64,000 nucleotides of DNA, from assembly GCA_022711115.1 (NCBI GenBank), contig JAKLFP010000003.1, positions 9,199 through 73,198 of the forward strand. Direction: 5' to 3'. Each line of letters opens with the position of its first letter. Position 1 is the first letter of the stretch. Of the stretch, positions 1 through 64,000 are shown piece after piece. The notes beneath the pieces are model-generated. The model worked only from the letters and a program-made list of their open reading frames with translations, was not told the origin of the DNA and did no database searches. A program made the position numbers and the translations under genes. The DNA is from Candidatus Omnitrophota bacterium. GTDB taxonomy: Bacteria; Omnitrophota; Omnitrophia; Omnitrophales; Aquincolibacteriaceae.

Positions 1-400
1 TGGAATTTTCCAACTCCGTATTCAGCTCGTCAATTTGCGCGCCCGAATCTTTAATGCGCTGTGCCGATTGCTGTTCCACTTTCCTCACCTTATTCAAAAG
101 ATCGCTTTTCTCCAAGGTCATTTTTTCAAAGGACGCCTGGAGATCGCGCATGCTTTGCCGGATCCTGCGATTCTCTTCAAGCGTCTGGTTGAGGGTGTTG
201 ATCAATTGCTCGACATTTTGTCCTCCCGAAGACTTGGCCGTTTCCTCGGGAGCGGCGACATCCAGCAATTCTTTATTTTTATCCTTGGTCTTGGTTTTAT
301 CCGCAGCAAGGCACTGATCCGCGACGCCCATCGCTGAAAAAACGAGTGCGAAAATGACCAGAAAAAATATCATTTTTGAGGCATGCACCGGCCGGGTCAT
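1..400 (-). CDS. partial CDS (C-terminus beyond window start): signal-peptide/TM-anchored coiled-coil protein, translationally coupled to the secretin
   Basis: Minus-strand ATG at 398-400 overlaps the secretin TGA as an ATGA coupling, with a gagg SD 5 nt upstream. Translation starts MTRPVHASKMIFFLVIFALVFSAMG and continues into heptad-like EEN..QRIKD..ELNTELEN with no stop before position 1. The gene is absent from the ORF track because it runs off the window edge. Confidence 0.4.
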   Translation of the reverse strand, partial: MTRPVHASKMIFFLVIFALVFSAMGVADQCLAADKTKTKDKNKELLDVAAPEETAKSSGGQNVEQLINTLNQTLEENRRIRQSMRDLQASFEKMTLEKSDLLNKVRKVEQQSAQRIKDSGAQIDELNTELENS

Positions 401-2310
401 TTGGACCTCTTGATAGGTGAAAGTTTTGCAAGTCCATCCGCCAGACCGCCCATGAGCGAACTTGAATTTCCGGCTTTTGCTTCGGCCCTGGAAGCCGCCG
501 CATCGACGGACCTGACTTCCAGCGTATCCAACGGGCTCGCATGAAATTCGGCGACCGAGGTATTTCCGTTTGTCTTGCCTTTGATCGGGATCGGCTGGTC
601 CAGGACATCTTTTTCGCCGGTCACGATGTGCGGTGTGATGATGATCACGATCTCGGTCTTTTTGATGCTTTCATGCCGGCTCTTGAAGAGGTTTCCAACA
701 ACGGGGATGTCCATCAGATACGGAAGTCCCTGATTCGTCCGGTTCTGTTCATCCCGCATCAAACCTCCCAGCACCACGGAGACACCGTCCTGAACGATCA
801 CGGTGGAGTCCACAAAAGTCGTGTTCACCTTCGGGATAAGATTCCCTGATTTGGTCGAAAGGTCTCCCGTCTGGCTTGAGATCTCGGGCCGGATCTTCAT
901 GGTGATATAGCCGTTATCATTGATCACAGGAAGCACGGACATCATGATCCCCACATCGATAAAGCGGATATCTTCACTGACGGAAACGTTATTGCCGGTC
1001 CCGGTGGAAGTTGTCACCACATACGGGATCCGGTCACCGATATTGATCTTTGCCTCTTGCCGGTCCAGGATCATCACCCGCGGGCTGGCCAGTACTTTGG
1101 TATCCGTGATGCCTTTGACCGCGGTCAATCTCGCCGCAATTTCATCGGTATCAAAATTCCCGACTGTGATACGGCTCCTTCCTTGGCCGAGCGCATTGGC
1201 GGCATTCGTTCGGATGTCTCCCTCTCCGCTTGGGGCATAAAAAGGATAGACACTTTGGATGGAGTTGTTATTCCAGTCCCGAAATACTTTTTGCCAGGCC
1301 ACGCCAAAATCGAAGGAAGGATTCAGCGTCAGCTGGAGAATCCGTGTTTCGATCAGAACGCCTTTGGTCTGTTTATCGAGCGCCTTGACAAGTTCCAGAG
1401 CGCTGCCCATTCGGCCCGGATAGGCGCTAAGGATGACCTGGTTGGAACGAGCATCCCCGATAATCGTCCCAACACCTTTCGCCTCGAGCTGCGGCTTTAA
1501 CTGCGCCAGGACGTCGTCGACTTTCGCGAATTGAAGCTTGATCACTTTCATTTCAAGACTGTTTTCGACCTGATCCAGCACAGCCCCCATTTGCAATAAT
1601 TTTTGCGGGGTATCGATCATCACCACGGTCCCCGTGTCCTCATCGATAATAATTTTCCCGAGAGAACTTTGGACCGCCTGGAGCGCGGCCAGGACATAAC
1701 TCGGTTTGGCGTTTTTCAGCGTCCGGATCATGACTTTTTTAATGTCATTGAAATTTTTCCCGTGGGTAAGCGCGTATTCATCTTCGGTCATAATAAAGAT
1801 GATGTCGTCGCGGATTTCGTAGGCCAGCTGGTTCGAAATGATCAGGATATCGAGGGCATCCTTGATCTTGACGTTGCGCAGAAGCAGGGTCGAACGGCCC
1901 TGGACATTTTTGCTTGTCACAATGTTGAGGCTTCCCTGGGTCGCGAGAAATTTGAAGACATCCACGACGTTAATGTCGCGAAGATCGAGGAAAATAATTT
2001 TCTCAAGGCCTTCGCCGAGATCCGGCGCAAAGTTCACCGTCGTCCGGTCCGGGGCCTCGGCATTTTCCGTCCGCTCCATGGGATCCGCATTTTCCGTCCG
2101 CCCCCCGGATCCCGTATTTTCCTTCTGCTGCAAAAATCCGGCGTTTTCCGCCGGTTCCAATTTTTCTTCTTGGGAAAAAATGACGGGCATCGACACCAAG
2201 AAACAAGCCACAAGGAAAGCCGAAAACTTTCCGTTCTTTGTGATGTTCTTCACCGCGTCAGTTGAGTTCCACTGTTTCATTGCCGCTCTCCAAGACCACG
2301 TGATCTTCAT
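397..2310 (-). CDS. secretin (GspD/PilQ family outer-membrane channel)
   Basis: 637 aa with an N-terminal signal/TM segment. Repeated N-domain-like segments are followed by a C-terminal secretin-type region (VIKLQFAKVDDV..., GVLIETRILQLTL, VLGGLMRDEQNRTNQGLPYLMDIPVVGNLFKS). The true start is probably an internal Met (MKQWN...). Confidence 0.75.
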   Translation of the reverse strand: MKITWSWRAAMKQWNSTDAVKNITKNGKFSAFLVACFLVSMPVIFSQEEKLEPAENAGFLQQKENTGSGGRTENADPMERTENAEAPDRTTVNFAPDLGEGLEKIIFLDLRDINVVDVFKFLATQGSLNIVTSKNVQGRSTLLLRNVKIKDALDILIISNQLAYEIRDDIIFIMTEDEYALTHGKNFNDIKKVMIRTLKNAKPSYVLAALQAVQSSLGKIIIDEDTGTVVMIDTPQKLLQMGAVLDQVENSLEMKVIKLQFAKVDDVLAQLKPQLEAKGVGTIIGDARSNQVILSAYPGRMGSALELVKALDKQTKGVLIETRILQLTLNPSFDFGVAWQKVFRDWNNNSIQSVYPFYAPSGEGDIRTNAANALGQGRSRITVGNFDTDEIAARLTAVKGITDTKVLASPRVMILDRQEAKINIGDRIPYVVTTSTGTGNNVSVSEDIRFIDVGIMMSVLPVINDNGYITMKIRPEISSQTGDLSTKSGNLIPKVNTTFVDSTVIVQDGVSVVLGGLMRDEQNRTNQGLPYLMDIPVVGNLFKSRHESIKKTEIVIIITPHIVTGEKDVLDQPIPIKGKTNGNTSVAEFHASPLDTLEVRSVDAAASRAEAKAGNSSSLMGGLADGLAKLSPIKRSK

Positions 2311-2947
2311 GAATTTTCAGAACTCTCAACACCCCGAGGGGATCCCCCTCCCGAAGAAACGTCGTAATGTTCTTTTCCACATCCTCAATCATGCAATAGG
2401 CGCGTTTCGGTTCCGTCGGGTTAAAAGAGATCCCCGTCAGTTTCAAATTTTTTGTAATTTCAACGAGCCGGCTTGATTGCTCTTTCTGAAGCCTTTCGGC
2501 CTCTTCCTGCCGCTTGCCGTAAGGCATAAAAATTTTTCCCAAATCCCAGCTCTCCACCGGCTCGCCTTCTTTGGACATCTCTTTCGGCTCCGGCACATCA
2601 AATATTTTGTTCTCGGGGATCGTGATTTTTTTGGAGAAATCCTGCTGCACCCCCACATATCCCCATATAAAATCCACCGTCAAAAACAAGGCCAGGATCA
2701 TCACGATGAACTTCAAGGTACGGTTCAACTGTTTGATCCCAAAAGCCGCTTTATGCCGCTCCACCCATTGCGTGACACCAGCATTAAAAGACGCCAGCAT
2801 CCCCTTTAAATCTCCGGGTGAAAAAAGGCCTCCTCGTCTTCCTTTTTTCGCTCCGGCCGCCACCTCTTTTTTGAGGGTCTCCGGCTCCTCGATCAGATCC
2901 AGAAGCCGTTTTTCCGGCGTTAATGATGGGTCTGCTGGTTCAGCCAT
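2258..2947 (-). CDS. single-pass membrane protein, ExeB/GspB- or GspC-like secretin assembly partner (tentative)
   Basis: 229 aa with a charged N-terminus, one TM helix (FIVMILALFLTVDFIWGYVGV) and a periplasmic domain. It sits between the ExeA-like ATPase and the secretin and overlaps both neighbours. Confidence 0.35.
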   Translation of the reverse strand: MAEPADPSLTPEKRLLDLIEEPETLKKEVAAGAKKGRRGGLFSPGDLKGMLASFNAGVTQWVERHKAAFGIKQLNRTLKFIVMILALFLTVDFIWGYVGVQQDFSKKITIPENKIFDVPEPKEMSKEGEPVESWDLGKIFMPYGKRQEEAERLQKEQSSRLVEITKNLKLTGISFNPTEPKRAYCMIEDVEKNITTFLREGDPLGVLRVLKIHEDHVVLESGNETVELN

Positions 2948-3801
2948 CCCGCACGCATATCCTCGGAGACGATCTCCCCGACAACCTCTTCATCCACAGA
3001 CCACTTGCGTTTCATCACAAGTTGTTTCAAGGCACGATGACAAAGCATCGTGATTTTCCTGGGATATCCCTGTGAAATCTCATGGATCATTTCTACCGCA
3101 TCATCCTGAAACAAGACCGATTGAGAGCAATAATCCGCCTGTTTAATGCGAAAATGGATCATCTCTCGGGTTTCCTCCAGACTCAGAGGGTTCAGGGTAT
3201 ATTTAAAACTGATCCGGTCCATGAAATTCGGTATCTTTATGATCTTGGAATGAAGCTCCAGCTGCCCGAAAAGAACGAGCTGGAGAAGTTTGGTGTCATT
3301 GGTTTCATAATTTAAAATGACGCGGAGTATTTCCATGGACGCTTCCGTAAGTTTTTGGGCTTCATCGATGATCAGGACCACGGTTTTATTCGCGATAATT
3401 GTTTTCTCATAAAGAAATTTCTCGACGGCCTCTTTGAGGTCCATCACGCTGTAGCGGGAGCCGCTGCCTTGCGAAAAACCGGGATTGTACTGTTCCATAT
3501 TGATCCCGAAATTCCGTACGAGCGAGTATAAAAATTCATGTTCCGTCTCGAAGCAGGGATCCAAAACATAATGAACAATAAAATCTCCGCGTTCCCGCAG
3601 TGACTGGATCAGTTTGCGCGAAAGCGTGGTCTTCCCCGTGCCGATGTCCCCGAGCACGACGGAAAGTCCCCGCCGCAAACGCAGTTCGATCAGAACATTG
3701 GTCATCGTTGCCTGGTGGCCTTGCGCCAAATAAAGAAATTCCGGATCCGGACTCGTCGAAAATGGCTCTTTCTCAAATCCAAGTATTCGATAGTAACTCA
3801 T
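2920..3801 (-). CDS. ExeA/GspA-like AAA+ ATPase
   Basis: Walker A GDIGTGKTT and Walker B VLIIDEAQ. The layout matches the general-secretion-pathway protein A family, and an SD (gaggag) precedes the ATG. Confidence 0.7.
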   Translation of the reverse strand: MSYYRILGFEKEPFSTSPDPEFLYLAQGHQATMTNVLIELRLRRGLSVVLGDIGTGKTTLSRKLIQSLRERGDFIVHYVLDPCFETEHEFLYSLVRNFGINMEQYNPGFSQGSGSRYSVMDLKEAVEKFLYEKTIIANKTVVLIIDEAQKLTEASMEILRVILNYETNDTKLLQLVLFGQLELHSKIIKIPNFMDRISFKYTLNPLSLEETREMIHFRIKQADYCSQSVLFQDDAVEMIHEISQGYPRKITMLCHRALKQLVMKRKWSVDEEVVGEIVSEDMRAGWLNQQTHH

Positions 3802-3942
3802 GCCGCTCCTCTTTGAGCGCTGCCTCTGAAGACAATGCGCCCATATCCTTTAGCACCTAAAATTTGCTGTACTATTTTACGGCTATTGTCCTGAAATGAT
3901 TTAGCTTAATTGATTTAGAAAAATGAAGATTGTTTGAGGGAT

Positions 3943-5856
3943 TTATTTTTCAAAACGGCCGCCAAGATGTCGGGCGAGAAATGCCTCGGCGGTCTGGAAG
4001 AGCTTCAGACGGTTCTCCGGTTTCACAAATCCGTGTCCTTCGTCAGGGAAAAACAGATATTCACACGGAATTCCCCGGATGCGAAGGGCCTGAACGATCC
4101 GGTCGGACTCCGTTCTTGGCGTGCGCGAATCATTTTCACCCTGAGCGACCAAGACGGGTATGCGGATCCGGTCTGCATGATAAAGCGGAGAACGCTCCTT
4201 CATGAAAGCAGTTTCGGTATCCGGATTCCCCACCATGCGCATGATATTGGCCTTTTCGACTGACCAATAAGGCGGCATGGACCGAATGAGCGTTGCCAGA
4301 TCGCTCGGGCCGAAGAGATCGATCGCGCATTGAAAAACATCCGGAGTAAACGCCGCGGCCGCAAGCGCCGCATACCCGCCGTAGGAGGATCCGATAATCC
4401 CCAGACGTTTTGGATCTGCAATTTTTTGCTGAACGGCCCACGCAACGGCATCCACAAGATCGTCTTGCATCTTACGGCCCCATTCTTTGTTGCCGGCATT
4501 GACAAACTGCTTGCCGAAACCGGTCGAACCCCGGAAATTCACCCGCAACGAAGCGTACCCGCGGTTGGCAAGCCACTGGCTGACAGGACTAAAACCCCAA
4601 CCGTCCCGCATCCACGGCCCGCCATGCACCACAAGCACCATCGGAAATGGTTTTGATCCGTTATCAGGCAATGTTAAATAGCTTTGCAATTTAAGTCCGT
4701 CCCTTGATGAAATCTCAACGGATTTCATGGGAGCAAGTTTATATTTGGCGAGGGCCGGCCGCTGGGTAAAAAGGAATTCTGCCTTCTTACTTTTTTGATC
4801 GTAAATATAGCTTTTTAAAGGACTTACATCATTATTGAATCCGACAATCCAATACCGTTTATCCTCACTCCGGTTTCCAAAAGAAAGATCTCCGGCATCC
4901 ACTGTCTTTAAGATCGCCAGATCTGCCCGGACTCTTTCATGAAGAGGAATCCACTCATTTCGTGACCGGTAAACGGAGACCATTTCGATTTCCCGATCAT
5001 CCGGATCCACGACCACACCTCCGACATCATATTGGGGATCCGAAAAAAAAGTTTTTGCCGTTCCGGTCACGAGATCCATGACCCCTAAACGGGCCGTATT
5101 CGATCCCCGTGAGTCAATCAAATAAAGTTCATTTCCGGTTCTGGAGAATCCAAGGACATCACTGGTCATGGCGTCCTCAAAATCCCAGGAAAAAAGAGTT
5201 TTCCAGGCCGATCGTTCATCCTGGCGGATCAAAACATCATGCCCGCCATCCGCTCTCGCCGAAACCGCACCGCGGACTTTCATAGCCGCATCCACGATCC
5301 ACTTCGAGATCTGGCCTGTATTTTTCTCCACAAGTTCTATCGCGCCGGAATTCAGATCCAGGCGATAAACATCATGGCGAGACTGGTCTTCCCGGTTCAT
5401 CAGAATCAGGATCTGGTCCGGAAAATGTTTATCCACGAAAAGCACCCGCACCTGAACCCCGTCGAACGGCGTCAGATCTTTCGCACCGCCGCCGGTGACA
5501 TCACTTCGATACAAATGCCAGTTCTCATTGCCACCTTGATCCTGGAGAAAAAGAATGGATGGACCGCCAGGCACCCAAAAAAAAGACTGGATCCCACGGT
5601 TTTTATCCCGGGTTAAAACGCGGTCGGTCTTTGTTTTTCGGTCATGCAGCCAGATATTCAACACACCGCCCTGAGGCGCGAGATAAGCAACCAGAGAACC
5701 GTCCGGCGAAATTTGCGGGCCGTTTTTCTGATCAGGGCCGAAAAGGACCTTTCTCGGGATGAGGCTAGGGGCTTTTTCCGTTTTTTCGGAAAACAGCAGA
5801 CAGAAAACAGCCAAGATCCCCACGAGCGCTAAAATGATCCCATGTATTTGCTTCAT
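3943..5856 (-). CDS. S9 family serine peptidase (prolyl oligopeptidase / acylaminoacyl peptidase-like)
   Basis: 637 aa with a signal/TM N-terminus and a beta-propeller-like N-half. The C-terminal alpha/beta-hydrolase carries the nucleophile motif GIIGSSYGGYAA, with downstream Asp and His in DEGHGF. Confidence 0.8.
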   Translation of the reverse strand: MKQIHGIILALVGILAVFCLLFSEKTEKAPSLIPRKVLFGPDQKNGPQISPDGSLVAYLAPQGGVLNIWLHDRKTKTDRVLTRDKNRGIQSFFWVPGGPSILFLQDQGGNENWHLYRSDVTGGGAKDLTPFDGVQVRVLFVDKHFPDQILILMNREDQSRHDVYRLDLNSGAIELVEKNTGQISKWIVDAAMKVRGAVSARADGGHDVLIRQDERSAWKTLFSWDFEDAMTSDVLGFSRTGNELYLIDSRGSNTARLGVMDLVTGTAKTFFSDPQYDVGGVVVDPDDREIEMVSVYRSRNEWIPLHERVRADLAILKTVDAGDLSFGNRSEDKRYWIVGFNNDVSPLKSYIYDQKSKKAEFLFTQRPALAKYKLAPMKSVEISSRDGLKLQSYLTLPDNGSKPFPMVLVVHGGPWMRDGWGFSPVSQWLANRGYASLRVNFRGSTGFGKQFVNAGNKEWGRKMQDDLVDAVAWAVQQKIADPKRLGIIGSSYGGYAALAAAAFTPDVFQCAIDLFGPSDLATLIRSMPPYWSVEKANIMRMVGNPDTETAFMKERSPLYHADRIRIPVLVAQGENDSRTPRTESDRIVQALRIRGIPCEYLFFPDEGHGFVKPENRLKLFQTAEAFLARHLGGRFEK

Positions 5857-6013
5857 TCAAGATGTCCCGTTTTTCGTTTTGAGCTTGTAAAGTTTCTCAA
5901 GACCGATATGATACCAATTATTCTGACGCTGCGTTAATACAGATTTTTAAGGTCCTCCTATCCTCAAGAAAAAGAAATGAAAAATTTGGGTAGCGCCCTT
6001 CTAAATTTTAAAA

Positions 6014-9000
6014 ATGAGCGGGTCAGGATTTGAAAGACGCGTCAAAATTCAATCGATAGGTTTTATGTCAGATCATTCCCAAAAAATTCTGGACGAACCG
6101 ATTCCCCGACCTGGGACACCCTTCCTGCAACAAGTCCGATCCATGTTGCGAACACTTCTTGCTGTAAAGCGCATCGATGAAAAAAAAATGCAGCGGCTTT
6201 TGCTGCTTTGCTTTTTTGTTTCCGGCGCGTGCGGCCTCATCTATGAAGTGGCCTGGCTCCGCGTCATGGGGCTCATTTTCGGAAATACCACTTTTGCGAC
6301 AAGTACGGTGCTCGCAGGATACATGGCCGGTCTTGGCCTGGGAGCTCTCTGGTGGGGAAAACGCATCGATCACGGCGGCGATCCCGTCAAAACCTATGCC
6401 CGTCTCGAATCGGGAATCGGCATTTATGCCCTTTTGACGCCTTTGATCTGGAAACTGATCGATCTTCTCACCATCGGTTTCTACCGTTTTATTTCGCCTT
6501 CTTTTTTTACCGCGCTTGTTTTCAAGTTCATGATTTCGTTTGTCGCCCTTCTTTTTCCGACTTTCCTGATGGGCGCGACGCTTCCGGTCCTTTCAAAATA
6601 TTTTGTCAAGAATCATGAGGAAGTCGCAAAACAGGTCGGCCTCCTTTACGGTCTTAATACCCTCGGTGCGGTCCTGGGCGTTCTTTTTAGCGGCTTTATC
6701 GCCCTTCAGCATTTCGGCGTTTGGGAGACGGTCTATCTCACCGGCATTCTTAATCTGGTGATTTTCTTTTTATGCAATTATCACGCCCCGACCCTTGAAC
6801 CCATTTCCCTTATTTCAAATAAATTCGTTTCCGCGCCCGAGCCGAAAAAACTCGCTCCTTTTTCCCCGTCTGTCACCCGTATCCTTCTAACTTTTTTCGC
6901 AGTCTCAGGCGCCGTGTCCATGATGTACGAAATTGCCTGGACACGCGTTCTGGCGATGGCGGTCGGCAGTTCGGTCTACGCCTTTTCTATCATGTTGGCG
7001 ACTTTTCTTTTCGGTATTTCGGCCGGCAGTTATCTTTTCAGCCGCATCCCGCGCTCCTTCCCGATGAATCTCCACACCTTTGCCGCCTTCCAGGCATTGA
7101 CCGCACTGACAGCGATCCTCGGCATCAATCTTTTTAATGACATGCCTTATTATTTTGTGCAGATCTTTTACGCATCCCGAGGGTCCGACCTTGCGCTGCA
7201 GTTCGGAAGGTTCCTGCTTTGTTCGGCGGTCATGCTGCCGCCCACGCTTTGCATCGGCGCGATGTTCTCGTGTTTTATTCATGTCCTGCGCACCTCGCAA
7301 CCGCTCGGCAAAGAAATTGGTAATGCGTATTTCGCGAATACCATCGGGACGATCCTCGGATCGATCGGCGCCGGTTTTTACATGATCCCTCTTTTCGGCA
7401 TTCAGCACACTCTGATGATTGCGGCAGGACTTAACGCCGCGATCGCCTTTTTCGTTTTTTTTCTTCCCAAGGAATCTTTTCACTGGAGACGGTATGTCTT
7501 GTGCGGCCTTGTCCTGGGTTCCATCATCTTCAGTGCGAACACCGTCAAGCCATGGGACCGCGGTTTCATTTCAAGTGACCTTGCGGTCAAACCTGAGCGG
7601 GCCAAGGGTTTGAACAAGAGCACACTTCTCAGGAACATGCAGGAAAGAAATCTTCTCTTCTATAAAGAAGGACTCAGCGCAACCGTTACGGTCATAAAAA
7701 TCGGCGACAATCTTTCTTTATCCGTCAACGGCAAAGTCGACGCCTCCCTCCAGGACACATTCACACAATTCCTTCTCGGTCATCTTCCCATGGCGCTCCA
7801 TGCGAACCCGAAGAAAGTTCTCGTGATCGGGTTGGGAAGCGGTTCGACCGGCGCGGCGGTCGCCTCTTATCCTGTGGACAAGATCGACCTGGTAGAACTT
7901 GAGAAAGCGGTGGTGGAAGGCGCGGGATATTTCCATGATCTGAACCGGAACGTGTTGCAAGACCCGCGACTGCATATCCATATCAATGATGGACGGAATT
8001 TCGCGCTCCTCCATCCCGAAAAATACGATGTCATCATTTCAGAACCGTCCAATCCCTGGATGGCGGGCGTTGCAAACCTTTTTTCCCTGGAACACTACAA
8101 AACCTTGCAGAAAAGGCTTGCGCCGGACGGAATCGTCTGCCAATGGCTGCACGCCTACAGTATGTCGCCGGAAGATTTTCGCATGATTATCCGGACTTTT
8201 TCCGAAGTTTTTCCGGACATCAGCCTCTGGACTTCTTATTACCCGGATCTGATGCTGATCGGCAAAAATGAGCCGCTCAAGCTTGATATGAAAAATTTCG
8301 AGCATGCGTTCGCGATCCCCGCAGTTCAAAGCGACCTCCGCCCTCACGGGATCCAACATCCTGCCGGGTTCCTCTCCAACGCGCTGCTTTTCGATCATGC
8401 GCTGAGGCTTCTTGCCAAGGGTGCGCGGGTGAATTCTGATAACCACCCGCATCTTGAATTCTCAGCGCCCAAGAATCTTTATAAAAATACGATCCAGGAA
8501 AACCTCGCCATCATCAGTTTTTACAGCAAAGACAGCATCATGCCTGCCATTCAAAACTTGGAACCTCCCCTGGAACAAAACGCCGATGCTTTAAATGCCG
8601 TTGCCCGTGGATGGCTCGCAAAACAGTTTCACAATCAAGCCGAAGCGATGCTACTCAGATCCCTTGCGATTAATCCGGAAAATGCCGAAACATGGACCCT
8701 ACAAGGCATGCTTTTTTACCAGAAAGGTTATAAAGAAAAAGCCACGGAACTATTATCCAAAGCGCTTGAAAAAGATCCCCAATCCAAAACCGCCCATTAT
8801 GCCTTGGGCCTTGCCTTGCAGGATCAGGGACAGATGCTCAAGGCCATCGGATCTCTTCAAAAGGCCGCAGAAATGGATCCTCAAAACGCTTCTTACCTCA
8901 CCGCGCTTGCCAATGCGTTGCTGAAGATCAATAAGGAAGAGCAAGCACTGAAATATTTCAATCGGGCCCTGGTCCTCCAGCCGAATGACCTTCCAAGCTG

Positions 9001-9334
9001 GATCAAAAAAGCTACTCTTACAAATAAGCTCGGAACGTATGAAGAGAAGAAAAAAGTCTACATGAAAATCATCGGTCAATACCCGCGTTTCAGCGGCGGC
9101 TATGAATGGCTGGGCAATCTTTATGAAAAGAACGGAAAAGTTTTAGAGGCTTATGAAATTTATCAAAAAATGAAGTCCTTTTTCCCGAACGACGCCCCCG
9201 TTTATATCAGCCTCGCGCGTCTGAGTGACCTTCTTGGCCGGAAAAAAGACGTAAAAAAATACATCTCCCTCGCAATCCGTTACAATCCGTCTCTGGCAAC
9301 TAATCCCACGATCCAAAAAATCCTGCAATCCTAG
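6014..9334 (+). CDS. fused polytopic membrane domain / spermidine-synthase-like domain / TPR-repeat protein
   Basis: 1106 aa. About 480 aa of multi-TM N-terminus precede a spermine/spermidine synthase fold (VLVIGLGSGSTGAA, IISEPSNPWMAG) and a C-terminal run of TPR repeats (AHYALGLALQDQGQMLKAIGSLQKA etc.). Confidence 0.7.
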   Translation: MSGSGFERRVKIQSIGFMSDHSQKILDEPIPRPGTPFLQQVRSMLRTLLAVKRIDEKKMQRLLLLCFFVSGACGLIYEVAWLRVMGLIFGNTTFATSTVLAGYMAGLGLGALWWGKRIDHGGDPVKTYARLESGIGIYALLTPLIWKLIDLLTIGFYRFISPSFFTALVFKFMISFVALLFPTFLMGATLPVLSKYFVKNHEEVAKQVGLLYGLNTLGAVLGVLFSGFIALQHFGVWETVYLTGILNLVIFFLCNYHAPTLEPISLISNKFVSAPEPKKLAPFSPSVTRILLTFFAVSGAVSMMYEIAWTRVLAMAVGSSVYAFSIMLATFLFGISAGSYLFSRIPRSFPMNLHTFAAFQALTALTAILGINLFNDMPYYFVQIFYASRGSDLALQFGRFLLCSAVMLPPTLCIGAMFSCFIHVLRTSQPLGKEIGNAYFANTIGTILGSIGAGFYMIPLFGIQHTLMIAAGLNAAIAFFVFFLPKESFHWRRYVLCGLVLGSIIFSANTVKPWDRGFISSDLAVKPERAKGLNKSTLLRNMQERNLLFYKEGLSATVTVIKIGDNLSLSVNGKVDASLQDTFTQFLLGHLPMALHANPKKVLVIGLGSGSTGAAVASYPVDKIDLVELEKAVVEGAGYFHDLNRNVLQDPRLHIHINDGRNFALLHPEKYDVIISEPSNPWMAGVANLFSLEHYKTLQKRLAPDGIVCQWLHAYSMSPEDFRMIIRTFSEVFPDISLWTSYYPDLMLIGKNEPLKLDMKNFEHAFAIPAVQSDLRPHGIQHPAGFLSNALLFDHALRLLAKGARVNSDNHPHLEFSAPKNLYKNTIQENLAIISFYSKDSIMPAIQNLEPPLEQNADALNAVARGWLAKQFHNQAEAMLLRSLAINPENAETWTLQGMLFYQKGYKEKATELLSKALEKDPQSKTAHYALGLALQDQGQMLKAIGSLQKAAEMDPQNASYLTALANALLKINKEEQALKYFNRALVLQPNDLPSWIKKATLTNKLGTYEEKKKVYMKIIGQYPRFSGGYEWLGNLYEKNGKVLEAYEIYQKMKSFFPNDAPVYISLARLSDLLGRKKDVKKYISLAIRYNPSLATNPTIQKILQS

Positions 9335-9357
9335 CATCCGGCAATCTTTTGAAGCTC

Positions 9358-10041
9358 TCAACCCTGAAGCCTCTTTACCTCTTCCAGCGAATGAACCATG
9401 TGGTCCCGTTCATCCAATCCGATACGGCGGATCAAATCCGCTAAAGATCGCTGCCGGGGATAATATTGAAACCACACCGACTCCACGGCTTCATGTTCAA
9501 ACTCGGGATGTTCCTGGGCATAAAGCATGTATTCATGTTCGGCATGGGATTCGAACGCGGCGTTCATCGCAAAGGACCAGACGGGACGGACCCCATACAT
9601 AATCCGGGTGATCCAAAAATAAGTCAGGGTCATGATCTTGGGCAAAAGAAAATGATAGGCCCAACTCAGCCGGATCCCTTTCTGGTGGCAAAGATCGGCA
9701 CAAAGAAGCATATGACACTGTTCATTATCCTGCGCCTCACGGCCCATCCGGATATGACGAAGGGCCTTCTCGACCTCGGCTTGAGGCGCCTTCTCCGTGC
9801 TGCTGTAAAGCTTCGAAAGAAGATGGTACGCGCCGTTTTCCCATGCCCAATACGGATACCGCGCTAAAATTTCAAGCACCAGAATTTTCGGCAAGGAACG
9901 CGGCACCCCATAGAGCACATCAAAAGTCCAGAACATGCCTTTCAGGATGATGTTAGCCGGAAGTTTCGGAGTTTGAAGGGTTTTTTCCTGTTCCTCTTTC
10001 AGATTCAATGTCTTGCCTATCGTATATTCAAAAGCGCTCAT
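9358..10041 (-). CDS. alternative oxidase-like di-iron carboxylate protein (AOX/PTOX family)
   Basis: 227 aa with four E/ExxH iron-ligand motifs spaced as in AOX (EILARY..., EAQDNEQCHM, ESHAEHEYM, DERDHMVHS). Confidence 0.55.
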   Translation of the reverse strand: MSAFEYTIGKTLNLKEEQEKTLQTPKLPANIILKGMFWTFDVLYGVPRSLPKILVLEILARYPYWAWENGAYHLLSKLYSSTEKAPQAEVEKALRHIRMGREAQDNEQCHMLLCADLCHQKGIRLSWAYHFLLPKIMTLTYFWITRIMYGVRPVWSFAMNAAFESHAEHEYMLYAQEHPEFEHEAVESVWFQYYPRQRSLADLIRRIGLDERDHMVHSLEEVKRLQG

Positions 10042-10880
10042 TCTTTCTTTTGCCTCACTGAGATATCACGCACGTTTTGAAACTGGCGGATGGTTTTTTG
10101 ATCCAAATGATACAGACTATCGAATAATTTTCCCTTGAAAGCCGCGGGACCGGCAGCTTTTTTCGCGGCACATTCCGCGGCAATTTCAAAACATATCAAA
10201 CCGGAAACTGCCGCCAAGACGAGGTTCTTTTCAACGGCCGCAAAGGTCCCGATCACGGACGCAGCCATACAACCGGTCCCCACGACATCGGCCATCAAGG
10301 AATGCCCGTTGCGGATCAAGTAAGTTTTATGCCCGTCTGTCACGATATCTTCCTTACCCGTCACAACGACGATGCATTTTTTTTGTTTCGCGAAGCGTCC
10401 GGCAAGTACAGCCATATTTTTTTTGACAGAAGCCGCATCCACCCCCTGGGTCCTGACATTTTCCCCAGCCATCCTGGCAATTTCCGAGGTATTCCCCTTG
10501 AGGATATCAATGGTCACTTCGTTTAAAAGTTCCCGGCATTTTTGATCGCGCAGTTTTGTCGCACCAGCACCGCAAACATCCAAGACCACCGGGATGTGCC
10601 TTTGGTTAGCCTCTCGGGCCGCGATTTTCATCGCCTCCACAAATTCCACGGTCAACGTCCCGATATTCAGCACCAGCGCGGAAGCGAGCCCCGCCATCTC
10701 GGCCGCCTCCTCCTTGGCATGCGCCATCACGGGCGATGCCCCGAGCGTTTTGACGATCTGCGCGCAATCATAGATCGTTACCCAGTTCGTTAAATGATGA
10801 ATGACGGGTTTTTGTTTTCGAATTTGATTTAATAGTTTCGCTGCCTGGATTTTAGCCTTCATAAAATATTTTCTAAGCAT
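10038..10880 (-). CDS. thiM: hydroxyethylthiazole kinase
   Basis: Shows the ThiM hallmarks GASPVMAHAKEEAAEMA, ALVLNIGTL, LDVCGAGAT, NGHSLMADVVGTGC. Confidence 0.8.
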   Translation of the reverse strand: MLRKYFMKAKIQAAKLLNQIRKQKPVIHHLTNWVTIYDCAQIVKTLGASPVMAHAKEEAAEMAGLASALVLNIGTLTVEFVEAMKIAAREANQRHIPVVLDVCGAGATKLRDQKCRELLNEVTIDILKGNTSEIARMAGENVRTQGVDAASVKKNMAVLAGRFAKQKKCIVVVTGKEDIVTDGHKTYLIRNGHSLMADVVGTGCMAASVIGTFAAVEKNLVLAAVSGLICFEIAAECAAKKAAGPAAFKGKLFDSLYHLDQKTIRQFQNVRDISVRQKKE

Positions 10881-10962
10881 TTCGGTTTTTGAGAACCCTC
10901 TTGACCGAAAAATAGGCTTCCGTTTTTCACCGCTCGAGATTCCCGTGCGAGATCCATGTCAT

Positions 10963-11286
10963 TTACTTTTCTTCAGCTTTCGTGATCGCAATGGCACGAG
11001 CCATCTCCGTCAATTTCGCTTCAAGATCGCGAAGTTTTGACCAAAGTAACAGACAAAAAAAAGTCAGTCCCAAAAGCCCAAAGTAAGAAACCAAATCCGT
11101 ACCGCGTCCCACGCCAAGGTCATTCGCCAGTTTGCTTGTCCAATCAGGCCTCAAGATCATGACGATCCCGAAAACCCCAACGGCTAAAATCAGCAACCGG
11201 TCCAAAAGAAGCGTCCGGAAACGGCGCAAATAAACGATGACCACAAAAGCAATCGCGGGAATCAAAAGAAATTGAATCAGCCTCAT
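10963..11286 (-). CDS. DUF2304-family small membrane protein (GT2-associated)
   Basis: 107 aa with two TM helices, a central DRLLILAVGVFGIVMILRP segment and a charged C-terminal tail. It is coupled by a 4-nt overlap to the upstream GT2 gene. Confidence 0.5.
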   Translation of the reverse strand: MRLIQFLLIPAIAFVVIVYLRRFRTLLLDRLLILAVGVFGIVMILRPDWTSKLANDLGVGRGTDLVSYFGLLGLTFFCLLLWSKLRDLEAKLTEMARAIAITKAEEK

Positions 11287-12038
11287 TTAAATACCCTCCT
11301 TAGTAAAAGATCGATAAGAATGTTAACAGCATTCCACACAGACTGCCCTTTTGCCCGTGAATATTGTGAATAATGAATCCGGACAGGTTTTTCGACATAG
11401 CTCAATTTTTGCCTCCGGATCTGATTGATGATCTCCGTCGCATGGGCATAGCTGTTTTCGTGAAGAAATATTTTCTCGGCCGCGTCGCGCGAAAGCACGC
11501 GCAGACCGTTATGCGCGTCCGTAAGCCAGAGACCGGTCATGATCCCATTGACTATGATGGCCATCTTCAGAAGGACGCGCTTTAAAAAAGGAACGGCATT
11601 TTTGTCGTCGCGGTTGATAAACCGGGATCCCAAGGCAACCTTCGCTTCTCCTTTGATCACAGGCTCCAAAAGAACGGCCACATCTTTAAGCCGGTGCTGG
11701 CCGTCCGCGTCAAAAGTCACGATCACTTTCGCGCCTTTTGATAGCGCAAAGGTCATGCCGGTTTGCAATGCGGCTCCCTGCCCAAGATTGATCGGATGAC
11801 GCAGCGCATAGAGCGGCATTTTTTTGATGATATCCCAGGAGCCATCCCAGGAACCATCATCCACCACCACGACGGAATAGCCCTCTTTGAGCACAGGCCT
11901 AAGCGTTGAGTCCAGCACCGTGCCTTCATTGTAAGCGGGAACAATGAAGAAAATATCTTTTTTTTCACAATCCATCATGATGAGATAGGACCTTTCGGGC
12001 TTTGAAAGTATATTCTCACACCTCAAGGCAGGATTCAA
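11283..12038 (-). CDS. family 2 glycosyltransferase (polyprenyl-phosphate sugar transferase-like)
   Basis: FIVPAYNEG, VVVVDDGSWDGS and a DxD-type region. The true start is probably MMDCEKK. Confidence 0.7.
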   Translation of the reverse strand: MNPALRCENILSKPERSYLIMMDCEKKDIFFIVPAYNEGTVLDSTLRPVLKEGYSVVVVDDGSWDGSWDIIKKMPLYALRHPINLGQGAALQTGMTFALSKGAKVIVTFDADGQHRLKDVAVLLEPVIKGEAKVALGSRFINRDDKNAVPFLKRVLLKMAIIVNGIMTGLWLTDAHNGLRVLSRDAAEKIFLHENSYAHATEIINQIRRQKLSYVEKPVRIHYSQYSRAKGQSVWNAVNILIDLLLRRVFK

Positions 12039-12117
12039 GTAACGGAGTAAAATGGCGTATCTTTACAAGGCATTCTATGAAATGATAAGATCAAAATAAT
12101 CGAAAGGCTATTTCATC

Positions 12118-13158
12118 ATGACTCCGGGTCTTGTTTCAACGATTGTGCTCAATTGGAACGGAAAAGATATTATCTTTCCCTGTCTGAACAGTCTTTGCAA
12201 ACAGACCTACCCTTATCATGAAATTATCTTAGTGGATAATGCCTCAACGGACGGTTCTGTCGAACTGATCGAAAAGGAATACGGGCATGTCGTCACCATC
12301 GTTCGCAATCCCAAAAACCTCGGTTTTGCCGAAGGCGTCAATACCGGCATCCGAAACAGCCGTGGCGAATTCATCGCTTTGCTCAACAGTGATGCCACCG
12401 TAAAAAACAATTGGTTAGAGCAACTTGTCCGCAAAATGCAATCCTCAGAATCCCTGGGCATGTGTGCCTGCAAAGTTTATTTGGCCGATCGTGAAGGAAT
12501 CCTGGACAACACCGGCGAACTTTTCTGCCGCGATGGACTCAACAGAACCCGCGGACGCCTGGAACCTGATACCGGACAGTATGATACCTCGGAAGATGTG
12601 CTTTGCCCGAGCGGTTGCGCTGCCCTCTACCGGCGTAAAATGTTAGAAGACGTGGGATTTTTCGATAAGCACTTCTTCGCCTACGGCGATGACATGGACA
12701 TCGGACTACGGGGACGCATGCTGGGCTATCAGGCCGCTTATGTTTCCTCTGCGATTGCCCATCATCAACTGTCCGCTTCGTCCGGTCTTGTTTCTCCTCT
12801 CAAGGCTTACTATGTCGAACGGAATCGTCTCTGGATCGCCATCCGGTGTTTCCCTCTCTATCATCTGCTCCTTTCTCCTTTTTATACCGGCCTGCGTTAT
12901 TTTTTCCATCTCAAAGGCATTTTTACGAAAAAAGGACCTGCCTCCGAATTTTCTAAAAAAAGTTCCCCGTTCCGTCTTCTTTGGATTTTGTTCAAAGTTT
13001 ATGCCGTCACCCTTTTTTATCTGCCTTATCTTCTCCGGGAAAGATTTAAAATCCAAAAATGTTCTCTTTGGAAGAAAAAGGAATTTGAGGCGTGTTTTAA
13101 AAATTACGGCATCAGCCCGCGAGAGGCTGCCCTGAACGAAGTTTTATCGGAAAAATAA
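12118..13158 (+). CDS. family 2 glycosyltransferase
   Basis: IVLNWNG, ILVDNASTDGS and a DxD region, with a C-terminal hydrophobic segment. Confidence 0.7.
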   Translation: MTPGLVSTIVLNWNGKDIIFPCLNSLCKQTYPYHEIILVDNASTDGSVELIEKEYGHVVTIVRNPKNLGFAEGVNTGIRNSRGEFIALLNSDATVKNNWLEQLVRKMQSSESLGMCACKVYLADREGILDNTGELFCRDGLNRTRGRLEPDTGQYDTSEDVLCPSGCAALYRRKMLEDVGFFDKHFFAYGDDMDIGLRGRMLGYQAAYVSSAIAHHQLSASSGLVSPLKAYYVERNRLWIAIRCFPLYHLLLSPFYTGLRYFFHLKGIFTKKGPASEFSKKSSPFRLLWILFKVYAVTLFYLPYLLRERFKIQKCSLWKKKEFEACFKNYGISPREAALNEVLSEK

Positions 13159-13235
13159 AACTGTTGCCTGCGGCATCATAAAAGGTTTTGGCCGCACGCA
13201 CCCCGCAAACGATTTCTGAAAATTTTTTTAATGAA

Positions 13236-14513
13236 CTACCGGGCATCCCTTTGAAGTGTTTGATCAAGGATGCCTTTAATTTTTGCGATGGTATCAGCCA
13301 TCACAAAATGCTGCGGAATTCTTTGACAGGCTTTTTCTCCGAGTGTCTTTAATTTTTGAGGGTCTTCCGCCAAAGCAAGCACTGCGTCCGTGATCGCCTT
13401 GCTATCCCCGGGAGGCACCAGCAATCCAACCAAGCCGTGCTCCATCACTTCCGGAATGCCTCCCACCCGAGACGCGATAGAAGGCACTTTGTAAAAAGAG
13501 GCTTCAACCCAAGTGCGCCCCATAGGCTCATAAAGAGACGGCACAAGCAAAATATCCGTGATCTGGTAAACGGAAGACGGCTCGGAAAGATAGCCCAGAA
13601 ATTTCACTACGGATTCCAGTCTATGTTTTTTAATTTCAGACATGATTTTCATTTTATAATCCGAAGTCCCACGCGCAAATTCTCCGGCCAACAGGAGTTT
13701 GGCATGCGGGTATTTCTTCAGGATCGAAGGCATGGCCTGAATAGCATACCATTGCCCTTTTCTTTCCTGGAGGCTGCCGGCCACCGTCAAAACCATATCC
13801 TTCTCCCCTACCTCATAGTGCCGTTTCATTTGCATTTTCGCTTCATCGGAAAGAACTGAGGGGGAGGAATCAATCCCGTGGTAGACAACGGATATTTTTT
13901 CCCAAGTGTCTTTTAAAAAACACTCACGGAGAAATTTCGACGGCACAATCACGGCATGGCTTAATTTTAAAATCATTGCGGCTATGTTCTTTTTGCTTAA
14001 AAAAGGAAAACCGTACTCATAGCTTCCCTTTCCAAACGCTTCCTGTATATTCCAGATATGGGGAATGTTGCATACCTTTGCGGCCAGCGGGCCTGACACG
14101 GCAACGCAAGTATTCGTGTAGACAAGATCAAATTTAAACTTCTTCATGAATCGGATGATCCAAAAAAATGTGATCAAATTAGCCGGAAGAAAAACAAGCT
14201 GGGTCCAAAAAAAGGAGGGCGCCGTCAAAAACCAAAAATAAGGAATCACATGCGTTGGTATTTTTTCGCGTTGAGCTTTTTCCGTAAGACGGCCACGTCC
14301 GGGGCATAAAAGATGCACTTCGAAGGAATTCTTGAGGGCGCACATCACCTCAAAAAGATATTGTTCAGCGCCCGCCATTTTCCATGAGTGAGAAATAAAT
14401 AATATTTTTTTCAAAAATTTTCCCTTTGGCCTTTTCGAAATACTAGGGAGTGATCGAAAGCCACCGCTGAACAGCAATGCGGCAACGTACATAAATATAA
14501 TAAAGTAAAACAA
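13236..14513 (-). CDS. family 4 glycosyltransferase (GT-B)
   Basis: ILFISHSW N-terminal Rossmann start and a C-terminal EPMGRTWVEA motif (the E-x7-E region). The listed start probably over-extends by about 25 aa, since it overlaps the upstream methyltransferase. Confidence 0.7.
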   Translation of the reverse strand: MFYFIIFMYVAALLFSGGFRSLPSISKRPKGKFLKKILFISHSWKMAGAEQYLFEVMCALKNSFEVHLLCPGRGRLTEKAQREKIPTHVIPYFWFLTAPSFFWTQLVFLPANLITFFWIIRFMKKFKFDLVYTNTCVAVSGPLAAKVCNIPHIWNIQEAFGKGSYEYGFPFLSKKNIAAMILKLSHAVIVPSKFLRECFLKDTWEKISVVYHGIDSSPSVLSDEAKMQMKRHYEVGEKDMVLTVAGSLQERKGQWYAIQAMPSILKKYPHAKLLLAGEFARGTSDYKMKIMSEIKKHRLESVVKFLGYLSEPSSVYQITDILLVPSLYEPMGRTWVEASFYKVPSIASRVGGIPEVMEHGLVGLLVPPGDSKAITDAVLALAEDPQKLKTLGEKACQRIPQHFVMADTIAKIKGILDQTLQRDAR

Positions 14514-15342
14514 TGGGATTCAAATAGACCCGCAACCGATCCCACGAATTTATGGATGATTTTTTAAGAAATTCCATGGGTTTAAATAATATCAGCGGGT
14601 GTGTGCAGAAATAGGTTAAACAGAGCCCCTGCGACAAGAAAAGAAAGGGCGTTCGCCCCGCATAGCGAAGATTCGATTTAAGGTGTGTCGGAAATTGCGG
14701 CGTCACCCCCAGAAAACATTCGGAAACGAGCGCGCAACCTTCGCTTTTCAGGAATTCGGCGATTTGATGGATGCTTTGCAAAGGATCGGGAAGGTGCTCG
14801 AGCACTTCCAAGCAGATGACCATATCAAAAAAATTTTTAGGAATATTGTCAAATTCGATAAGTATTTTTGGATATGCGCTATATTTTTTAAACCGTTTGA
14901 CCGCGAAATCAAACGTCTTGCTCCCCGGAACATCCAAATAATAAAATTCCGCTTGGTCCCCATACAGATTAAAGAGAGCGATGGTATCACTGCCGATCCC
15001 GTCGCCTAGCATTAAAACGCGTATTTTTCCGTTGAAATCTTTCAGATTTTGCAGATAGCGGGCAAATCTTTTTTGGACATTTTCAAACATCCGGCGCCGT
15101 GGCCACCGGCTGAATTCGACCGCCAAAGAAAAAATCCAGATGTCCGTTTCTTTATAGAAAGCTTCCATTTTTTCGTTGTAGACAAAAGAATCAATCTTTT
15201 GGTCCGCGGCTTCGAGGATCAAACTGTTGGGCGACCGGAACTCCTGAGCCACTTTCCGTTCCACCAGATCAGAAGGCAAACCGGTCAACTCGATAATTTC
15301 ATCAACGATTTCTTTCTGAGTCAACGGCGGGAATGACGTCAT
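14443..15342 (-). CDS. class I SAM-dependent methyltransferase
   Basis: VLMLGDGIGSD (motif I) and ICLEVLEHLPDP (motif II/post-I). Confidence 0.6.
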   Translation of the reverse strand: MTSFPPLTQKEIVDEIIELTGLPSDLVERKVAQEFRSPNSLILEAADQKIDSFVYNEKMEAFYKETDIWIFSLAVEFSRWPRRRMFENVQKRFARYLQNLKDFNGKIRVLMLGDGIGSDTIALFNLYGDQAEFYYLDVPGSKTFDFAVKRFKKYSAYPKILIEFDNIPKNFFDMVICLEVLEHLPDPLQSIHQIAEFLKSEGCALVSECFLGVTPQFPTHLKSNLRYAGRTPFLFLSQGLCLTYFCTHPLILFKPMEFLKKSSINSWDRLRVYLNPIVLLYYIYVRCRIAVQRWLSITP

Positions 15343-15414
15343 CGAGAGGGATGGCTCCCCATGGAGGCTATGAATAAAACTGAAGCGGTCGACAACATTT
15401 CCATCTTAGGCCGT

Positions 15415-15873
15415 TTAAGAAGATTTTTGGATCCAATCGCCTGAAGCGGTTTGAATAAATTCACCCGCAGATGCTTTTTCGTTTTGGACTTCGGCAAAGG
15501 CCCGCTGAACTTCACGCATCCCGTTCGGCCCCAGCGTATTTTGCTGGACTAGAGCGCGATAAATGACGCCGCGGTCGGTATTTTCTGCGGAGGCAACCGA
15601 TACGGCCAACGGATCGCTTTTCAGGTTTGTCACATAACCCTGATTATTTTCACCGATCAGTCCTGCCTGCTTTAAACGCTGCAGATTCCCGTAACGGGCC
15701 TGCCGATTCTTCAAAGCCTGGTTGATCTCAGGCGTCATTTTTTTAAAATCATATTGGGCGGCAAAACAGGGCGGAAAGGCCATCAGCATTGCCAGAAAAA
15801 ACAAACTCATCAGACCGCTCATACGTTTCATCGCTGGAACCTCCATCCATTTCACATCCGAATCCCGTTTCAT
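15415..15873 (-). CDS. YdbL-like periplasmic protein (DUF1318)
   Basis: Signal peptide, then a small conserved domain. It lies in the ydbH-ynbE-ydbL gene order. Confidence 0.5.
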   Translation of the reverse strand: MKRDSDVKWMEVPAMKRMSGLMSLFFLAMLMAFPPCFAAQYDFKKMTPEINQALKNRQARYGNLQRLKQAGLIGENNQGYVTNLKSDPLAVSVASAENTDRGVIYRALVQQNTLGPNGMREVQRAFAEVQNEKASAGEFIQTASGDWIQKSS

Positions 15874-16058
15874 TTGGCACCTCCTTGGGCGACCATGTCT
15901 TCAATATTGGTCGCTGTCTGCTTCAACCCGCGGATATCCACGACCACATTGGCATTGATCGTGATGGGGCGGTTGGGATCCCCCACGGCCTTGACGGTAC
16001 ACCCTGTCACAAGTAACAAAGCAATAAAAACATTGATCATTTTTTTCGATTTTTTCAT
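15870..16058 (-). CDS. YnbE-like lipoprotein
   Basis: 62 aa with lipobox LVTGC and sequence PNRPITINANVVVDIR. It overlaps both neighbours by 4 nt. Confidence 0.6.
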   Translation of the reverse strand: MKKSKKMINVFIALLLVTGCTVKAVGDPNRPITINANVVVDIRGLKQTATNIEDMVAQGGAK

Positions 16059-16933
16059 GACGTCTTCACCTCAATCATGCCCATGAATTGGGCGATCTGT
16101 GAAAATGCGTTTTTTTGATCCAGTCGGATCTCCACGTTCAGTGTCAATTTAAGATTATAGTCCAGAACCAGGATACGAAGGAGGATTTTCATACGGTCGC
16201 TCTGAGACAACCCCACCTGCAATGCGGCATCCTGATAACGCACCAGCTGATCTTTTTGGGAAATGAGCTTCACCACCCTCTCTTTTTGCACGGACTTCGG
16301 AAGATACGGCAGAAAAAGATTAAAAAAGCGGGCTTGAACAAGTCCGCCCGGCTGCGGGGCTTCAAGGTTCATATCAAAGACAGGCTCGTGGTTGGCTTCT
16401 TGGACAAACATCAGCCGCCCCTTCACAGCGCCCGTCGCGCCTGATAAATCCTGGGGAGCCAGCCAGCGGAAATCTTCGAGATCCGTTTCTGTAAAATCAG
16501 CCAACAGGTCAAACCTCCAAAAGCGTCCTGCCAAAAATGAAAAATGTCCGGATAGCCCGGCATGGGCAGAGCCTTGCGGGCGGGCGCCCCGGAACAAAAA
16601 CCGGACGGGCTTGTTTTTCAATAAAGATAGAAGGGAATCCTGCGATTCTACAGACTTTATTTCCAAAGGTACCGGTCCCTGACGCGCCTGAAATGCTCCG
16701 GTAATTCCGTCGAAGCGGATCTTCAAGTGACGGTCCATGCTGATTTTTTTAATACGAATGGAATCTTTGAAGAACGGCTGTATGTTTTGATTCTTGCGAA
16801 GGATGCTTTCCAACATAAAACGCCCGAGGGCAGGCCCCTGGCTGATCCCGGCCAAGATCAGGCCGGCCAAAAACAGCAGGAAGAAAAAATAAAAAAAGAT
16901 TTTATTTTTTTTCATTGAACACCGCCTCGCCAT
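16055..16933 (-). CDS. YdbH-like (AsmA-superfamily-like) membrane-anchored protein, short form
   Basis: N-terminal TM anchor. It sits first in an operon with the ynbE/ydbL homologues. At 292 aa it is far shorter than E. coli YdbH. Confidence 0.4.
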   Translation of the reverse strand: MARRCSMKKNKIFFYFFFLLFLAGLILAGISQGPALGRFMLESILRKNQNIQPFFKDSIRIKKISMDRHLKIRFDGITGAFQARQGPVPLEIKSVESQDSLLSLLKNKPVRFLFRGARPQGSAHAGLSGHFSFLAGRFWRFDLLADFTETDLEDFRWLAPQDLSGATGAVKGRLMFVQEANHEPVFDMNLEAPQPGGLVQARFFNLFLPYLPKSVQKERVVKLISQKDQLVRYQDAALQVGLSQSDRMKILLRILVLDYNLKLTLNVEIRLDQKNAFSQIAQFMGMIEVKTS

Positions 16934-17023
16934 AGAACATGCGAAGATCAGCTTTTTTTTGAAATCACTTTATAGAAAAACAGTCCCGTAGTGTTGACCT
17001 TAAAAACCGATTTTACAGCGCTG

Positions 17024-17866
17024 CTAGCAGGAGCGCCGCACAATCAGCTCCGGTGTGAATTTTTTCTGAACAGGCGGTTGGACGCTTCCTTCCATGAGAT
17101 CGATCAGGATACGTACCATCTCCGAGCCCATCTGCTCCAAGGGCTGATTGACAGTGGTCAATGATGGCTCCATTAGTTTCCCTTTCACAATCCCGTCATA
17201 ACCGATCACACCTACCTGCCCGGGACACATAATCCACGACTCTTTTAACGCTCGCATGGCTCCGATCGCAATATCATCATTAAAACACAGCATGGCCTGC
17301 GGTAAGGATTGATGGGTGTGAATGATATCCATCATTTTAAGATAGCCGTCTTCCTCAAAATAATAATCACACTTCCGGTAGTGGGCCTCATCCGCCGTCA
17401 ATCCATACTGATCCAAAAGCTCATGCCAAAGCCGGAGCCTTTCCCGGGAATCCACGGAGGCATCATCAGGCGCCTGGAGCATCCCGATCCTCTTGCGTCC
17501 GGTTTTACGCAAATGCTGCAAACTCTGTTCCACCCCGGCTCTGTTATCACTATAAACAATATTTTCTTGAAGCCCGGGCGTGAAATCATTGATCACCACC
17601 GTAGGAATATTCATGTCCTTGGCCTTTTGAAGATAGACTCGATGAATCGTCCAGGTTAAAAATAACATCCCTTGAACAGGATCCGTCTCCAACATTTGCC
17701 AAGCAAGGTCATTCCCTTCTCCGTCACGCACCATGATCGGCTTTAACTCATATTTTGACTGCCGCACCGCATCGATCATGCCGGTCATGATCCTCACAAA
17801 ATAATCCCCTTTCAGGATTTCACTCGTGAAAGAGGTTAATAACCCGATTTTTTTCTGCCGCATCAT
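17024..17866 (-). CDS. LacI/periplasmic-binding-protein-type ligand-binding domain protein lacking an HTH
   Basis: Begins directly at the KKIGLL hinge-like segment. Type-I PBP fold markers are present (CFNDDIAIGAMRAL, GVIGYDG), but there is no N-terminal HTH. Confidence 0.55.
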   Translation of the reverse strand: MMRQKKIGLLTSFTSEILKGDYFVRIMTGMIDAVRQSKYELKPIMVRDGEGNDLAWQMLETDPVQGMLFLTWTIHRVYLQKAKDMNIPTVVINDFTPGLQENIVYSDNRAGVEQSLQHLRKTGRKRIGMLQAPDDASVDSRERLRLWHELLDQYGLTADEAHYRKCDYYFEEDGYLKMMDIIHTHQSLPQAMLCFNDDIAIGAMRALKESWIMCPGQVGVIGYDGIVKGKLMEPSLTTVNQPLEQMGSEMVRILIDLMEGSVQPPVQKKFTPELIVRRSC

Positions 17867-17922
17867 TTTTCAAATTCTCCTAATCCCGAGGCGTCCGGCA
17901 CCCATTTCTCCGGAAATAACCA

Positions 17923-18354
17923 TTATGAGTTCTTGATTCTTACGGTAAAAATTTCTTTTTTGGCAGGCGCAACACCCTTTTCCCAAGGCCGCACATAATC
18001 GAAAGGTATTTTGCCTTCACCCTCCCGGAGGGCCTGGAATGTCCAGAGATCTTTTCCTCCGGCACCCACCTTCTCACCCTTATCCCGGCGATGTTTAATC
18101 TCAACGACTTTCAACAACGTTTTGTCAATCGTTTCGGAAAGTTGCCAGCCATAGCCCGTGCTCGGGTTCGCATCTAACACGATCGTAAATTCACTGCCTG
18201 AAAAAACAAGGATTTCTTTCGAAGGATCCTTGTATTCCGAAAGTTTTGCGTCTTTTCCCCATTCCGGAAAACGGATATTCGCCTTCTGGAAATAATGGAG
18301 CAACAGCATTGCCAACGCTGTTGAAATAAAAAAAATTATCAAACGTCTCTTCAT
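17923..18354 (-). CDS. chagasin-family peptidase inhibitor I42
   Basis: Signal peptide plus the NPSTGYGW (NPTTGY-type) and GxGG loop motifs. Confidence 0.65.
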   Translation of the reverse strand: MKRRLIIFFISTALAMLLLHYFQKANIRFPEWGKDAKLSEYKDPSKEILVFSGSEFTIVLDANPSTGYGWQLSETIDKTLLKVVEIKHRRDKGEKVGAGGKDLWTFQALREGEGKIPFDYVRPWEKGVAPAKKEIFTVRIKNS

Positions 18355-18485
18355 AGTTTCTATTTTATCGCTTTTCTCTCTTAAATATAAAATTTTGTTT
18401 TCCAGGGAAACAGATGAGAGATAGGAAGGTGTTGTTTTATGCCCCCAAAGGCAGGCTGCATAAACAACGCCATAAGAACTTTGAC

Positions 18486-20090
18486 TCAGATTTGCGAACG
18501 ATCAATCGGCATAAAAACCGGACGGTCCTCATCAAACCTTTTGGTTCCCGCTATCAACCTCCAGACCTTGCGATCCTTGAAGTAATCCACCGCTTTTCGA
18601 TTTTGGGCCTTGTCCATGTCACGGGCCCACACCACAGGCGCATGATCAATCTCCGCATCATTATAAACCCATTCGTCGTCGGGAGAATGCATGTCCCCAT
18701 AACGCACAAAGACCAGATGCTTTTGCCCCGTTTTTTTCATTTCTTGAATGAATTCAGCCCGCACCGACGCCCAACGAAAAAGCGGGTAAGGTTGAGGACT
18801 CGGCATGGAAAACATCGTGATCGCTGCAATAATGATAAACGCCTTTACCGTCTTCCTCAAACTTGGCATTTCAATCAAGTCGAAAACCCGGAATCCGGAA
18901 ATCAAAATAAAATAGTAAAAAACCACCACCGGAGCAAGATAATGCAGTTGCATCAAAATGACCAGAAGAAACGAAAAAATCGCACAGAAAGCGAATAGAT
19001 TCAAATAGGCGAAGATAACCCACCGGTCTTTGCGCAGAAACCAAAAAAAACCGCACAGCATCGGAATGATGAAAAATGGGTTTGGAATAAAACCGCCTCG
19101 ACTAAAAAAAATAGACCGCAAATAACGCCAAGTCCGCTCAGGCTGGTTTACCGAAATAAGCGGCTCGTAAATTGTTTTCAATTTCGTCAAGGAATAAATC
19201 CTCATATCATGGTGACGAAGAAAAATATCCGGACGAGGCTTCTCCCAGAAAAAAATAGGCGCCGCCAAATACGCGGCATCGTACTTTTTATACGGCATCA
19301 CGCGCCAATCCCCTGTCACCCGCCAGTTGTAGTACCCCATGGCGGCCAGCGTGATCCCTCCGGCGATCACCACCGGTACCACGATTTTTTTCAGGACGGG
19401 TTTGAATAAAACAGTTTTGATGTTTGAGAAAATAAAAAAAAGTAACACGCCTGCGGACGGTAAAACCGCAAGAGCTCCTTCAAGCGGCCGCGAGTTGGCA
19501 AGAACGGCAAGCCCCGCACTCAGAATCAATGAATCCGTGATATTGGGCCTTCTAAGGATTCGACGAAGACCGCCCCATACGAGCGCTCCGCCCAAAGCGG
19601 CGACCGCTCCTCCCCAATAGGATTGCGCCCAATAATAACGGACTCCAAAGACCGGATGCAGGATCGAAAATAAGCCGCCGAGAAAAGCCCATCGCGGCGT
19701 GGTCCACGCCTGCAGCATCCAGCAAATACTCGCGCACATCAGCGCCATGCCAAGCCACACCCCGTAAATCGGATGTCCGAACACAACCTGACCCAAAGCC
19801 ATCACGGCGCCCTGTGCCGGAGGATATTTGGACATATAGGTCGGCTGTTGAAGAACGTGCATGGTCTCAAAATGGGTCCACACCGGGTGTGCGGGATTGG
19901 TCAGACGTCCCTGTGCAAAAGTGTCCGAGGCAAGCAAATAACTGAATTCATCGTGAACCTGCGGCACCGGAATGCCTTGAAAGTACGCAACAAGCCAACA
20001 GCCGAAGAATGCGAGAAGTCCGATGAGCAGCACGGACGTTTTTTGACGATCCGCCAGGACAGTCACGCTTTTTAAGATGCGGTGGAACAT
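18486..20090 (-). CDS. polytopic integral membrane protein (GT-C-like fold possible)
   Basis: 534 aa with at least 12 predicted TM helices. It shares an upstream regulatory motif with the inhibitor gene. Confidence 0.45.
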   Translation of the reverse strand: MFHRILKSVTVLADRQKTSVLLIGLLAFFGCWLVAYFQGIPVPQVHDEFSYLLASDTFAQGRLTNPAHPVWTHFETMHVLQQPTYMSKYPPAQGAVMALGQVVFGHPIYGVWLGMALMCASICWMLQAWTTPRWAFLGGLFSILHPVFGVRYYWAQSYWGGAVAALGGALVWGGLRRILRRPNITDSLILSAGLAVLANSRPLEGALAVLPSAGVLLFFIFSNIKTVLFKPVLKKIVVPVVIAGGITLAAMGYYNWRVTGDWRVMPYKKYDAAYLAAPIFFWEKPRPDIFLRHHDMRIYSLTKLKTIYEPLISVNQPERTWRYLRSIFFSRGGFIPNPFFIIPMLCGFFWFLRKDRWVIFAYLNLFAFCAIFSFLLVILMQLHYLAPVVVFYYFILISGFRVFDLIEMPSLRKTVKAFIIIAAITMFSMPSPQPYPLFRWASVRAEFIQEMKKTGQKHLVFVRYGDMHSPDDEWVYNDAEIDHAPVVWARDMDKAQNRKAVDYFKDRKVWRLIAGTKRFDEDRPVFMPIDRSQI

Positions 20091-20382
20091 GCGATTTTTT
20101 TTTGATGCGCTGAAAGTCGGAAAACCATGGAGTCTCTTTTCATATTCTGCGTCTTATCGTTTTTCGGTCTTAAATATAAAATTTTTGTTTCCCGGAAAGA
20201 TAACGTTCTATTTTTATCGCGAAAATGGCCGGATGGTATAAGGGCATGGGCCGCGCGGATCAAATCCTGCGAATGGTTTCTTTAGAAAATAAATATCTCA
20301 AAAGTTCTGCCAAAAAATAAAAAATTTACAACAAATACGCTGAAGGTCTTTGTCCTGCGCTATAAAAAAATCCGCTCTCACA

Positions 20383-21252
20383 TTATGCCTCAGCATCCGA
20401 AGATTGTTTTGTGAGATGCACCTCCAAGCGGCGCCTCTCGTCGATGCCCATGGAAAGAAACATTAACCCGACCTCAAAACAACCTTCCTGGCTGGACGGC
20501 AGGCACCGAACAACGCGGCAGACCATGCGCAAAGGCTTATTGTTCTGATAAAGATCCAGGGCTACATTCAGCGTATGGCCCGGCACCAGTCTCTCTTTCG
20601 CAAGAATCAACAGCCCCCCCGCACTCACGTTGACCGCCTGGGCAATCTTGCCTTCCGAAACCTCCTGCTTGCTCCCATGAACCAACCGATATGCCACCGG
20701 CGCGCCAAACGGCACCCTTTGGAAAAACCGTTTGTTTTTCGCTTGATCCGCCTCGGGTTTGCCGGACTCTGCCGTCGAGAGGCGATGCTTTTGTTCGGCA
20801 GCATTTTGCTCCGTGAGCTGATTCATCAAATGTGACAAAATTTTGCTAAGACTCACGATCCCGACCACTTTGGTTCCGTGATCCACCACCGCCATCTTGG
20901 AGATTTTTTCGAAAAGCATCAGCTCCGCCATATGCTCGATCGTCTCAAGAGGCGTAAACGCCTGAAGTCTGGAACTCATGAATTTATGAACAGAAGTTTT
21001 TCGAAGCTCTTCCTTCAAAATTTTGGGGAATTCGACGTTGCTCGAGAGGCTGACCTTTTCGGTCTCGCTGTACAACTTATTCAGAAGTTCTGTTTCGAAC
21101 AACATGCCACAATAATTTAAATCCGAATCGACCACCACAAAATCCGCCGTTCCGCGCACGCGTGACATCTCAAAAACCTCTTCCACGGTCGTCTTCTCAT
21201 GCACGGTCACAATGTGCGAGTCCATCACTTCTTTAGCGATCATGCGGGTCAA
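20383..21252 (-). CDS. CBS-pair plus PilZ domain protein (putative c-di-GMP receptor)
   Basis: Two CBS motifs sit at the N-terminus. The C-terminus has the RFFQRV (RxxxR) and NVSAGGL (DxSxxG-like) PilZ signatures. Confidence 0.55.
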   Translation of the reverse strand: MTRMIAKEVMDSHIVTVHEKTTVEEVFEMSRVRGTADFVVVDSDLNYCGMLFETELLNKLYSETEKVSLSSNVEFPKILKEELRKTSVHKFMSSRLQAFTPLETIEHMAELMLFEKISKMAVVDHGTKVVGIVSLSKILSHLMNQLTEQNAAEQKHRLSTAESGKPEADQAKNKRFFQRVPFGAPVAYRLVHGSKQEVSEGKIAQAVNVSAGGLLILAKERLVPGHTLNVALDLYQNNKPLRMVCRVVRCLPSSQEGCFEVGLMFLSMGIDERRRLEVHLTKQSSDAEA

Positions 21253-22052
21253 GATCCTTTTCCAATCGAAAGTATTCTCGTCAACGCAGCCAAGAGGTCC
21301 GGGCTTTCATGAAACGAAATGACACGATCACGAGGCATGAAATCGCAGGTAAAGCCTGCGAGCTTCTCGTCCGAGAACACATAAAAAGGAGTAGTTTGGA
21401 GATGGGGGTCTTCCGCTAATTCCTTCTGGATCTTTCGGGCGTTGAAAATGTTCATATCCTGCCAGAATTGAACAAAAATATAATGGGGCCTTATCTTTTT
21501 GGCCGTTTGGATCACGTCCTTTTCATCCCACTCTATTTCCACGGTAAAACCCTCGGACGCCAAAAAACTCTGCATCTTCTTGAGAATAAACTCACTGGGC
21601 CCTCCCAAGAGAACCCGCCTCTTTCCCGAAGGGGATTTTAAACCACCTTCCTTGGATTCCGCGGTCTTTTCCGTTTCCGCGGGTTTGACAGCCAAAGAAA
21701 CTTTTTTCATGAATTCCGCGCACAGAATAGGTTTCGAACAAAAATAAAAAACATCTTCTGCCCGGAAGAGATCACGGGCCAAACCTGGATCCGCAATGAC
21801 AATCACGGGAGTACGCCGAAAATCCGGCAACGCCTTCACTTTTTCAAAAAGCTGATAGCCCGGCATTTTGGAAAGGACCGCATCAAGGATGATGAGCTGC
21901 GGTTGGAGTTCGTGAATTTTTTGAAATCCCAGGAGCCCGTCTTCCGCGGTAAAAACCTCATAGCCGTCTAGGAGAAGACGGGCTTCGAGCATGGTGGTTA
22001 AATTAATATCAGAACTAATGATCAGGATTTTCGGCATACATAAAACTAGCAA
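21249..22052 (-). CDS. receiver-domain protein (REC plus degenerate second REC-like half)
   Basis: KILIISSDINL...IILDAVLSKMPG is a CheY-like fold. A 4-nt overlap couples it to the CBS-PilZ gene. Confidence 0.5.
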   Translation of the reverse strand: MLVLCMPKILIISSDINLTTMLEARLLLDGYEVFTAEDGLLGFQKIHELQPQLIILDAVLSKMPGYQLFEKVKALPDFRRTPVIVIADPGLARDLFRAEDVFYFCSKPILCAEFMKKVSLAVKPAETEKTAESKEGGLKSPSGKRRVLLGGPSEFILKKMQSFLASEGFTVEIEWDEKDVIQTAKKIRPHYIFVQFWQDMNIFNARKIQKELAEDPHLQTTPFYVFSDEKLAGFTCDFMPRDRVISFHESPDLLAALTRILSIGKGS

Positions 22053-22093
22053 AAATTATTCATTTTAGCCAGTAAAAGTAAAAAGGTACCGTT

Positions 22094-23164
22094 CTACGTT
22101 TGTTCATCCCCCGGGCGATCCAGTGATACACCCCCGTCGGACTTTCCTCTCTCTTCTTGCGCGGCATTCATCAATACCTTCCTTTCATTCAATTCAACTT
22201 TTACCCTTCCCCGCGGGACGGCGTCCGGTTTACAACCTGTCCCCTCGGTACCCGGTACCGTTCTAGGTACCGTTCTAAAAAGTTGATATTTATTGATGCG
22301 TTGCTTCAGATGGTCAATCACTTGGGGCATTAAACCGGAAAGAAAACGATGATACTGTCCTTGCGGGTTGAGCATGTTTTCCTTAATCCAGACAAGCATT
22401 TCTTTTTCCTTAGCTTCATCTCCTGTTAACTCGGACATGCGCTGTACTGCCGCATGAAGCATCACCCACGCCCCTTCACCTTGTGCCACAATAACATCCT
22501 GTCTTTTTTCAACCAGTTGTTCATAATATTTTCTTGCGTCCTTAAAATTACCGGCATGTTCCGCCATCATCGCTTGTTTTGAAAGCCTTAAAATATCCGT
22601 ACTTTCCGGTAGCTTTTCTTCCATATATCGCTTTTGCTCATCATAAGAAGCCGTCTCAAAATCAGCAAGGCTGCGGATAGCACCAACACTTTGAGGCATA
22701 GGCTTGGACTCTACGATCTTTTTACCCCGCTTCTGCGCTTCGATTTTTTGAAGTAAACGAGTTTTCATATTTTTATATCTGATTCGATTTTTGCTTTTAG
22801 ATGAAACATTTTGTTTATCAAAAAAATAAATCCACCAATCAACTTGCTCTATGGCTTTTTGATATTCGCCTGTTTGTTCATAAAAATTCGCAAGCCCACC
22901 TCTTACCACTTTCTCAAGTACGCCACCTTTAGCCAATGACAAAGCCTTAAAATAAAGCGCCTCTGATTCGTGCATGCGTCCATCTTTCATATAATCATAA
23001 GCGTGTGAACAAAGCGTAAAAACGGCTTCATGTTTTTTGGTCTCGTTCGATATGGTTTGCTCATTGGCAACAGGATTTGCAAAGTTATTTTCTATGTGTG
23101 CAAATAAAATCGAGAAGGAAATAATCATCCCCAAAATGCCCTTAAACAATATTTTGTTTTTCAT
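22094..23164 (-). CDS. secreted TPR-like protein, paralogue of the 23984-24883 product (candidate orphan immunity protein); C-terminus reads through a REP-like repeat
   Basis: Signal peptide. The C-terminal 180 aa are paralogous to the 23984-24883 product, including a 100% identical 115-nt tract. The tail ...TVPRTVPGTEGTG... is encoded by a REP copy. Confidence 0.5.
   Translation of the reverse strand: MKNKILFKGILGMIISFSILFAHIENNFANPVANEQTISNETKKHEAVFTLCSHAYDYMKDGRMHESEALYFKALSLAKGGVLEKVVRGGLANFYEQTGEYQKAIEQVDWWIYFFDKQNVSSKSKNRIRYKNMKTRLLQKIEAQKRGKKIVESKPMPQSVGAIRSLADFETASYDEQKRYMEEKLPESTDILRLSKQAMMAEHAGNFKDARKYYEQLVEKRQDVIVAQGEGAWVMLHAAVQRMSELTGDEAKEKEMLVWIKENMLNPQGQYHRFLSGLMPQVIDHLKQRINKYQLFRTVPRTVPGTEGTGCKPDAVPRGRVKVELNERKVLMNAAQEERGKSDGGVSLDRPGDEQT
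22234..22278. repeat. solo REP-like palindromic repeat (aacctgtcccctcggtacccggtaccgttcta, with the last 12 nt duplicated)
   Basis: Same unit as those flanking both RAYT genes. It contains two GGTACC palindromes. Confidence 0.6.
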
Positions 23165-23338
23165 AAAAAATATCTCGTATATTTGGAAGGATCTATTTTG
23201 ATAACTCCGCTTTCTTCATCAACATAGACGCCGCGACTTTCATCCTCAGCCAAAAAGTCAAAAAGAACATTAGGGTCGTGGTTACCTGCCGCAAGATTTA
23301 AATCCCTCATAAACAAATTGGTTTGCTGGTAATAAAAA

Positions 23339-24020
23339 GGTACCGGGTACCAAGGGGACAGGTTAATCTAGACACCCACCAACTCCTTATCAATGAGTTC
23401 TTCATAGGGACGAGTTGCTTCGACATGTCGACGGTAACGTTCTTGCCTTATCTCTGGCTGTCCTCCCAATGCTTGATATGCAACCGATACCGTCAAAAGT
23501 TCGTTTTTGATCCCGTACGCATAAAAACCATAACTGGAATAGGGCCATTCTGCCGGATTTGAAACCATTTTCGCTCTTACCGGATTCCTTTCGATATATC
23601 GGCCGCAATCCAATAAATAGTTCTCTTTTTCAATTGGTAAGCTTCGATAACGTCCTTGAAATAAATGGCCGAAATGCGTATAGTTTTTTCGGTAGTAATG
23701 ATGATAAGCTCGCTGAATTCCATGCATGTAGCGGCTTAACTCCAAAGAGTTTTCACTTCTCAACAAAAGATGCGCATGATTCGTCATAAGACAGTAATGT
23801 TGAATTTGAACCGGATATTTTTTGAGATATTCACCTATAATTTCGAGAAATTCGTCAAAATCTTCATACCCATGAAACAGTCTCCCTTTATTGTTCCCCC
23901 GAACAATAACATGATAAAGTCCTGTTCCTGACTCTTGCCTTGGACTTCTCCCCATTCATACTCACCTGCCTTTACTGTCTATTTCAACCTGTCCCCTCGG
24001 TACCCGGTACCGTTCTATAA
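23339..24020 (-). mobile_element. RAYT unit 1: REP-like IR, Y1/IS200-like transposase gene, REP-like IR
   Basis: Inverted copies of aacctgtcccc(t/c)(t/c)ggtacccggtacc lie at 23339-23364 and 23986-24020, bracketing the CDS. Confidence 0.65.
23368..23955 (-). CDS. REP-associated tyrosine transposase (IS200/IS605 Y1 HuH family)
   Basis: HuH motif in LMTNHAHLLL and catalytic Tyr in CGRYIERNP. About 90% identical to the second copy at 25343-25930. Confidence 0.75.
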   Translation of the reverse strand: MGRSPRQESGTGLYHVIVRGNNKGRLFHGYEDFDEFLEIIGEYLKKYPVQIQHYCLMTNHAHLLLRSENSLELSRYMHGIQRAYHHYYRKNYTHFGHLFQGRYRSLPIEKENYLLDCGRYIERNPVRAKMVSNPAEWPYSSYGFYAYGIKNELLTVSVAYQALGGQPEIRQERYRRHVEATRPYEELIDKELVGV

Positions 24021-24883
24021 AGTTGATATTTATTGATGCGTTGCTTCAGATGATCAATCACTTGAGGCATCAAACCAGAAAGAAAGTGATGATATTGCCC
24101 TTGAGGATTGAGCATGTTTTCCTTGATCCAAACAAGCATTTCCTTTTCACGAGCTTCATCACCGGTCAATTCAGACATGCGCTGAACCGCACAATGCAAC
24201 ATCGGCCAAGCCATCTCTCCCTGAGCCGCAGTTACAGCATCCTTTTGAGGCAGCAGCTGTTCGTAAAAACCTTTGGCATCTTTAAAATTTCCAGCATGTT
24301 CCGCCATCATCGCTTGTTTTGAAAGCCTTAAAATATCCGTACTTTCCGGTAGCTTTTCTTCCATATATCGCTTTTGCTCATCATAAGAAGCCGTCTCAAA
24401 ATCAGCAAGGCTGTGAATGGAATTAGGATTCTGAGGCATAGCCTTTGGCTCTTCGATCTTTTCGCCTCTTTTTTGAGCTTCTATTTTTTGAAGGAGGCGT
24501 TGTTTGGTTTTTTGATATTTTTGCAAGGTCTCAGGCACCCGATTAACTTGAAGCATTTTTTCGACAAGTGGCAATGCTTGTTCGTATAATTTAAGCCCCT
24601 CATATATTCGGATTAAACCTACTTGAGCCATCCCTTGTATACTACTTGTAGCCCAATCTTCATATAACACCTCGTAAATTTCCCTTGCGTCGGAGAATTT
24701 CCTTTCCTCCTCAAATTGACGCGCCCGATGAAGCAACGCCCATTGTTCATCGATGTTCTGCGCTATTTGATGATACTTATTCCCGCTTAGCATTTCTTTT
24801 TCAGCAGCACTGCAAACAATGAAATGATGCATCATAAAAAACAAAATCAATTCTATTATTAAAATGCATCGAACATTTTTCAT
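23984..24883 (-). CDS. secreted TPR-like protein, paralogue of the 22094-23164 product (candidate immunity protein for the upstream toxin fragment)
   Basis: Signal peptide. Its shared C-terminal region ends in a REP-encoded ...YRTVPGTEGTG. Confidence 0.5.
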   Translation of the reverse strand: MKNVRCILIIELILFFMMHHFIVCSAAEKEMLSGNKYHQIAQNIDEQWALLHRARQFEEERKFSDAREIYEVLYEDWATSSIQGMAQVGLIRIYEGLKLYEQALPLVEKMLQVNRVPETLQKYQKTKQRLLQKIEAQKRGEKIEEPKAMPQNPNSIHSLADFETASYDEQKRYMEEKLPESTDILRLSKQAMMAEHAGNFKDAKGFYEQLLPQKDAVTAAQGEMAWPMLHCAVQRMSELTGDEAREKEMLVWIKENMLNPQGQYHHFLSGLMPQVIDHLKQRINKYQLYRTVPGTEGTG

Positions 24884-25350
24884 GGCGTATTTCGCAGTCT
24901 AGATATAAATTTATCGAGATTGATTTTGTAGATATCATTTATTTTTTCTACGCAACCATCTGTTCTTTCATTTAAAAATTCGTCAATACCAGCTGACCCA
25001 CGAGCCGCAACCAAATTTAATTCTCTCATAAACAAACTCGTCTGCTGGTTAATGAAATCCGAACACTCATTCTGATTCGGCCCAGAGGCACAACTAAAAT
25101 CCAAATGCCCTGCACCCAGGATTTCTATATTGTACTGGTTTTCGACAGGTCTTACATTACCATTTGCATCTTCAATTTGAAACGTTTGCCCGAGATCCTG
25201 GAGCGGCACAGAATCATATTCCCCCATGACGCGTATCAACGTCTTAAGAAAAGGATCATTGATCACGCCATCGCCGACATAAGGCGCCCCATAAGTAACT
25301 ACGGTTGTAAAACGGTACCGGGTACCCAAGGGACAGGTTGATTTAAACAC
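24880..25350 (-). pseudogene. orphan C-terminal fragment homologous to the hydrolase-like C-terminus of the large effector-like proteins
   Basis: VVTYGAPYVGDGV...ILGAGHLDF aligns with INVYGENDFVPLA...ILGADHFDYF of the 563- and 571-aa proteins. Its N-terminus runs out of the REP flank. Confidence 0.5.
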
Positions 25351-25994
25351 CGATTAGCTCCTTATCAATCAATTCCTCATAAGGCCGTGCCGCTTCAACA
25401 TGTTGGCGGTAAAGCTCCTGCCTCATCTCCGGCCGATCGCCTAATGCCTGATACGCCACTGATTCTGTTACAAGTTCGTTTTTGATGCCATAAGCATAAA
25501 AACCATAACTCGAATACGGCCACTCTATGGGAGCCAAAATCATTTTCGCTCTTAATGGATTTCTTTCAATATATCGTCCACAATCCAATAAATAATTCTC
25601 TTTTTCAATGGGTAAACTTCGATAACGTCCTTGAAATAAATGGCCGAAATGCGTATGGTTTTTTCGGTAGTAATGATGATAAGCCCGCTGAACTCCGTGC
25701 ATGTAGCGGCTTAACTCCAAAGAGTTTTCACTTCTCAACAAAAGATGCGCATGATTCGTCATAAGACAGTAATGTTGAATTTGAACCGGATATTTTTTGA
25801 GATATTCACCTATAATCTCGAGAAATTCGTCAAAATCTTCATGCCCATGAAACAGTCTCCCTTTATTGTTCCCCCGAACAATAACATGATAAAGTCCTGT
25901 TCCTGACTCTTGCCTTGGACTTCTCCCCATTCATACTCTCCTGCCTTTACTGTCTATTTCAACCTGTCCCCTCGGTACCCGGTACCTTTCTATT
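25314..25994 (-). mobile_element. RAYT unit 2: REP-like IR, Y1 transposase gene, REP-like IR
   Basis: IRs lie at 25314-25339 and 25961-25994. Confidence 0.65.
25343..25930 (-). CDS. REP-associated tyrosine transposase (IS200/IS605 Y1 HuH family), second copy
   Basis: Same motifs as copy 1. Confidence 0.75.
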   Translation of the reverse strand: MGRSPRQESGTGLYHVIVRGNNKGRLFHGHEDFDEFLEIIGEYLKKYPVQIQHYCLMTNHAHLLLRSENSLELSRYMHGVQRAYHHYYRKNHTHFGHLFQGRYRSLPIEKENYLLDCGRYIERNPLRAKMILAPIEWPYSSYGFYAYGIKNELVTESVAYQALGDRPEMRQELYRQHVEAARPYEELIDKELIGV

Positions 25995-26160
25995 TTTTAC
26001 CATTTTGATCTACAATTTGAAAATTCTGGTGATCAAGAAAGGGCACTGACAAGCCGTCCGCTGACCCGCGAACCCGGATTAATGTCTGAAGATAAGGATC
26101 ATTGATGATGTCATCCCCGGCATGAGGACCTTCATAAACTGTTTTATATAACCTATACTC
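25995..26160 (-). pseudogene. second remnant of the effector C-terminal region (non-coding relic)
   Basis: Nucleotide similarity to 25215-25320 (aggatcattgat...gacatgagg...cataa), but with no intact ORF. Confidence 0.3.
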
Positions 26161-26169
26161 TTTTACTTA

Positions 26170-26649
26170 TTATGTTTGGCCAAGTAATTTTTGTTTTTTA
26201 TCAAATAATTCTTTTTTGGTTTCTTCGCTTTGACAATTTTTGATTAACCAATTAATTTCTTTTACTGCATCATTAAAAGCACCTTTGCTTTGATATAACC
26301 GAGCCAATGCATAGTGTGATGTCCAGGAATAAAAACTATTTTCACTAACTTGAATGGCTCTATTAAATTCAGCTATCGCCTCATCAATATTTCCTTCTTT
26401 CTCAAGTTGGATCGCACGGTCTTCTGCTGCCCACCGTGGTTGGCTTTTCATAGTCACTTTTTTAAGACCTTCTTGTTGTTTATCATTTATTCCAATCCAC
26501 AAAATATTAGCAGGAATCTGCTCCTTAGAATCTTTTCGTTCTTGATAATTCTCAGTAGCCAGAGCTGGTGGTACTATAAAAAAAATTAACACAAGACAAA
26601 ATGTGATTTCGCTTTTCTTTTTCTTATTGATAATCATCTGGCAACTCAC
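26170..26649 (-). CDS. small secreted TPR-like protein (candidate cognate immunity/partner of 26624-28315)
   Basis: 159 aa with a signal peptide and TPR-like helices (YALARLYQSKGAFNDAVKEINWLIKN). It overlaps the stop of the large gene. Confidence 0.5.
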   Translation of the reverse strand: MSCQMIINKKKKSEITFCLVLIFFIVPPALATENYQERKDSKEQIPANILWIGINDKQQEGLKKVTMKSQPRWAAEDRAIQLEKEGNIDEAIAEFNRAIQVSENSFYSWTSHYALARLYQSKGAFNDAVKEINWLIKNCQSEETKKELFDKKQKLLGQT

Positions 26650-28315
26650 TTGAATTTACTTTGTAGCTCCCGTCGCTTTGCTTAAACTGAGCTAAAAAAC
26701 TTAACAGATAATCTTGACCTTTATCAGATAAGCGGGCTATTTCGGCCACAAATTTCCCGATTCTACTGCTCCCATCCGCCTTAGGAAAGTAATCAAAATG
26801 ATCGGCCCCAAGGATTTTAATGTTGATATTTTCGATAGGGACACCATTGGGTCCTGTAAAAGATTTGTTACCTGACGCCAACGGAACAAAATCATTTTCA
26901 CCGTATACATTAATGAATCGTTTGACATTTGAGTTGTTGATCGTCCCCTCATAGAGCGTACCCTCAAGCGTCGGGCCGCCAAGAGCAATTATAGTTGAGA
27001 CATTGTAGTCCCTCTGATCGATCGCTTTCAAGAAGGGATTTGTGCTTCCCGAATACATTACAGCCGTCACACCATGCGTTCTTTGAGCTTCGGTCAAAGC
27101 AATCCATTTTTGATCCAATTTATTCATAAGTTCATTGGTCAATTGATCGCCGCCGAGAGCATCAACGACCCAAGACAAGCTATCTGTAACCGGATTGCCG
27201 TTTTCATACATCGGAGCTAAAAAAATACTCGCAGGATCTACCCCGCGTTCAATCAAGCGGTTCATGAGATTGAATTCATAATCTGGAGGCACACCTTCTG
27301 GCTTAGTATTCCATATCCCATTAGACGCTACAAAGGAGACGAGAGCTTGCTTTTGGATAGAAGTCAACTTTGCAAGGCTCATACCACTAAGGTTAAGATT
27401 CTGTCCGCTTGTCGCAGGCATTGCCAAAGAAATCAACTGTCCTTCAGAAAATTCAAGGCGCGCACCTGTTACTTTATTGATAAAAACAGCTGAATAAATC
27501 GTCCCATCCGGATTTAATACTATCTGATTACCTCCGGTCGCATAAATTTCAAAAAGTTGTTTGTCATTAGAAAAAACTCGATATCCGTGAGCCAGCCCGT
27601 TTTTAACTTCCAAAACCGTATGCAACCCATCAGAAAAGACAGTTTCTACAACACCCTCCTTTAACAAAAACTGTCCATCAGGACCGACCACAAAGATGCC
27701 TCTTTCCGTTTGATCTCCTATCCTCCGTCCGAGCAGAATAGAATCATCGGTGGTTGAAAAATAAAGATCATTATTGGAATCAATATGAACTGCTTTGACG
27801 GGGATTCCATTTAGCACCGTATAATCTGATCTATGAGTAAGGATATCTAATAATCCACCTTGATTTAAAATTGATTCAATAGCATTTCTTTTAAAAATAG
27901 CCGTGGCAAATGTGTCTAAAGCGCCTAAAAGTCCTCTTTGTTTAATCACCTGCATAAAATCAAGAGCTTCTCCAAAGTAAGCCGCTAAGCTCTCAAGGTT
28001 TGTCATTTTAATTCCAAAAAAAGGATTGATTTGCTTAACAGACTTTAAGAAAGCTTCAGCCATAGAACTAACAATCGTCTGATTAGGATTAATCGCCCCA
28101 ATAACTCCAGCCGTTGCAAAACGAAGACCCAAGGCAGTAAAAAGTGGATCAACATTTAGTTTTTCACTGGTAAAATCTAAACCAACCGATATAAGCCCTC
28201 CCATCGTTTCTCTGTTCAATATCGCATTCTGGATCGATTGCCACAAAGAAGCGGGATTGCTGTTTGGATTTATGAATGAACTAATGGCACCTCCCACGGC
28301 TGCGGCCAGCGGCAT
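26624..28315 (-). CDS. large effector-like protein A with alpha/beta-hydrolase-like C-terminal domain
   Basis: 563 aa with no signal peptide. C-terminal motifs are MYSGS (possible nucleophile elbow), YGENDFVP (acid) and ILGADHFDYF (His). About 75% identical to protein B. Confidence 0.55.
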   Translation of the reverse strand: MPLAAAVGGAISSFINPNSNPASLWQSIQNAILNRETMGGLISVGLDFTSEKLNVDPLFTALGLRFATAGVIGAINPNQTIVSSMAEAFLKSVKQINPFFGIKMTNLESLAAYFGEALDFMQVIKQRGLLGALDTFATAIFKRNAIESILNQGGLLDILTHRSDYTVLNGIPVKAVHIDSNNDLYFSTTDDSILLGRRIGDQTERGIFVVGPDGQFLLKEGVVETVFSDGLHTVLEVKNGLAHGYRVFSNDKQLFEIYATGGNQIVLNPDGTIYSAVFINKVTGARLEFSEGQLISLAMPATSGQNLNLSGMSLAKLTSIQKQALVSFVASNGIWNTKPEGVPPDYEFNLMNRLIERGVDPASIFLAPMYENGNPVTDSLSWVVDALGGDQLTNELMNKLDQKWIALTEAQRTHGVTAVMYSGSTNPFLKAIDQRDYNVSTIIALGGPTLEGTLYEGTINNSNVKRFINVYGENDFVPLASGNKSFTGPNGVPIENINIKILGADHFDYFPKADGSSRIGKFVAEIARLSDKGQDYLLSFLAQFKQSDGSYKVNSSELPDDYQ

Positions 28316-28418
28316 TCCGAGAAGTTCGGAGATGCGCGGTTTTCAGCAGTCAGAGGGGAATCGATTTTGATGCCCCATAGTGGCCTATGGTCGAAACAAA
28401 TGTCAAAGATCAAAAAAA

Positions 28419-28919
28419 CTATCGGCCGTTTTTTAAAATTTGTTTTTGGTTATTCTTATCCTTCAAGACAGCTTCGAGAAGATTTTGCTTTCTCTCAGCA
28501 TATTTGGTCGCCAAGCTTGGTTTCAATATGATCAACTGGTTTAGATGTTCAAGCGCAAGACGATAGTCACCTTTTTTCTCATAAAGATCGAGCAACGAAC
28601 GTCGCGGCACACCTTCGTCACCTTTGGTCTTCGCCAACTTTAAAGCGATATTGTATTCTTCTATGGCCAAATCAAGTTCACCAGCATCTTCGAACTTACT
28701 TCCCTTACGAATATGTTCCCACTGCTCATGTATTTTTTGTCTTCTAATTTGAAAAGCATCGCTCTGTTCTTTACTTGCACCAACAATCATTATCGTGTCT
28801 CCTCCTGATTCGCGCGATTCACTACTTTTAGTCTCTTGAGACGGCTTGCCGGCAAAGCCCATAAGCAAAAAAACTATTCCACACACATACGTTATTGTTT
28901 TAATTTTATCGTATCGCAT
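28419..28919 (-). CDS. small secreted TPR-like protein (candidate cognate immunity/partner of 28919-30634)
   Basis: 166 aa with a signal peptide and TPR-like helices. Its ATG abuts the stop of the large gene. Confidence 0.5.
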   Translation of the reverse strand: MRYDKIKTITYVCGIVFLLMGFAGKPSQETKSSESRESGGDTIMIVGASKEQSDAFQIRRQKIHEQWEHIRKGSKFEDAGELDLAIEEYNIALKLAKTKGDEGVPRRSLLDLYEKKGDYRLALEHLNQLIILKPSLATKYAERKQNLLEAVLKDKNNQKQILKNGR

Positions 28920-30634
28920 TAGGAGTTCCCTTCTTCAAAAGATAATTCATCTGGATTAACAATATAAGTATGCGTATTCTCATCATACGAAACGCCAGCG
29001 GTAGTTTCAAAGAAATAGTCGAGTTTACTACCACTTGCTTGCGCCGCTTCACTAAGCCGTGCTACAAACTCTCCTATCTTATTGCTGCCATCTGGCACGG
29101 GGAAATAATCGAAGTGATCAGCGCCAAGAATTTTGATATTTAGGGTGGTGATACCTTCAAAGGATTTGTTACCACCTAAAACTGGGCCAGCAAGCGGCAC
29201 ATAATCTTTATCACCATAGATATTGATAAACGTTTTTACGTGAGAATTATCAATATGCCCTTCATAAAATGTCCCTTCGATCGATGGCCCGCCAAGCGAA
29301 ATAATCGTGGAGACATTGTAGTCTCGTCTATCAATTGCTTTCAAGAAAGGATTTAGACTTCCCGAATACAACACCGAAACGACGCCGTGATCTCGCTGAG
29401 CTGGTGTCATCGTGATCCATTTCTGATCCAGCTTATTGATAAGCTCATCGGTAAGCTGGTCTCCTCCCAGCATATCCGTCACCCAGGAAAAAGTATCTGT
29501 GACCGGATTACCGTTTTCATACATAGGCGCCAGAAAAATACTGGAAGGATCTACACCGCGCTCTACCAAGCGATTTACGAGGTTAATCTCATAATCGGGG
29601 GAAACGCCTTCCGGCTTGGTATTCCAAATTCCGTTCGACGCGATAAAAGAAACGAGACCCTGTTTCTGGATGGATGTCAACTGGGCCAGTGTCATTCCGC
29701 TGACATTAATACTCTGTCCGCTGGGTGCCGTCATGCTAAAAGAAACAAGCTGGCCTTGGGAAAACTCGAGTCTCGCTCCGGTTACCTTATTAATGAAAAC
29801 GGCTGAATAAATACTTCCATCCGGATTCAAAGCGATCTGATTCCCGCCTGTTGCATAAATTTCAAAAAGATCCTTACTATCTGAAAAAACCCGGTAGCCA
29901 TGAGCTTGCCCGTTTTTCACTTCCAGAACAGTATGCATACCATCGGGGAATGTGGTTTCTACAACCCCCTCTTTTAATAAAAACTTTCCGCCGGCGCCGA
30001 TTACAAACGCGCCTCGTTCCACCTGATTACCACTTCTTCGCCCTAAAAGGATCGAATCATCCGTTGTTGAAAAATACAGATCGTTGTTTGCATCAATGTG
30101 GATAGCTTTTACGGGTATTCCGTTCACGGTCGTATATTCCGCCTGTCCTGTAAGAATATCGGCAAGTCCGCCTTGCCGCAGAATGGATTCGATCGCATCC
30201 CTCTTGAAAATAGAAGTGGCATACAAATCCAACGCAGCCAGGAGCCCTTTTTCCCGAATCAGATCAACAAAGTTAATGGCTTGGGAAAAATAGAACGCCA
30301 GACTTTCGGGACTCGTTACATCCATCCCGTCAAAAGGGTTCAGCCGTTTGACGGAATCCAAAAAGGCTTCGGCCATGGCACTCATGATCGTCTGATCGGG
30401 ATTGATTGCTCCCATCACTCCAGCAGTAGCCAAACGTAAACCTAAAGCCGAAAAAAGAGGGTTGATATTAAGTTTTTCGCTCGCAAGATCGAATCCAATG
30501 GAAAGAACACCCCCTATCGTTTCTCGACTGAACACGGCATTTTGGATGGACTGCCATAAGGAAGTCATCCCGCCATTCGGATTTAAGAGGTCCCTTGTAA
30601 CGCCTCCCACTGCCGCGGCAAACGGCAAACCCAC
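28919..30634 (-). CDS. large effector-like protein B (paralogue of A); GTG start as listed
   Basis: 571 aa with the same motif set as A (LYSGS, YGDKDYVP, ILGADHFDYF). Confidence 0.55.
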   Translation of the reverse strand: MGLPFAAAVGGVTRDLLNPNGGMTSLWQSIQNAVFSRETIGGVLSIGFDLASEKLNINPLFSALGLRLATAGVMGAINPDQTIMSAMAEAFLDSVKRLNPFDGMDVTSPESLAFYFSQAINFVDLIREKGLLAALDLYATSIFKRDAIESILRQGGLADILTGQAEYTTVNGIPVKAIHIDANNDLYFSTTDDSILLGRRSGNQVERGAFVIGAGGKFLLKEGVVETTFPDGMHTVLEVKNGQAHGYRVFSDSKDLFEIYATGGNQIALNPDGSIYSAVFINKVTGARLEFSQGQLVSFSMTAPSGQSINVSGMTLAQLTSIQKQGLVSFIASNGIWNTKPEGVSPDYEINLVNRLVERGVDPSSIFLAPMYENGNPVTDTFSWVTDMLGGDQLTDELINKLDQKWITMTPAQRDHGVVSVLYSGSLNPFLKAIDRRDYNVSTIISLGGPSIEGTFYEGHIDNSHVKTFINIYGDKDYVPLAGPVLGGNKSFEGITTLNIKILGADHFDYFPVPDGSNKIGEFVARLSEAAQASGSKLDYFFETTAGVSYDENTHTYIVNPDELSFEEGNS

Positions 30635-30810
30635 AAGTTCCGCAATGCGGGGCTCTCAGCAGTCACAGATCTATTGGTTTTGATGCCCCATAGCGGCTTA
30701 TAGGCAGAATATAACCCAGATCGAGATTCGCGGGATTGTGGCACTGTGAAGAAAAAGAACTAAAGAAGAAGTTATTTCGATGCCGTGATTACGGCATTCG
30801 CAAGATTGAT

Positions 30811-31335
30811 TCAGCCCCAACGCACCATGTCAGGGTTAACAACTTCATTGCATTTTGTACATTTCGGTTGCGAACGAGACACTTTACCCTCTTCGCAGTT
30901 CGGGCAGACATCAGTATCAAGGAGAAGGAAAACGTTTTTTCCCATCTCGGCACCACATTCCGGACATGTGGAATGCAACAACTTGAAGTCCCAAACTCCC
31001 CAGCACGAGGGACAATAATCATGCGGAACCTTTTTGATGACACCATCTGTAATATAAGTATGGACGGTGGAACTGCTATCGACGCGAAATGGTTTCTTTT
31101 CTCCTCCAAAACAAGCGATTCCGGTTCTAACCATAGAGATTGATTTTTCTTTTTCCGAATCAAACACGTCAAGATCCATGTTGATGGAGATCGAATATTT
31201 TGTGGCAAGAGAAGCACACAAATCTTCCAGTTTCGCCTTTAATTCTTTTAGATGCCCCGCTTTATGCAATTCTTCAAATTTATCATAAACGGCGTCCGCT
31301 AACTTATCCAACTTGTCGAATTGATTCGGCTCCAT
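30811..31335 (-). CDS. double zinc-ribbon protein with helical N-terminal domain
   Basis: Four CxxC pairs (CPSC...CPEC...CPNC...CTKC) in the C-terminal half. Confidence 0.45.
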   Translation of the reverse strand: MEPNQFDKLDKLADAVYDKFEELHKAGHLKELKAKLEDLCASLATKYSISINMDLDVFDSEKEKSISMVRTGIACFGGEKKPFRVDSSSTVHTYITDGVIKKVPHDYCPSCWGVWDFKLLHSTCPECGAEMGKNVFLLLDTDVCPNCEEGKVSRSQPKCTKCNEVVNPDMVRWG

Positions 31336-31403
31336 TCCGCCCTCCCATTAAACGCCATGATTTATGTAAAAAACGAGAACCAATTTTTGAATTCTTCTTA
31401 CTT

Positions 31404-32051
31404 TCAAGGTTGCACGTTATTGCGAATCCTCTCCAGAACGGTCCGATCCAATTTAGCAAGATCGTGTTCGCTGACAAGACCGTAAAGTTCAAAGCCATCC
31501 GCATAAAGCTGCAATTGTATTTCGGGACATTGTTCCGACAGGAAGTTCAACCAGCGCAAAAAGCTTTCTCTCGCTTGAGTATTCTGACCTAGCTCTTTTT
31601 CGGCTTTAGCCTTAGCCGCCCATGCAGAAACGCTATTTTCGGGATCCATACCCAAAGCAGCATTGAAGCACTCTAAAGCTTCCTCCCATCGGTTATTCTC
31701 CAGGAGCAAATTTCCTTTTTCCTGGAGCCAGCCGGTATTCTGCGGGTCAATGGCGATGACTTTATCGTAATTCTCAAGCGCATCCGTGAGATTACCAAGA
31801 CAACCTAAACAATAAGCCTTTCCGCTATATATGAATTTTTCTTCGCTTGCTCGATATTCAACATTACTTGCTAAAGTTTTATCAAAATATTCTAGGGCAG
31901 TTTTAAATTCTTCCTTATCCATAGCCTCCCGTGCAAGCTTAAGGTATCCAACTTGATGCAATTCACGACGATAAATGGCCATATTGTTCCTTGGATGTCG
32001 CTTTTGAGGGATAAAATGACATGAATTTTTAAAAAGCAATTCTAACATCAA
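31404..32051 (-). CDS. TPR-repeat protein
   Basis: Three or four TPR units. The likely real start is MAIYRRE with an aagga SD near 31982. Confidence 0.5.
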   Translation of the reverse strand: MMLELLFKNSCHFIPQKRHPRNNMAIYRRELHQVGYLKLAREAMDKEEFKTALEYFDKTLASNVEYRASEEKFIYSGKAYCLGCLGNLTDALENYDKVIAIDPQNTGWLQEKGNLLLENNRWEEALECFNAALGMDPENSVSAWAAKAKAEKELGQNTQARESFLRWLNFLSEQCPEIQLQLYADGFELYGLVSEHDLAKLDRTVLERIRNNVQP

Positions 32052-35000
32052 TATTCATACTTATCTTTACGGTGGATAAATGCTTTCTTGCCTCCTTCCA
32101 AAATCTCAGCACCATGTTCACGTATACCTTGCTTTTTTAGAGGATCCTTAAGGGCGTTGTTAATAAATGAGTTTTCTATCGCTCCACTTACGTACCTTAT
32201 TCTTGCTTGGCCAGCGGAAGGCGCAACTTGGAAGTCGGCTACAATTACTTGTTCAGCGTCAGTATTTAAAACAAGATTAGGGTTATGCGTGACAACAATA
32301 ATTTGGCGCCGTTTCTTTGCTTGGCGGAAATAATCGATGAGATGCGCATACACAGATTTATTATCAAGGTTTTCCTCTGGCTGGTCTATGATAAGCGGTA
32401 TCCCGCTTTTCGCATCTAACGTGAGGTACATAAGCAGCAACACAATCCCCTTCTTGCCGGGAGACAGCAACTCAATATATGTGTTCTGATATTTTATGCT
32501 ATACGTCACACTAAAGAATGAAACACCGAAAAGCCATGCATCAAAATCGATCTGCCTCTTTCCCTTCTTGAACTGATTTTCGGCATCTGATCCCTTTCCA
32601 TCTTCTTTGCCAAACGCCTGCATGAAACGTTCGACAAGAAGGTTGTATGTATCGGCATCTTCTACAAGTTCAATTTTCTCCGCAATAGATTTTATATCCT
32701 TAAACAATTGTTTATCGTCTTGATGATAACGACCAGATGCTTTAAAGTTAACAACCTCGCATGCCTTATCATAAAATCCATTTACATCAAATTCGATTCT
32801 TGCAGAATATCCGATTTGCTTCTCCCCTACATTCTCAGCGTCTATTTTTGCTTTAATGGGAGCACTAAGCGCTTCGAAAATTTCCTTTTCCTTTTGAAGA
32901 AGAATAAAATAATTTTTATAGGTTGTTTTTCTATCTTCGATTTTTTTTGCAAGGATAGGCATCTTAGTTTGTTCTATTTCAGCAATATTCTTCTCTAAGG
33001 CTGAAACCGTTTTCTTATTCTTCTCAATTTTGTCTTCAAAATCTTTGATTACATTTCTCGCATCAGAGGCGATGCTTGATTTTGCCTCTAACCAAGCGAT
33101 TTCCGCATTTAACCCAGAAAGGGAAAGCTTGTTAATATAATCTGAAGTTATTTCGCCGATCTTTTTGTCTTTGCCAGAAACAGGTGATGCCTCCTCCGTT
33201 GCACCTTCTAGAACAATTATCTGTCCCGTTAGTTTCTTCCTCGCTTCTTCTAGTTTAGTTTTAAACTCTGGGTCTACAGTAAATTTCAATTTACTATGAA
33301 TACCGCCTAGACCGATTGAATCAAGATCGGTTTTAATATCACTCAGTTCTTTTTCGATATGTTGAGACAATGTTGAGACCTTTGTCTCTATTGACTCTAT
33401 AGTGCTTAACTGAAGTTTGCACTCAGCAATCTTTTCGTTAATTTCGTTCTTCTTGGCGTAAAGAATAGTCAGCTTATCTTCGATGGCTTTCTCTTCAGCG
33501 TCTGCAGGCTTAGGCTTTTGCTCGTTTAATTGAGCTATTTCTTCTTCGGTCTTCTTTTTTGTTGTCCTTTGAATCTCGAGACTCCCAATCTCTTCCCTTA
33601 ATTTAGCGATCTCGCCATTGAGTTCAAAAATAAGTTTTTTGCAGCTACTCTTTTCCACCTCTACACTTCGTGTTCTCAGGCGTTTCAGGTCAGCAAATGT
33701 TGTTTGCCCAAGCCTGTCGGATATTGGAATATACTGAAAAACGATGTTTTCAATCTCTTGCCTTAATTCATCTGCGTGCTCAGGACGACATCTATTTTCA
33801 ATAAAACTTTGGGAAAGGTATTTAACCTTTTTCTTAGTTTTATAATCAGTCAATTCTTCATCTATAACAATCTCGTCAGGGTCGCCCTCTTTCCATCGAA
33901 TAGTTACCTTGCACTTATCAATCGTTTTTTCAATTTGTTTTGTTGGAGTTAAGGCTTTAAACACAAACGAGCTTGCATCGCCTTTTAGAAGCTCAAAATC
34001 ACCGCATGCTAACGCTATAAAATCAGCAAGTGCAGTCTTACCTGCACCTTTTTCACCGATGATAGCAACTAAGTCTTCATTTAGAGGAAGTGGCGTCTCT
34101 TCAAACCAACCGTTGGAATTTGCAATTTCGACTTTATCAATCACATTCGCTAGATTTTTTCCTTTTGCAGGCATCTTGCCAATATGAATCCTATCTTCTG
34201 GCTCAAGAACAACCTGCTTAAGGCCTATAAATGTCGGGTCTGCTTTTATCCAGCAAAAGCGTTCGAGGTCTGGTCTAGTCTCAAGCTCCTGCTCCGTGTG
34301 AGCATCTGACCCATGGACGCAGGGAAACAATCTGCCGAATTCAGCAATAAATTCTTTCGGCTCTGCATAAGAGGCTTTGTCTTTGCCAAGGAACCAAGCA
34401 ATGTCGTTAGGATTAGAATTAAAAATGCCGTGAGAGATTTGAAGCAGAGTCTTTCGCAATCCATAATCCTGCCCCCAATCGATATCGGACCAAAATTCGC
34501 TTTCTAGAAAAAGAAGATATTTCCCCTTAAAATAATCTGGTTTGTTGCGTAAAGCATTTACTATCTCATCTATTTTAAAAACGATATTCTTTGTGCCGGC
34601 AGACAAATCAGTATCGTGTTTAAAATCGGCCTGTTTCCTACACTCTTTGCCATAATCCTCTATAGCCTTCTTATCAAGCTTAATTTTAGAAAGCTCTCCG
34701 GCGCTACCGCTTCCTTTATAAAAATGAAGATCACCCAAAAACTGCGCCTTAATATCTTGCGGAGAAACTTCGTCACTAAATATGACATGGAAGTTTAATC
34801 GTTTCGGCTCTTTATTGCCCCGCTTACAGACTATATTGTCCAAACGAAATTCTATGTTAGGAAGGATTAATTCCACACTTCCAAGTTTTCCTTTGTAGTC
34901 GGTTATAAGCTTCTCGTACCCATCTATGGAAAAATAATCTGTAACACCAATAACCTTGATCTCTTTTTGCTTCGTAACTTCATCAAGCTTCTTAAAGTAA

Positions 35001-35092
35001 GAATCCCAATTACTAAACCCATTACAGAAAGAAGCTGGAGAATGAACGTGTAAATCCCATTTTCGCCATACAGATCCTCGTTCATACTTCAT
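32048..35092 (-). CDS. PHP-domain phosphoesterase fused to SMC/Rad50-like ABC ATPase with long coiled-coil insert (candidate defence protein)
   Basis: The N-terminus has WDLHVHSPAS...GVTDYFSIDGY (PHP metal-binding motifs). Walker A is GEKGAGKT, followed by about 450 aa of coiled coil, then signature/Walker B/H-loop LIIDQPEENLD...VVTHNPN. Confidence 0.6.
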   Translation of the reverse strand: MKYERGSVWRKWDLHVHSPASFCNGFSNWDSYFKKLDEVTKQKEIKVIGVTDYFSIDGYEKLITDYKGKLGSVELILPNIEFRLDNIVCKRGNKEPKRLNFHVIFSDEVSPQDIKAQFLGDLHFYKGSGSAGELSKIKLDKKAIEDYGKECRKQADFKHDTDLSAGTKNIVFKIDEIVNALRNKPDYFKGKYLLFLESEFWSDIDWGQDYGLRKTLLQISHGIFNSNPNDIAWFLGKDKASYAEPKEFIAEFGRLFPCVHGSDAHTEQELETRPDLERFCWIKADPTFIGLKQVVLEPEDRIHIGKMPAKGKNLANVIDKVEIANSNGWFEETPLPLNEDLVAIIGEKGAGKTALADFIALACGDFELLKGDASSFVFKALTPTKQIEKTIDKCKVTIRWKEGDPDEIVIDEELTDYKTKKKVKYLSQSFIENRCRPEHADELRQEIENIVFQYIPISDRLGQTTFADLKRLRTRSVEVEKSSCKKLIFELNGEIAKLREEIGSLEIQRTTKKKTEEEIAQLNEQKPKPADAEEKAIEDKLTILYAKKNEINEKIAECKLQLSTIESIETKVSTLSQHIEKELSDIKTDLDSIGLGGIHSKLKFTVDPEFKTKLEEARKKLTGQIIVLEGATEEASPVSGKDKKIGEITSDYINKLSLSGLNAEIAWLEAKSSIASDARNVIKDFEDKIEKNKKTVSALEKNIAEIEQTKMPILAKKIEDRKTTYKNYFILLQKEKEIFEALSAPIKAKIDAENVGEKQIGYSARIEFDVNGFYDKACEVVNFKASGRYHQDDKQLFKDIKSIAEKIELVEDADTYNLLVERFMQAFGKEDGKGSDAENQFKKGKRQIDFDAWLFGVSFFSVTYSIKYQNTYIELLSPGKKGIVLLLMYLTLDAKSGIPLIIDQPEENLDNKSVYAHLIDYFRQAKKRRQIIVVTHNPNLVLNTDAEQVIVADFQVAPSAGQARIRYVSGAIENSFINNALKDPLKKQGIREHGAEILEGGKKAFIHRKDKYEY

Positions 35093-35243
35093 TTTTTACC
35101 GCCCTTTTTCTTTGAAGTCATGCGTAACGACATCCTTTAAAATCTTTTTGACACAATTCAAGCAAAAGACGATATTCGATTTTCAAAGTTTCCTTGCGAC
35201 GCGCCATCTTAATAGCAGGCACTTTCTCGTCCTACAATTATCC

Positions 35244-38200
35244 TTAAATCTTTCCACCTGAAATATCAAAAAACCGCTCAAAGAAGCGTGTCAATTTATC
35301 TAAAACACTCTCGCGTTTTTTGGAACGCTCCCCTCCGGGAGAAAAACGTGATACCGGCGGCAAGACTTTGACCAGAGCAGTACCCGTGGTCGCAACCCTG
35401 CCATTACGGAACGCATCCCGAACAAACTGATAGGTTTTGTCGCGATCAAGATTTTCCTGTTTAATAATCGTTTCCAGTTCTTCTGTCTTTTTCTTTTCCA
35501 CATACTTCTGCCAGTCCTCGTCAACAGAAGCATGGATATCCAGGGAAGCGATAAACTCGTTGATGAGATCTTTTTTGTTGCGCAATTCAACGCTTGAGTC
35601 GATGGCCTTGTTGATGTCGACAAGGATTTCGCGGTTTTTGATGTGGTCTTCGTGGTACTTTTTAACGAGACTCAAAATATAATCGATATTGATCTCAATC
35701 TGTTTGATCAGCTCCATCTCAAACACGATATCGTCGTTAATATTCTCCTTTTCAGCTTCACCGGTATTCCGAAATTCATTATAAAGGTCAATGTAGATGC
35801 TGTGATAGTCCTGCGTTTGGCGCTGGGTTAAAATTTCGTGACCGCTGAATTCGTCAAAAGTAACGAGGATATTTCGGACCCGCAAAATGGCGCTGTAAAG
35901 CCTGATGAAATCTTTTTGATTTTGTTCTCCGACGATCCGCTCACCAATCGGGAATTTTGCCAAAAGCTCTTGAACGAGAGAGGCATATCCACGGATTTCC
36001 TTGTCACCGTCTTTGTAGCCGTTGTAGTACTCCTCATACGTTTTTAGAAGAACGATTCCGCTGGCTTCCTTATCGCCAAAGAGGGCGATGGATTCATTGG
36101 TTGCTTTTTCCAGATTCCGAAAGCAAACAATATTTCCGAACGTCTTGACGCTGTTTAAAATGCGATTGGTGCGGGAATATGCCTGCAACAAGCCATGCAG
36201 GCGAAGATTTTTATCCACCCACAACGTGTTGAGCGTCGTGGCGTCAAAGCCAGTCAGAAACATGTTCACAACGAGCAGAAGATCCACTTCCCGATTTTTC
36301 ACCCGCTCGCTGACATCCTTATAGTAATTCTGAAACTTATCGGAAGACGTGTCATAAGAGGTCCCAAACATCGCGTTGTAGTCTTGAATGGCGCTCTCAA
36401 GAAAATCCCTTGAGCTTTGGTCCAATCCGCTGGTGTCCTCGGAATTTTCGTCAATCACCCCATCAATCTCTTCCTCATTGATACCAAAGCTGTAAATCAG
36501 GGCTATTTTGAGTTTTCTATCGCTCGGTGCCTCTGCGATCTGTTTCTTGAATTCAGCGTAATACTTCTTGGCCACTTCGATTGAAGAGACGGCGAAAATA
36601 GAATTAAAACCGGCCAGCCTGCGATTCTTAAGCTTGTAAAAGCTGTTTCGTTTCGTTTTTTGATCGAAATGCTCGCGGATATAGTTCACGATATTGGCTA
36701 AACGTTTCGGTGAAGCAAGCACCGCTTCCCGGTCAATATCGCGCACTTTCTTGTCCTCAATATTTTCAGCTTCCTTTAAAGTCGAAACATAATCCACTTT
36801 GAACGGCAGAACATTTTTGTCCGCAATAGCATCGACGATGGTGTAGGTATGGAGTTTATCGCCAAAAGCCTGCTCGGTCGTCTTAAAATCCGGACGTCCA
36901 CCCGCCGAAGCATTCACTGCAAAAATCGGCGTCCCGGTAAAACCGAAGAGATGGTAATTCTTAAATGCTTTCGTAATCGCGGCATGCATTTCACCGAACT
37001 GAGACCGATGACATTCATCAAAAATCAGCACCACATGGCCGTCAAAAATTGTATGTCCCTTGTTGCGGCCGATGAACCGGTCGAGTTTTTGAATGGTAGT
37101 GATGATAATGCGGGCCTTAGTGTCTTCCAGCTGTCGTTTCAATATCGAAGTACTGGTATTGCTATTGGCCGCACCTTTTTCAAACTTGTCGTATTCCCGC
37201 ATGGTTTGATAATCAAGGTCTTTGCGGTCCACAACAAAAAGCACCTTGTCGATAGAAGACAGTTTACTTGCGAGTTGGGCGGTTTTGAAACTCGTCAGAG
37301 TCTTGCCCGAGCCGGTGGTATGCCAAATGTAACCGCCCGCCGCTACGGTTCCGAGTTTTTTATAGTTCGTGCTCACCTCAATCCTGTTCAATATTCTTTC
37401 CGTTGCCACAATCTGATACGGGCGCATTACCAAAAGCTGTTTGTCAGCCGTGAACACGCAGTAGCGGGTGAGGATATTAAGAAGAACATGTTTGGCAAAA
37501 AAGGTCTTGGCAAAATCGACAAGATCAGCAATCGGTTTATTGGTCGCATCCGCCCACCAGCTTGTGAATTCGAAGCTGTTACTGGTCCGCTTGCCTTTCT
37601 TTAAGGAGCCTTCGCTTAATTCTTTGATATGTTCCGCACGTGTCGTGTTGCTGTAGTATTTCGTGTGAGTGCCGTTCGAGATGACAAAAATCTGAACATA
37701 TTCAAAAAGCCCAGAGCCCGCCCAAAAACTCTCCCGCTGGTAACGTCTGATCTGATTAAAAGCCTCCTGAATCGCCACCCCACGTCGTTTCAGTTCAATA
37801 TGAACGACTGGTAAGCCGTTAACCAGCACCGTTACATCGTAGCGGTTGGCTCTTTGACCTTCTTCAGTGGCGTATTGATTGATAACCTGTAGCCTGTTTT
37901 CGTGAATTTTGTCTTTGCGGAGCAAATAGATATTTTTAACTGTTCCGTCATCTCTTTTCAGGTTCTTGATAAAATCTTCCTGAATCGTGGCCGTTTTTTC
38001 GGCAATACTCTGGTTGGGATTAGCTATCTCGCCCGTAAAAAAGCGATCCCATTCCATATCGGAGAAGGTGAAGTCATTCAGTTTTTCAATTTGTTTGCGA
38101 ATGTTAAGAATCAAGTCGGTTTCGGAAGTGATCGCCAAATAGTCATAAGCCTGCGATTGCAACTGCTCGATAAACGCACGTTCCAGTTCCGCCTCACCTT

Positions 38201-38399
38201 GATACGATCTTGCAGTTCGGTACTCGGCTGAGTATTCCGCCACGACCGTACTTTGTGGATTTTCTGCCACCAACTTGTATTCTTTATTGCTTGGCATATT
38301 CTTTTTCCAACGGTTTAAAAGTAAGAAGTTTCTTTCGGTAGTATTCGTATTGTTTTTTTCGGGCATCGAGTTCCGCTGGCAAACCCATCGAAATATCAT
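35244..38399 (-). CDS. hsdR: Type I restriction enzyme R subunit
   Basis: Type I HsdR N-terminal nuclease domain, then an SF2 helicase with TGSGKT and DECHRSQ. The real start is probably MPSNKEYK at about 38297. Confidence 0.8.
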
Positions 38400-39465
38400 T
38401 TACCAGTGCTTCGAATTTATCGAGAATAGCAACGATGCGTTCCTGTTCATCAAGAGGCGGAATCGGTATAAGGTAAGACTCAAAATCCCTAACACGAACA
38501 TGTGGCACTCCACTGCCTTTTTTCATGGAATGGATTGTTTCCTGTTTTTGCTTCAATAAGTAATAAACAAATTTAGCTTTTAGCAGGGCGTGATCCACAC
38601 GAACGCTGAACGCATCTGTGAGAAAGATCGGTTGGTTCCAGAAACTTACTAACCCCGCGTAAGCGCCAGACCTAGCGACAACGATAGTCTCTCCGCTTCT
38701 GTTACTCTCGTTGTGAAAATAAATAGGGCTGGGCGCATTTGCAACAACCGGAATTTCACCAGCTGTGGTTTCCTTAGCCGTTATGGCTGTCCCTCGCATA
38801 AGCTGGCCGACCTCCGCCAGTGACTTCCATTCAACATCTTCTTCAAACGTCAATAGTTCTTCGCTATAATAATTATATTGGTGTTTTCTCGCCTCCAGCT
38901 CCGCCTCCAGCTCCGCCTCCAGCTCCGTAAAGTTATCTAAAATTTTCACGATTTCTTGTTGAACGGCAAGTGGTGGCGTAGAGATTCCAATCTCTAACAT
39001 CTTTCCTTTAGTCAACTTTGCTCGAGTTCCGCCAGTCAAGTACGGAACAAAGTTCATATTTTTAAGGTAATGAAATAGGAATCTGTTATCGAGATCACCA
39101 TTTCCTCTTACAACATGAACGTGATTATTTGCCCAAAATTTACCCGAAGCAAATTGTATTGAATAATTCTCCAAACTTGCGGAACCATCTTCAGCAATCA
39201 GCACATAATCGCCTTCATGGGTAAAACCCTCAACGTAATCTTGAATGTTGTTCGCGCCATAGTATGGAATTTCACCCGCTAGGCGCAAACTTGACTTTAC
39301 CGGCTTTCTTTTATTGTCCGCAATTTCACAAATTTCTCCTAATTCCTTAAGCTCCACACCATCGGGACAAATTCCGGCGATTAGTTTTTCAATTTTATTC
39401 ATAGACTTATTCATGCTTGTTTTCAATATCAGCAACAATTTCATCAATCGCCGTGCGCAGTTCAT
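38284..39465 (-). CDS. hsdS: Type I restriction-modification specificity subunit
   Basis: Two target-recognition domains separated by a central conserved helix carrying an ELEA x3 repeat. Confidence 0.75.
38891..38926. repeat. perfect 12-bp direct repeat x3 (gcctccagctcc) encoding (AELE)3 in the HsdS central spacer helix
   Basis: Read directly from the sequence. Confidence 0.8.
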
Positions 39466-40987
39466 TTTGCCGCGTAACGATGCCTTTTATTTCCGCATTG
39501 AGTTTCTTAATATCGATCACTTCGCGGGTGTCTTTTTGCGCTACATAGGTGGATACCGCGATGTTGTAGCCGTTTTCCTCAATAGTTTTGTAATCTACGA
39601 GCTTCGCGAAATGTTCGATATCATCACGTTTGGTAAACGCCTTGAGGATTTTGGCGCGGTTTTCATCGCTCAGCTTGTTCTTGTTGCCGCCTCGGACAAA
39701 TTCGGTTGATGCGTCAATGAACAGGATTTTATTATCTTTCTTGCTTTTTTTGAGCACGATGACACAAGTTGCGATGGTCGTGCCGAAGAAAAGATCGGGC
39801 GGAAGCTGGATCACGGTATCGATGTAGTTGTTATCCACCAGATATTTGCGAATCTTCTGCTCTGCGCCGCCGCGGTAAAGAACGCCCGGAAATTCAACGA
39901 TAGCCGCCGTGCCGCTCGTGGAAAGCCATGAGAGCATGTGCATAGTAAAGGCAAGATCGGCCTTGCTTTTCGGGGCCAGAACTCCCGCAGGGGAGAAGCG
40001 AGGATCATTGATGAGAAGAGGATTGCTGTCGCCATCCCATTTGATTGAATACGGTGGATTGGAAACGATAGCGTCAAACGGTTCGTCATCCCAGTGCTTT
40101 GCGTCGGTTAGCGTATCCCCGTGGGCAATATCGAAGTGATTGTAATTGATATCGTGCAAAAACATATTGATGCGGCACAGGTTGTATGTGGTGAGATTGA
40201 TTTCCTGCCCAAAGAAGCCTAATCTCACGTTTCCCTTGCCGAGAATCTTGGCAAACTTTAGAAGAAGCGAACCAGACCCGCAGGCCGGGTCATAGACCTT
40301 GTTGACTTCCTTCTTACCCACAGTCGACAGACAAGCAAGCAGTTCGCTCACTTCCTGCGGCGTAAAAAATTCGCCTCCGGATTTTCCCGCGTTGGAAGCG
40401 TACATGGTCATCAAGAACTCATAAGCGTCCCCAAAAGCGTCAATCGTATTGTCGTAATAATTACCCAACCGGAGGTCGCCGATTGCTTCCAAAAGCTTCA
40501 CAAGTTTCTGGTTTCTTTTCTCAACGGTATTTCCTAGCTTGCTGGAATTTACATCAAGATCGTCAAACAAACCTTTGAGATCATCTTCGCTGTCCGAACC
40601 CTTGGCCGATTTTTCAATGTTGCGAAATACCGCGGCGAGCGTTTCGTTAAGATTAGCGTCCTGACGCGCTTTCGCGCGGACATTGACAAAAAGCTCGCTC
40701 GGCAAAATGTAAAATCCTTTTTCCTTCACCGTATCAGCACGCCCGAATTCAGCTTTCTTGTCCGGTATCTTGGTATAGTCAAAATCTTTATTGCCACTGC
40801 GCCGTTCGTCTTCATTGATATAGCTGGTGAGATTTTCACTGATGAAGCGGTAAAAAAGCATCCCTAAGACATATTGTTTGAAGTCCCAGCCGTCCACGCT
40901 GCCGCGCAGATCGTTTGCGATTTGCCAGATGGCTCGGTGCAGTTCAGCGCGTTCCTGCTCTTTGGTTGTATTGAGATTATTTGCCAT
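39407..40987 (-). CDS. hsdM: Type I restriction-modification DNA methyltransferase subunit (N6-adenine)
   Basis: Motif [11 protein letters not shown] and motif IV NPPY, with an HsdM N-terminal domain. Confidence 0.8.
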
Positions 40988-41176
40988 TTATGATCTCCGT
41001 GTCTTTGCAGGTCGCTGCTTCCTGACCCAATTATCCACTTCCTTCAAATCAAATCTCCACTGCCCGCCTACTTTTGAAGCTGGCATCTTCCCCTTTTGGC
41101 AAAGCCGGTAGATCTTCTCCCTAGATACTTGCAGATAGCCAGCTATTTGCTCAATCGTTAGCCATTTATCAGTCAT
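40988..41176 (-). CDS. excisionase-family (MerR-like) DNA-binding protein
   Basis: 62 aa with LTIEQIAGYLQVSREKIYRLCQKGKMPASKVGGQWRF. It abuts the hsdM start. Confidence 0.6.
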   Translation of the reverse strand: MTDKWLTIEQIAGYLQVSREKIYRLCQKGKMPASKVGGQWRFDLKEVDNWVRKQRPAKTRRS

Positions 41177-41367
41177 TTTTTATCCCTTAAATTCGGTCCA
41201 AAATTGGATTGCGAAAATTGACCAAATTATACCAAGGAATGACTGCCAAGGCATTGACTTTTACTGGACTATTCCTGGGAGGGATTTTACAGGGTAAGAG
41301 CGACAGCGTCATGTCGCGAGGAGTTTTGAATGTCACTTTCCGACGAAATACGACAATATTTTTCGTT

Positions 41368-42216
41368 TCAGAGCCTATGACGTCTAAACCTTCTTGCATT
41401 TAGTAGCGCGAGAGGATCCGGATATTGTCTTCCGGTATGAGCGGCAGCGTTCTCACGCTGGAGCCGAATATATTCCGCGATATAGCAAAGATTCCCTTGA
41501 GCAATAAGTAAGTCAGGGGCCGTAGAAGCTAATTTTACAAGTTCTTCCCGCCTCACTCCGGCTACTACAGCAAACCCTTCCACACGATTGGGAAATAGAC
41601 ACCACAGAGCGGAACGTCTCGCATCTTCCTGAGGAACAGAATCATCCCTACCCTGAAAATCAAAATAAACTGGAACTGAACATGTAAGCCAGTTTGCAGG
41701 GAAACATTCATCAGGAAACGACGAAAGAAAAAAGCCCTTAACTGTTTGTCTGAGACTCCTAAAACCTTTACAAAATCGCGGGTAGTCCCTTATGAGACGC
41801 GTACCATCAACAACCCATAACATATTTTTATAGAAACGTTCGCGGCTTTGCATTTCATCGGGCTGGATTGCGGAACGTTGAAATTCTATTACCAATCCAC
41901 TAGTTGTTTTAATGTCTGCTTTATGTATTTCTCCGGATGCAGGATCTCTGTGGATTATTTCTTGGCAATTTTCAGGAAAACGATTTTTCCATGCTCTGTG
42001 CCATTCCGTTTCATTCTCCCACCACGAATCACATGAAATTTTACTTTTGTGCGCCCAATGCTTAATTCTTTCTTTCCCGCATTTAGCAATCATAACGCTT
42101 TGGCAAATGTCACAAGTACCTCGCAGTCCTTGCTGAGCTTCCGCCTTAACTCCGTTTATTTGAGCGAATTTCATAGTCCGGTCCTTGTAAGCAATTTTCC
42201 AAACGCATTTCCACAA
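41368..42216 (-). CDS. CoiA-like competence-family protein (nuclease-like)
   Basis: CDIC...AKCG...HWAH...C..WWENETEWH matches the CoiA N-terminal pattern. The real start is probably MKFAQING. Confidence 0.55.
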   Translation of the reverse strand: MWKCVWKIAYKDRTMKFAQINGVKAEAQQGLRGTCDICQSVMIAKCGKERIKHWAHKSKISCDSWWENETEWHRAWKNRFPENCQEIIHRDPASGEIHKADIKTTSGLVIEFQRSAIQPDEMQSRERFYKNMLWVVDGTRLIRDYPRFCKGFRSLRQTVKGFFLSSFPDECFPANWLTCSVPVYFDFQGRDDSVPQEDARRSALWCLFPNRVEGFAVVAGVRREELVKLASTAPDLLIAQGNLCYIAEYIRLQRENAAAHTGRQYPDPLALLNARRFRRHRL

Positions 42217-42265
42217 ATTGGATGCAAATATTACTTTTCGGGCAGACGATCAAAAACGGACACCA

Positions 42266-42853
42266 TCATGAGACATTTCGATTTTTTAGCCACAGATCAA
42301 AAACATATCCAGTCGCAACCCGAAATTGAGAAACATCCGATTCGAAACAATAGCACACCGTTTTATCCCCTGCGCTTCCGAGAAAATTTCTAATATCCGT
42401 TAAAAATTGCTCGGCTGTTTGCAAAAAAAAGCTTAGTTTTTCAACCGCAGGGATCCAAAAAGAACTTTCGCCTGGCTTCTCAGGCTTTAAATGGCCAATT
42501 CTTTTATTTCGAAAATCTGACAGATTCTTATAATCTTGGCCGCTTACTAACTCGTTCATGCCAACAAAAAGTTTATCTGCTTCAGGAATATCCAGAAAAC
42601 GATTCTTAAAAATATTCAAATAATCTCCATATATTTTACAAATAGTCAAAACCATCATATCCCGAGCCACGCGCTGCAAATTAGCCCAAAAAGTTTTACC
42701 GCATCCTCCATTGTTCACCTTACTCGCATTTTCCCCAATGTGTCCCCAAAGAAACAAAGTCATTCGAAAATCATAAATAAGCGCATGGAAATGCTGACAC
42801 AAATCATCCATGGTTTCCGAATCAATATTTTTATTTCCAAATTTAACTTTCAT
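42266..42853 (-). CDS. HEPN-like (Rx4-6H motif) Abi-type protein, tentative
   Basis: 195 aa, helical, with an RNKRIGH motif near the C-terminal third. No other recognisable domain. Confidence 0.3.
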   Translation of the reverse strand: MKVKFGNKNIDSETMDDLCQHFHALIYDFRMTLFLWGHIGENASKVNNGGCGKTFWANLQRVARDMMVLTICKIYGDYLNIFKNRFLDIPEADKLFVGMNELVSGQDYKNLSDFRNKRIGHLKPEKPGESSFWIPAVEKLSFFLQTAEQFLTDIRNFLGSAGDKTVCYCFESDVSQFRVATGYVFDLWLKNRNVS

Positions 42854-42987
42854 AGATGCCTTTCTTTAAACAAAATTCGCATTCTGCATAAATTACGACT
42901 CTCAGAAATTCGGTCCAGCCCCCTCCCAGAGGACTTAGCATCTAGCTGACGAGCGCATAGGAGGTTGGGACATTCACGATTTTATAT

Positions 42988-43341
42988 TCATCCCTTTTTA
43001 TATTGTTTCTTAATCCTTGGTTCCCGTGCCCGATCGTTTGCATTTTGTTTTTGGGTCCACTTTGGTGCCCAAACTACCCGGTTATTTGTAATGGAGTAAT
43101 GAGACTGGCAAGGCAGGTTCCAGTTTCCTATCGAGGGATAGAGCGAAACGGTTTTGCCATCAAAAATCAGTTTCCAGCCCGCCGGTGAAAGCGGCGTTAC
43201 GACCTCCCGTCCACAGCCACAACAACACTTGTGCAGGACGGTGCAATAGGTGTACGAAATATAAAGCGTTCGCTCCTTGAGTTCATTGGGGATGAACTCC
43301 ACGAATTCATGGCTGAGAACGATCTCATGCGCCATAAACAT
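42988..43341 (-). CDS. Cys-rich DUF6527-like zinc-binding protein (ubiquitin-like-system accessory)
   Basis: HKCCCGCGREVVTPLSPAGW...SLYPSIGNW...CQSHY. Coupled by a 17-nt overlap to the E1 gene. Confidence 0.45.
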   Translation of the reverse strand: MFMAHEIVLSHEFVEFIPNELKERTLYISYTYCTVLHKCCCGCGREVVTPLSPAGWKLIFDGKTVSLYPSIGNWNLPCQSHYSITNNRVVWAPKWTQKQNANDRAREPRIKKQYKKG

Positions 43342-44524
43342 CCTCCGATATTAGTTGATTCGATCTAATCGTATAGGCGCAATAATGCTCTTTGGTCACA
43401 TCGTCAAAATATCCGCAAAGCTTCTTCCATTTGATAACTGCAAGAGCCGCGTTCAATGCGCTTAGTTCTGAAATTTGGACATTTTGGGAATATTCATTGG
43501 GCGCTTCGCCATCGGATAAAGCAATGCGACTGTTGATGTGATCACGCTTGTCTACGGTGCTGGCCGTAACCGTGACAATCCCTGCAAGTGTATTGTTTTC
43601 TCCAAGTTGGATTCCCATCCCTACGTCAATGAATGGAATACTCCATTCTTGCAGTCGCTCGATAATTAACCGCTTGCTTATGCCTTTATCGATGCAAATG
43701 AAGACAAAATTCATATTCTTAAGTTGCTCGATCGTATATTCATCAACGAAGAAGTCGTGAGGAATAATCCTTTTTCGCATCTGCGAATATATGCTTGCAA
43801 GATAATGGGCTTTCCGATGTTTTTTGCCAAGTTCGTCTCTTGATGGCGCTCCGGGGCATCTAAACGCATTGTGGTTCAAGAAAAGATCGTGGTCAAAAAG
43901 ATGAATCTCCTCGACGGGCGTCTTGGCAACAAAGTCAAGCACGTAACTGCCTGTTGCGCCAGCACCTACGATGGCGATCTTCTGCCCCTCCAACTTTTGA
44001 TTGGCTAGGACAATGCCCGCTTTGGTGGGTGCGGTATCGAGGTAGTTGAAGATTGAATCATCCTCTTCATCGGGCACAACCACGGGATTAGTATAGGCCG
44101 TAACGGTTGGATCGATCGCCTGTGCCGGACTACAAACAATTGCGATATAAGTTTTTATCTTCTCGTAATAATCCACATATCTGCCAGCTGTCGGACCCGT
44201 TGTGGGTTTCCTCGAAATTTGATGGTTGGGGGCAAGACCATCACCCAGAGATTGGTTGACGTTTTGAGTTACTCCGGGCAAGACAGAGCCGTGCTCGTCA
44301 CAAGGCGGGTCACCTACAAAAAAAATGACATGCGACGTCGGGGCAACGGTGACTTCTCCAGCGAGGTCAAGCACGGATGCAATAATTCCGCGCTTGACCT
44401 CCTTGGCGGCGTTCACATAAGGAACGCCGCAGACGAATAAGTACTTCGACTTGCTGGAGATATCTAAACCTTCAGCACGAAGTCTGCTCAGATCGGTATT
44501 AAGACTGACCAGTTTCTGTGACAT
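43325..44524 (-). CDS. ThiF/MoeB-family E1-like adenylyltransferase with an N-terminal roughly 190-aa E2-like extension
   Basis: Rossmann GxGxxG in IAIVGAGATGSYVLDFV, with downstream NHNAFRCPG and RIIPHDF. The N-terminal domain has H...C spacing (SHVIFFVGDPPC) compatible with a UBC-like active site. Confidence 0.65.
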   Translation of the reverse strand: MSQKLVSLNTDLSRLRAEGLDISSKSKYLFVCGVPYVNAAKEVKRGIIASVLDLAGEVTVAPTSHVIFFVGDPPCDEHGSVLPGVTQNVNQSLGDGLAPNHQISRKPTTGPTAGRYVDYYEKIKTYIAIVCSPAQAIDPTVTAYTNPVVVPDEEDDSIFNYLDTAPTKAGIVLANQKLEGQKIAIVGAGATGSYVLDFVAKTPVEEIHLFDHDLFLNHNAFRCPGAPSRDELGKKHRKAHYLASIYSQMRKRIIPHDFFVDEYTIEQLKNMNFVFICIDKGISKRLIIERLQEWSIPFIDVGMGIQLGENNTLAGIVTVTASTVDKRDHINSRIALSDGEAPNEYSQNVQISELSALNAALAVIKWKKLCGYFDDVTKEHYCAYTIRSNQLISEDVYGA

Positions 44525-44729
44525 CGAACTTCATTCCGTTTTGGAGCTGAACGCTTTTACCAGGGGTGAGGCTCCCCCCCTGATTGCCGTGACTCCAGGT
44601 AACCGTAAAAAATGCGTTCGGTGGAACGGGATTAAAGGCTAACGCCACAACCCGCTCGAAGGTGATGGATGGTCCTGGTTCCTTTTTGGGCCGCCCGTTG
44701 ACGATGATGTTGAATTCATTGTGATTCAT
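44499..44729 (-). CDS. small beta-grasp/ubiquitin-like candidate protein (76 aa) ending ...TGQS
   Basis: Its size and position as the first gene of the E1 operon suggest this. A strong SD (aggagga) precedes it, and it overlaps the E1 start. Confidence 0.35.
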   Translation of the reverse strand: MNHNEFNIIVNGRPKKEPGPSITFERVVALAFNPVPPNAFFTVTWSHGNQGGSLTPGKSVQLQNGMKFDVTETGQS

Positions 44730-44826
44730 ATGTCCTCCTGTTCTATTAGCGACCTTTTTCTTAATCTTTCTGGCACAACCGCGCCGCTTTTAACGGTTAC
44801 GCTTTCAGAATAAATTTTATCAAGCC

Positions 44827-44875
44827 CGCTAAGTTTGTCAAGCAAATAAAATTAGCGCGCTTGACATCCTTAGCG
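44827..44875. promoter_or_regulatory. 15/17-bp inverted repeat operator candidate (cgctaagtttgtcaagc ... gcttgacatccttagcg) overlapping a TTGACA-N17-TATCCT promoter
   Basis: Read from the divergent intergenic region between the Ubl operon and the HTH/ImmA pair. Confidence 0.45.
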
Positions 44876-44903
44876 TTCAGCGATATCCTATGGCTGTCAG
44901 GAG

Positions 44904-45254
44904 GTGATAACCATGCCAGAAAAAGACCAGAATCTAGGCCAATATCTTAAAGAACTCCGGATAGTAAAAAACCTTAGCCTGCGCGATGTTGAGAAAGCCA
45001 CTAACAATTCCGTGTCAAACGCGTATTTGAGTCAATTAGAGTCAGGGAAAATTTCCAAACCCTCCCCTCACATATTAGAAAGTCTCGCAAAAGTCTATGA
45101 AGTGCATTACGAAGACCTTATGGCTGTAGCAGGTTATATGCGTTCATCCAAAACAAAAAAAAGTGGCGTCGCATTTTTTAACCAGCATGATCTCAGCGCC
45201 GAAGAAAAAAAGAAGTTGCTAGATTATTTGCAGTTTCTTAGAAAACAGAAATAA
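44904..45254 (+). CDS. XRE-family HTH transcriptional regulator (CapH-like)
   Basis: LGQYLKELRIVKNLSLRDVEKATNNSVSNAYLSQLESGK, preceded by an SD (aggaggtg). Confidence 0.75.
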   Translation: MITMPEKDQNLGQYLKELRIVKNLSLRDVEKATNNSVSNAYLSQLESGKISKPSPHILESLAKVYEVHYEDLMAVAGYMRSSKTKKSGVAFFNQHDLSAEEKKKLLDYLQFLRKQK

Positions 45255-46174
45255 TGAAAAAAGATGATTCAAGCCTCCATCCGGAAGAACTGAATAATGT
45301 GCGAAAACATGCTCGGTTGCTTCTTAATCAAGCAGATGCCCTTAATCAGCTTCCCACCCCCGTTGACCGATTAGTCGCAACGGCAAAGCTTACCGTTAAT
45401 CGCGAAGTTTCCCTTAGCCAAGACGAAAGTCTCCTGTCAAGATTCAGCACCAACATAGGTAAGATCGCTCGACCTCATCTTCATGGTGTTAAAAAGCTTC
45501 TCGGCCTGCTTCATGTACCCTCCGGTGAGATTTGGATTGATCAATCTCAACACGAAAGCAAAAAAAAGTTTATTAAACTTCATGAGACTGGTCATGGATT
45601 TATACCTCATCAGAAGAAAATGTATGAATTTATGGAGGATGGCATGCTCGAACTCGCTCCGGAAATCGAAGACCAGTTTGAACGAGAAGCGAATAATTTT
45701 GCATCCGAAACACTATTCCAGTTAGATAAATATGAAAAAATGGCCGCGGATTACGAAATCTCAATAAAAACGCCTTTGGATTTGTCGAAAACATTTGGGG
45801 CGTCAGTATATTCAAGTATGCGACGATACATCCAAACTCATTTTGCTCCATTAGCCCTAGGCGTATACGACTTACCAAATCGTTCGCAAGGGACTAATTT
45901 GTTTTCCTTAAGAAGAGCGGCGATGTATTCTCCTTCCTTCTTCAAAGAATTCGGTGCGGTTCATTTTCCAGCAACATGCACCGAATCCGATTATTTAGGA
46001 TCGATATTAATGAGGGCAAAACTCCAGACTCATCATATTTGTTCGCTTAGAGACCTGAATGGGGACATCTACGAATGCGCTGTCCATGTTTTTTCCAATT
46101 CCTATGAAAAATTTGCAATGCTCATTCCTCTCAAAAAATCTTCGAAGAAACTATTGATTCATTGCTTAAATTAA
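45254..46174 (+). CDS. ImmA/IrrE-family zinc metallopeptidase (CapP-like)
   Basis: HExxH in LHETGHGFI. It abuts the HTH gene, the typical pairing. Confidence 0.7.
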   Translation: MKKDDSSLHPEELNNVRKHARLLLNQADALNQLPTPVDRLVATAKLTVNREVSLSQDESLLSRFSTNIGKIARPHLHGVKKLLGLLHVPSGEIWIDQSQHESKKKFIKLHETGHGFIPHQKKMYEFMEDGMLELAPEIEDQFEREANNFASETLFQLDKYEKMAADYEISIKTPLDLSKTFGASVYSSMRRYIQTHFAPLALGVYDLPNRSQGTNLFSLRRAAMYSPSFFKEFGAVHFPATCTESDYLGSILMRAKLQTHHICSLRDLNGDIYECAVHVFSNSYEKFAMLIPLKKSSKKLLIHCLN

Positions 46175-46190
46175 TTTTTAAACCTTAGGA

Positions 46191-46267
46191 TGTCGCTTTT
46201 TGAATTCAAAGCGACATTCGGGAAAAGCCAGTTAGGCGGTTGTGAACCAGCCCGGAACACAACCGCC
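46191..46267. terminator. two stem-loops between convergent genes (atgtcgcttt..aaagcgacat around an EcoRI site; ggcggttgtg..cacaaccgcc)
   Basis: Read directly. Likely bidirectional terminators. Confidence 0.4.
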
Positions 46268-46308
46268 AAGCCCATAGGGGCCTTTTCACTGAGGACTGCC
46301 GTCCAAAA

Positions 46309-47070
46309 TCAGCCGACTAAGGCGAGATCTTCTTTTTGCCGGTATGCTTGCGCCACCGGGAATGTCAGCATAAATGTAGTGCCGCACCCTTTGAAACTCG
46401 AAACGGTGATACTACCGCCGTTCCTCCGGACGAGCGCGTTAACGATACAGAGACCGAGACCGTTCCCGCCATTTTGCTCTTTCGTTGTTACAAACGGTTC
46501 GAAAAGACGGTTCAGGATCTCTTCGGGTATGCCGGGACCTGTATCGGCAATCGTGATCGTCGCTATCGGCACTTCTTTAGCCCGGAATCCGAGGCTCGCC
46601 CGGATGATCAATTTTCCCTTTTCTTTTTGATCGGAAGACTGCGTATTTTTCCCATAAGACATGGCTTGCGCGGCATTATCCGCAAGGCAATATAGAATCT
46701 CCGTAAGATCATTCTTGTCGCAAAGAACATTGGGAAATTCGCTGGCAATATGACTTATGATCTCAATATGTCCGGATTTTGAGCGCTGCCTTTGTAACAT
46801 TCCGGTTACTTCCTGCCAAACATCCTTGACCGAGGTGTGTTCGATATCGCCGGATGCTTTGGGAAGCGCCTTCATGGCAAGCCCGATTCTTTTCGTGATT
46901 AAAAGCGCCTTGTCAGTTTGAGAGTAAATGCGCTTCATCATTTCCCGGGCATGCTGCAAGGCTTCATCGTCATCGCGGAACCGTCCTTCTTCGAATCGGC
47001 AAAGGTGCGATTCGACGTATCCTTTCACGGTATACAAAACGCTCACGAGATTGTGGCGCATTTCCAACAT
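46309..47070 (-). CDS. cytoplasmic histidine kinase (HisKA plus HATPase_c only)
   Basis: H-box MRHNLVS, and G-boxes DTGPGIP and GGNGLGL. Confidence 0.6.
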   Translation of the reverse strand: MLEMRHNLVSVLYTVKGYVESHLCRFEEGRFRDDDEALQHAREMMKRIYSQTDKALLITKRIGLAMKALPKASGDIEHTSVKDVWQEVTGMLQRQRSKSGHIEIISHIASEFPNVLCDKNDLTEILYCLADNAAQAMSYGKNTQSSDQKEKGKLIIRASLGFRAKEVPIATITIADTGPGIPEEILNRLFEPFVTTKEQNGGNGLGLCIVNALVRRNGGSITVSSFKGCGTTFMLTFPVAQAYRQKEDLALVG

Positions 47071-47127
47071 GCTGTGCTCCTTCTATTCTGAATTTTACTT
47101 CTGCTTCAAAATACTCGATCGGATCAG

Positions 47128-47373
47128 CTAAATGATGCGCTGCCGTCTGAGAAATTTCGAGATACGTAATTTTTGTTCCTCCGAAAGCTCAAACAAACCA
47201 AGTTCCGCCTTCGAAATATCCGAAATGCTGACTCCTGTCCGCTCAAATAATTCGATCTTGGTAATCCCCCGCTCCTTGCGGCGTTGAAGAAGGCTTGCGC
47301 CGTATTCTTTGAGCATACGGTGGCGAGTAATTCTTCTCGCTTCTTCCATGGGCATTTCCATTAGCTCCATCAT
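47128..47373 (-). CDS. small HTH (XRE-like) protein
   Basis: GITKIELFERTGVSISDISKAELG. Confidence 0.4.
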   Translation of the reverse strand: MMELMEMPMEEARRITRHRMLKEYGASLLQRRKERGITKIELFERTGVSISDISKAELGLFELSEEQKLRISKFLRRQRII

Positions 47374-47393
47374 TCCTTCTCCCTTCTGGGAAT

Positions 47394-47858
47394 TTATTTA
47401 AGTGTTTCCGAATCACTCACGCTGTCCGTGCGTGTCTGGCCCCTGAACTCTTTCCGTTTTCCAAAGAGCTCATCAAGGTAAAGCGTTTCCCGAAGATTTA
47501 ATAACCGCTGCCTCGCATTTAAACGTTCTTCCTCATCCTGAGAAAGGACGTAACACTTGATAGATATGGAGGCATAAACCCAATGCATCAGAACATCGAC
47601 CGGCATCCCCGAAAGAGACTGCCCGAGAAATTCATTCTGCCCTAAAAGAAGCGAAGATATGGTTTCCTTGGGCATTTGAAACCTCAACGCATTGCGTTCG
47701 AGAATATTTAAAAGCAAGGTCGTTGTCTCATTGATGAAATAAAAGGATGTGAATGGAAAAACCCGATGCTCAAAGTGAACGTTGTTGGAGGCTTTGTCCA
47801 GATATGGAATGGATCCTTGCGGCTCCTCCATTTCAGCAAGCATGGATCTCGCCCCCAA
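47394..47858 (-). CDS. hypothetical protein
   Basis: ORF only. Codon usage is consistent with its neighbours. Confidence 0.3.
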   Translation of the reverse strand: MGARSMLAEMEEPQGSIPYLDKASNNVHFEHRVFPFTSFYFINETTTLLLNILERNALRFQMPKETISSLLLGQNEFLGQSLSGMPVDVLMHWVYASISIKCYVLSQDEEERLNARQRLLNLRETLYLDELFGKRKEFRGQTRTDSVSDSETLK

Positions 47859-47969
47859 GCTCCGCTTCGACCATATTGATTCGCCTGCGATAATAGCGGT
47901 GATTTACGAACAAACGGTAAAGCGCGGCGCATCGCCTCGTGATTTTCTTGAAGGTTTTCTTATGGCTTT

Positions 47970-48437
47970 TCATAGTTTCGCTCCTGTGGTTTCAGATTTT
48001 AGATTTATGTCAAAAACCGTATAGAGAGTCTGGGCAAAATCGATGGCGCGGCTTCTCTGTGAAGGCTTAACATCAGGGAGCTTTTGAACGAACCGCTTAA
48101 GCCATACAAAGACCCGGCGAAATCGTTTCTGGTTCTCATTCGCGAGCATGTGGTGATAAAGGTCATCCAAGAAACAGCACACTCCATTTACGACCCTCGC
48201 CTCGGATTTGTGCTGTTTGGCTTGGATGAGAAAGATAAGGACCGTCATCTTGTTGTTGAAATAACCTTTGAACAACTGGCCGAGCAGGTGTTCTTCCGAC
48301 AAAAGATGCTGGTCCTTCGGGTCATGAATTGCCGTCCCGTTCTCCTGACCCGCTCTTTCTTTGATATCGATTACTTTTAAGTTCGTCATTTTCTTGTCCT
48401 CTACTAGAGGCATAGCATCAGAAAATCTCACCGGCAA
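47970..48437 (-). CDS. hypothetical protein
   Basis: ORF only. Confidence 0.3.
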   Translation of the reverse strand: MPVRFSDAMPLVEDKKMTNLKVIDIKERAGQENGTAIHDPKDQHLLSEEHLLGQLFKGYFNNKMTVLIFLIQAKQHKSEARVVNGVCCFLDDLYHHMLANENQKRFRRVFVWLKRFVQKLPDVKPSQRSRAIDFAQTLYTVFDINLKSETTGAKL

Positions 48438-48569
48438 GGGTTTAGCAAAAAGTTATTTAAAAATTCTCTATGGGCAACTTGCATACCCTCAAAATCTATG
48501 ATATCCTTCTTAGTAAGATAATTGGCATAATCGTTGTTTTAAAAAACTAATGAGCTCAGCAGTCGGGAG

Positions 48570-49217
48570 GTGGCTATGTATGACGAGATAGGAAAAGACC
48601 TAGTGGAAAAGAAAGTTGGTAAACGGCCTATTCGAGCACCCCAATGGGGAAAAGCTGTCCAGGCTCTGCTCGTCCAAAAAGCAGGCTCAAAACAGCCCAT
48701 GCCTGTAAGTTGGCTTGCCAACAAAACAGGAATCAAAGATAAAAATATACACAACCTTATCGGGGGACGGATACAGGATATGTCTTCTGATAAACTCGTT
48801 AAGATCGCGGACGCTTTTGGAATCTCATTCTCCGAGTTTGCAAGACGGGCTATGGCCGAGAATCAGGGGAGTTTCTTCGTTTGTGGATTCGATGAGAGAG
48901 GATCTATTAATTACCATCAGCACGGATTCACCATCCAGTCCTTGAGCCCGCAGACAAACTCTCAGCGGGATTTCTTTTTCGGAAGAATGGCCTTAAAACC
49001 GTTCAAGGAGCTTCGCAAATGGCAGTTCAGGGAAAACTCAACCGTAGCGATTTTCGTGGAATCAGGAACGCTTGAAATGACCTACGGAGACTTGCCGGTT
49101 AGAAAGATCTCTTCTAACGAATCGGTCTATTTTGATGCGGGAGTGCCCCACAAAATCAAAAACATTGATTCCATTGAGGCGAAACTATTTATCGTGACCT
49201 GCCCATCTATCTTTTAG
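48570..49217 (+). CDS. XRE-family HTH plus C-terminal cupin transcriptional regulator
   Basis: HTH (IHNLIGG...LVKIADAFGISFSEFAR) and a cupin beta-barrel (AIFVESGTLEMTYGD...GVPHKIKN). Confidence 0.65.
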   Translation: MAMYDEIGKDLVEKKVGKRPIRAPQWGKAVQALLVQKAGSKQPMPVSWLANKTGIKDKNIHNLIGGRIQDMSSDKLVKIADAFGISFSEFARRAMAENQGSFFVCGFDERGSINYHQHGFTIQSLSPQTNSQRDFFFGRMALKPFKELRKWQFRENSTVAIFVESGTLEMTYGDLPVRKISSNESVYFDAGVPHKIKNIDSIEAKLFIVTCPSIF

Positions 49218-50043
49218 GCTTTTTTCTCAGGAGATTATGCCTGACGCATATTCTTTTGAGAACGTCGACAAGTTTTTCGAAATCTGTTGGCTTCGCAAAA
49301 ACACGATGCCCTAATTTCTTTGCCCGTTTCATTTCCTCTGTATTATCAACACCGGTGAATATCACGAAGTCTTTTGGAGAACAACCTTCGCCCGCCTTGA
49401 ATCGCTCAATTAGTTCATCGCCCCACATATGCGGCATCTTGATGTCGATGATACCGATATCCGGTTGAAACTCACGTGATACGCGCAATGCTTCATCACC
49501 AGAAAACGCGGATCTTACCTCGTAATGAGCATCACCAACGTCTCGCACGAGAACGTCTTGAAAGAAGTCGCAGACTTGTTCTTCATCATCGACAACCAGT
49601 ATCTTGGCGCAAGGTTCGTAGCCGGGTTCGATTTCAATAGGGCTTTCCGCTTCCCCGCTATTTTCGAAAACCCTCTCTATTACGATATCCAGATCTTTTA
49701 GGCTGTACGGCTTTGTAATGAATGCTTCGATGCCCAAATCCTCGCACTCCTTCCCCATATCACAATAAGCGGTCAGAATGATTACGGGAATCTTGGAGTG
49801 GCGGTTGCGAATGGACTTCAGCACCTCTAGGCCCCCCATCCCGGGCATTTTTAAATCGAGAATGATGAGGTTTATTTTATCACCGCGCTCCTCGATGATT
49901 TTCAGAGCCTCTTGACCGCTTCCGGCAGTGAGAGTTTCATAACCAAGCGGTTGATACGTTCGCGTAAGAAACCAGAGCAAATCTTCCTCATCATCAACGA
50001 ATAATATCGTTCCTTTAATTTTAGGCGCATCCACCATATACAA
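49207..50043 (-). CDS. tandem-receiver response regulator (REC-REC, no output domain)
   Basis: Two CheY-like folds (ILFVDDEED...DLKMPG; ILVVDDEEQ...DIKMPH). Confidence 0.7.
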   Translation of the reverse strand: MYMVDAPKIKGTILFVDDEEDLLWFLTRTYQPLGYETLTAGSGQEALKIIEERGDKINLIILDLKMPGMGGLEVLKSIRNRHSKIPVIILTAYCDMGKECEDLGIEAFITKPYSLKDLDIVIERVFENSGEAESPIEIEPGYEPCAKILVVDDEEQVCDFFQDVLVRDVGDAHYEVRSAFSGDEALRVSREFQPDIGIIDIKMPHMWGDELIERFKAGEGCSPKDFVIFTGVDNTEEMKRAKKLGHRVFAKPTDFEKLVDVLKRICVRHNLLRKKPKR

Positions 50044-50050
50044 GTCCCCC

Positions 50051-50413
50051 CTATTTCTTCCAATTCATCGCTTTTTCAACTGATTCTTCGAGTTCCTTTA
50101 AACTGCTCGGCTTGCTGATACAAAATAAAGCGCCGTTTTTTAACGCTTCCTTTTGAACATCCTGATATGCGGTAAAAAGAATCATTTTTTGTCCGGGATT
50201 CTTTTGATGAATTTCTCTGATAACCGTAAGCCCATTAATCTCATCTTTTAATCGAACGTCAATAATGGCTACGTCAGGTTTCTCGTTTAAAAGAATCGAA
50301 ATAGCTTCCTTCCCAAACTGGGTTTTAAGAACCTCATAGCCTACTTCTTTAAGGTATCCCCCGATAAATTCCAAAAGGTCTTCTTCATCGTCAACTATTA
50401 GAACCTTTGCCAT
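50051..50413 (-). CDS. single-domain response regulator (CheY-like)
   Basis: VLIVDDEED...DVRLKD...ISKPS. Confidence 0.75.
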   Translation of the reverse strand: MAKVLIVDDEEDLLEFIGGYLKEVGYEVLKTQFGKEAISILLNEKPDVAIIDVRLKDEINGLTVIREIHQKNPGQKMILFTAYQDVQKEALKNGALFCISKPSSLKELEESVEKAMNWKK

Positions 50414-50414
50414 G

Positions 50415-52619
50415 TTATACCTCTCCTACAGCGGGAATAAAGATACGAAAAGTCGTGCCTTCACCACGCGCCGACTCAAGCTCAATATCACCTTTATGGG
50501 CTTCCACCATTTTCCGAATAACATAAAGACCAAGGCCTGTTCCTTTGTCTGCGCCCTTGGTCGTGAAAAATGGAACGAAAATTTTTTGTTTATCAGCATC
50601 CGACATTCCAATCCCGTTATCGGTTATGACGAGCTCCACGCCTCGCCTCTTATGACGAAGTATTTCCTTTGCTGAAAGAATAATTCGACCTCTTTCTGGA
50701 TTCGAGGGTTTTTCAAGGGTTCCTAGCTTCCAAGCTTCCTCTTTCATTTTTATTGCATCAAAAGCATTGTCCAGAAGGTTGAAAAGAATTTCCTCGAGCT
50801 CGCTGAAGTTTCCATAGACTTTTACGAGACCGTCAGGGATCTCATCACGGAAATCAATTTCGGAAAGCGTTCGCTTGCATTCCCATAAACGAATGCAAGT
50901 TGAGGTTAGCTCCCGGATCATAACGGGCTGAAAACCTTCACTTAATCTACTGAAGCTTAATAGCCTCTTAACAATTTCGGAACCGTGATCGGAACTTTTC
51001 ATAACACGGCTACAAACGCCATCGAGAGCTTCTACCATTTTTCGTTGATCGGGAAAACTGCTGTTCTCTTGAAAGAATTTTGTGAGCTTTTTGAGTTCCG
51101 TCATATGAGCTGATTCCACTCCGAGTTTGATGACGGCAAATCGATTATTGATCTGATGAGCAATCCCGGCAGCCATAGTTCCTAAGTCCGCCATTTTTGC
51201 CGCTTGGAAAAAGTGCGCTTGCTGCTGTTCAAACTCGGTCAGGAAAATACAATTCTCGATGGCAAGAGCCGCCTGATTGGCAAGGGTAGAAAGCGTATCG
51301 AGATCGCTTTCGGTATAAAGACGTTTTGATTTTTTATCACCGAGCACTACAAATCCTAGCAAACGATCCTGAACAAAACTTGGCACGATCACCGCCGCGT
51401 CGAGCTTCTCCATTTCCTGAATGATTTCGCCAGAAGTCACAGGCCCTTGAGCCCGGATTTCTTCAAGCATCAGTGGCTCCTTGGTATCTTTGATGCGCTG
51501 AATCAGCGAAGCAACTTCAGAAATAGTATCACTCCCTTGCTTGCGATGGTCTCCACGGGCCGCCTTACAGATGAACTGCTTACTTCCACTATCCCAAAGG
51601 AAAATCCGAGCGTGAGTGATTCGAATGGTTTTGGTGAGAATGTGAACCATTAATCTTAGCAGACGGTTCAGATCCTTTATAAGGGTCATGCCCTTCGACG
51701 CTTGAAGGAGGGTCTGCTGATAAGCTTTCTGTTCTCTCAAAAGGACTCCTTCTGCCCTGCGCTGAACGGTCATATAAATAAATGGGCCTATGAAGCTCAA
51801 CAAACTGAATAACCCGGCAGGGAGCATCCACCAGTTAACACCAAATTGCCGCTCAAGAAAACCTCTCATCTGGAAAATCAGGAAGGCAGGTATTCCAACA
51901 ACGCCACAGTAAATCAAAATGAAAATGCCCGTTCGGGTCACTGCGAGCCGAACATCCATTAGGCGATATTTGATTATGACATATGCCGCAATTCCGACAT
52001 ATGCTGAAACAAGAATATTTCCGATCGGAGGTATGGGGATTCCATACCACAAGATGTAATTGGTTGCTCCACCTATCCATCCAATGGCTGTCGCTATTAA
52101 AATGTATCGCATTTGATTGCGGACCAGTCCAGAAGATTTCCTGAATTCTTGATAGATGAGTACCGCTCCGTAAATAACGAGACCAATCCAGAAGAACAAA
52201 AAGGGATGAAATAATGGGCCAGGGTCCGGCCAGAATTTGAAAGATAATTTGGCGCTTACACCGGAAACGAAAAATGGCGTAAAACAAAAAAGCGCAGAAC
52301 AGATTGCAAAAAAATAAGCCCATCTTAATGTTTTCTTTCGGCTATCCACTTGATTCAAAAACGCCAAAATATGATGCAAATAAAAAATGGGGATAAAACT
52401 TGCCCCAATCATTAACCCTCTCGAATAAAAAAGTGCCGTCTGATAATTGCTTGCGTTTTGCCACAAAAAATAGGCAAAACTCCACACGGCGACGGAAAGG
52501 GAGAAGAAGAAATAAGTGATATTTTTGAGGCTTCGGCGATTCTGCCTGATGACAAAAATTCCAAAAACGAGGCTAACGACTCCGTTAATTAAACTGCTGA
52601 TAATGCAGTAAATTACCAT
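50415..52619 (-). CDS. sensor histidine kinase with N-terminal 7-TM sensor, GAF, HisKA and HATPase_c
   Basis: Seven TM helices are followed by a GAF-like region, H-box ([10 protein letters not shown]) and N/G boxes (LDNAFDA, DNGIGM, GTGLGL). Confidence 0.7.
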
Positions 52620-52631
52620 GCGGATGAATTC

Positions 52632-53663
52632 TTATGACGGCTTTTGAGCAATAACATACTGGATGATGCCCTGTTGTTCGAACTCTGTTCTTAGATTTTC
52701 TTTATTGAAACCTGCCGCAAGAAAAATTCGCTTAAACTCGTCCTCGCTTCGATAAATTAACTGCCATTCTCCGACCCATTCTAAAAAATAAAATGAAGGG
52801 TTTTGATACTTTTCCCCGAAGTTTGCAATAAATAGCAAGCCGTTCGGTTTTAGGAGCCCTTTTAACGCATCGATTAGTCTTTGAGCCAAACGTTCATCCA
52901 GATAATCAAAAAGCCCTAGCGAAAATATCATGTCGTATCGTTCTTTCGGGATGGCTTTTTTAAAAGCAATTCGCACGGCGTTTTCTTTGTGGAAATTTAC
53001 GAATTTCAAGTTGTTTCCCAAAATATTTTTTGCATATTCAATGGCATTCTCATCTTGGTCATAGCAATCGATGAAAAGATTGCGATGACCGGCAGGGATT
53101 TCTTCGAGCATCTCGCTGATATCTCGGCAAGGGCCAGAAGCTAGGTCCATTATTTTCAAAGTCTTGCCCTCATTTGTTTTTACTAAAGACCCAATGAATT
53201 TCTTAATGTCTTCTTTTCGATTTCGAATAGCAAAAGCCGCCGCTGACATTTGGGAATAATTATCAAAGAGGCGGGCGAAGCCCGTTGTTTTAGGGTCGTT
53301 CCGATATATATCATCTATGATTTTAAAATCGCCTGCATAGCCATACGGCTTCTTAAGACTCCAACAAATATGCTCACCATGCAAAAAATCTGCCCGAAGA
53401 TGATTGACGAAAATTCTTTTTAGTTTATAGACGCTCGCCTCGTCGCCTTTCGCCAGTCGTTCTTGTTCAAAAAGCATTAAGGCTCGAAAGATGGCATTTA
53501 TTTCCTGATTAAAAAGGCTCTGGTATTTTCCCCAATCATTGGGATTGGCATCCAAATGAGTTTTTATTTCTCTGGCGACTTCACGATATTTTTTAATGCG
53601 CTTTCTCAATGATGTCTCCTGATTCTTAAGGAGAGTGTCGATTTTGGTCATTTGTCCACTCAC
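52632..53663 (-). CDS. SAM-dependent methyltransferase-like protein
   Basis: IMDLASGPCRD (motif I-like) and a DxxxGxF-like downstream region. It sits between the HK and a REC gene. Confidence 0.45.
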   Translation of the reverse strand: MSGQMTKIDTLLKNQETSLRKRIKKYREVAREIKTHLDANPNDWGKYQSLFNQEINAIFRALMLFEQERLAKGDEASVYKLKRIFVNHLRADFLHGEHICWSLKKPYGYAGDFKIIDDIYRNDPKTTGFARLFDNYSQMSAAAFAIRNRKEDIKKFIGSLVKTNEGKTLKIMDLASGPCRDISEMLEEIPAGHRNLFIDCYDQDENAIEYAKNILGNNLKFVNFHKENAVRIAFKKAIPKERYDMIFSLGLFDYLDERLAQRLIDALKGLLKPNGLLFIANFGEKYQNPSFYFLEWVGEWQLIYRSEDEFKRIFLAAGFNKENLRTEFEQQGIIQYVIAQKPS

Positions 53664-54049
53664 GCTCCTAGAGCCTTCTTCACTTCTTCCAAAAACTGGA
53701 TAAGATCAAAAGGCTTTAAAATATATGCTTTAGGTTTTAATGTTTTTGCGTCTATCTCAGCCTGTGGGTCGGCGTATCCGGTCATAAAAATTCTCGGAAC
53801 TTGTTTAACTCCACGTTTCATCATTACATCCAAAATTTTTCTTACTGTTTCAATTCCATCGATTCCCGGCATACGGATATCGCTGATGATGAGGTCGAAA
53901 TCAACGGCCTCGGCCATGGCCGTCGCTTCATCACAACGTTTCGCTACAAGCACCTCGTAACCACTTTTTTCAAGCGCAAGCACAAGGCTTTTTGTAATGA
54001 GTTCTTCATCGTCAATTACGAGGATTTGTTTTTTCATCTTCCGCTCCAT
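53660..54049 (-). CDS. single-domain response regulator
   Basis: ILVIDDEE...DIRMPG...LKP. Confidence 0.7.
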   Translation of the reverse strand: MERKMKKQILVIDDEELITKSLVLALEKSGYEVLVAKRCDEATAMAEAVDFDLIISDIRMPGIDGIETVRKILDVMMKRGVKQVPRIFMTGYADPQAEIDAKTLKPKAYILKPFDLIQFLEEVKKALGA

Positions 54050-54540
54050 GCTCTTTCAGTTCACGCTCAAATAACCATTTGAACTGTTTCAAATAATACT
54101 CTTTGAAAGCGTCTTTCAAACGTTTTTTGTCTTTTTCAATCTTGCGAATTATCCAAACCCCTAGGACCCCACAAACAATAACGTCTAGCCAGAAAAATAC
54201 CACCCAAAAAGGACTGTTCGGTCCTATGTCCATAGACACCCCCACATTTAACCTTTTTAAGTTATCGGACTTTTGGAAATATCCTAGAGGGGAATTCCCA
54301 GGAAATGCGATAAAGATGATGGTTCGAATTTTGGGTTATTCCACACCCGATTCGGATCATTGCGTAAGAGACGCACTCAATAAGAGTCCATAAAAACCGT
54401 TTCGAAAAGTAAGAGCCGTATTCATTTAGACGTAACGTCTATTTGTCTATATTAGGACCGGTAAGATCGCCGGGAAATAAGATCGAATCGATTAAGTCCT
54501 TGGAATTTAAGAACTCGTCTTGGAACGGTGCCCGGTATTT

Positions 54541-55542
54541 TTAATGAGCGTTTTCATTGCGCGATAATGGAACCCTTTCGGAAAGCACGAATTTTCTCCG
54601 AAGCCGTGCACGGGGATGATATTGGGCATGAACCTGTTGAATGTGCGCAGGCAGAATTCTTGTGTAAATTTGCGTGCTTGTAATACTGCTGTGACCCAGA
54701 AGTTCCTGGATATAGCGGATATCTGCTCCATTTTGAAGCATTCCGATCGCACAGGCATGACGAAGGCTGTGGGCTTTCAGCCGCTTCCCTTTCCGTGCGC
54801 CTCCCATCACGAGAATCAATTCCTTATATTTCAGTTTATTCCCCCACATGCTCAGAAAAAGCTTTTTCTCGCCCGTGATGGCCGCCTGATGTTTCCGGAC
54901 ATCCTCGATGTAAGCTTTAAGCGATTCGGTCGCTTTTCTCCCGAACGGCACGACCCTGTCTTTGTTGCCCTTCCCGTTACGCACCAGGATGGTTTTCTTC
55001 CGAAAATCCACGTCGTAAATATCAAGGTTCAAAAGCTCATTAGCGCGGATGCCCGTGGAATAAAAGAGTTCCAAGATAGCTTTGCGCCTTTTCCCGACCA
55101 TCGACGCCGTTTCCAAGCCGTCCAGTATCTTTTGTATTTCACCAGTAGCCGGAATATCTTGGGGTAGCGTTTTGCCGCCCTTCGGGAGTTCCAGCGCATC
55201 CGCAGGGTTGAAAAGATAACGCTTCGTTTCCGTCAGATACCGGAAATAACAGCGTATCGCAACAATTCTGCCCTTTAGGGTCCAATACTTATATTTCTTT
55301 TCGTCCTTGAGATACCTCGCATACCGTTGAAACGCCTCCCTGTCGATCTTCTTTATCCTTTTTTCCTTCAAAAAATTATAGAAATAAACGATCCTTCTCC
55401 GGACATCCACGACCGTACGGGGACTGAATCCTCGTTTTGCCATGTGCTGCACATATTCTTCGATATACTTTTTCATTTCACGTTTTCCTTTCGCGAGTTT
55501 CCGTCGAATTGAACCGAGAATCGGGGTGTCGTTCCATGCCAC
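54541..55542 (-). CDS. tyrosine recombinase/integrase (subfamily 2, copy 1)
   Basis: R...HSLRHACA...LLGHSSITSTQIYT with catalytic Tyr. The real start is probably MKKYIEEY at about 55476. Confidence 0.75.
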   Translation of the reverse strand: MAWNDTPILGSIRRKLAKGKREMKKYIEEYVQHMAKRGFSPRTVVDVRRRIVYFYNFLKEKRIKKIDREAFQRYARYLKDEKKYKYWTLKGRIVAIRCYFRYLTETKRYLFNPADALELPKGGKTLPQDIPATGEIQKILDGLETASMVGKRRKAILELFYSTGIRANELLNLDIYDVDFRKKTILVRNGKGNKDRVVPFGRKATESLKAYIEDVRKHQAAITGEKKLFLSMWGNKLKYKELILVMGGARKGKRLKAHSLRHACAIGMLQNGADIRYIQELLGHSSITSTQIYTRILPAHIQQVHAQYHPRARLRRKFVLSERVPLSRNENAH

Positions 55543-56725
55543 CGGAAGAAATGCGCTTGGTCTTAAGGAGTGCCCGAGGATGATATTGAGCGTGAACTTC
55601 TTGAATGTGCGTCGGAAGGATTCTCGTATAAATCTGCGTGCTTGTAATGCTGCTGTGGCCCAAAAGTTCCTGGATATAGCGGATATCGGCCCCGTTTTTA
55701 AGCATTCCGATCGCGCACGCGTGCCTCAAACTATGGGCTTTCAGCCGCTTACCGTTTCTCCTGCGCGGCATGACACGAATCAATTCGTTATACCGCAGCC
55801 GATGTCCCCACATACTCAAGAAAAGTTTCGTCTCGCCCGTCGCTTCGGCATGATATTTCCTGGCATTTTCGATGTAATCCTTGAGCGCCACCGCCGCATT
55901 CCTGCCGAAAGGAACCACCCTGTCTTTATTGCCTTTACCGTTACGAACGAATAGGGTTCTCTTTCCGAAGTCGATGTCATAAATATCGAGATTCAGAAGC
56001 TCTTTGGCGCGGATTCCCGTGGAGTACAAAAGTTCGAGGATCGCCTTCCGCCGTTTATTGACCCTCCCTGTCGTATCGATAGCATCCAGCAATGCTACGA
56101 TTTCTCCGGGGGCGGGAATGTCCTGTGACAGCGCTTCCGGCCTTTTTGGAAGTTCGAGAACAGCCGCCGGATTGAAAAGATAACGCTTCGCCTCCGTCAA
56201 ATAGCGGAAATACGACCGGACCGGCAGAATCCGGTCTTTGATCGTCGCGTATTTGAATCGCCTCCCGCTCATAAGATAATCCCCGTAGATCTGGAATGTG
56301 TGCCGGTTGATTTTCGAGATCCTTCTTTTTTTCAGAAAGTTAAAGAAATACTGGATGCTGCGTCTCGAGTTTTGAACCGTCGCCGGACTCAGCCCGCGCT
56401 TGTTCATGGAGTGCAGATATTCTTCGAGGTATTTTTTCATGCTTCGTCCGTTCTTTCCCGGGGATGCGTCCTCCGATGCACTTTCCTGAGATCCGAGATC
56501 TCCACATGAGTGTAGATTTGGGTGGTATCGAGTTTTTTGTGCCCGAGCATTTCCTGAATCACGCGGATCGGAGCGCCGTTCCTCAGCATATGGGTCGCGG
56601 TCGTGTGCCGGATCATGTGGGCCGAGGTATGGCGCTTGAAGCCCGCTCGCTTCGCATACTTTTGCACGATGGGGGCGATATTCATGTTCTGCATTTTCGT
56701 CCCCCGCAAACTCAGAAACAGCCAC
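55478..56725 (-). CDS. tyrosine recombinase/integrase (subfamily 2, copy 2)
   Basis: Same motifs. The real start is probably MKKYLEEY at about 56437, abutting the next gene. Confidence 0.75.
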   Translation of the reverse strand: MAVSEFAGDENAEHEYRPHRAKVCEASGLQAPYLGPHDPAHDRDPYAEERRSDPRDSGNARAQKTRYHPNLHSCGDLGSQESASEDASPGKNGRSMKKYLEEYLHSMNKRGLSPATVQNSRRSIQYFFNFLKKRRISKINRHTFQIYGDYLMSGRRFKYATIKDRILPVRSYFRYLTEAKRYLFNPAAVLELPKRPEALSQDIPAPGEIVALLDAIDTTGRVNKRRKAILELLYSTGIRAKELLNLDIYDIDFGKRTLFVRNGKGNKDRVVPFGRNAAVALKDYIENARKYHAEATGETKLFLSMWGHRLRYNELIRVMPRRRNGKRLKAHSLRHACAIGMLKNGADIRYIQELLGHSSITSTQIYTRILPTHIQEVHAQYHPRALLKTKRISSGGMERHPDSRFNSTETRERKT

Positions 56726-57372
56726 GAAAGTTTATCCGCGTTCTTGAACCGATTCCTTCCATACTCGATATATTCGTCGAGATATCCCATGGCAATTTCT
56801 CCGATAGGCACTACTCGGTCTTTATTTCCTTTTCCCGCTTTTACCGAGATCGTTCCGTACTCTTTCTGAACGTCATAGAGCGTAAGATTGCAGAGCTCCC
56901 CAGAGCGGATCGCAGTCGTGTACAAAAGTTCGAGAATGGCCTTATCCCGAAGTCCTAACTTAGAATCGATTTCCACGGCATTCAGAAGCTGCTTGATTTC
57001 TTCTTCCTTGAAAATGTCGCGAGGAAGCCGTTCGGGTTTTTTAGGAAGTTCGATCTTCGTGGTCGGATCAAAAAAGAGTATCCCTTCTCTTTCGAGCCAT
57101 TTGAAAAATCCTTTGAGGGCAACCAATCTGTGCCCCTGGCTCACCAGGCAAAGCCCTCTTTTTTCGTTATAGAGATAGCCCTGATACCGGGCTATCACCT
57201 GGCGATCCACCTGTTTGAGATCATCGAGGCCTTCGTCCTCCTGGAGATACCGCAGAAATTCCGTGTTGTACCGCCGGTACAAAACGAGAGTGGTCGGAGC
57301 ATACCCCTTCTGCCCCAAACACTGGCTATACCGCTCGATCAAAAGCCCCGCTTGGTTGAGTTTGGTATTCAT
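56437..57372 (-). CDS. tyrosine recombinase, XerC/D-like (subfamily 1, copy 1)
   Basis: RSGELCNL...HMIRHTTATHML...LGHKKLDTTQIYT. Confidence 0.75.
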   Translation of the reverse strand: MNTKLNQAGLLIERYSQCLGQKGYAPTTLVLYRRYNTEFLRYLQEDEGLDDLKQVDRQVIARYQGYLYNEKRGLCLVSQGHRLVALKGFFKWLEREGILFFDPTTKIELPKKPERLPRDIFKEEEIKQLLNAVEIDSKLGLRDKAILELLYTTAIRSGELCNLTLYDVQKEYGTISVKAGKGNKDRVVPIGEIAMGYLDEYIEYGRNRFKNADKLSWLFLSLRGTKMQNMNIAPIVQKYAKRAGFKRHTSAHMIRHTTATHMLRNGAPIRVIQEMLGHKKLDTTQIYTHVEISDLRKVHRRTHPRERTDEA

Positions 57373-58307
57373 GACGCAGCCAATCCCTTCTCCCGTGGAT
57401 GCGTTCTTTGATGCACCTTCTTAAGATCCGAGATTTCCACTTGAGTATAGATCTGAGTAGTCTCAAGCTTCCTATGCCCGAGCATTTCCTGAATCACGCG
57501 GATCGGAGCGCCGTTACGAAGCATATGCGTCGCAGTCGTGTGGCGAATCATATGCGCCGTCGCATACCGTTTGAGCCCGGCCCGTTCCGTGTATTTCTGG
57601 ACGATCGGCGCGATATTGCGATTCTCCATTTGCGTCCCCCGGTAAGTCACGAACAGCCATGGAAGAGTATCCGCGTTGGGAAAGTTCTTCCGTCCGTGTT
57701 CGAGAAACTCCTCGACGTAGCCCATGGCAACTTCGCCGACCGGCACGACGCGGTCTTTGTTCCCTTTGCCGGCTTTTACCGAGATCGTTCCGTATTCTTT
57801 CTGAACGTCGTAGAGCGTAAGATTGCAGAGTTCGCCGCTGCGGATCGCCGTCGTATAAAGCAGTTCGAGAATTGCCTTGTCCCGCAATCCCAATTTCGTA
57901 TCGATATCGACCGCGTTAAGAATTCTGGAGATTTCTTCCACGTTGAAAATGTCGTGCGGAAGCTGATCGGGTTTTCTGGGAAGCTCGATCTTCGTGGTCG
58001 GATCATAAAAAAGAATGCCTTCCCGCTCGAACCATCTGAAAAGATTCCTGAGGGCCACCAGCCGGAGACTCTGACTCCTTAATCCGAGCCCCCGCTCTTC
58101 GGTATAAAGATAACTTTGAAAACGGGAGATCACCTGCCGGTCCACCTGCTTGAGATCATCGAGTTTTTCGTCCTCCTGGAGATATTTCAGGAATTCATTG
58201 TTGTACTGGCGATAAAGACGCAGCGTGCCCGATGCGTACCCCTTCTGGCCCCGGTCCTGAATATAGCGCTCCATAAGGAGCGCTGCCCGGTCAAGCCGTG
58301 TATCCAT
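57369..58307 (-). CDS. tyrosine recombinase, XerC/D-like (subfamily 1, copy 2)
   Basis: About 75% identical to the previous gene. The starts and stops overlap by 4 nt. Confidence 0.75.
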   Translation of the reverse strand: MDTRLDRAALLMERYIQDRGQKGYASGTLRLYRQYNNEFLKYLQEDEKLDDLKQVDRQVISRFQSYLYTEERGLGLRSQSLRLVALRNLFRWFEREGILFYDPTTKIELPRKPDQLPHDIFNVEEISRILNAVDIDTKLGLRDKAILELLYTTAIRSGELCNLTLYDVQKEYGTISVKAGKGNKDRVVPVGEVAMGYVEEFLEHGRKNFPNADTLPWLFVTYRGTQMENRNIAPIVQKYTERAGLKRYATAHMIRHTTATHMLRNGAPIRVIQEMLGHRKLETTQIYTQVEISDLKKVHQRTHPREKGLAAS

Positions 58308-59142
58308 CGACCGTCCTTTCGGTTCGAGGCGCGGACGCGGCCATGCGAATCATGTGCCCCGAGATATAACTTTTGAACCCGGCCAGCCTCGCATACCGTT
58401 GGATAACCCCGGAAACATGCGAAAGCCCCATCCTTGTTCCTTCTTCTCTCAAAAAGAGCCAAGGCAGCTTATCCGCGTCCGGAAATTTTTCGCGGCAGGA
58501 TTCGAGATATTGTTTGATACGGTCCGCTGTTTCTTTGCTTACGGTCACTACCCGATTATCTATTTTTCTCTGGCTCCTGATCGAAACCGATTGGTTGTCT
58601 TCCCGGACATCACCAAGCGTAAGATTGCAGATTTCTCCCGCCCGGATGGAATACTTCGAAAGAAGTTCGAGGATCGTTTTATCCCTCAGTCCTCTTTTTG
58701 TTACCGTTTCTACGGAATCGACGATTTTTTCGATGTCTCCGTTGGCAAGATTGGTTCGCGGAAGCGTTGCCGGCCTTTCGGGAAGCTCCACGGAACCCAC
58801 GGACCCAGGGAAACGAACGCCTCTGCGTTCGAGCCACATCAAGAAATCCTGGATCGCCAGAAATCGCGCGCCGGTATCGTTGTTCGCTTTTCTTTGACTC
58901 GCACGAAGATAACTTCGATACCGCGAAATTACGCGGCGGTCGACCTTGGCAAGATTCCGCAGCTTTTCCCTGGTCCGGAGATATCCCAGAAAATCAGCGT
59001 AATAACGGCGGGAACGATTCAGAGCTCCCGAAGCGTAACGTCCCCAGCTTCGGGCCTGGAGATACTGTTTAATCAACTGTTCCGCCTGATCGATTTTCGT
59101 GTTTATCGAGAATGAATTACCCATTTTTTTCATGCCCTCCAT
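58291..59142 (-). pseudogene. truncated/degenerate tyrosine recombinase (subfamily 1-like) lacking the C-terminal His/Tyr catalytic segment
   Basis: Conserved KVDRRVISRYRSYL and LRDKTILELL segments are present. It ends at ...GHMIRMAAS before the LGH...Y region, and its 3' end is overlapped by the next integrase start. Confidence 0.55.
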
Positions 59143-59290
59143 AGAGCTTTTTCAAAAAACTCGGGAAATTGCGGCTAACTTATTTATTCTAAACAACTTA
59201 ACCACCGCCAATAGCCGCCAAATACTTCAAATACTCTCTCTACAACCCGATCCAAATAGTGCCCAAATACTTCCAACTACTTTCCGGTCG

Positions 59291-61555
59291 TCAAAGGCCT
59301 TCGGCATCCACAAGGCACAAATCCTTTTCGGTCCAAGGCGTCACGCCGTCCCATGCGAGCTTATAGGCGCATTTCTGTCCGCGTTTACCGCCAGCCACTG
59401 GATAAAGATATTCGAGCTCTACAAGTTCCCGCATCTGCATATGAATTTGGTAGTGGCTCCACCCCGACGTTTTCCGGATCTCTTTTCTCGTGAAAATCAC
59501 GTCGTCCCCGGAGATCCTCGATGCTTGCGCGTTCTTCTTTACCATTTCGCCGATAATTTGAATCAGACGTCTCCCCTGCGGACTGAGTTCATCGAGGCCT
59601 TTCAAAAGGAACTCGCGGGCCAAATCGTTGGCGATCCGGATATCGGTTTTGCCCACCTCGATATATTTGAAACTTTCGTTGCCGTCCTTCCCCATTTTGA
59701 TCTCTTTTTGATACTGTCTGAGAAGAGCAATGGTCCTGATAAGGCTGTGGTATTTCTTTTGCTCGCGCCTCGCCCGAAGAAGGCTGTCCAGAAACCTGAG
59801 CTTCTCCGCGTAAGGATTCACCACTTCGAGAGGCTCGATCAGACGCTGCATGTTCTGATGAAGCCTCCGGATTTTTTCGTATTTCCGCTGTTCAAGAACC
59901 CCTTCCAAGGTTTCCATGCGCCGCTGGACTTCGAGAATTTTCCTGGTCTGCGCCTGGCTTTCATCCACCGATAGCACGAGAAACCGATTGTAGGTTTCGT
60001 AGTTGATCTCGGGATTCGTCGTCGTGATCATCATGCTAACGGGTCCCTGCACTTTATGGCTCACGGCCTTGAGTTTCCCCGTGGCTTCGTCGCGGATCGT
60101 GGTCATGGAAGTCAGGTGGTTGGTACTCAAAAGATGCCGGATGGAGTAGCCGGCCCCGGTGATCCCCTGTTCTTCCTCCACGGCGATCAGCTTATGAGCC
60201 AGCGTCTGTTGTCCTTGATAAAAAAGCGATTGATCGGTAAGACGGGTCACTTTGAGGTAATCTTCCGGAGGCGTGAAGGAAAGCACCCGGTCCTGGAGCT
60301 CCGTCTTTCCCGCTCCGCTCTGCGAAACGATGAACAATGCGAGAGGCTGCCTGAGTTTCCTCGAAAGGGATACGAGATATCCCAAAAGAAGGTTTTTTTC
60401 TTCGCCAACGTAAGCGCAGGCCTTGGCGTCGTCGACGATCTTTTGAACGAGAGTTTCGGATTTGAGAAATCCGAGCGCTTCCGTTCGTTCTTTCTCAGTC
60501 ATGATCTCCTTTTCCTCCGGAGGCTCGTCTCCGAGCATTTTAAGCTGAATGGTTTCGAGTTTTTCGACGATCTCCTTCATGTCCAGATTCGTCCGGCTTT
60601 CTTCCAGTTTCATGACCTTCTTAACCTGACGCGCAAACCCCGCCCGCGCCCGTGAACTGTAGAGATCGAAAGTATCGAGATGGTAGCTCTCGCTGTTCTG
60701 CACCTTGATGGTGGCCTTGAGACTGCCGACTCTCCTGACATTGAGTCCCTTGATCCGGTAAGTCAGATCGCCCCGGATGAAATAAATGGCGGATTCTTCC
60801 TGAATGACTTTGAAAGGAATGCGGTTTTTCACCGCTTCCGCCGGTTCGGATTTCACGATTTCGATCTTCGCCGCTTTCTCGATCAGGGTCTGAATGTTTC
60901 CGCCGCCGCTCAAAAAACGGGAAATGCTCCCTGCTTTCTCGGGAAGGCTGACTTTGAAGATCTCCAGATCCTTTGCCGCGACTGGATCCATCAATTCGCG
61001 GATTTTTCCTTCGTCCCAAAAGAAGTAGACTCTTTTTAAGGTCGATTCCTCGAAAATGCTCCTGTCCGCCGACGGCGGCGATTCTCCGCAGAACGCGACC
61101 GTTTCATGAAGCCCCGCGTTGATCAGACTTAATGCTTCGAACGGATTCGGCACTACGTACAAAGTGTCCCTGCCGGTGGCGAAAGTGGCGTTAAAAACCG
61201 AATTCCCGCGCTCTGGCAGATACAAATGAGTTCCCTGATAAATATAGTGGGCGTAGAGGCCAAGCGGAGTCCCGTTCTCTTTGGTAATAGGGATAACGAT
61301 GAAATTCCTGAGCAGCTCCTTTCCCTTTTTGTCCAATATCCCAAGACTGACGAGTTCACCGCGCACATCGGGTTCCTTCGGCAAAGAACCGTCGCAGAAT
61401 CCCACGCGATACCGTTGCAGGATCTCTCCGTTCAGAAGACCGTTTCGCCTCAGGAATTCCTGCGCCTTCTGGCTTTCCTTCAGGACATCCTGGTAATGCA
61501 GCGCTGCGCGCTCGAGGATTTTTCCGTTCACTTCATTTTGATCCATTCGAAACAC
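59291..61555 (-). CDS. P4/D5-type primase-helicase (SF3 NTPase) of integrative elements
   Basis: C-terminal Walker A SQSGAGKT, with Walker B/motif C in an SF3 arrangement. A large N-terminal primase-like region precedes it. Confidence 0.6.
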   Translation of the reverse strand: MFRMDQNEVNGKILERAALHYQDVLKESQKAQEFLRRNGLLNGEILQRYRVGFCDGSLPKEPDVRGELVSLGILDKKGKELLRNFIVIPITKENGTPLGLYAHYIYQGTHLYLPERGNSVFNATFATGRDTLYVVPNPFEALSLINAGLHETVAFCGESPPSADRSIFEESTLKRVYFFWDEGKIRELMDPVAAKDLEIFKVSLPEKAGSISRFLSGGGNIQTLIEKAAKIEIVKSEPAEAVKNRIPFKVIQEESAIYFIRGDLTYRIKGLNVRRVGSLKATIKVQNSESYHLDTFDLYSSRARAGFARQVKKVMKLEESRTNLDMKEIVEKLETIQLKMLGDEPPEEKEIMTEKERTEALGFLKSETLVQKIVDDAKACAYVGEEKNLLLGYLVSLSRKLRQPLALFIVSQSGAGKTELQDRVLSFTPPEDYLKVTRLTDQSLFYQGQQTLAHKLIAVEEEQGITGAGYSIRHLLSTNHLTSMTTIRDEATGKLKAVSHKVQGPVSMMITTTNPEINYETYNRFLVLSVDESQAQTRKILEVQRRMETLEGVLEQRKYEKIRRLHQNMQRLIEPLEVVNPYAEKLRFLDSLLRARREQKKYHSLIRTIALLRQYQKEIKMGKDGNESFKYIEVGKTDIRIANDLAREFLLKGLDELSPQGRRLIQIIGEMVKKNAQASRISGDDVIFTRKEIRKTSGWSHYQIHMQMRELVELEYLYPVAGGKRGQKCAYKLAWDGVTPWTEKDLCLVDAEGL

Positions 61556-61659
61556 CTCCGTTCCTCAAATTTCCGCTTTGCGGATACGCCTTCCCAGGCT
61601 AAAATAAAAATGGCCACAGACACTAAAGGCATGTGCCTTGAACCGTCTCCAATTCGGCC

Positions 61660-61699
61660 AGCCGCTGACTGCCCTCGAAAAGCTTCAGCGGCTTTTTTA
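61660..61699 (+). terminator. hairpin agccgctga-N16-tcagcggct followed by T6 (intrinsic terminator-like on + strand)
   Basis: Read directly. Confidence 0.35.
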
Positions 61700-61705
61700 T
61701 GGTTT

Positions 61706-61733
61706 ATATGTGTTAGATTTTTCTAACACATAT
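61706..61733. promoter_or_regulatory. perfect 12-bp inverted repeat atatgtgttaga-tttt-tctaacacatat between the alpA-like gene and the primase
   Basis: Read directly. Not followed by a U-tract on either strand, so more likely a protein-binding site than a terminator. Confidence 0.4.
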
Positions 61734-61754
61734 TAGCAAAAAATTTTTTGCCGT

Positions 61755-61976
61755 TCAAGACTTTTTTCTATAGCGCTTTGGGATCTTATCCATATCACGG
61801 CTCTTGAGGTACTTTTTGACAGCCTGGTCCGTCGTATACCAGGTAGAACCAATTTGAAATCCCTCAAGACGTTTCCGCTCGATTGCGCGCCGTAAAGACG
61901 CCCATGTAAATCCGTGTTTTTGATATCGGTCGACCGCCTCAGGCAGCCTTAACCGGTCTGGAGGAAATCTCTTCAT
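61755..61976 (-). CDS. AlpA/excisionase-family HTH protein
   Basis: 73 aa with RLPEAVDRYQKHGFTWASLRRAIERKRLEGFQIGSTWY. Confidence 0.6.
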   Translation of the reverse strand: MKRFPPDRLRLPEAVDRYQKHGFTWASLRRAIERKRLEGFQIGSTWYTTDQAVKKYLKSRDMDKIPKRYRKKS

Positions 61977-62083
61977 GGAATAATCTCTGGTTCACCTGTC
62001 AACTTTTCATATTCTACAAAGGGATTCCTTTTTTCGCTACTTGTTTTCATCCTCCAAAATCAATCCGACGAGAGAAAGCTGTT

Positions 62084-62692
62084 TTATTCTTTCGAGAACG
62101 CGATTTGATCGATTAGGACCGCGCCGTTTTTCGGCATCGAATGGAGATCGTCAAATACGACGACAAACTCGCTTAAAGCGCTCCAATCCGTTATGCGGTT
62201 GAACTTTTCGAACGGGATCGAAATTTTCCGCCATGCTTCCGTGATATTTCCAAGCATGTAGGCGGACGTTTTGCTGCCTTGATCTTTCAGCTCGATTTTT
62301 ACCCGTTTGCTGAATCCTTTCGCCGCATCCCCTTTTATATAAAACGTCAGAGCATTGAATTCTCCGGCATCCTCTCCGTTCAGCTTCATCCAGAATCCGT
62401 TGTAAGCCGGATTCGAAGAATCCACATCGTAGTCCAAACGGATCGAATGCCCCAATGGATTTCCCAAGGCGTCATCGGACGCAAACGACATTTTCGTTCC
62501 CTGCGTGCCGTCTCCGGGATCCTTGTCCCACGCCCCGAAATCGCCTCCGATGTTATTTGGTTTATCGCCGGCATCGAAATCCGCTATCACGAGCTCTTTC
62601 CCGCCTGCCATTGCCGGCGAACTTGGAATCGCTATTGCCGTCAAGATCACGGCCATGACAACGCTTAAAATCATTTTTTTATTCATATTCAA
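62084..62692 (-). CDS. secreted beta-sandwich protein (carbohydrate-binding-module-like, tentative)
   Basis: Signal peptide MNMNKKMILSVVMAVILTAIAIPSSPAMA. Confidence 0.3.
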   Translation of the reverse strand: MNMNKKMILSVVMAVILTAIAIPSSPAMAGGKELVIADFDAGDKPNNIGGDFGAWDKDPGDGTQGTKMSFASDDALGNPLGHSIRLDYDVDSSNPAYNGFWMKLNGEDAGEFNALTFYIKGDAAKGFSKRVKIELKDQGSKTSAYMLGNITEAWRKISIPFEKFNRITDWSALSEFVVVFDDLHSMPKNGAVLIDQIAFSKE

Positions 62693-62714
62693 CCGTTCTC
62701 CTTTTGTTTTAGAT

Positions 62715-63269
62715 TTAAAAAATAGACGCGATTGCTCCCAAAGTTCCGTATTTGTATTTCGCTATAATCTTTTTCAGCTCCGGATCTTCGTCCAATCGCA
62801 TGAGGGCGTCTTTCACGGCCCCTTTTGCAAGATCGTCCGCGCTTTCCTCCAGGACGGCGAAAGCATTTTGATTCGCGTGATGGCCGTCGACGATTTTCCG
62901 GTAGATTTCGGCTCCGTCCTTATCGAGCGCCCTCACTTCAAGCGTCAAATCGGCTTCGAGAGGTTTAAGAAGCGCATCCTCCGAGAAAATCCGGAACTTT
63001 CCGACCCGCAGAAATACGCTCTCCTCTTTTTTGCTTTTTTCCGCAGCCAGCTCGATAGTTTTTGACTTTTCTGCGCGGATCCGTTCAAGACGGAGGCCCG
63101 CCTTCGCATCGATGTAATAAATCAGATAATGCGCGACCAGTTCGGATAGATCCGTCTTCGCGGGCTTGCTTTCGATGGCTGCGGGCCCTGCCCCGCCCGT
63201 CTGTCCAGCAGGCGCGGACACGCAACCCGACGCCGTCAGAAGAATAAGCGCAAAAAGGATGATTCTCAT
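62715..63269 (-). CDS. lipoprotein of unknown function
   Basis: Lipobox LLTASGC. It overlaps the upstream gene by 4 nt. Confidence 0.45.
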   Translation of the reverse strand: MRIILFALILLTASGCVSAPAGQTGGAGPAAIESKPAKTDLSELVAHYLIYYIDAKAGLRLERIRAEKSKTIELAAEKSKKEESVFLRVGKFRIFSEDALLKPLEADLTLEVRALDKDGAEIYRKIVDGHHANQNAFAVLEESADDLAKGAVKDALMRLDEDPELKKIIAKYKYGTLGAIASIF

Positions 63270-64000
63270 GCCGCGGCCTCCCCGGCTGTTTCCTTCCGTT
63301 CGATGAGGCGGGATGCCTGATGCCGCAGAAAAAGATCCCTGCCGCGTTCAAGCTCCCTCTGAAGCTCTTCGGGTTTTGGGAGTTCGAGGAGATATTTCGA
63401 AACGAAAATCTTATTGCTCAAACCGCCCGTCGCGTACCGGACGGTCGCGTTGTTTTTATCCGAACACAGAATGATGCCGAACGGCTCATTCTTTGCCCTC
63501 GGCAAAATATTGTCTTTGACCCAGTTGACGTAGAAATTGATTTGGCCGGCGTGGGAATGCGTGAATTTATCGAGCTTCAGCTCGACGACGATATACCGGC
63601 TTAAAGCAATATTGAAGAGCAACAAATCGATGCGGTATTCATCGCTTCCGACCATGAATCTTTTCTGGCGCGCGACAAAAGCAAATCCTCTTCCAAGTTC
63701 AAGCAAGAAACTTTCGATATGCCGGATCAACGCATCTTCAAGATCCGACTCCGAATATTCGTTTTTAAGGCCGAGGAAATCCAGGACATAAGAATCCTTG
63801 ACCTCATCCTCGGGCCTCGCCAAAACCGCATGCTCATTTGCTTTGGCGATCACAATTTCCCGGCGCTTGGAAAGCGCCGTTCTTTCATAGAGCAGCGCAT
63901 TGATCTCGCGTTCCAAGTGCCTGGATGACCAATGTCCCTGAATGCTCAATCTTTCATAAAAAGTCCTTTTCTCCGCTTTCTCGATACGCATGAGAAAACG
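63266..64000 (-). CDS. YhcG/DUF1016-type PDDEXK nuclease-family protein, probably N-terminally incomplete at the window edge
   Basis: C-terminal VVELKLDKFTHSHAGQINFY (E-x-K core), with the upstream D in IDLLLFN. There is no stop between the first Met (63991) and the window end. Confidence 0.5.
   Translation of the reverse strand, partial: RFLMRIEKAEKRTFYERLSIQGHWSSRHLEREINALLYERTALSKRREIVIAKANEHAVLARPEDEVKDSYVLDFLGLKNEYSESDLEDALIRHIESFLLELGRGFAFVARQKRFMVGSDEYRIDLLLFNIALSRYIVVELKLDKFTHSHAGQINFYVNWVKDNILPRAKNEPFGIILCSDKNNATVRYATGGLSNKIFVSKYLLELPKPEELQRELERGRDLFLRHQASRLIERKETAGEAAA

Follow-up and report, generated by a model that had tools for sequence, protein, structure and literature searches.

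XerC and XerD, two distinct paralogous tyrosine recombinases of about 300 residues, each combine one core-binding with one catalytic domain, and share a complete R-K-HxxR-H-Y active site and a C-terminal ...TQIYT...HPR motif. An adjacent Xer-like pair also lies in the backbone of the Pasteurellaceae elements ICEPmu1 and ICEMh1, which are large, conjugative and located at tRNA-Leu with 11-13-bp direct repeats; the two proteins are thought to act jointly in integration and excision (PMC6861422). RIT elements carry unidirectional recombinase genes with 4-nt ATGA overlaps (PMC3414803); their RitA is about 400 residues long and has two core-binding domains (PMC8138268), and the catalytic Tyr is present in all three Rit proteins (PMC10214605). 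In the GInt (GinA/B/C/D) and SE (IntA/Tfp/IntB/Srap) operons, a recombinase-fold protein devoid of the catalytic motifs, GinC or Tfp, is nevertheless required (PMC10214605, PMC5385486). In the TnpI/IRS system of Tn4430, the site consists of a core and extra direct-repeat motifs beside the recombinase gene (PMC2847244).

The DNA analysed here (the window, a 64-kb stretch from an Omnitrophota genome) contains five adjoining tyrosine-recombinase genes on the minus strand, at 54541-59142 in its ORF listing. Their products follow the XerC/XerD plan, with the same active site and C-terminal motif, find their best sequence and structure matches in these enzymes and likewise fall into two distinct types of paralogue with neighbouring genes, which suggests that the enzyme is heteromeric; unlike XerC/XerD, they number five rather than two, are encoded in an operon behind a plasmid-type primase gene within a rare element family, and adjoin a site with seven CTTA repeats and no obvious 11-6-11 dif architecture. 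As in ICEPmu1 and ICEMh1, adjacent Xer-like recombinases form part of a mobile-element backbone, but the pair is expanded to five and no conjugation genes, tRNA or att repeats were detected at the element. With RIT elements the array shares unidirectional, overlapping genes of distinct subfamilies, whereas it belongs to another sequence family, has an ancestral number of two, is linked to a primase gene and possesses neither a RitA with double core-binding domain nor terminal inverted repeats. Like GInt and SE, it is a multi-gene recombinase operon at one end of an island, and its recombinase A is analogous to the dead GinC/Tfp; unlike these, A is a recent truncated duplicate of a catalytic neighbour rather than a separate ancient family, there is no large recombinase or GinD/Srap-like coiled-coil gene, and the hosts are Omnitrophota instead of Proteobacteria. 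We consider it probable that the five genes are an expanded Xer X-Y operon, constituting the recombination module of rare, small, plasmid-like integrated elements of Omnitrophota.

Composition and family of the array

The five genes, in order of transcription, are:

58291-59142, minus strand: recombinase A, 283 aa; X-type, divergent, C-terminally truncated, catalytically dead
57369-58307, minus strand: recombinase B, 312 aa; X-type, intact, XerD-like, nearest to ancestral X
56437-57372, minus strand: recombinase C, 311 aa; X-type, intact, paralogue of B
55478-56440, minus strand: recombinase D, 320 aa, ATG at 56440; Y-type, intact, derived paralogue
54541-55476, minus strand: recombinase E, 311 aa, ATG at 55476; Y-type, intact, nearest to ancestral Y

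All five ORFs which an earlier note on this DNA had taken for abutting tyrosine-recombinase genes were found, and its description of one tightly packed, co-oriented paralogous array adjoining a primase gene and a small HTH gene stands. Translational coupling is maintained throughout, neighbouring genes either overlapping (by 4 to 17 nt) or leaving a gap of 1 nt: the B/C and C/D junctions are 4-nt ATGA overlaps and D/E is separated by 1 nt, as had been reported, but A and B overlap by 17 nt rather than 4, the final 6 codons of A covering the start of B. Every product matches Pfam Phage_integrase (E 3e-19 to 1e-46), and B-E also match SAM-like N-terminal domains. The array is not an assembly artefact, since the same five genes occur in three independent public source assemblies (ENA, JGI and NCBI GCA_035390585.1, a Candidatus Omnitrophota MAG) and three more assemblies (L004-L006), from a sister lineage that is 78% identical in DNA, contain a colinear array of five.

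In blastp searches the five copies score 130-184 bits against E. coli XerC/XerD (29-41% identity) versus 58-87 bits against pHG1 RitA/B/C. Their best NCBIfam models are XerC/XerD, at scores below the equivalog cut-offs, and the Xer-like C-terminal HPR motif is present. A neighbour-joining tree, the only phylogeny computed and one whose deep support is weak (35-59%), places all copies on the side of XerC/XerD and away from RitA, RitB and RitC. All five belong to the "simple" tyrosine recombinases and are of Xer type (XerC/XerD-like).

B, C, D and E keep a complete R-K-H-R-H-Y active site under strong purifying selection, with dN/dS against L004 of 0.05 for B, 0.04 for C and 0.07 for E (Rep, 0.07), compared with 0.19 for D, at an unusually low dS of 0.36, and about 0.19 for A, all of these values being rough because dS is saturated. 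B, whose R-K-HxxR-H-Y set is complete, scores 174 bits against E. coli XerD, has orthologues in L004_2, L007_2 and L024, and holds the ancestral residue at 7 of the 12 fixed B/C differences. Equally intact in its catalytic residues, C has orthologues in L004_3 (87%) and L007_3, and its nearest solved structure is XerD (1A0P, E=2.6e-50). D and E are likewise intact; the former, with L004_4 as its only orthologue, is derived at almost every fixed D/E difference, and the latter (orthologues L004_5, L007_4 and L024_328) keeps the ancestral state common to the Y genes of two-gene loci.

Recombinase A ends just after the HxxR motif, without His-II and the Tyr nucleophile, so that, as previously noted, the catalytic C-terminus (the last ~60 residues) is lost where the next gene begins; moreover, the catalytic Lys position is occupied by Arg. 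Its sole orthologue, L004_1 (289 aa, 49% aa identity), is similarly truncated, A-type proteins being found in only two lineages, and A evolves 4-5 times faster than the rest. An estimated ~280 missense substitutions separate the two orthologues, and the probability of the ORF having been maintained by chance is about 6e-8. The AF2 model of A (mean pLDDT 83) comprises a core-binding domain and a catalytic domain up to the HxxR helix, followed by a disordered tail, and has XerA and XerD as its best PDB matches. The prediction of a truncated Xer fold is a confident one, and A is retained as an ORF that is both open and foldable.

Expansion of a two-gene operon

B and C are 76.5% identical and D and E 69%, while identities fall to 40% for A against B/C, 33-40% for B/C against D/E, and 27-28% for A against D/E. 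Of the three paralogues previously assigned to a first subfamily, B and C, for which about 75% identity had been given, are indeed close, but A, at only 40%, is a far more distant member of this group than was implied. The identical block reported for the two middle genes is real and longer than stated, encompassing 52 residues (KLGLRDK...KDRVVP); the identity is, however, at the level of protein and not of DNA, with 25 of 156 nt differing, mostly at third positions. Third-position identity is equal inside and outside the block (0.60 vs 0.56, p=0.75); not recent gene conversion but purifying selection on the active-site region from Arg-I to Lys accounts for the block.

Exactly two recombinase genes, X followed by Y, lie after every readable relative of the adjacent Rep gene, down to about 33% identity (L009, L010, L011, L018/19, L021/22 and L023). 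Intermediate arrangements consist of a fragment, B, C and E in L007, and of a fragment, then B' and E, in L024; in the colinear L004 array, as in the neighbour-joining tree, orthology follows position. The ancestral state is one X and one Y. In the window lineage X was duplicated into B and C, accompanied by an older divergent copy, A, and Y was duplicated into D and E; the array arose by a tandem expansion of the X-Y operon specific to this lineage, with A/B/C of X type and D/E of Y type. Derivation from several independently integrated elements is ruled out by this phylogeny together with the positional orthologues in sister lineages.

The conserved module and its CTTA site

The array is flanked by the following features:

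61755-61976, minus strand: small HTH protein, 73 aa; first gene of the conserved module, candidate excisionase/AlpA-like regulator
61700-61735, no strand: perfect 12-nt palindrome ATATGTGTTAGA-AAAA-TCTAACACATAT, between the HTH gene and Rep
59291-61555, minus strand: Rep-like protein, 754 aa, with DnaG-type primase N-terminus, P-loop (SQSGAGKT) and PF27228 (MTBMA_p00010_2nd)
59205-59280, no strand: iteron-like direct repeats, two units of 22 nt with phased TTTGG motifs in each; located between Rep and the gene for recombinase A
54357-54517, minus strand: conserved non-coding site of ~160 bp, directly 3' of the last recombinase gene, E

The backbone order is conserved: first a small HTH gene, in some loci beside a divergent XRE repressor gene, then a DnaG-type primase/Rep gene followed by iteron-like repeats, X, Y and the ~160-bp site. 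Orthologues of the HTH gene lie upstream of Rep in L004 (59% aa identity) and L007 (49%); they match Pfam HTH_17 below threshold (E 6.5e-5 and 0.06), lending weak support to the earlier label "AlpA", but the window protein itself has no Pfam match. The palindrome, in a region of DNA conserved at 76-77% with L004 and L007, is a possible operator or terminator. At this position L007, L009, L010, L018 and L021 have a divergent repressor gene of XRE type (XRE/HTH_19), which is missing there in the window. That the neighbouring gene encodes a primase is borne out by a profile of five Rep orthologues, which matches the E. coli DnaG catalytic core (E=2e-4), and by relatives at 30-48% identity that carry Zn_ribbon_DnaG, DNAG_N and Toprim; the family is rare, with only 32 clusters in 5.8 billion proteins. 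The iteron-like repeats, a candidate origin or operator, are conserved in architecture in the alignment of L004, L007 and L009, and L010 and L011 have repeated CTTGCG motifs in place of the TTTGG iterons.

In the ~160-bp site, a palindromic core, AGACGTTACGTC (54429-54440), is preceded by four CTTA motifs spaced 14-16 bp apart and followed by another three, of which the last is located in a small hairpin (54357-54375). It was found at the same position and register in seven loci, always right after the last recombinase gene, with CTTA, in one orientation throughout, at a density of 5-7 per 180 nt versus 0.5-0.8 expected; it is the only cluster of at least six CTTA in the 64 kb. The core occurs once per locus; with a sequence model (R1), every site reaches 66-117 bits and no credible match turns up elsewhere. 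CTTA number per site (5-8) does not follow the number of recombinase genes, and neither an Rfam match nor a significant fold was found for the site. Homology between the window and L004 stops 8 nt beyond the last CTTA motif, and the conserved module ends at 54357. Both sides of the core are intact in all seven loci, giving the look of a resolution (dif/cer/IRS-like) site; such a two-armed site fits an att junction only if crossover takes place at the outermost hairpin. Simple recombinases have no arm-binding domain, and the IntI/attI site carries extra direct repeats, DR1 and DR2, beside its core. The layout of TnpI/IRS and IntI/attI resembles that of the CTTA repeats plus core, although these systems use a single recombinase and their motif sequences are unrelated. 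We regard 54357-54517 as a candidate recombination site with accessory repeats.

Outside the module, the upstream flank (NTP_transferase, a 184-aa gene and CBM_11) is syntenic in the window, L004 and L007/L012, and RR-KS-ACP genes lie downstream in L004, L007, L010 and L020, across two-gene and expanded loci. The array might also mobilise the whole 22-62 kb island, as the earlier note suggested; no att-like repeat or second site was found anywhere in the window, and the low-GC defence island at 22-54 kb has no counterpart in the related loci examined.

Possible function of the array

The earlier suggestion that the genes belong to a mobile-element-like module is upheld, and the array most likely serves a ~7.7-kb element as its module for integration and excision (or for resolution). 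X and Y would act like XerC/XerD, as a heterotetramer with each type on one core half, at the single conserved site adjoining the operon, with the seven direct CTTA repeats possibly serving as accessory sites for the core-binding domains of the recombinases or for the small HTH protein. The element that would be integrated and excised spans about 54.36-62.05 kb; its right end would be the CTTA site, and its left border is approximate. Against integration through the CTTA site, no second copy or half-copy of the site, no att-like direct repeat in the window and no empty site was found.

That the array is a RIT element, or a composite or nested one, as the earlier note proposed, has next to no chance of being correct. 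Unidirectional genes with 4-nt ATGA overlaps are indeed found in RITs (PMC3414803), and identity separates three groups (A; B/C; D/E); but the earlier remark that the RIT pattern fits the array poorly holds: the ancestral state has two genes and not three, and the bit scores are two- to three-fold nearer XerC/XerD than RitA/B/C, in agreement with the tree. Terminal inverted repeats are absent around the array, although the same tool detects them around the pHG1 RIT, and the copies are 283-320 aa long with one SAM-like domain instead of the ~400 aa and two core-binding domains of RitA (PMC8138268); one of them, moreover, lacks the catalytic Tyr found in all three Rit proteins (PMC10214605). An unlikely alternative within the Xer assignment holds that what counts is the ancestral pair alone, B and E, and that C, D and A are by-products of unequal crossing-over and birth-and-death with no new function. 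Array size does differ between close lineages (2, fragment+3, 5, fragment plus disrupted copy), the first position holds a truncated copy in three lineages, and A is both fast-evolving and restricted to two; neutral birth-and-death would give the same varying copy number (2, 3, 5) and truncated copies (A, L007_1f and the L024 fragments). On the other hand, orthologues of C occur in three lineages and those of D in two, all with their catalytic residues intact and with dN/dS values of 0.04-0.19 (dS being saturated), five-gene order is kept at 78% nucleotide identity, the differences of B from C and of D from E are fixed and lineage-conserved, and the frame of A has stayed open despite its substitutions.

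The recombinases and site could instead form not an integrase but a multimer or cointegrate resolution system, comparable to XerCD/cer, XerS/difSL, Cre/loxP or TnpI/IRS, for a Rep-driven replicon, the CTTA repeats providing selectivity, a reading to which we assign a minor but real chance. Exactly one intact site per locus, conserved in both arms, adjoins the recombinase genes and lies near the Rep gene and iteron-like repeats; the simple recombinases TnpI (PMC2847244) and IntI use extra direct-repeat sites beside the core, and XerS is genetically linked to its dif-like site (PMC2731167). However, the module is found within large contigs (68-300 kb) with chromosomal-type flanks, and no switch in GC skew or gene orientation was seen at Rep, which makes it unlikely that Rep replicates this molecule; no circular contig exists among the related ones, the module includes a small HTH_17-like gene typical of excision control, and resolution alone would hardly explain why a copy that is permanently integrated keeps its Rep and recombinase genes under purifying selection over the long term. 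Multi-recombinase loci are also known from phase-variable systems, and a Type I R-M system at 35-41 kb and response-regulator and kinase genes that always follow the site could be targets of DNA invertases or shufflon-type switches. This is very improbable, however, for the window contains no inverted repeat of either the core or the whole site, only one hsdS-like gene exists, 15 kb away, and the recombinases are linked across all loci to Rep and not to particular cargo.

In the favoured case of an expanded X-Y operon in a small integrated element, the extra catalytic copies would most likely provide altered or additional subunit or site specificity, or dosage, and A would be a non-catalytic architectural or regulatory subunit, or en route to loss. 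Mobile elements offer precedents both of Xer-like genes in adjacent pairs and of recombinase-fold subunits that are catalytically dead (PMC6861422, PMC10214605), and the array is an unusual variant of known multi-recombinase modules.

An array of Xer-type recombinase genes

In the window, five genes for tyrosine recombinases, designated A to E in array order and belonging to an X type (A, B, C) and a Y type (D, E), lie downstream of a primase gene, Rep.

Genes of the primase-recombinase module
59291-61555, Rep, 754 aa, DnaG-type primase with a P-loop and a PF27228 domain
58291-59142, minus strand, recombinase A, 283 aa
57369-58307, minus strand, recombinase B, 312 aa
56437-57372, minus strand, recombinase C, 311 aa
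55478-56440, minus strand, recombinase D, 320 aa
54541-55476, minus strand, recombinase E, 311 aa

As an earlier note on this DNA had stated, the five open reading frames abut and fill 54541-59142, leaving no real intergenic space; its description of the junctions as 4-nt overlaps and a 1-nt gap holds for B/C and C/D (both ATGA) and for D/E (the gap), but not for A/B, which overlap by 17 nt. All five products match Pfam Phage_integrase, with additional N-terminal SAM-like domains in B-E, and their pairwise identities are 76.5% for B-C, 69% for D-E, 40% for A-B/C, 33-40% for B/C-D/E and 27-28% for A-D/E. The array, which is no assembly artefact, recurs in three independent assemblies of the source organism (Candidatus Omnitrophota MAG, GCA_035390585.1), and three assemblies (L004-L006) of a lineage with 78% DNA identity have a colinear five-gene array.

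The proteins were compared with the recombinase-in-trio (RIT) genes of megaplasmid pHG1 (L013, 36086-39260) and with E. coli XerC and XerD. In blastp all five reach 130-184 bits and 29-41% identity against XerC/XerD versus 58-87 bits against pHG1 RitA, RitB and RitC, the match of C to XerD being about as good as that between XerC and XerD themselves. Their best NCBIfam models are likewise XerC/XerD, at 208-262 bits and under the TIGR02224/TIGR02225 cut-offs of 330-335, scores that would set the five genes apart from the housekeeping equivalogs. The closest solved structure is XerD (1A0P, E=2.6e-50), the Xer-type C-terminus ...TQIYT...HPR is present in the alignment, and the nearest likeness in both sequence and structure is to XerC/XerD/XerA. 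Membership of the Xer subgroup entails CB and CAT domains only, no arm-binding domain and a full R-K-H-R-H/W-Y set; this is the composition of B, C, D and E, while A retains the fold minus the last two catalytic residues. Housekeeping XerC/XerD act at the 28-bp dif site of the replication terminus and are activated by FtsK; a clear 11-6-11 dif structure was not seen in the site adjoining the operon.

The same comparison bears on the earlier reading of the array as an expanded, composite or nested RIT. Such elements, in which pHG1 is rich (PMC3414803), consist of three genes from the RitA, RitB and RitC subfamilies, among them a RitA of about 400 aa with two sequential core-binding domains and a RitC with an extra C-terminal helix (PMC8138268), and the trio is bounded by 34-bp terminal inverted repeats (PMC10214605). 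Beyond the blastp scores, an NJ tree places all copies on the XerC/XerD side, away from the Rit clades; pHG1 RitA measures 410-412 aa, whereas the array copies have 283-320 aa, one SAM-like N-terminal domain and no second core-binding domain; and all RIT members carry the catalytic tyrosine, whereas A is without His-II and Tyr. No pair of terminal inverted repeats flanks 54.3-59.3 kb or 54.0-62.2 kb in a search that, as a positive control, recovers 35789-35836 and 39247-39297 around the pHG1 RIT. Short overlaps between reading frames (4-8 bp in RITs) are the one feature in common of five tested, and this trait is not RIT-specific. Direct comparison with pHG1, domain architecture and lack of terminal repeats thus lead to rejection of RIT membership, which has essentially no support.

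Other classes of recombinase-bearing element fit no better. GInt and SE elements consist of four conserved genes, for two catalytic recombinases (one of them large), an RHRY-less recombinase-fold protein and a coiled-coil auxiliary, and by description A recalls their GinC/Tfp, with the difference that it is of recent origin (PMC10214605 for GinC/Tfp and gene content). The dead recombinase-fold protein is there, but a large recombinase and a fourth auxiliary gene are absent from 54.0-62.1 kb, which excludes membership. Tn554-family elements comprise TnpA, a long TnpB (>600 aa) and TnpC; they are ruled out, all copies here being about 300 aa and a TnpC-like gene being absent. Integrons combine an IntI bearing a characteristic insertion with attI and attC-bounded cassettes; against their integrase models the array reaches 113 bits (cut-off 265), no attC-like site is repeated downstream, and the core and the sequence model of the adjoining site match once each.

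Tandem expansion of an ancestral X-Y operon

All Rep relatives with readable context (L009, L010, L011, L018/19, L021/22, L023) have exactly two Xer-like genes behind the primase, X then Y, and expanded arrays are confined to the immediate relatives of the window.

Expanded or altered arrays in these relatives
L004, five recombinase genes
L007, a 120-aa fragment and three recombinase genes
L024, 2136-6765, no Rep; a recombinase fragment (214 aa, divergent), an ATPase gene (AAA_14/DUF4143) that has been inserted, a B-type gene disrupted at its N-terminal end and an E-type gene that is intact, as is the CTTA/core site behind it

The last of these shows a module decaying in place, its site and Y gene persisting. 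In the NJ tree, which is distance-based and weakly supported at deep nodes, the recombinases group by position and not by genome: A with L004_1, B with L004_2 and L007_2, C with L004_3 and L007_3, D with L004_4, and E with L004_5 and L007_4. At fixed differences between paralogues, B and especially E keep the state of the two-gene loci, while C and especially D are derived. The array is shown to be a tandem expansion of the ancestral Xer-like X-Y operon of a primase-encoding element family. Its simplest history would be serial tandem duplication of single genes of that operon, with an X duplication that probably came before the three lineages separated and a Y duplication that is either more recent or was lost in L007.

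In the alignment, B, C, D and E and every one of their orthologues keep Arg-I, the Lys of the beta-hairpin, HxxR, His-II and the nucleophilic Tyr. Values of dN/dS between the window and L004 are 0.07 for Rep, 0.05 for B, 0.04 for C, 0.07 for E, 0.19 for D and 0.19 for A, figures that are rough, most of these genes having saturated dS. The array shows four catalytically competent copies under purifying selection and a dead one that is maintained. D differs from its L004 orthologue (L004 7747-8710) with a dS of 0.36, compared with 0.84-1.9 for its neighbours; the low value could mean that the lineages exchanged this segment more recently or that its DNA is under unusual constraint.

The perfectly identical block reported earlier for B and C is present as 52 amino acids, but its DNA is not identical, 25 of 156 nt differing, mostly at third positions. 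Third-position identity is 0.60 inside the block and 0.56 outside it (p=0.75), as in the rest of the gene; together with the nucleotide differences this rules out recent gene conversion and argues for selection acting on the portion of the active site that runs from Arg-I to Lys.

Recombinase A and its only orthologue, L004_1, stop right behind the HxxR helix, and His-II, Tyr and the catalytic Lys are gone in both. The two share 49% amino-acid identity and remain open over about 283-289 codons; the ~280 missense substitutions estimated between them would, without constraint, be accompanied by ~17 nonsense changes (P about 6e-8). An AlphaFold2 model of A (mean pLDDT 83) has a four-helix core-binding domain, a catalytic domain up to the HxxR helix and a disordered tail, and its best PDB matches are XerA and XerD. 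With a frame kept open beyond chance, a confidently modelled truncated fold and no His-II or Tyr, A is a maintained, non-catalytic recombinase-fold protein of recent origin.

The primase belongs to a tiny family, with 32 clusters in 5.8 billion proteins, and genome and metagenome scans with the Rep profile found one locus each. A profile of five Rep orthologues matches the core of E. coli DnaG (E=2e-4), and Rep relatives at 30-48% identity bear Zn_ribbon_DnaG, DNAG_N and Toprim; the window sequences alone of Rep and of the small HTH protein (73 aa, 61755-61976, minus strand) gave no matches, or sub-threshold ones only, in Pfam, NCBIfam and PHROG. Ahead of the primase, relatives usually have a small ORF and an XRE-type repressor gene in divergent orientation. 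In L007 this XRE/HTH_19 gene separates the small HTH gene from Rep; in L009-L011, L018 and L021 it immediately precedes Rep or the small ORF ahead of Rep. The window lacks the gene and has, at 61556-61754, a 200-bp spacer that contains a perfect 12-nt palindrome and a GC hairpin. Iteron-like direct repeats, conserved in architecture and lineage-specific in sequence, lie in the interval from Rep to recombinase A.

The CTTA site and the borders of the module

A single conserved, repeat-rich non-coding site of ~160 bp (54357-54517) abuts the operon. Its architecture, directly 3' of the last recombinase gene and outside the stretch singled out earlier, is the same in all seven close loci.

Elements of the site
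about -75, -60, -46 and -31 on the gene strand, four CTTA motifs at 14-16-bp spacing
54429-54440, core AGACGTTACGWC, palindromic as GWCGTWACGWC
far part, three more CTTA motifs, the last inside a small hairpin
54357-54375, this outer hairpin, TGCGTCTCTTACGCA region

CTTA occurs 5-7 times per 180 nt, against 0.5-0.8 expected, in a single orientation, and no other cluster of at least six exists in the 64 kb; the core is found once per locus, and each locus is matched by a sequence model of the site at 66-117 bits. From Rep through the five genes the window and L004 are homologous without a break, the homology ending at 54357, 8 nt past the last CTTA. The number of motifs does not correlate with the number of recombinase genes. 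Small hairpins surround two of the CTTA motifs, with stems that differ between loci; the reading of the region as a structured RNA is rejected, since it matches nothing in Rfam, yields no consensus structure of significance and has fold z-scores of -2.2 to +0.9. Motif clustering, core search, the sequence model (filters on or off) and a terminal-hairpin search revealed no second copy, half-copy or inverted partner of the site. The sole weak model match, at 16008-16078 (10 bits), covers the RBS and start of a lipoprotein gene, holds no CTTA and was judged to be chance.

Elements with a P4- or IME-like layout have one or more integrases, a small HTH gene of excisionase type and a primase/Rep at one end, bounded by att repeats. 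This gene set is present and the right border is sharp at 54357, but neither att direct repeats nor an empty site turned up: searches between 54.3 kb, 61.5-64 kb and 19.5-23.5 kb gave just one 13-mer, at chance expectation, left- and right-junction alignments of the window, L004 and L007 stayed at shuffle level, and no tRNA gene was found. Neither GC skew nor gene strand switches at Rep, and none of the related contigs is circular, so that the module looks integrated and Rep appears not to replicate its own molecule. Relatives were also absent from IMG/VR viral contigs.

Upstream, the NTP_transferase, 184-aa and CBM_11 (62084-62692) genes are syntenic in the window, L004 and L007/L012. Between the first two, the window lineage has a YhcG/DUF1016 nuclease-family gene (63266-64000, on into L001 2929-4107); it is missing at exactly that spot in L004, an insertion/deletion polymorphism in an otherwise syntenic flank. 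Downstream, an RR-ketosynthase-ACP block (about 67% nt identity) is common to L004, L007, L010 and L020, two-gene and expanded loci alike; the window instead has RR-methyltransferase-7TM/GAF kinase-RR-RR, with proteins 24-44% identical to their counterparts. A stand-alone CheY-like receiver gene (53660-54049) is among the first genes past the site, with equivalents in most of L004, L007, L010, L020 and L024, often before ketosynthase/ACP or 7TM-histidine-kinase genes; the themes are alike at only 24-44% identity between loci.

Further into the window, the low-GC region at 22-54 kb is a defence and mobile island whose counterpart is absent from related loci. Besides genes for Type I R-M, an SMC-like ATPase, ThiF-DUF6791-BubE and ImmA/IrrE-like proteins, it contains two Y1 transposases accompanied by REP-like repeats; the defence content lies at 32048-46174 (GC 0.38-0.46).

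Defence genes of the island
35244-38399, HsdR of Type I R-M
38284-39465, HsdS-like protein of Type I R-M
39407-40987, HsdM of Type I R-M
43325-44524, ThiF+DUF6791, with BubE

Also encoded in this segment are a 1014-aa SMC_N/AAA protein, a protein with CoiA_N and, together with its HTH partner, an M78 peptidase of ImmA/IrrE type. At 22230-25994, two Y1_Tnp (PF01797) genes (23368-23955 and 25343-25930), each between ~44-nt inverted repeats (TGTCTATTTCAACCTGTCCCCTCGGTACCCGGTACCGTTCTA), are tandemly duplicated together with neighbouring genes, in what looks like a RAYT/REP ('REPtron') or IS200-like arrangement. Just upstream of hsdM, a second HTH_17 (excisionase-family) gene (41021-41176), 54% identical to the L004 HTH_17 gene downstream of the site, may be a trace of another integrated element. 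A 64-nt intergenic repeat occurs at 18346-18409 and 20135-20198 (78% identity), and its first 13 nt (CTTTTCATATTCT) recur, at chance expectation, in the small HTH gene's promoter region (62003-62015); this match could represent a shared promoter or 5'-UTR element.

Possible functions and meaning of the array

X and Y would act on the site as an XerC/XerD-like heteromer, and the CTTA repeats may, by analogy with TnpI/IRS and IntI/attI, be accessory binding sites for core-binding domains, or else for the HTH_17-like protein; the module would probably integrate and excise an element of ~7.7 kb whose right end is the site. The main rival is that the recombinases resolve multimers, which suits a single intact site and agrees less well with an integrated, non-origin context and an excisionase-like gene; phase variation has essentially no support. 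Another reading, neutral birth and death of duplicates, accounts for variable copy number and truncated copies but leaves the long-term conservation of C, D and A unaccounted for.

All five proteins could make up a novel Xer-derived recombination machine of several subunits, although this is rather unlikely: two X and two Y catalytic alternatives would enter combinatorial heterotetramers and A, as a conserved X-derived subunit without catalysis, would occupy some of the seven CTTA repeats, giving several target specificities or built-in control of directionality without a classical arm-binding integrase. Were this true, the locus would be a convergent counterpart of the four-protein GInt/SE systems, arising by recent duplication with its 2-, 3- and 5-gene stages still observable.

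The locus is not categorically new. Neighbouring Xer-like genes have been annotated as pairs on the mobile elements ICEPmu1/ICEMh1 (PMC6861422), and multi-recombinase operons with a dead subunit are known from GInt and SE (PMC10214605, PMC5385486); descriptions of a five-gene array of recent Xer-type paralogues with intermediate stages, or of a primase, Xer-pair and CTTA-site element family in Omnitrophota, were not found in the open-access literature.

The question of how an element uses several tyrosine recombinases together is unresolved in the field. Here a natural series from 2 through 3 to 5 genes, with clear orthology, a dead copy caught soon after its origin and one well-delimited candidate site, makes subunit needs and site recognition directly testable with few constructs. 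If the extra copies are redundant, the locus would be a mere example of tandem gene birth and death in an integrase operon. The small family of primase-plus-Xer-pair elements is an addition for Omnitrophota, a phylum with few characterised mobile elements.
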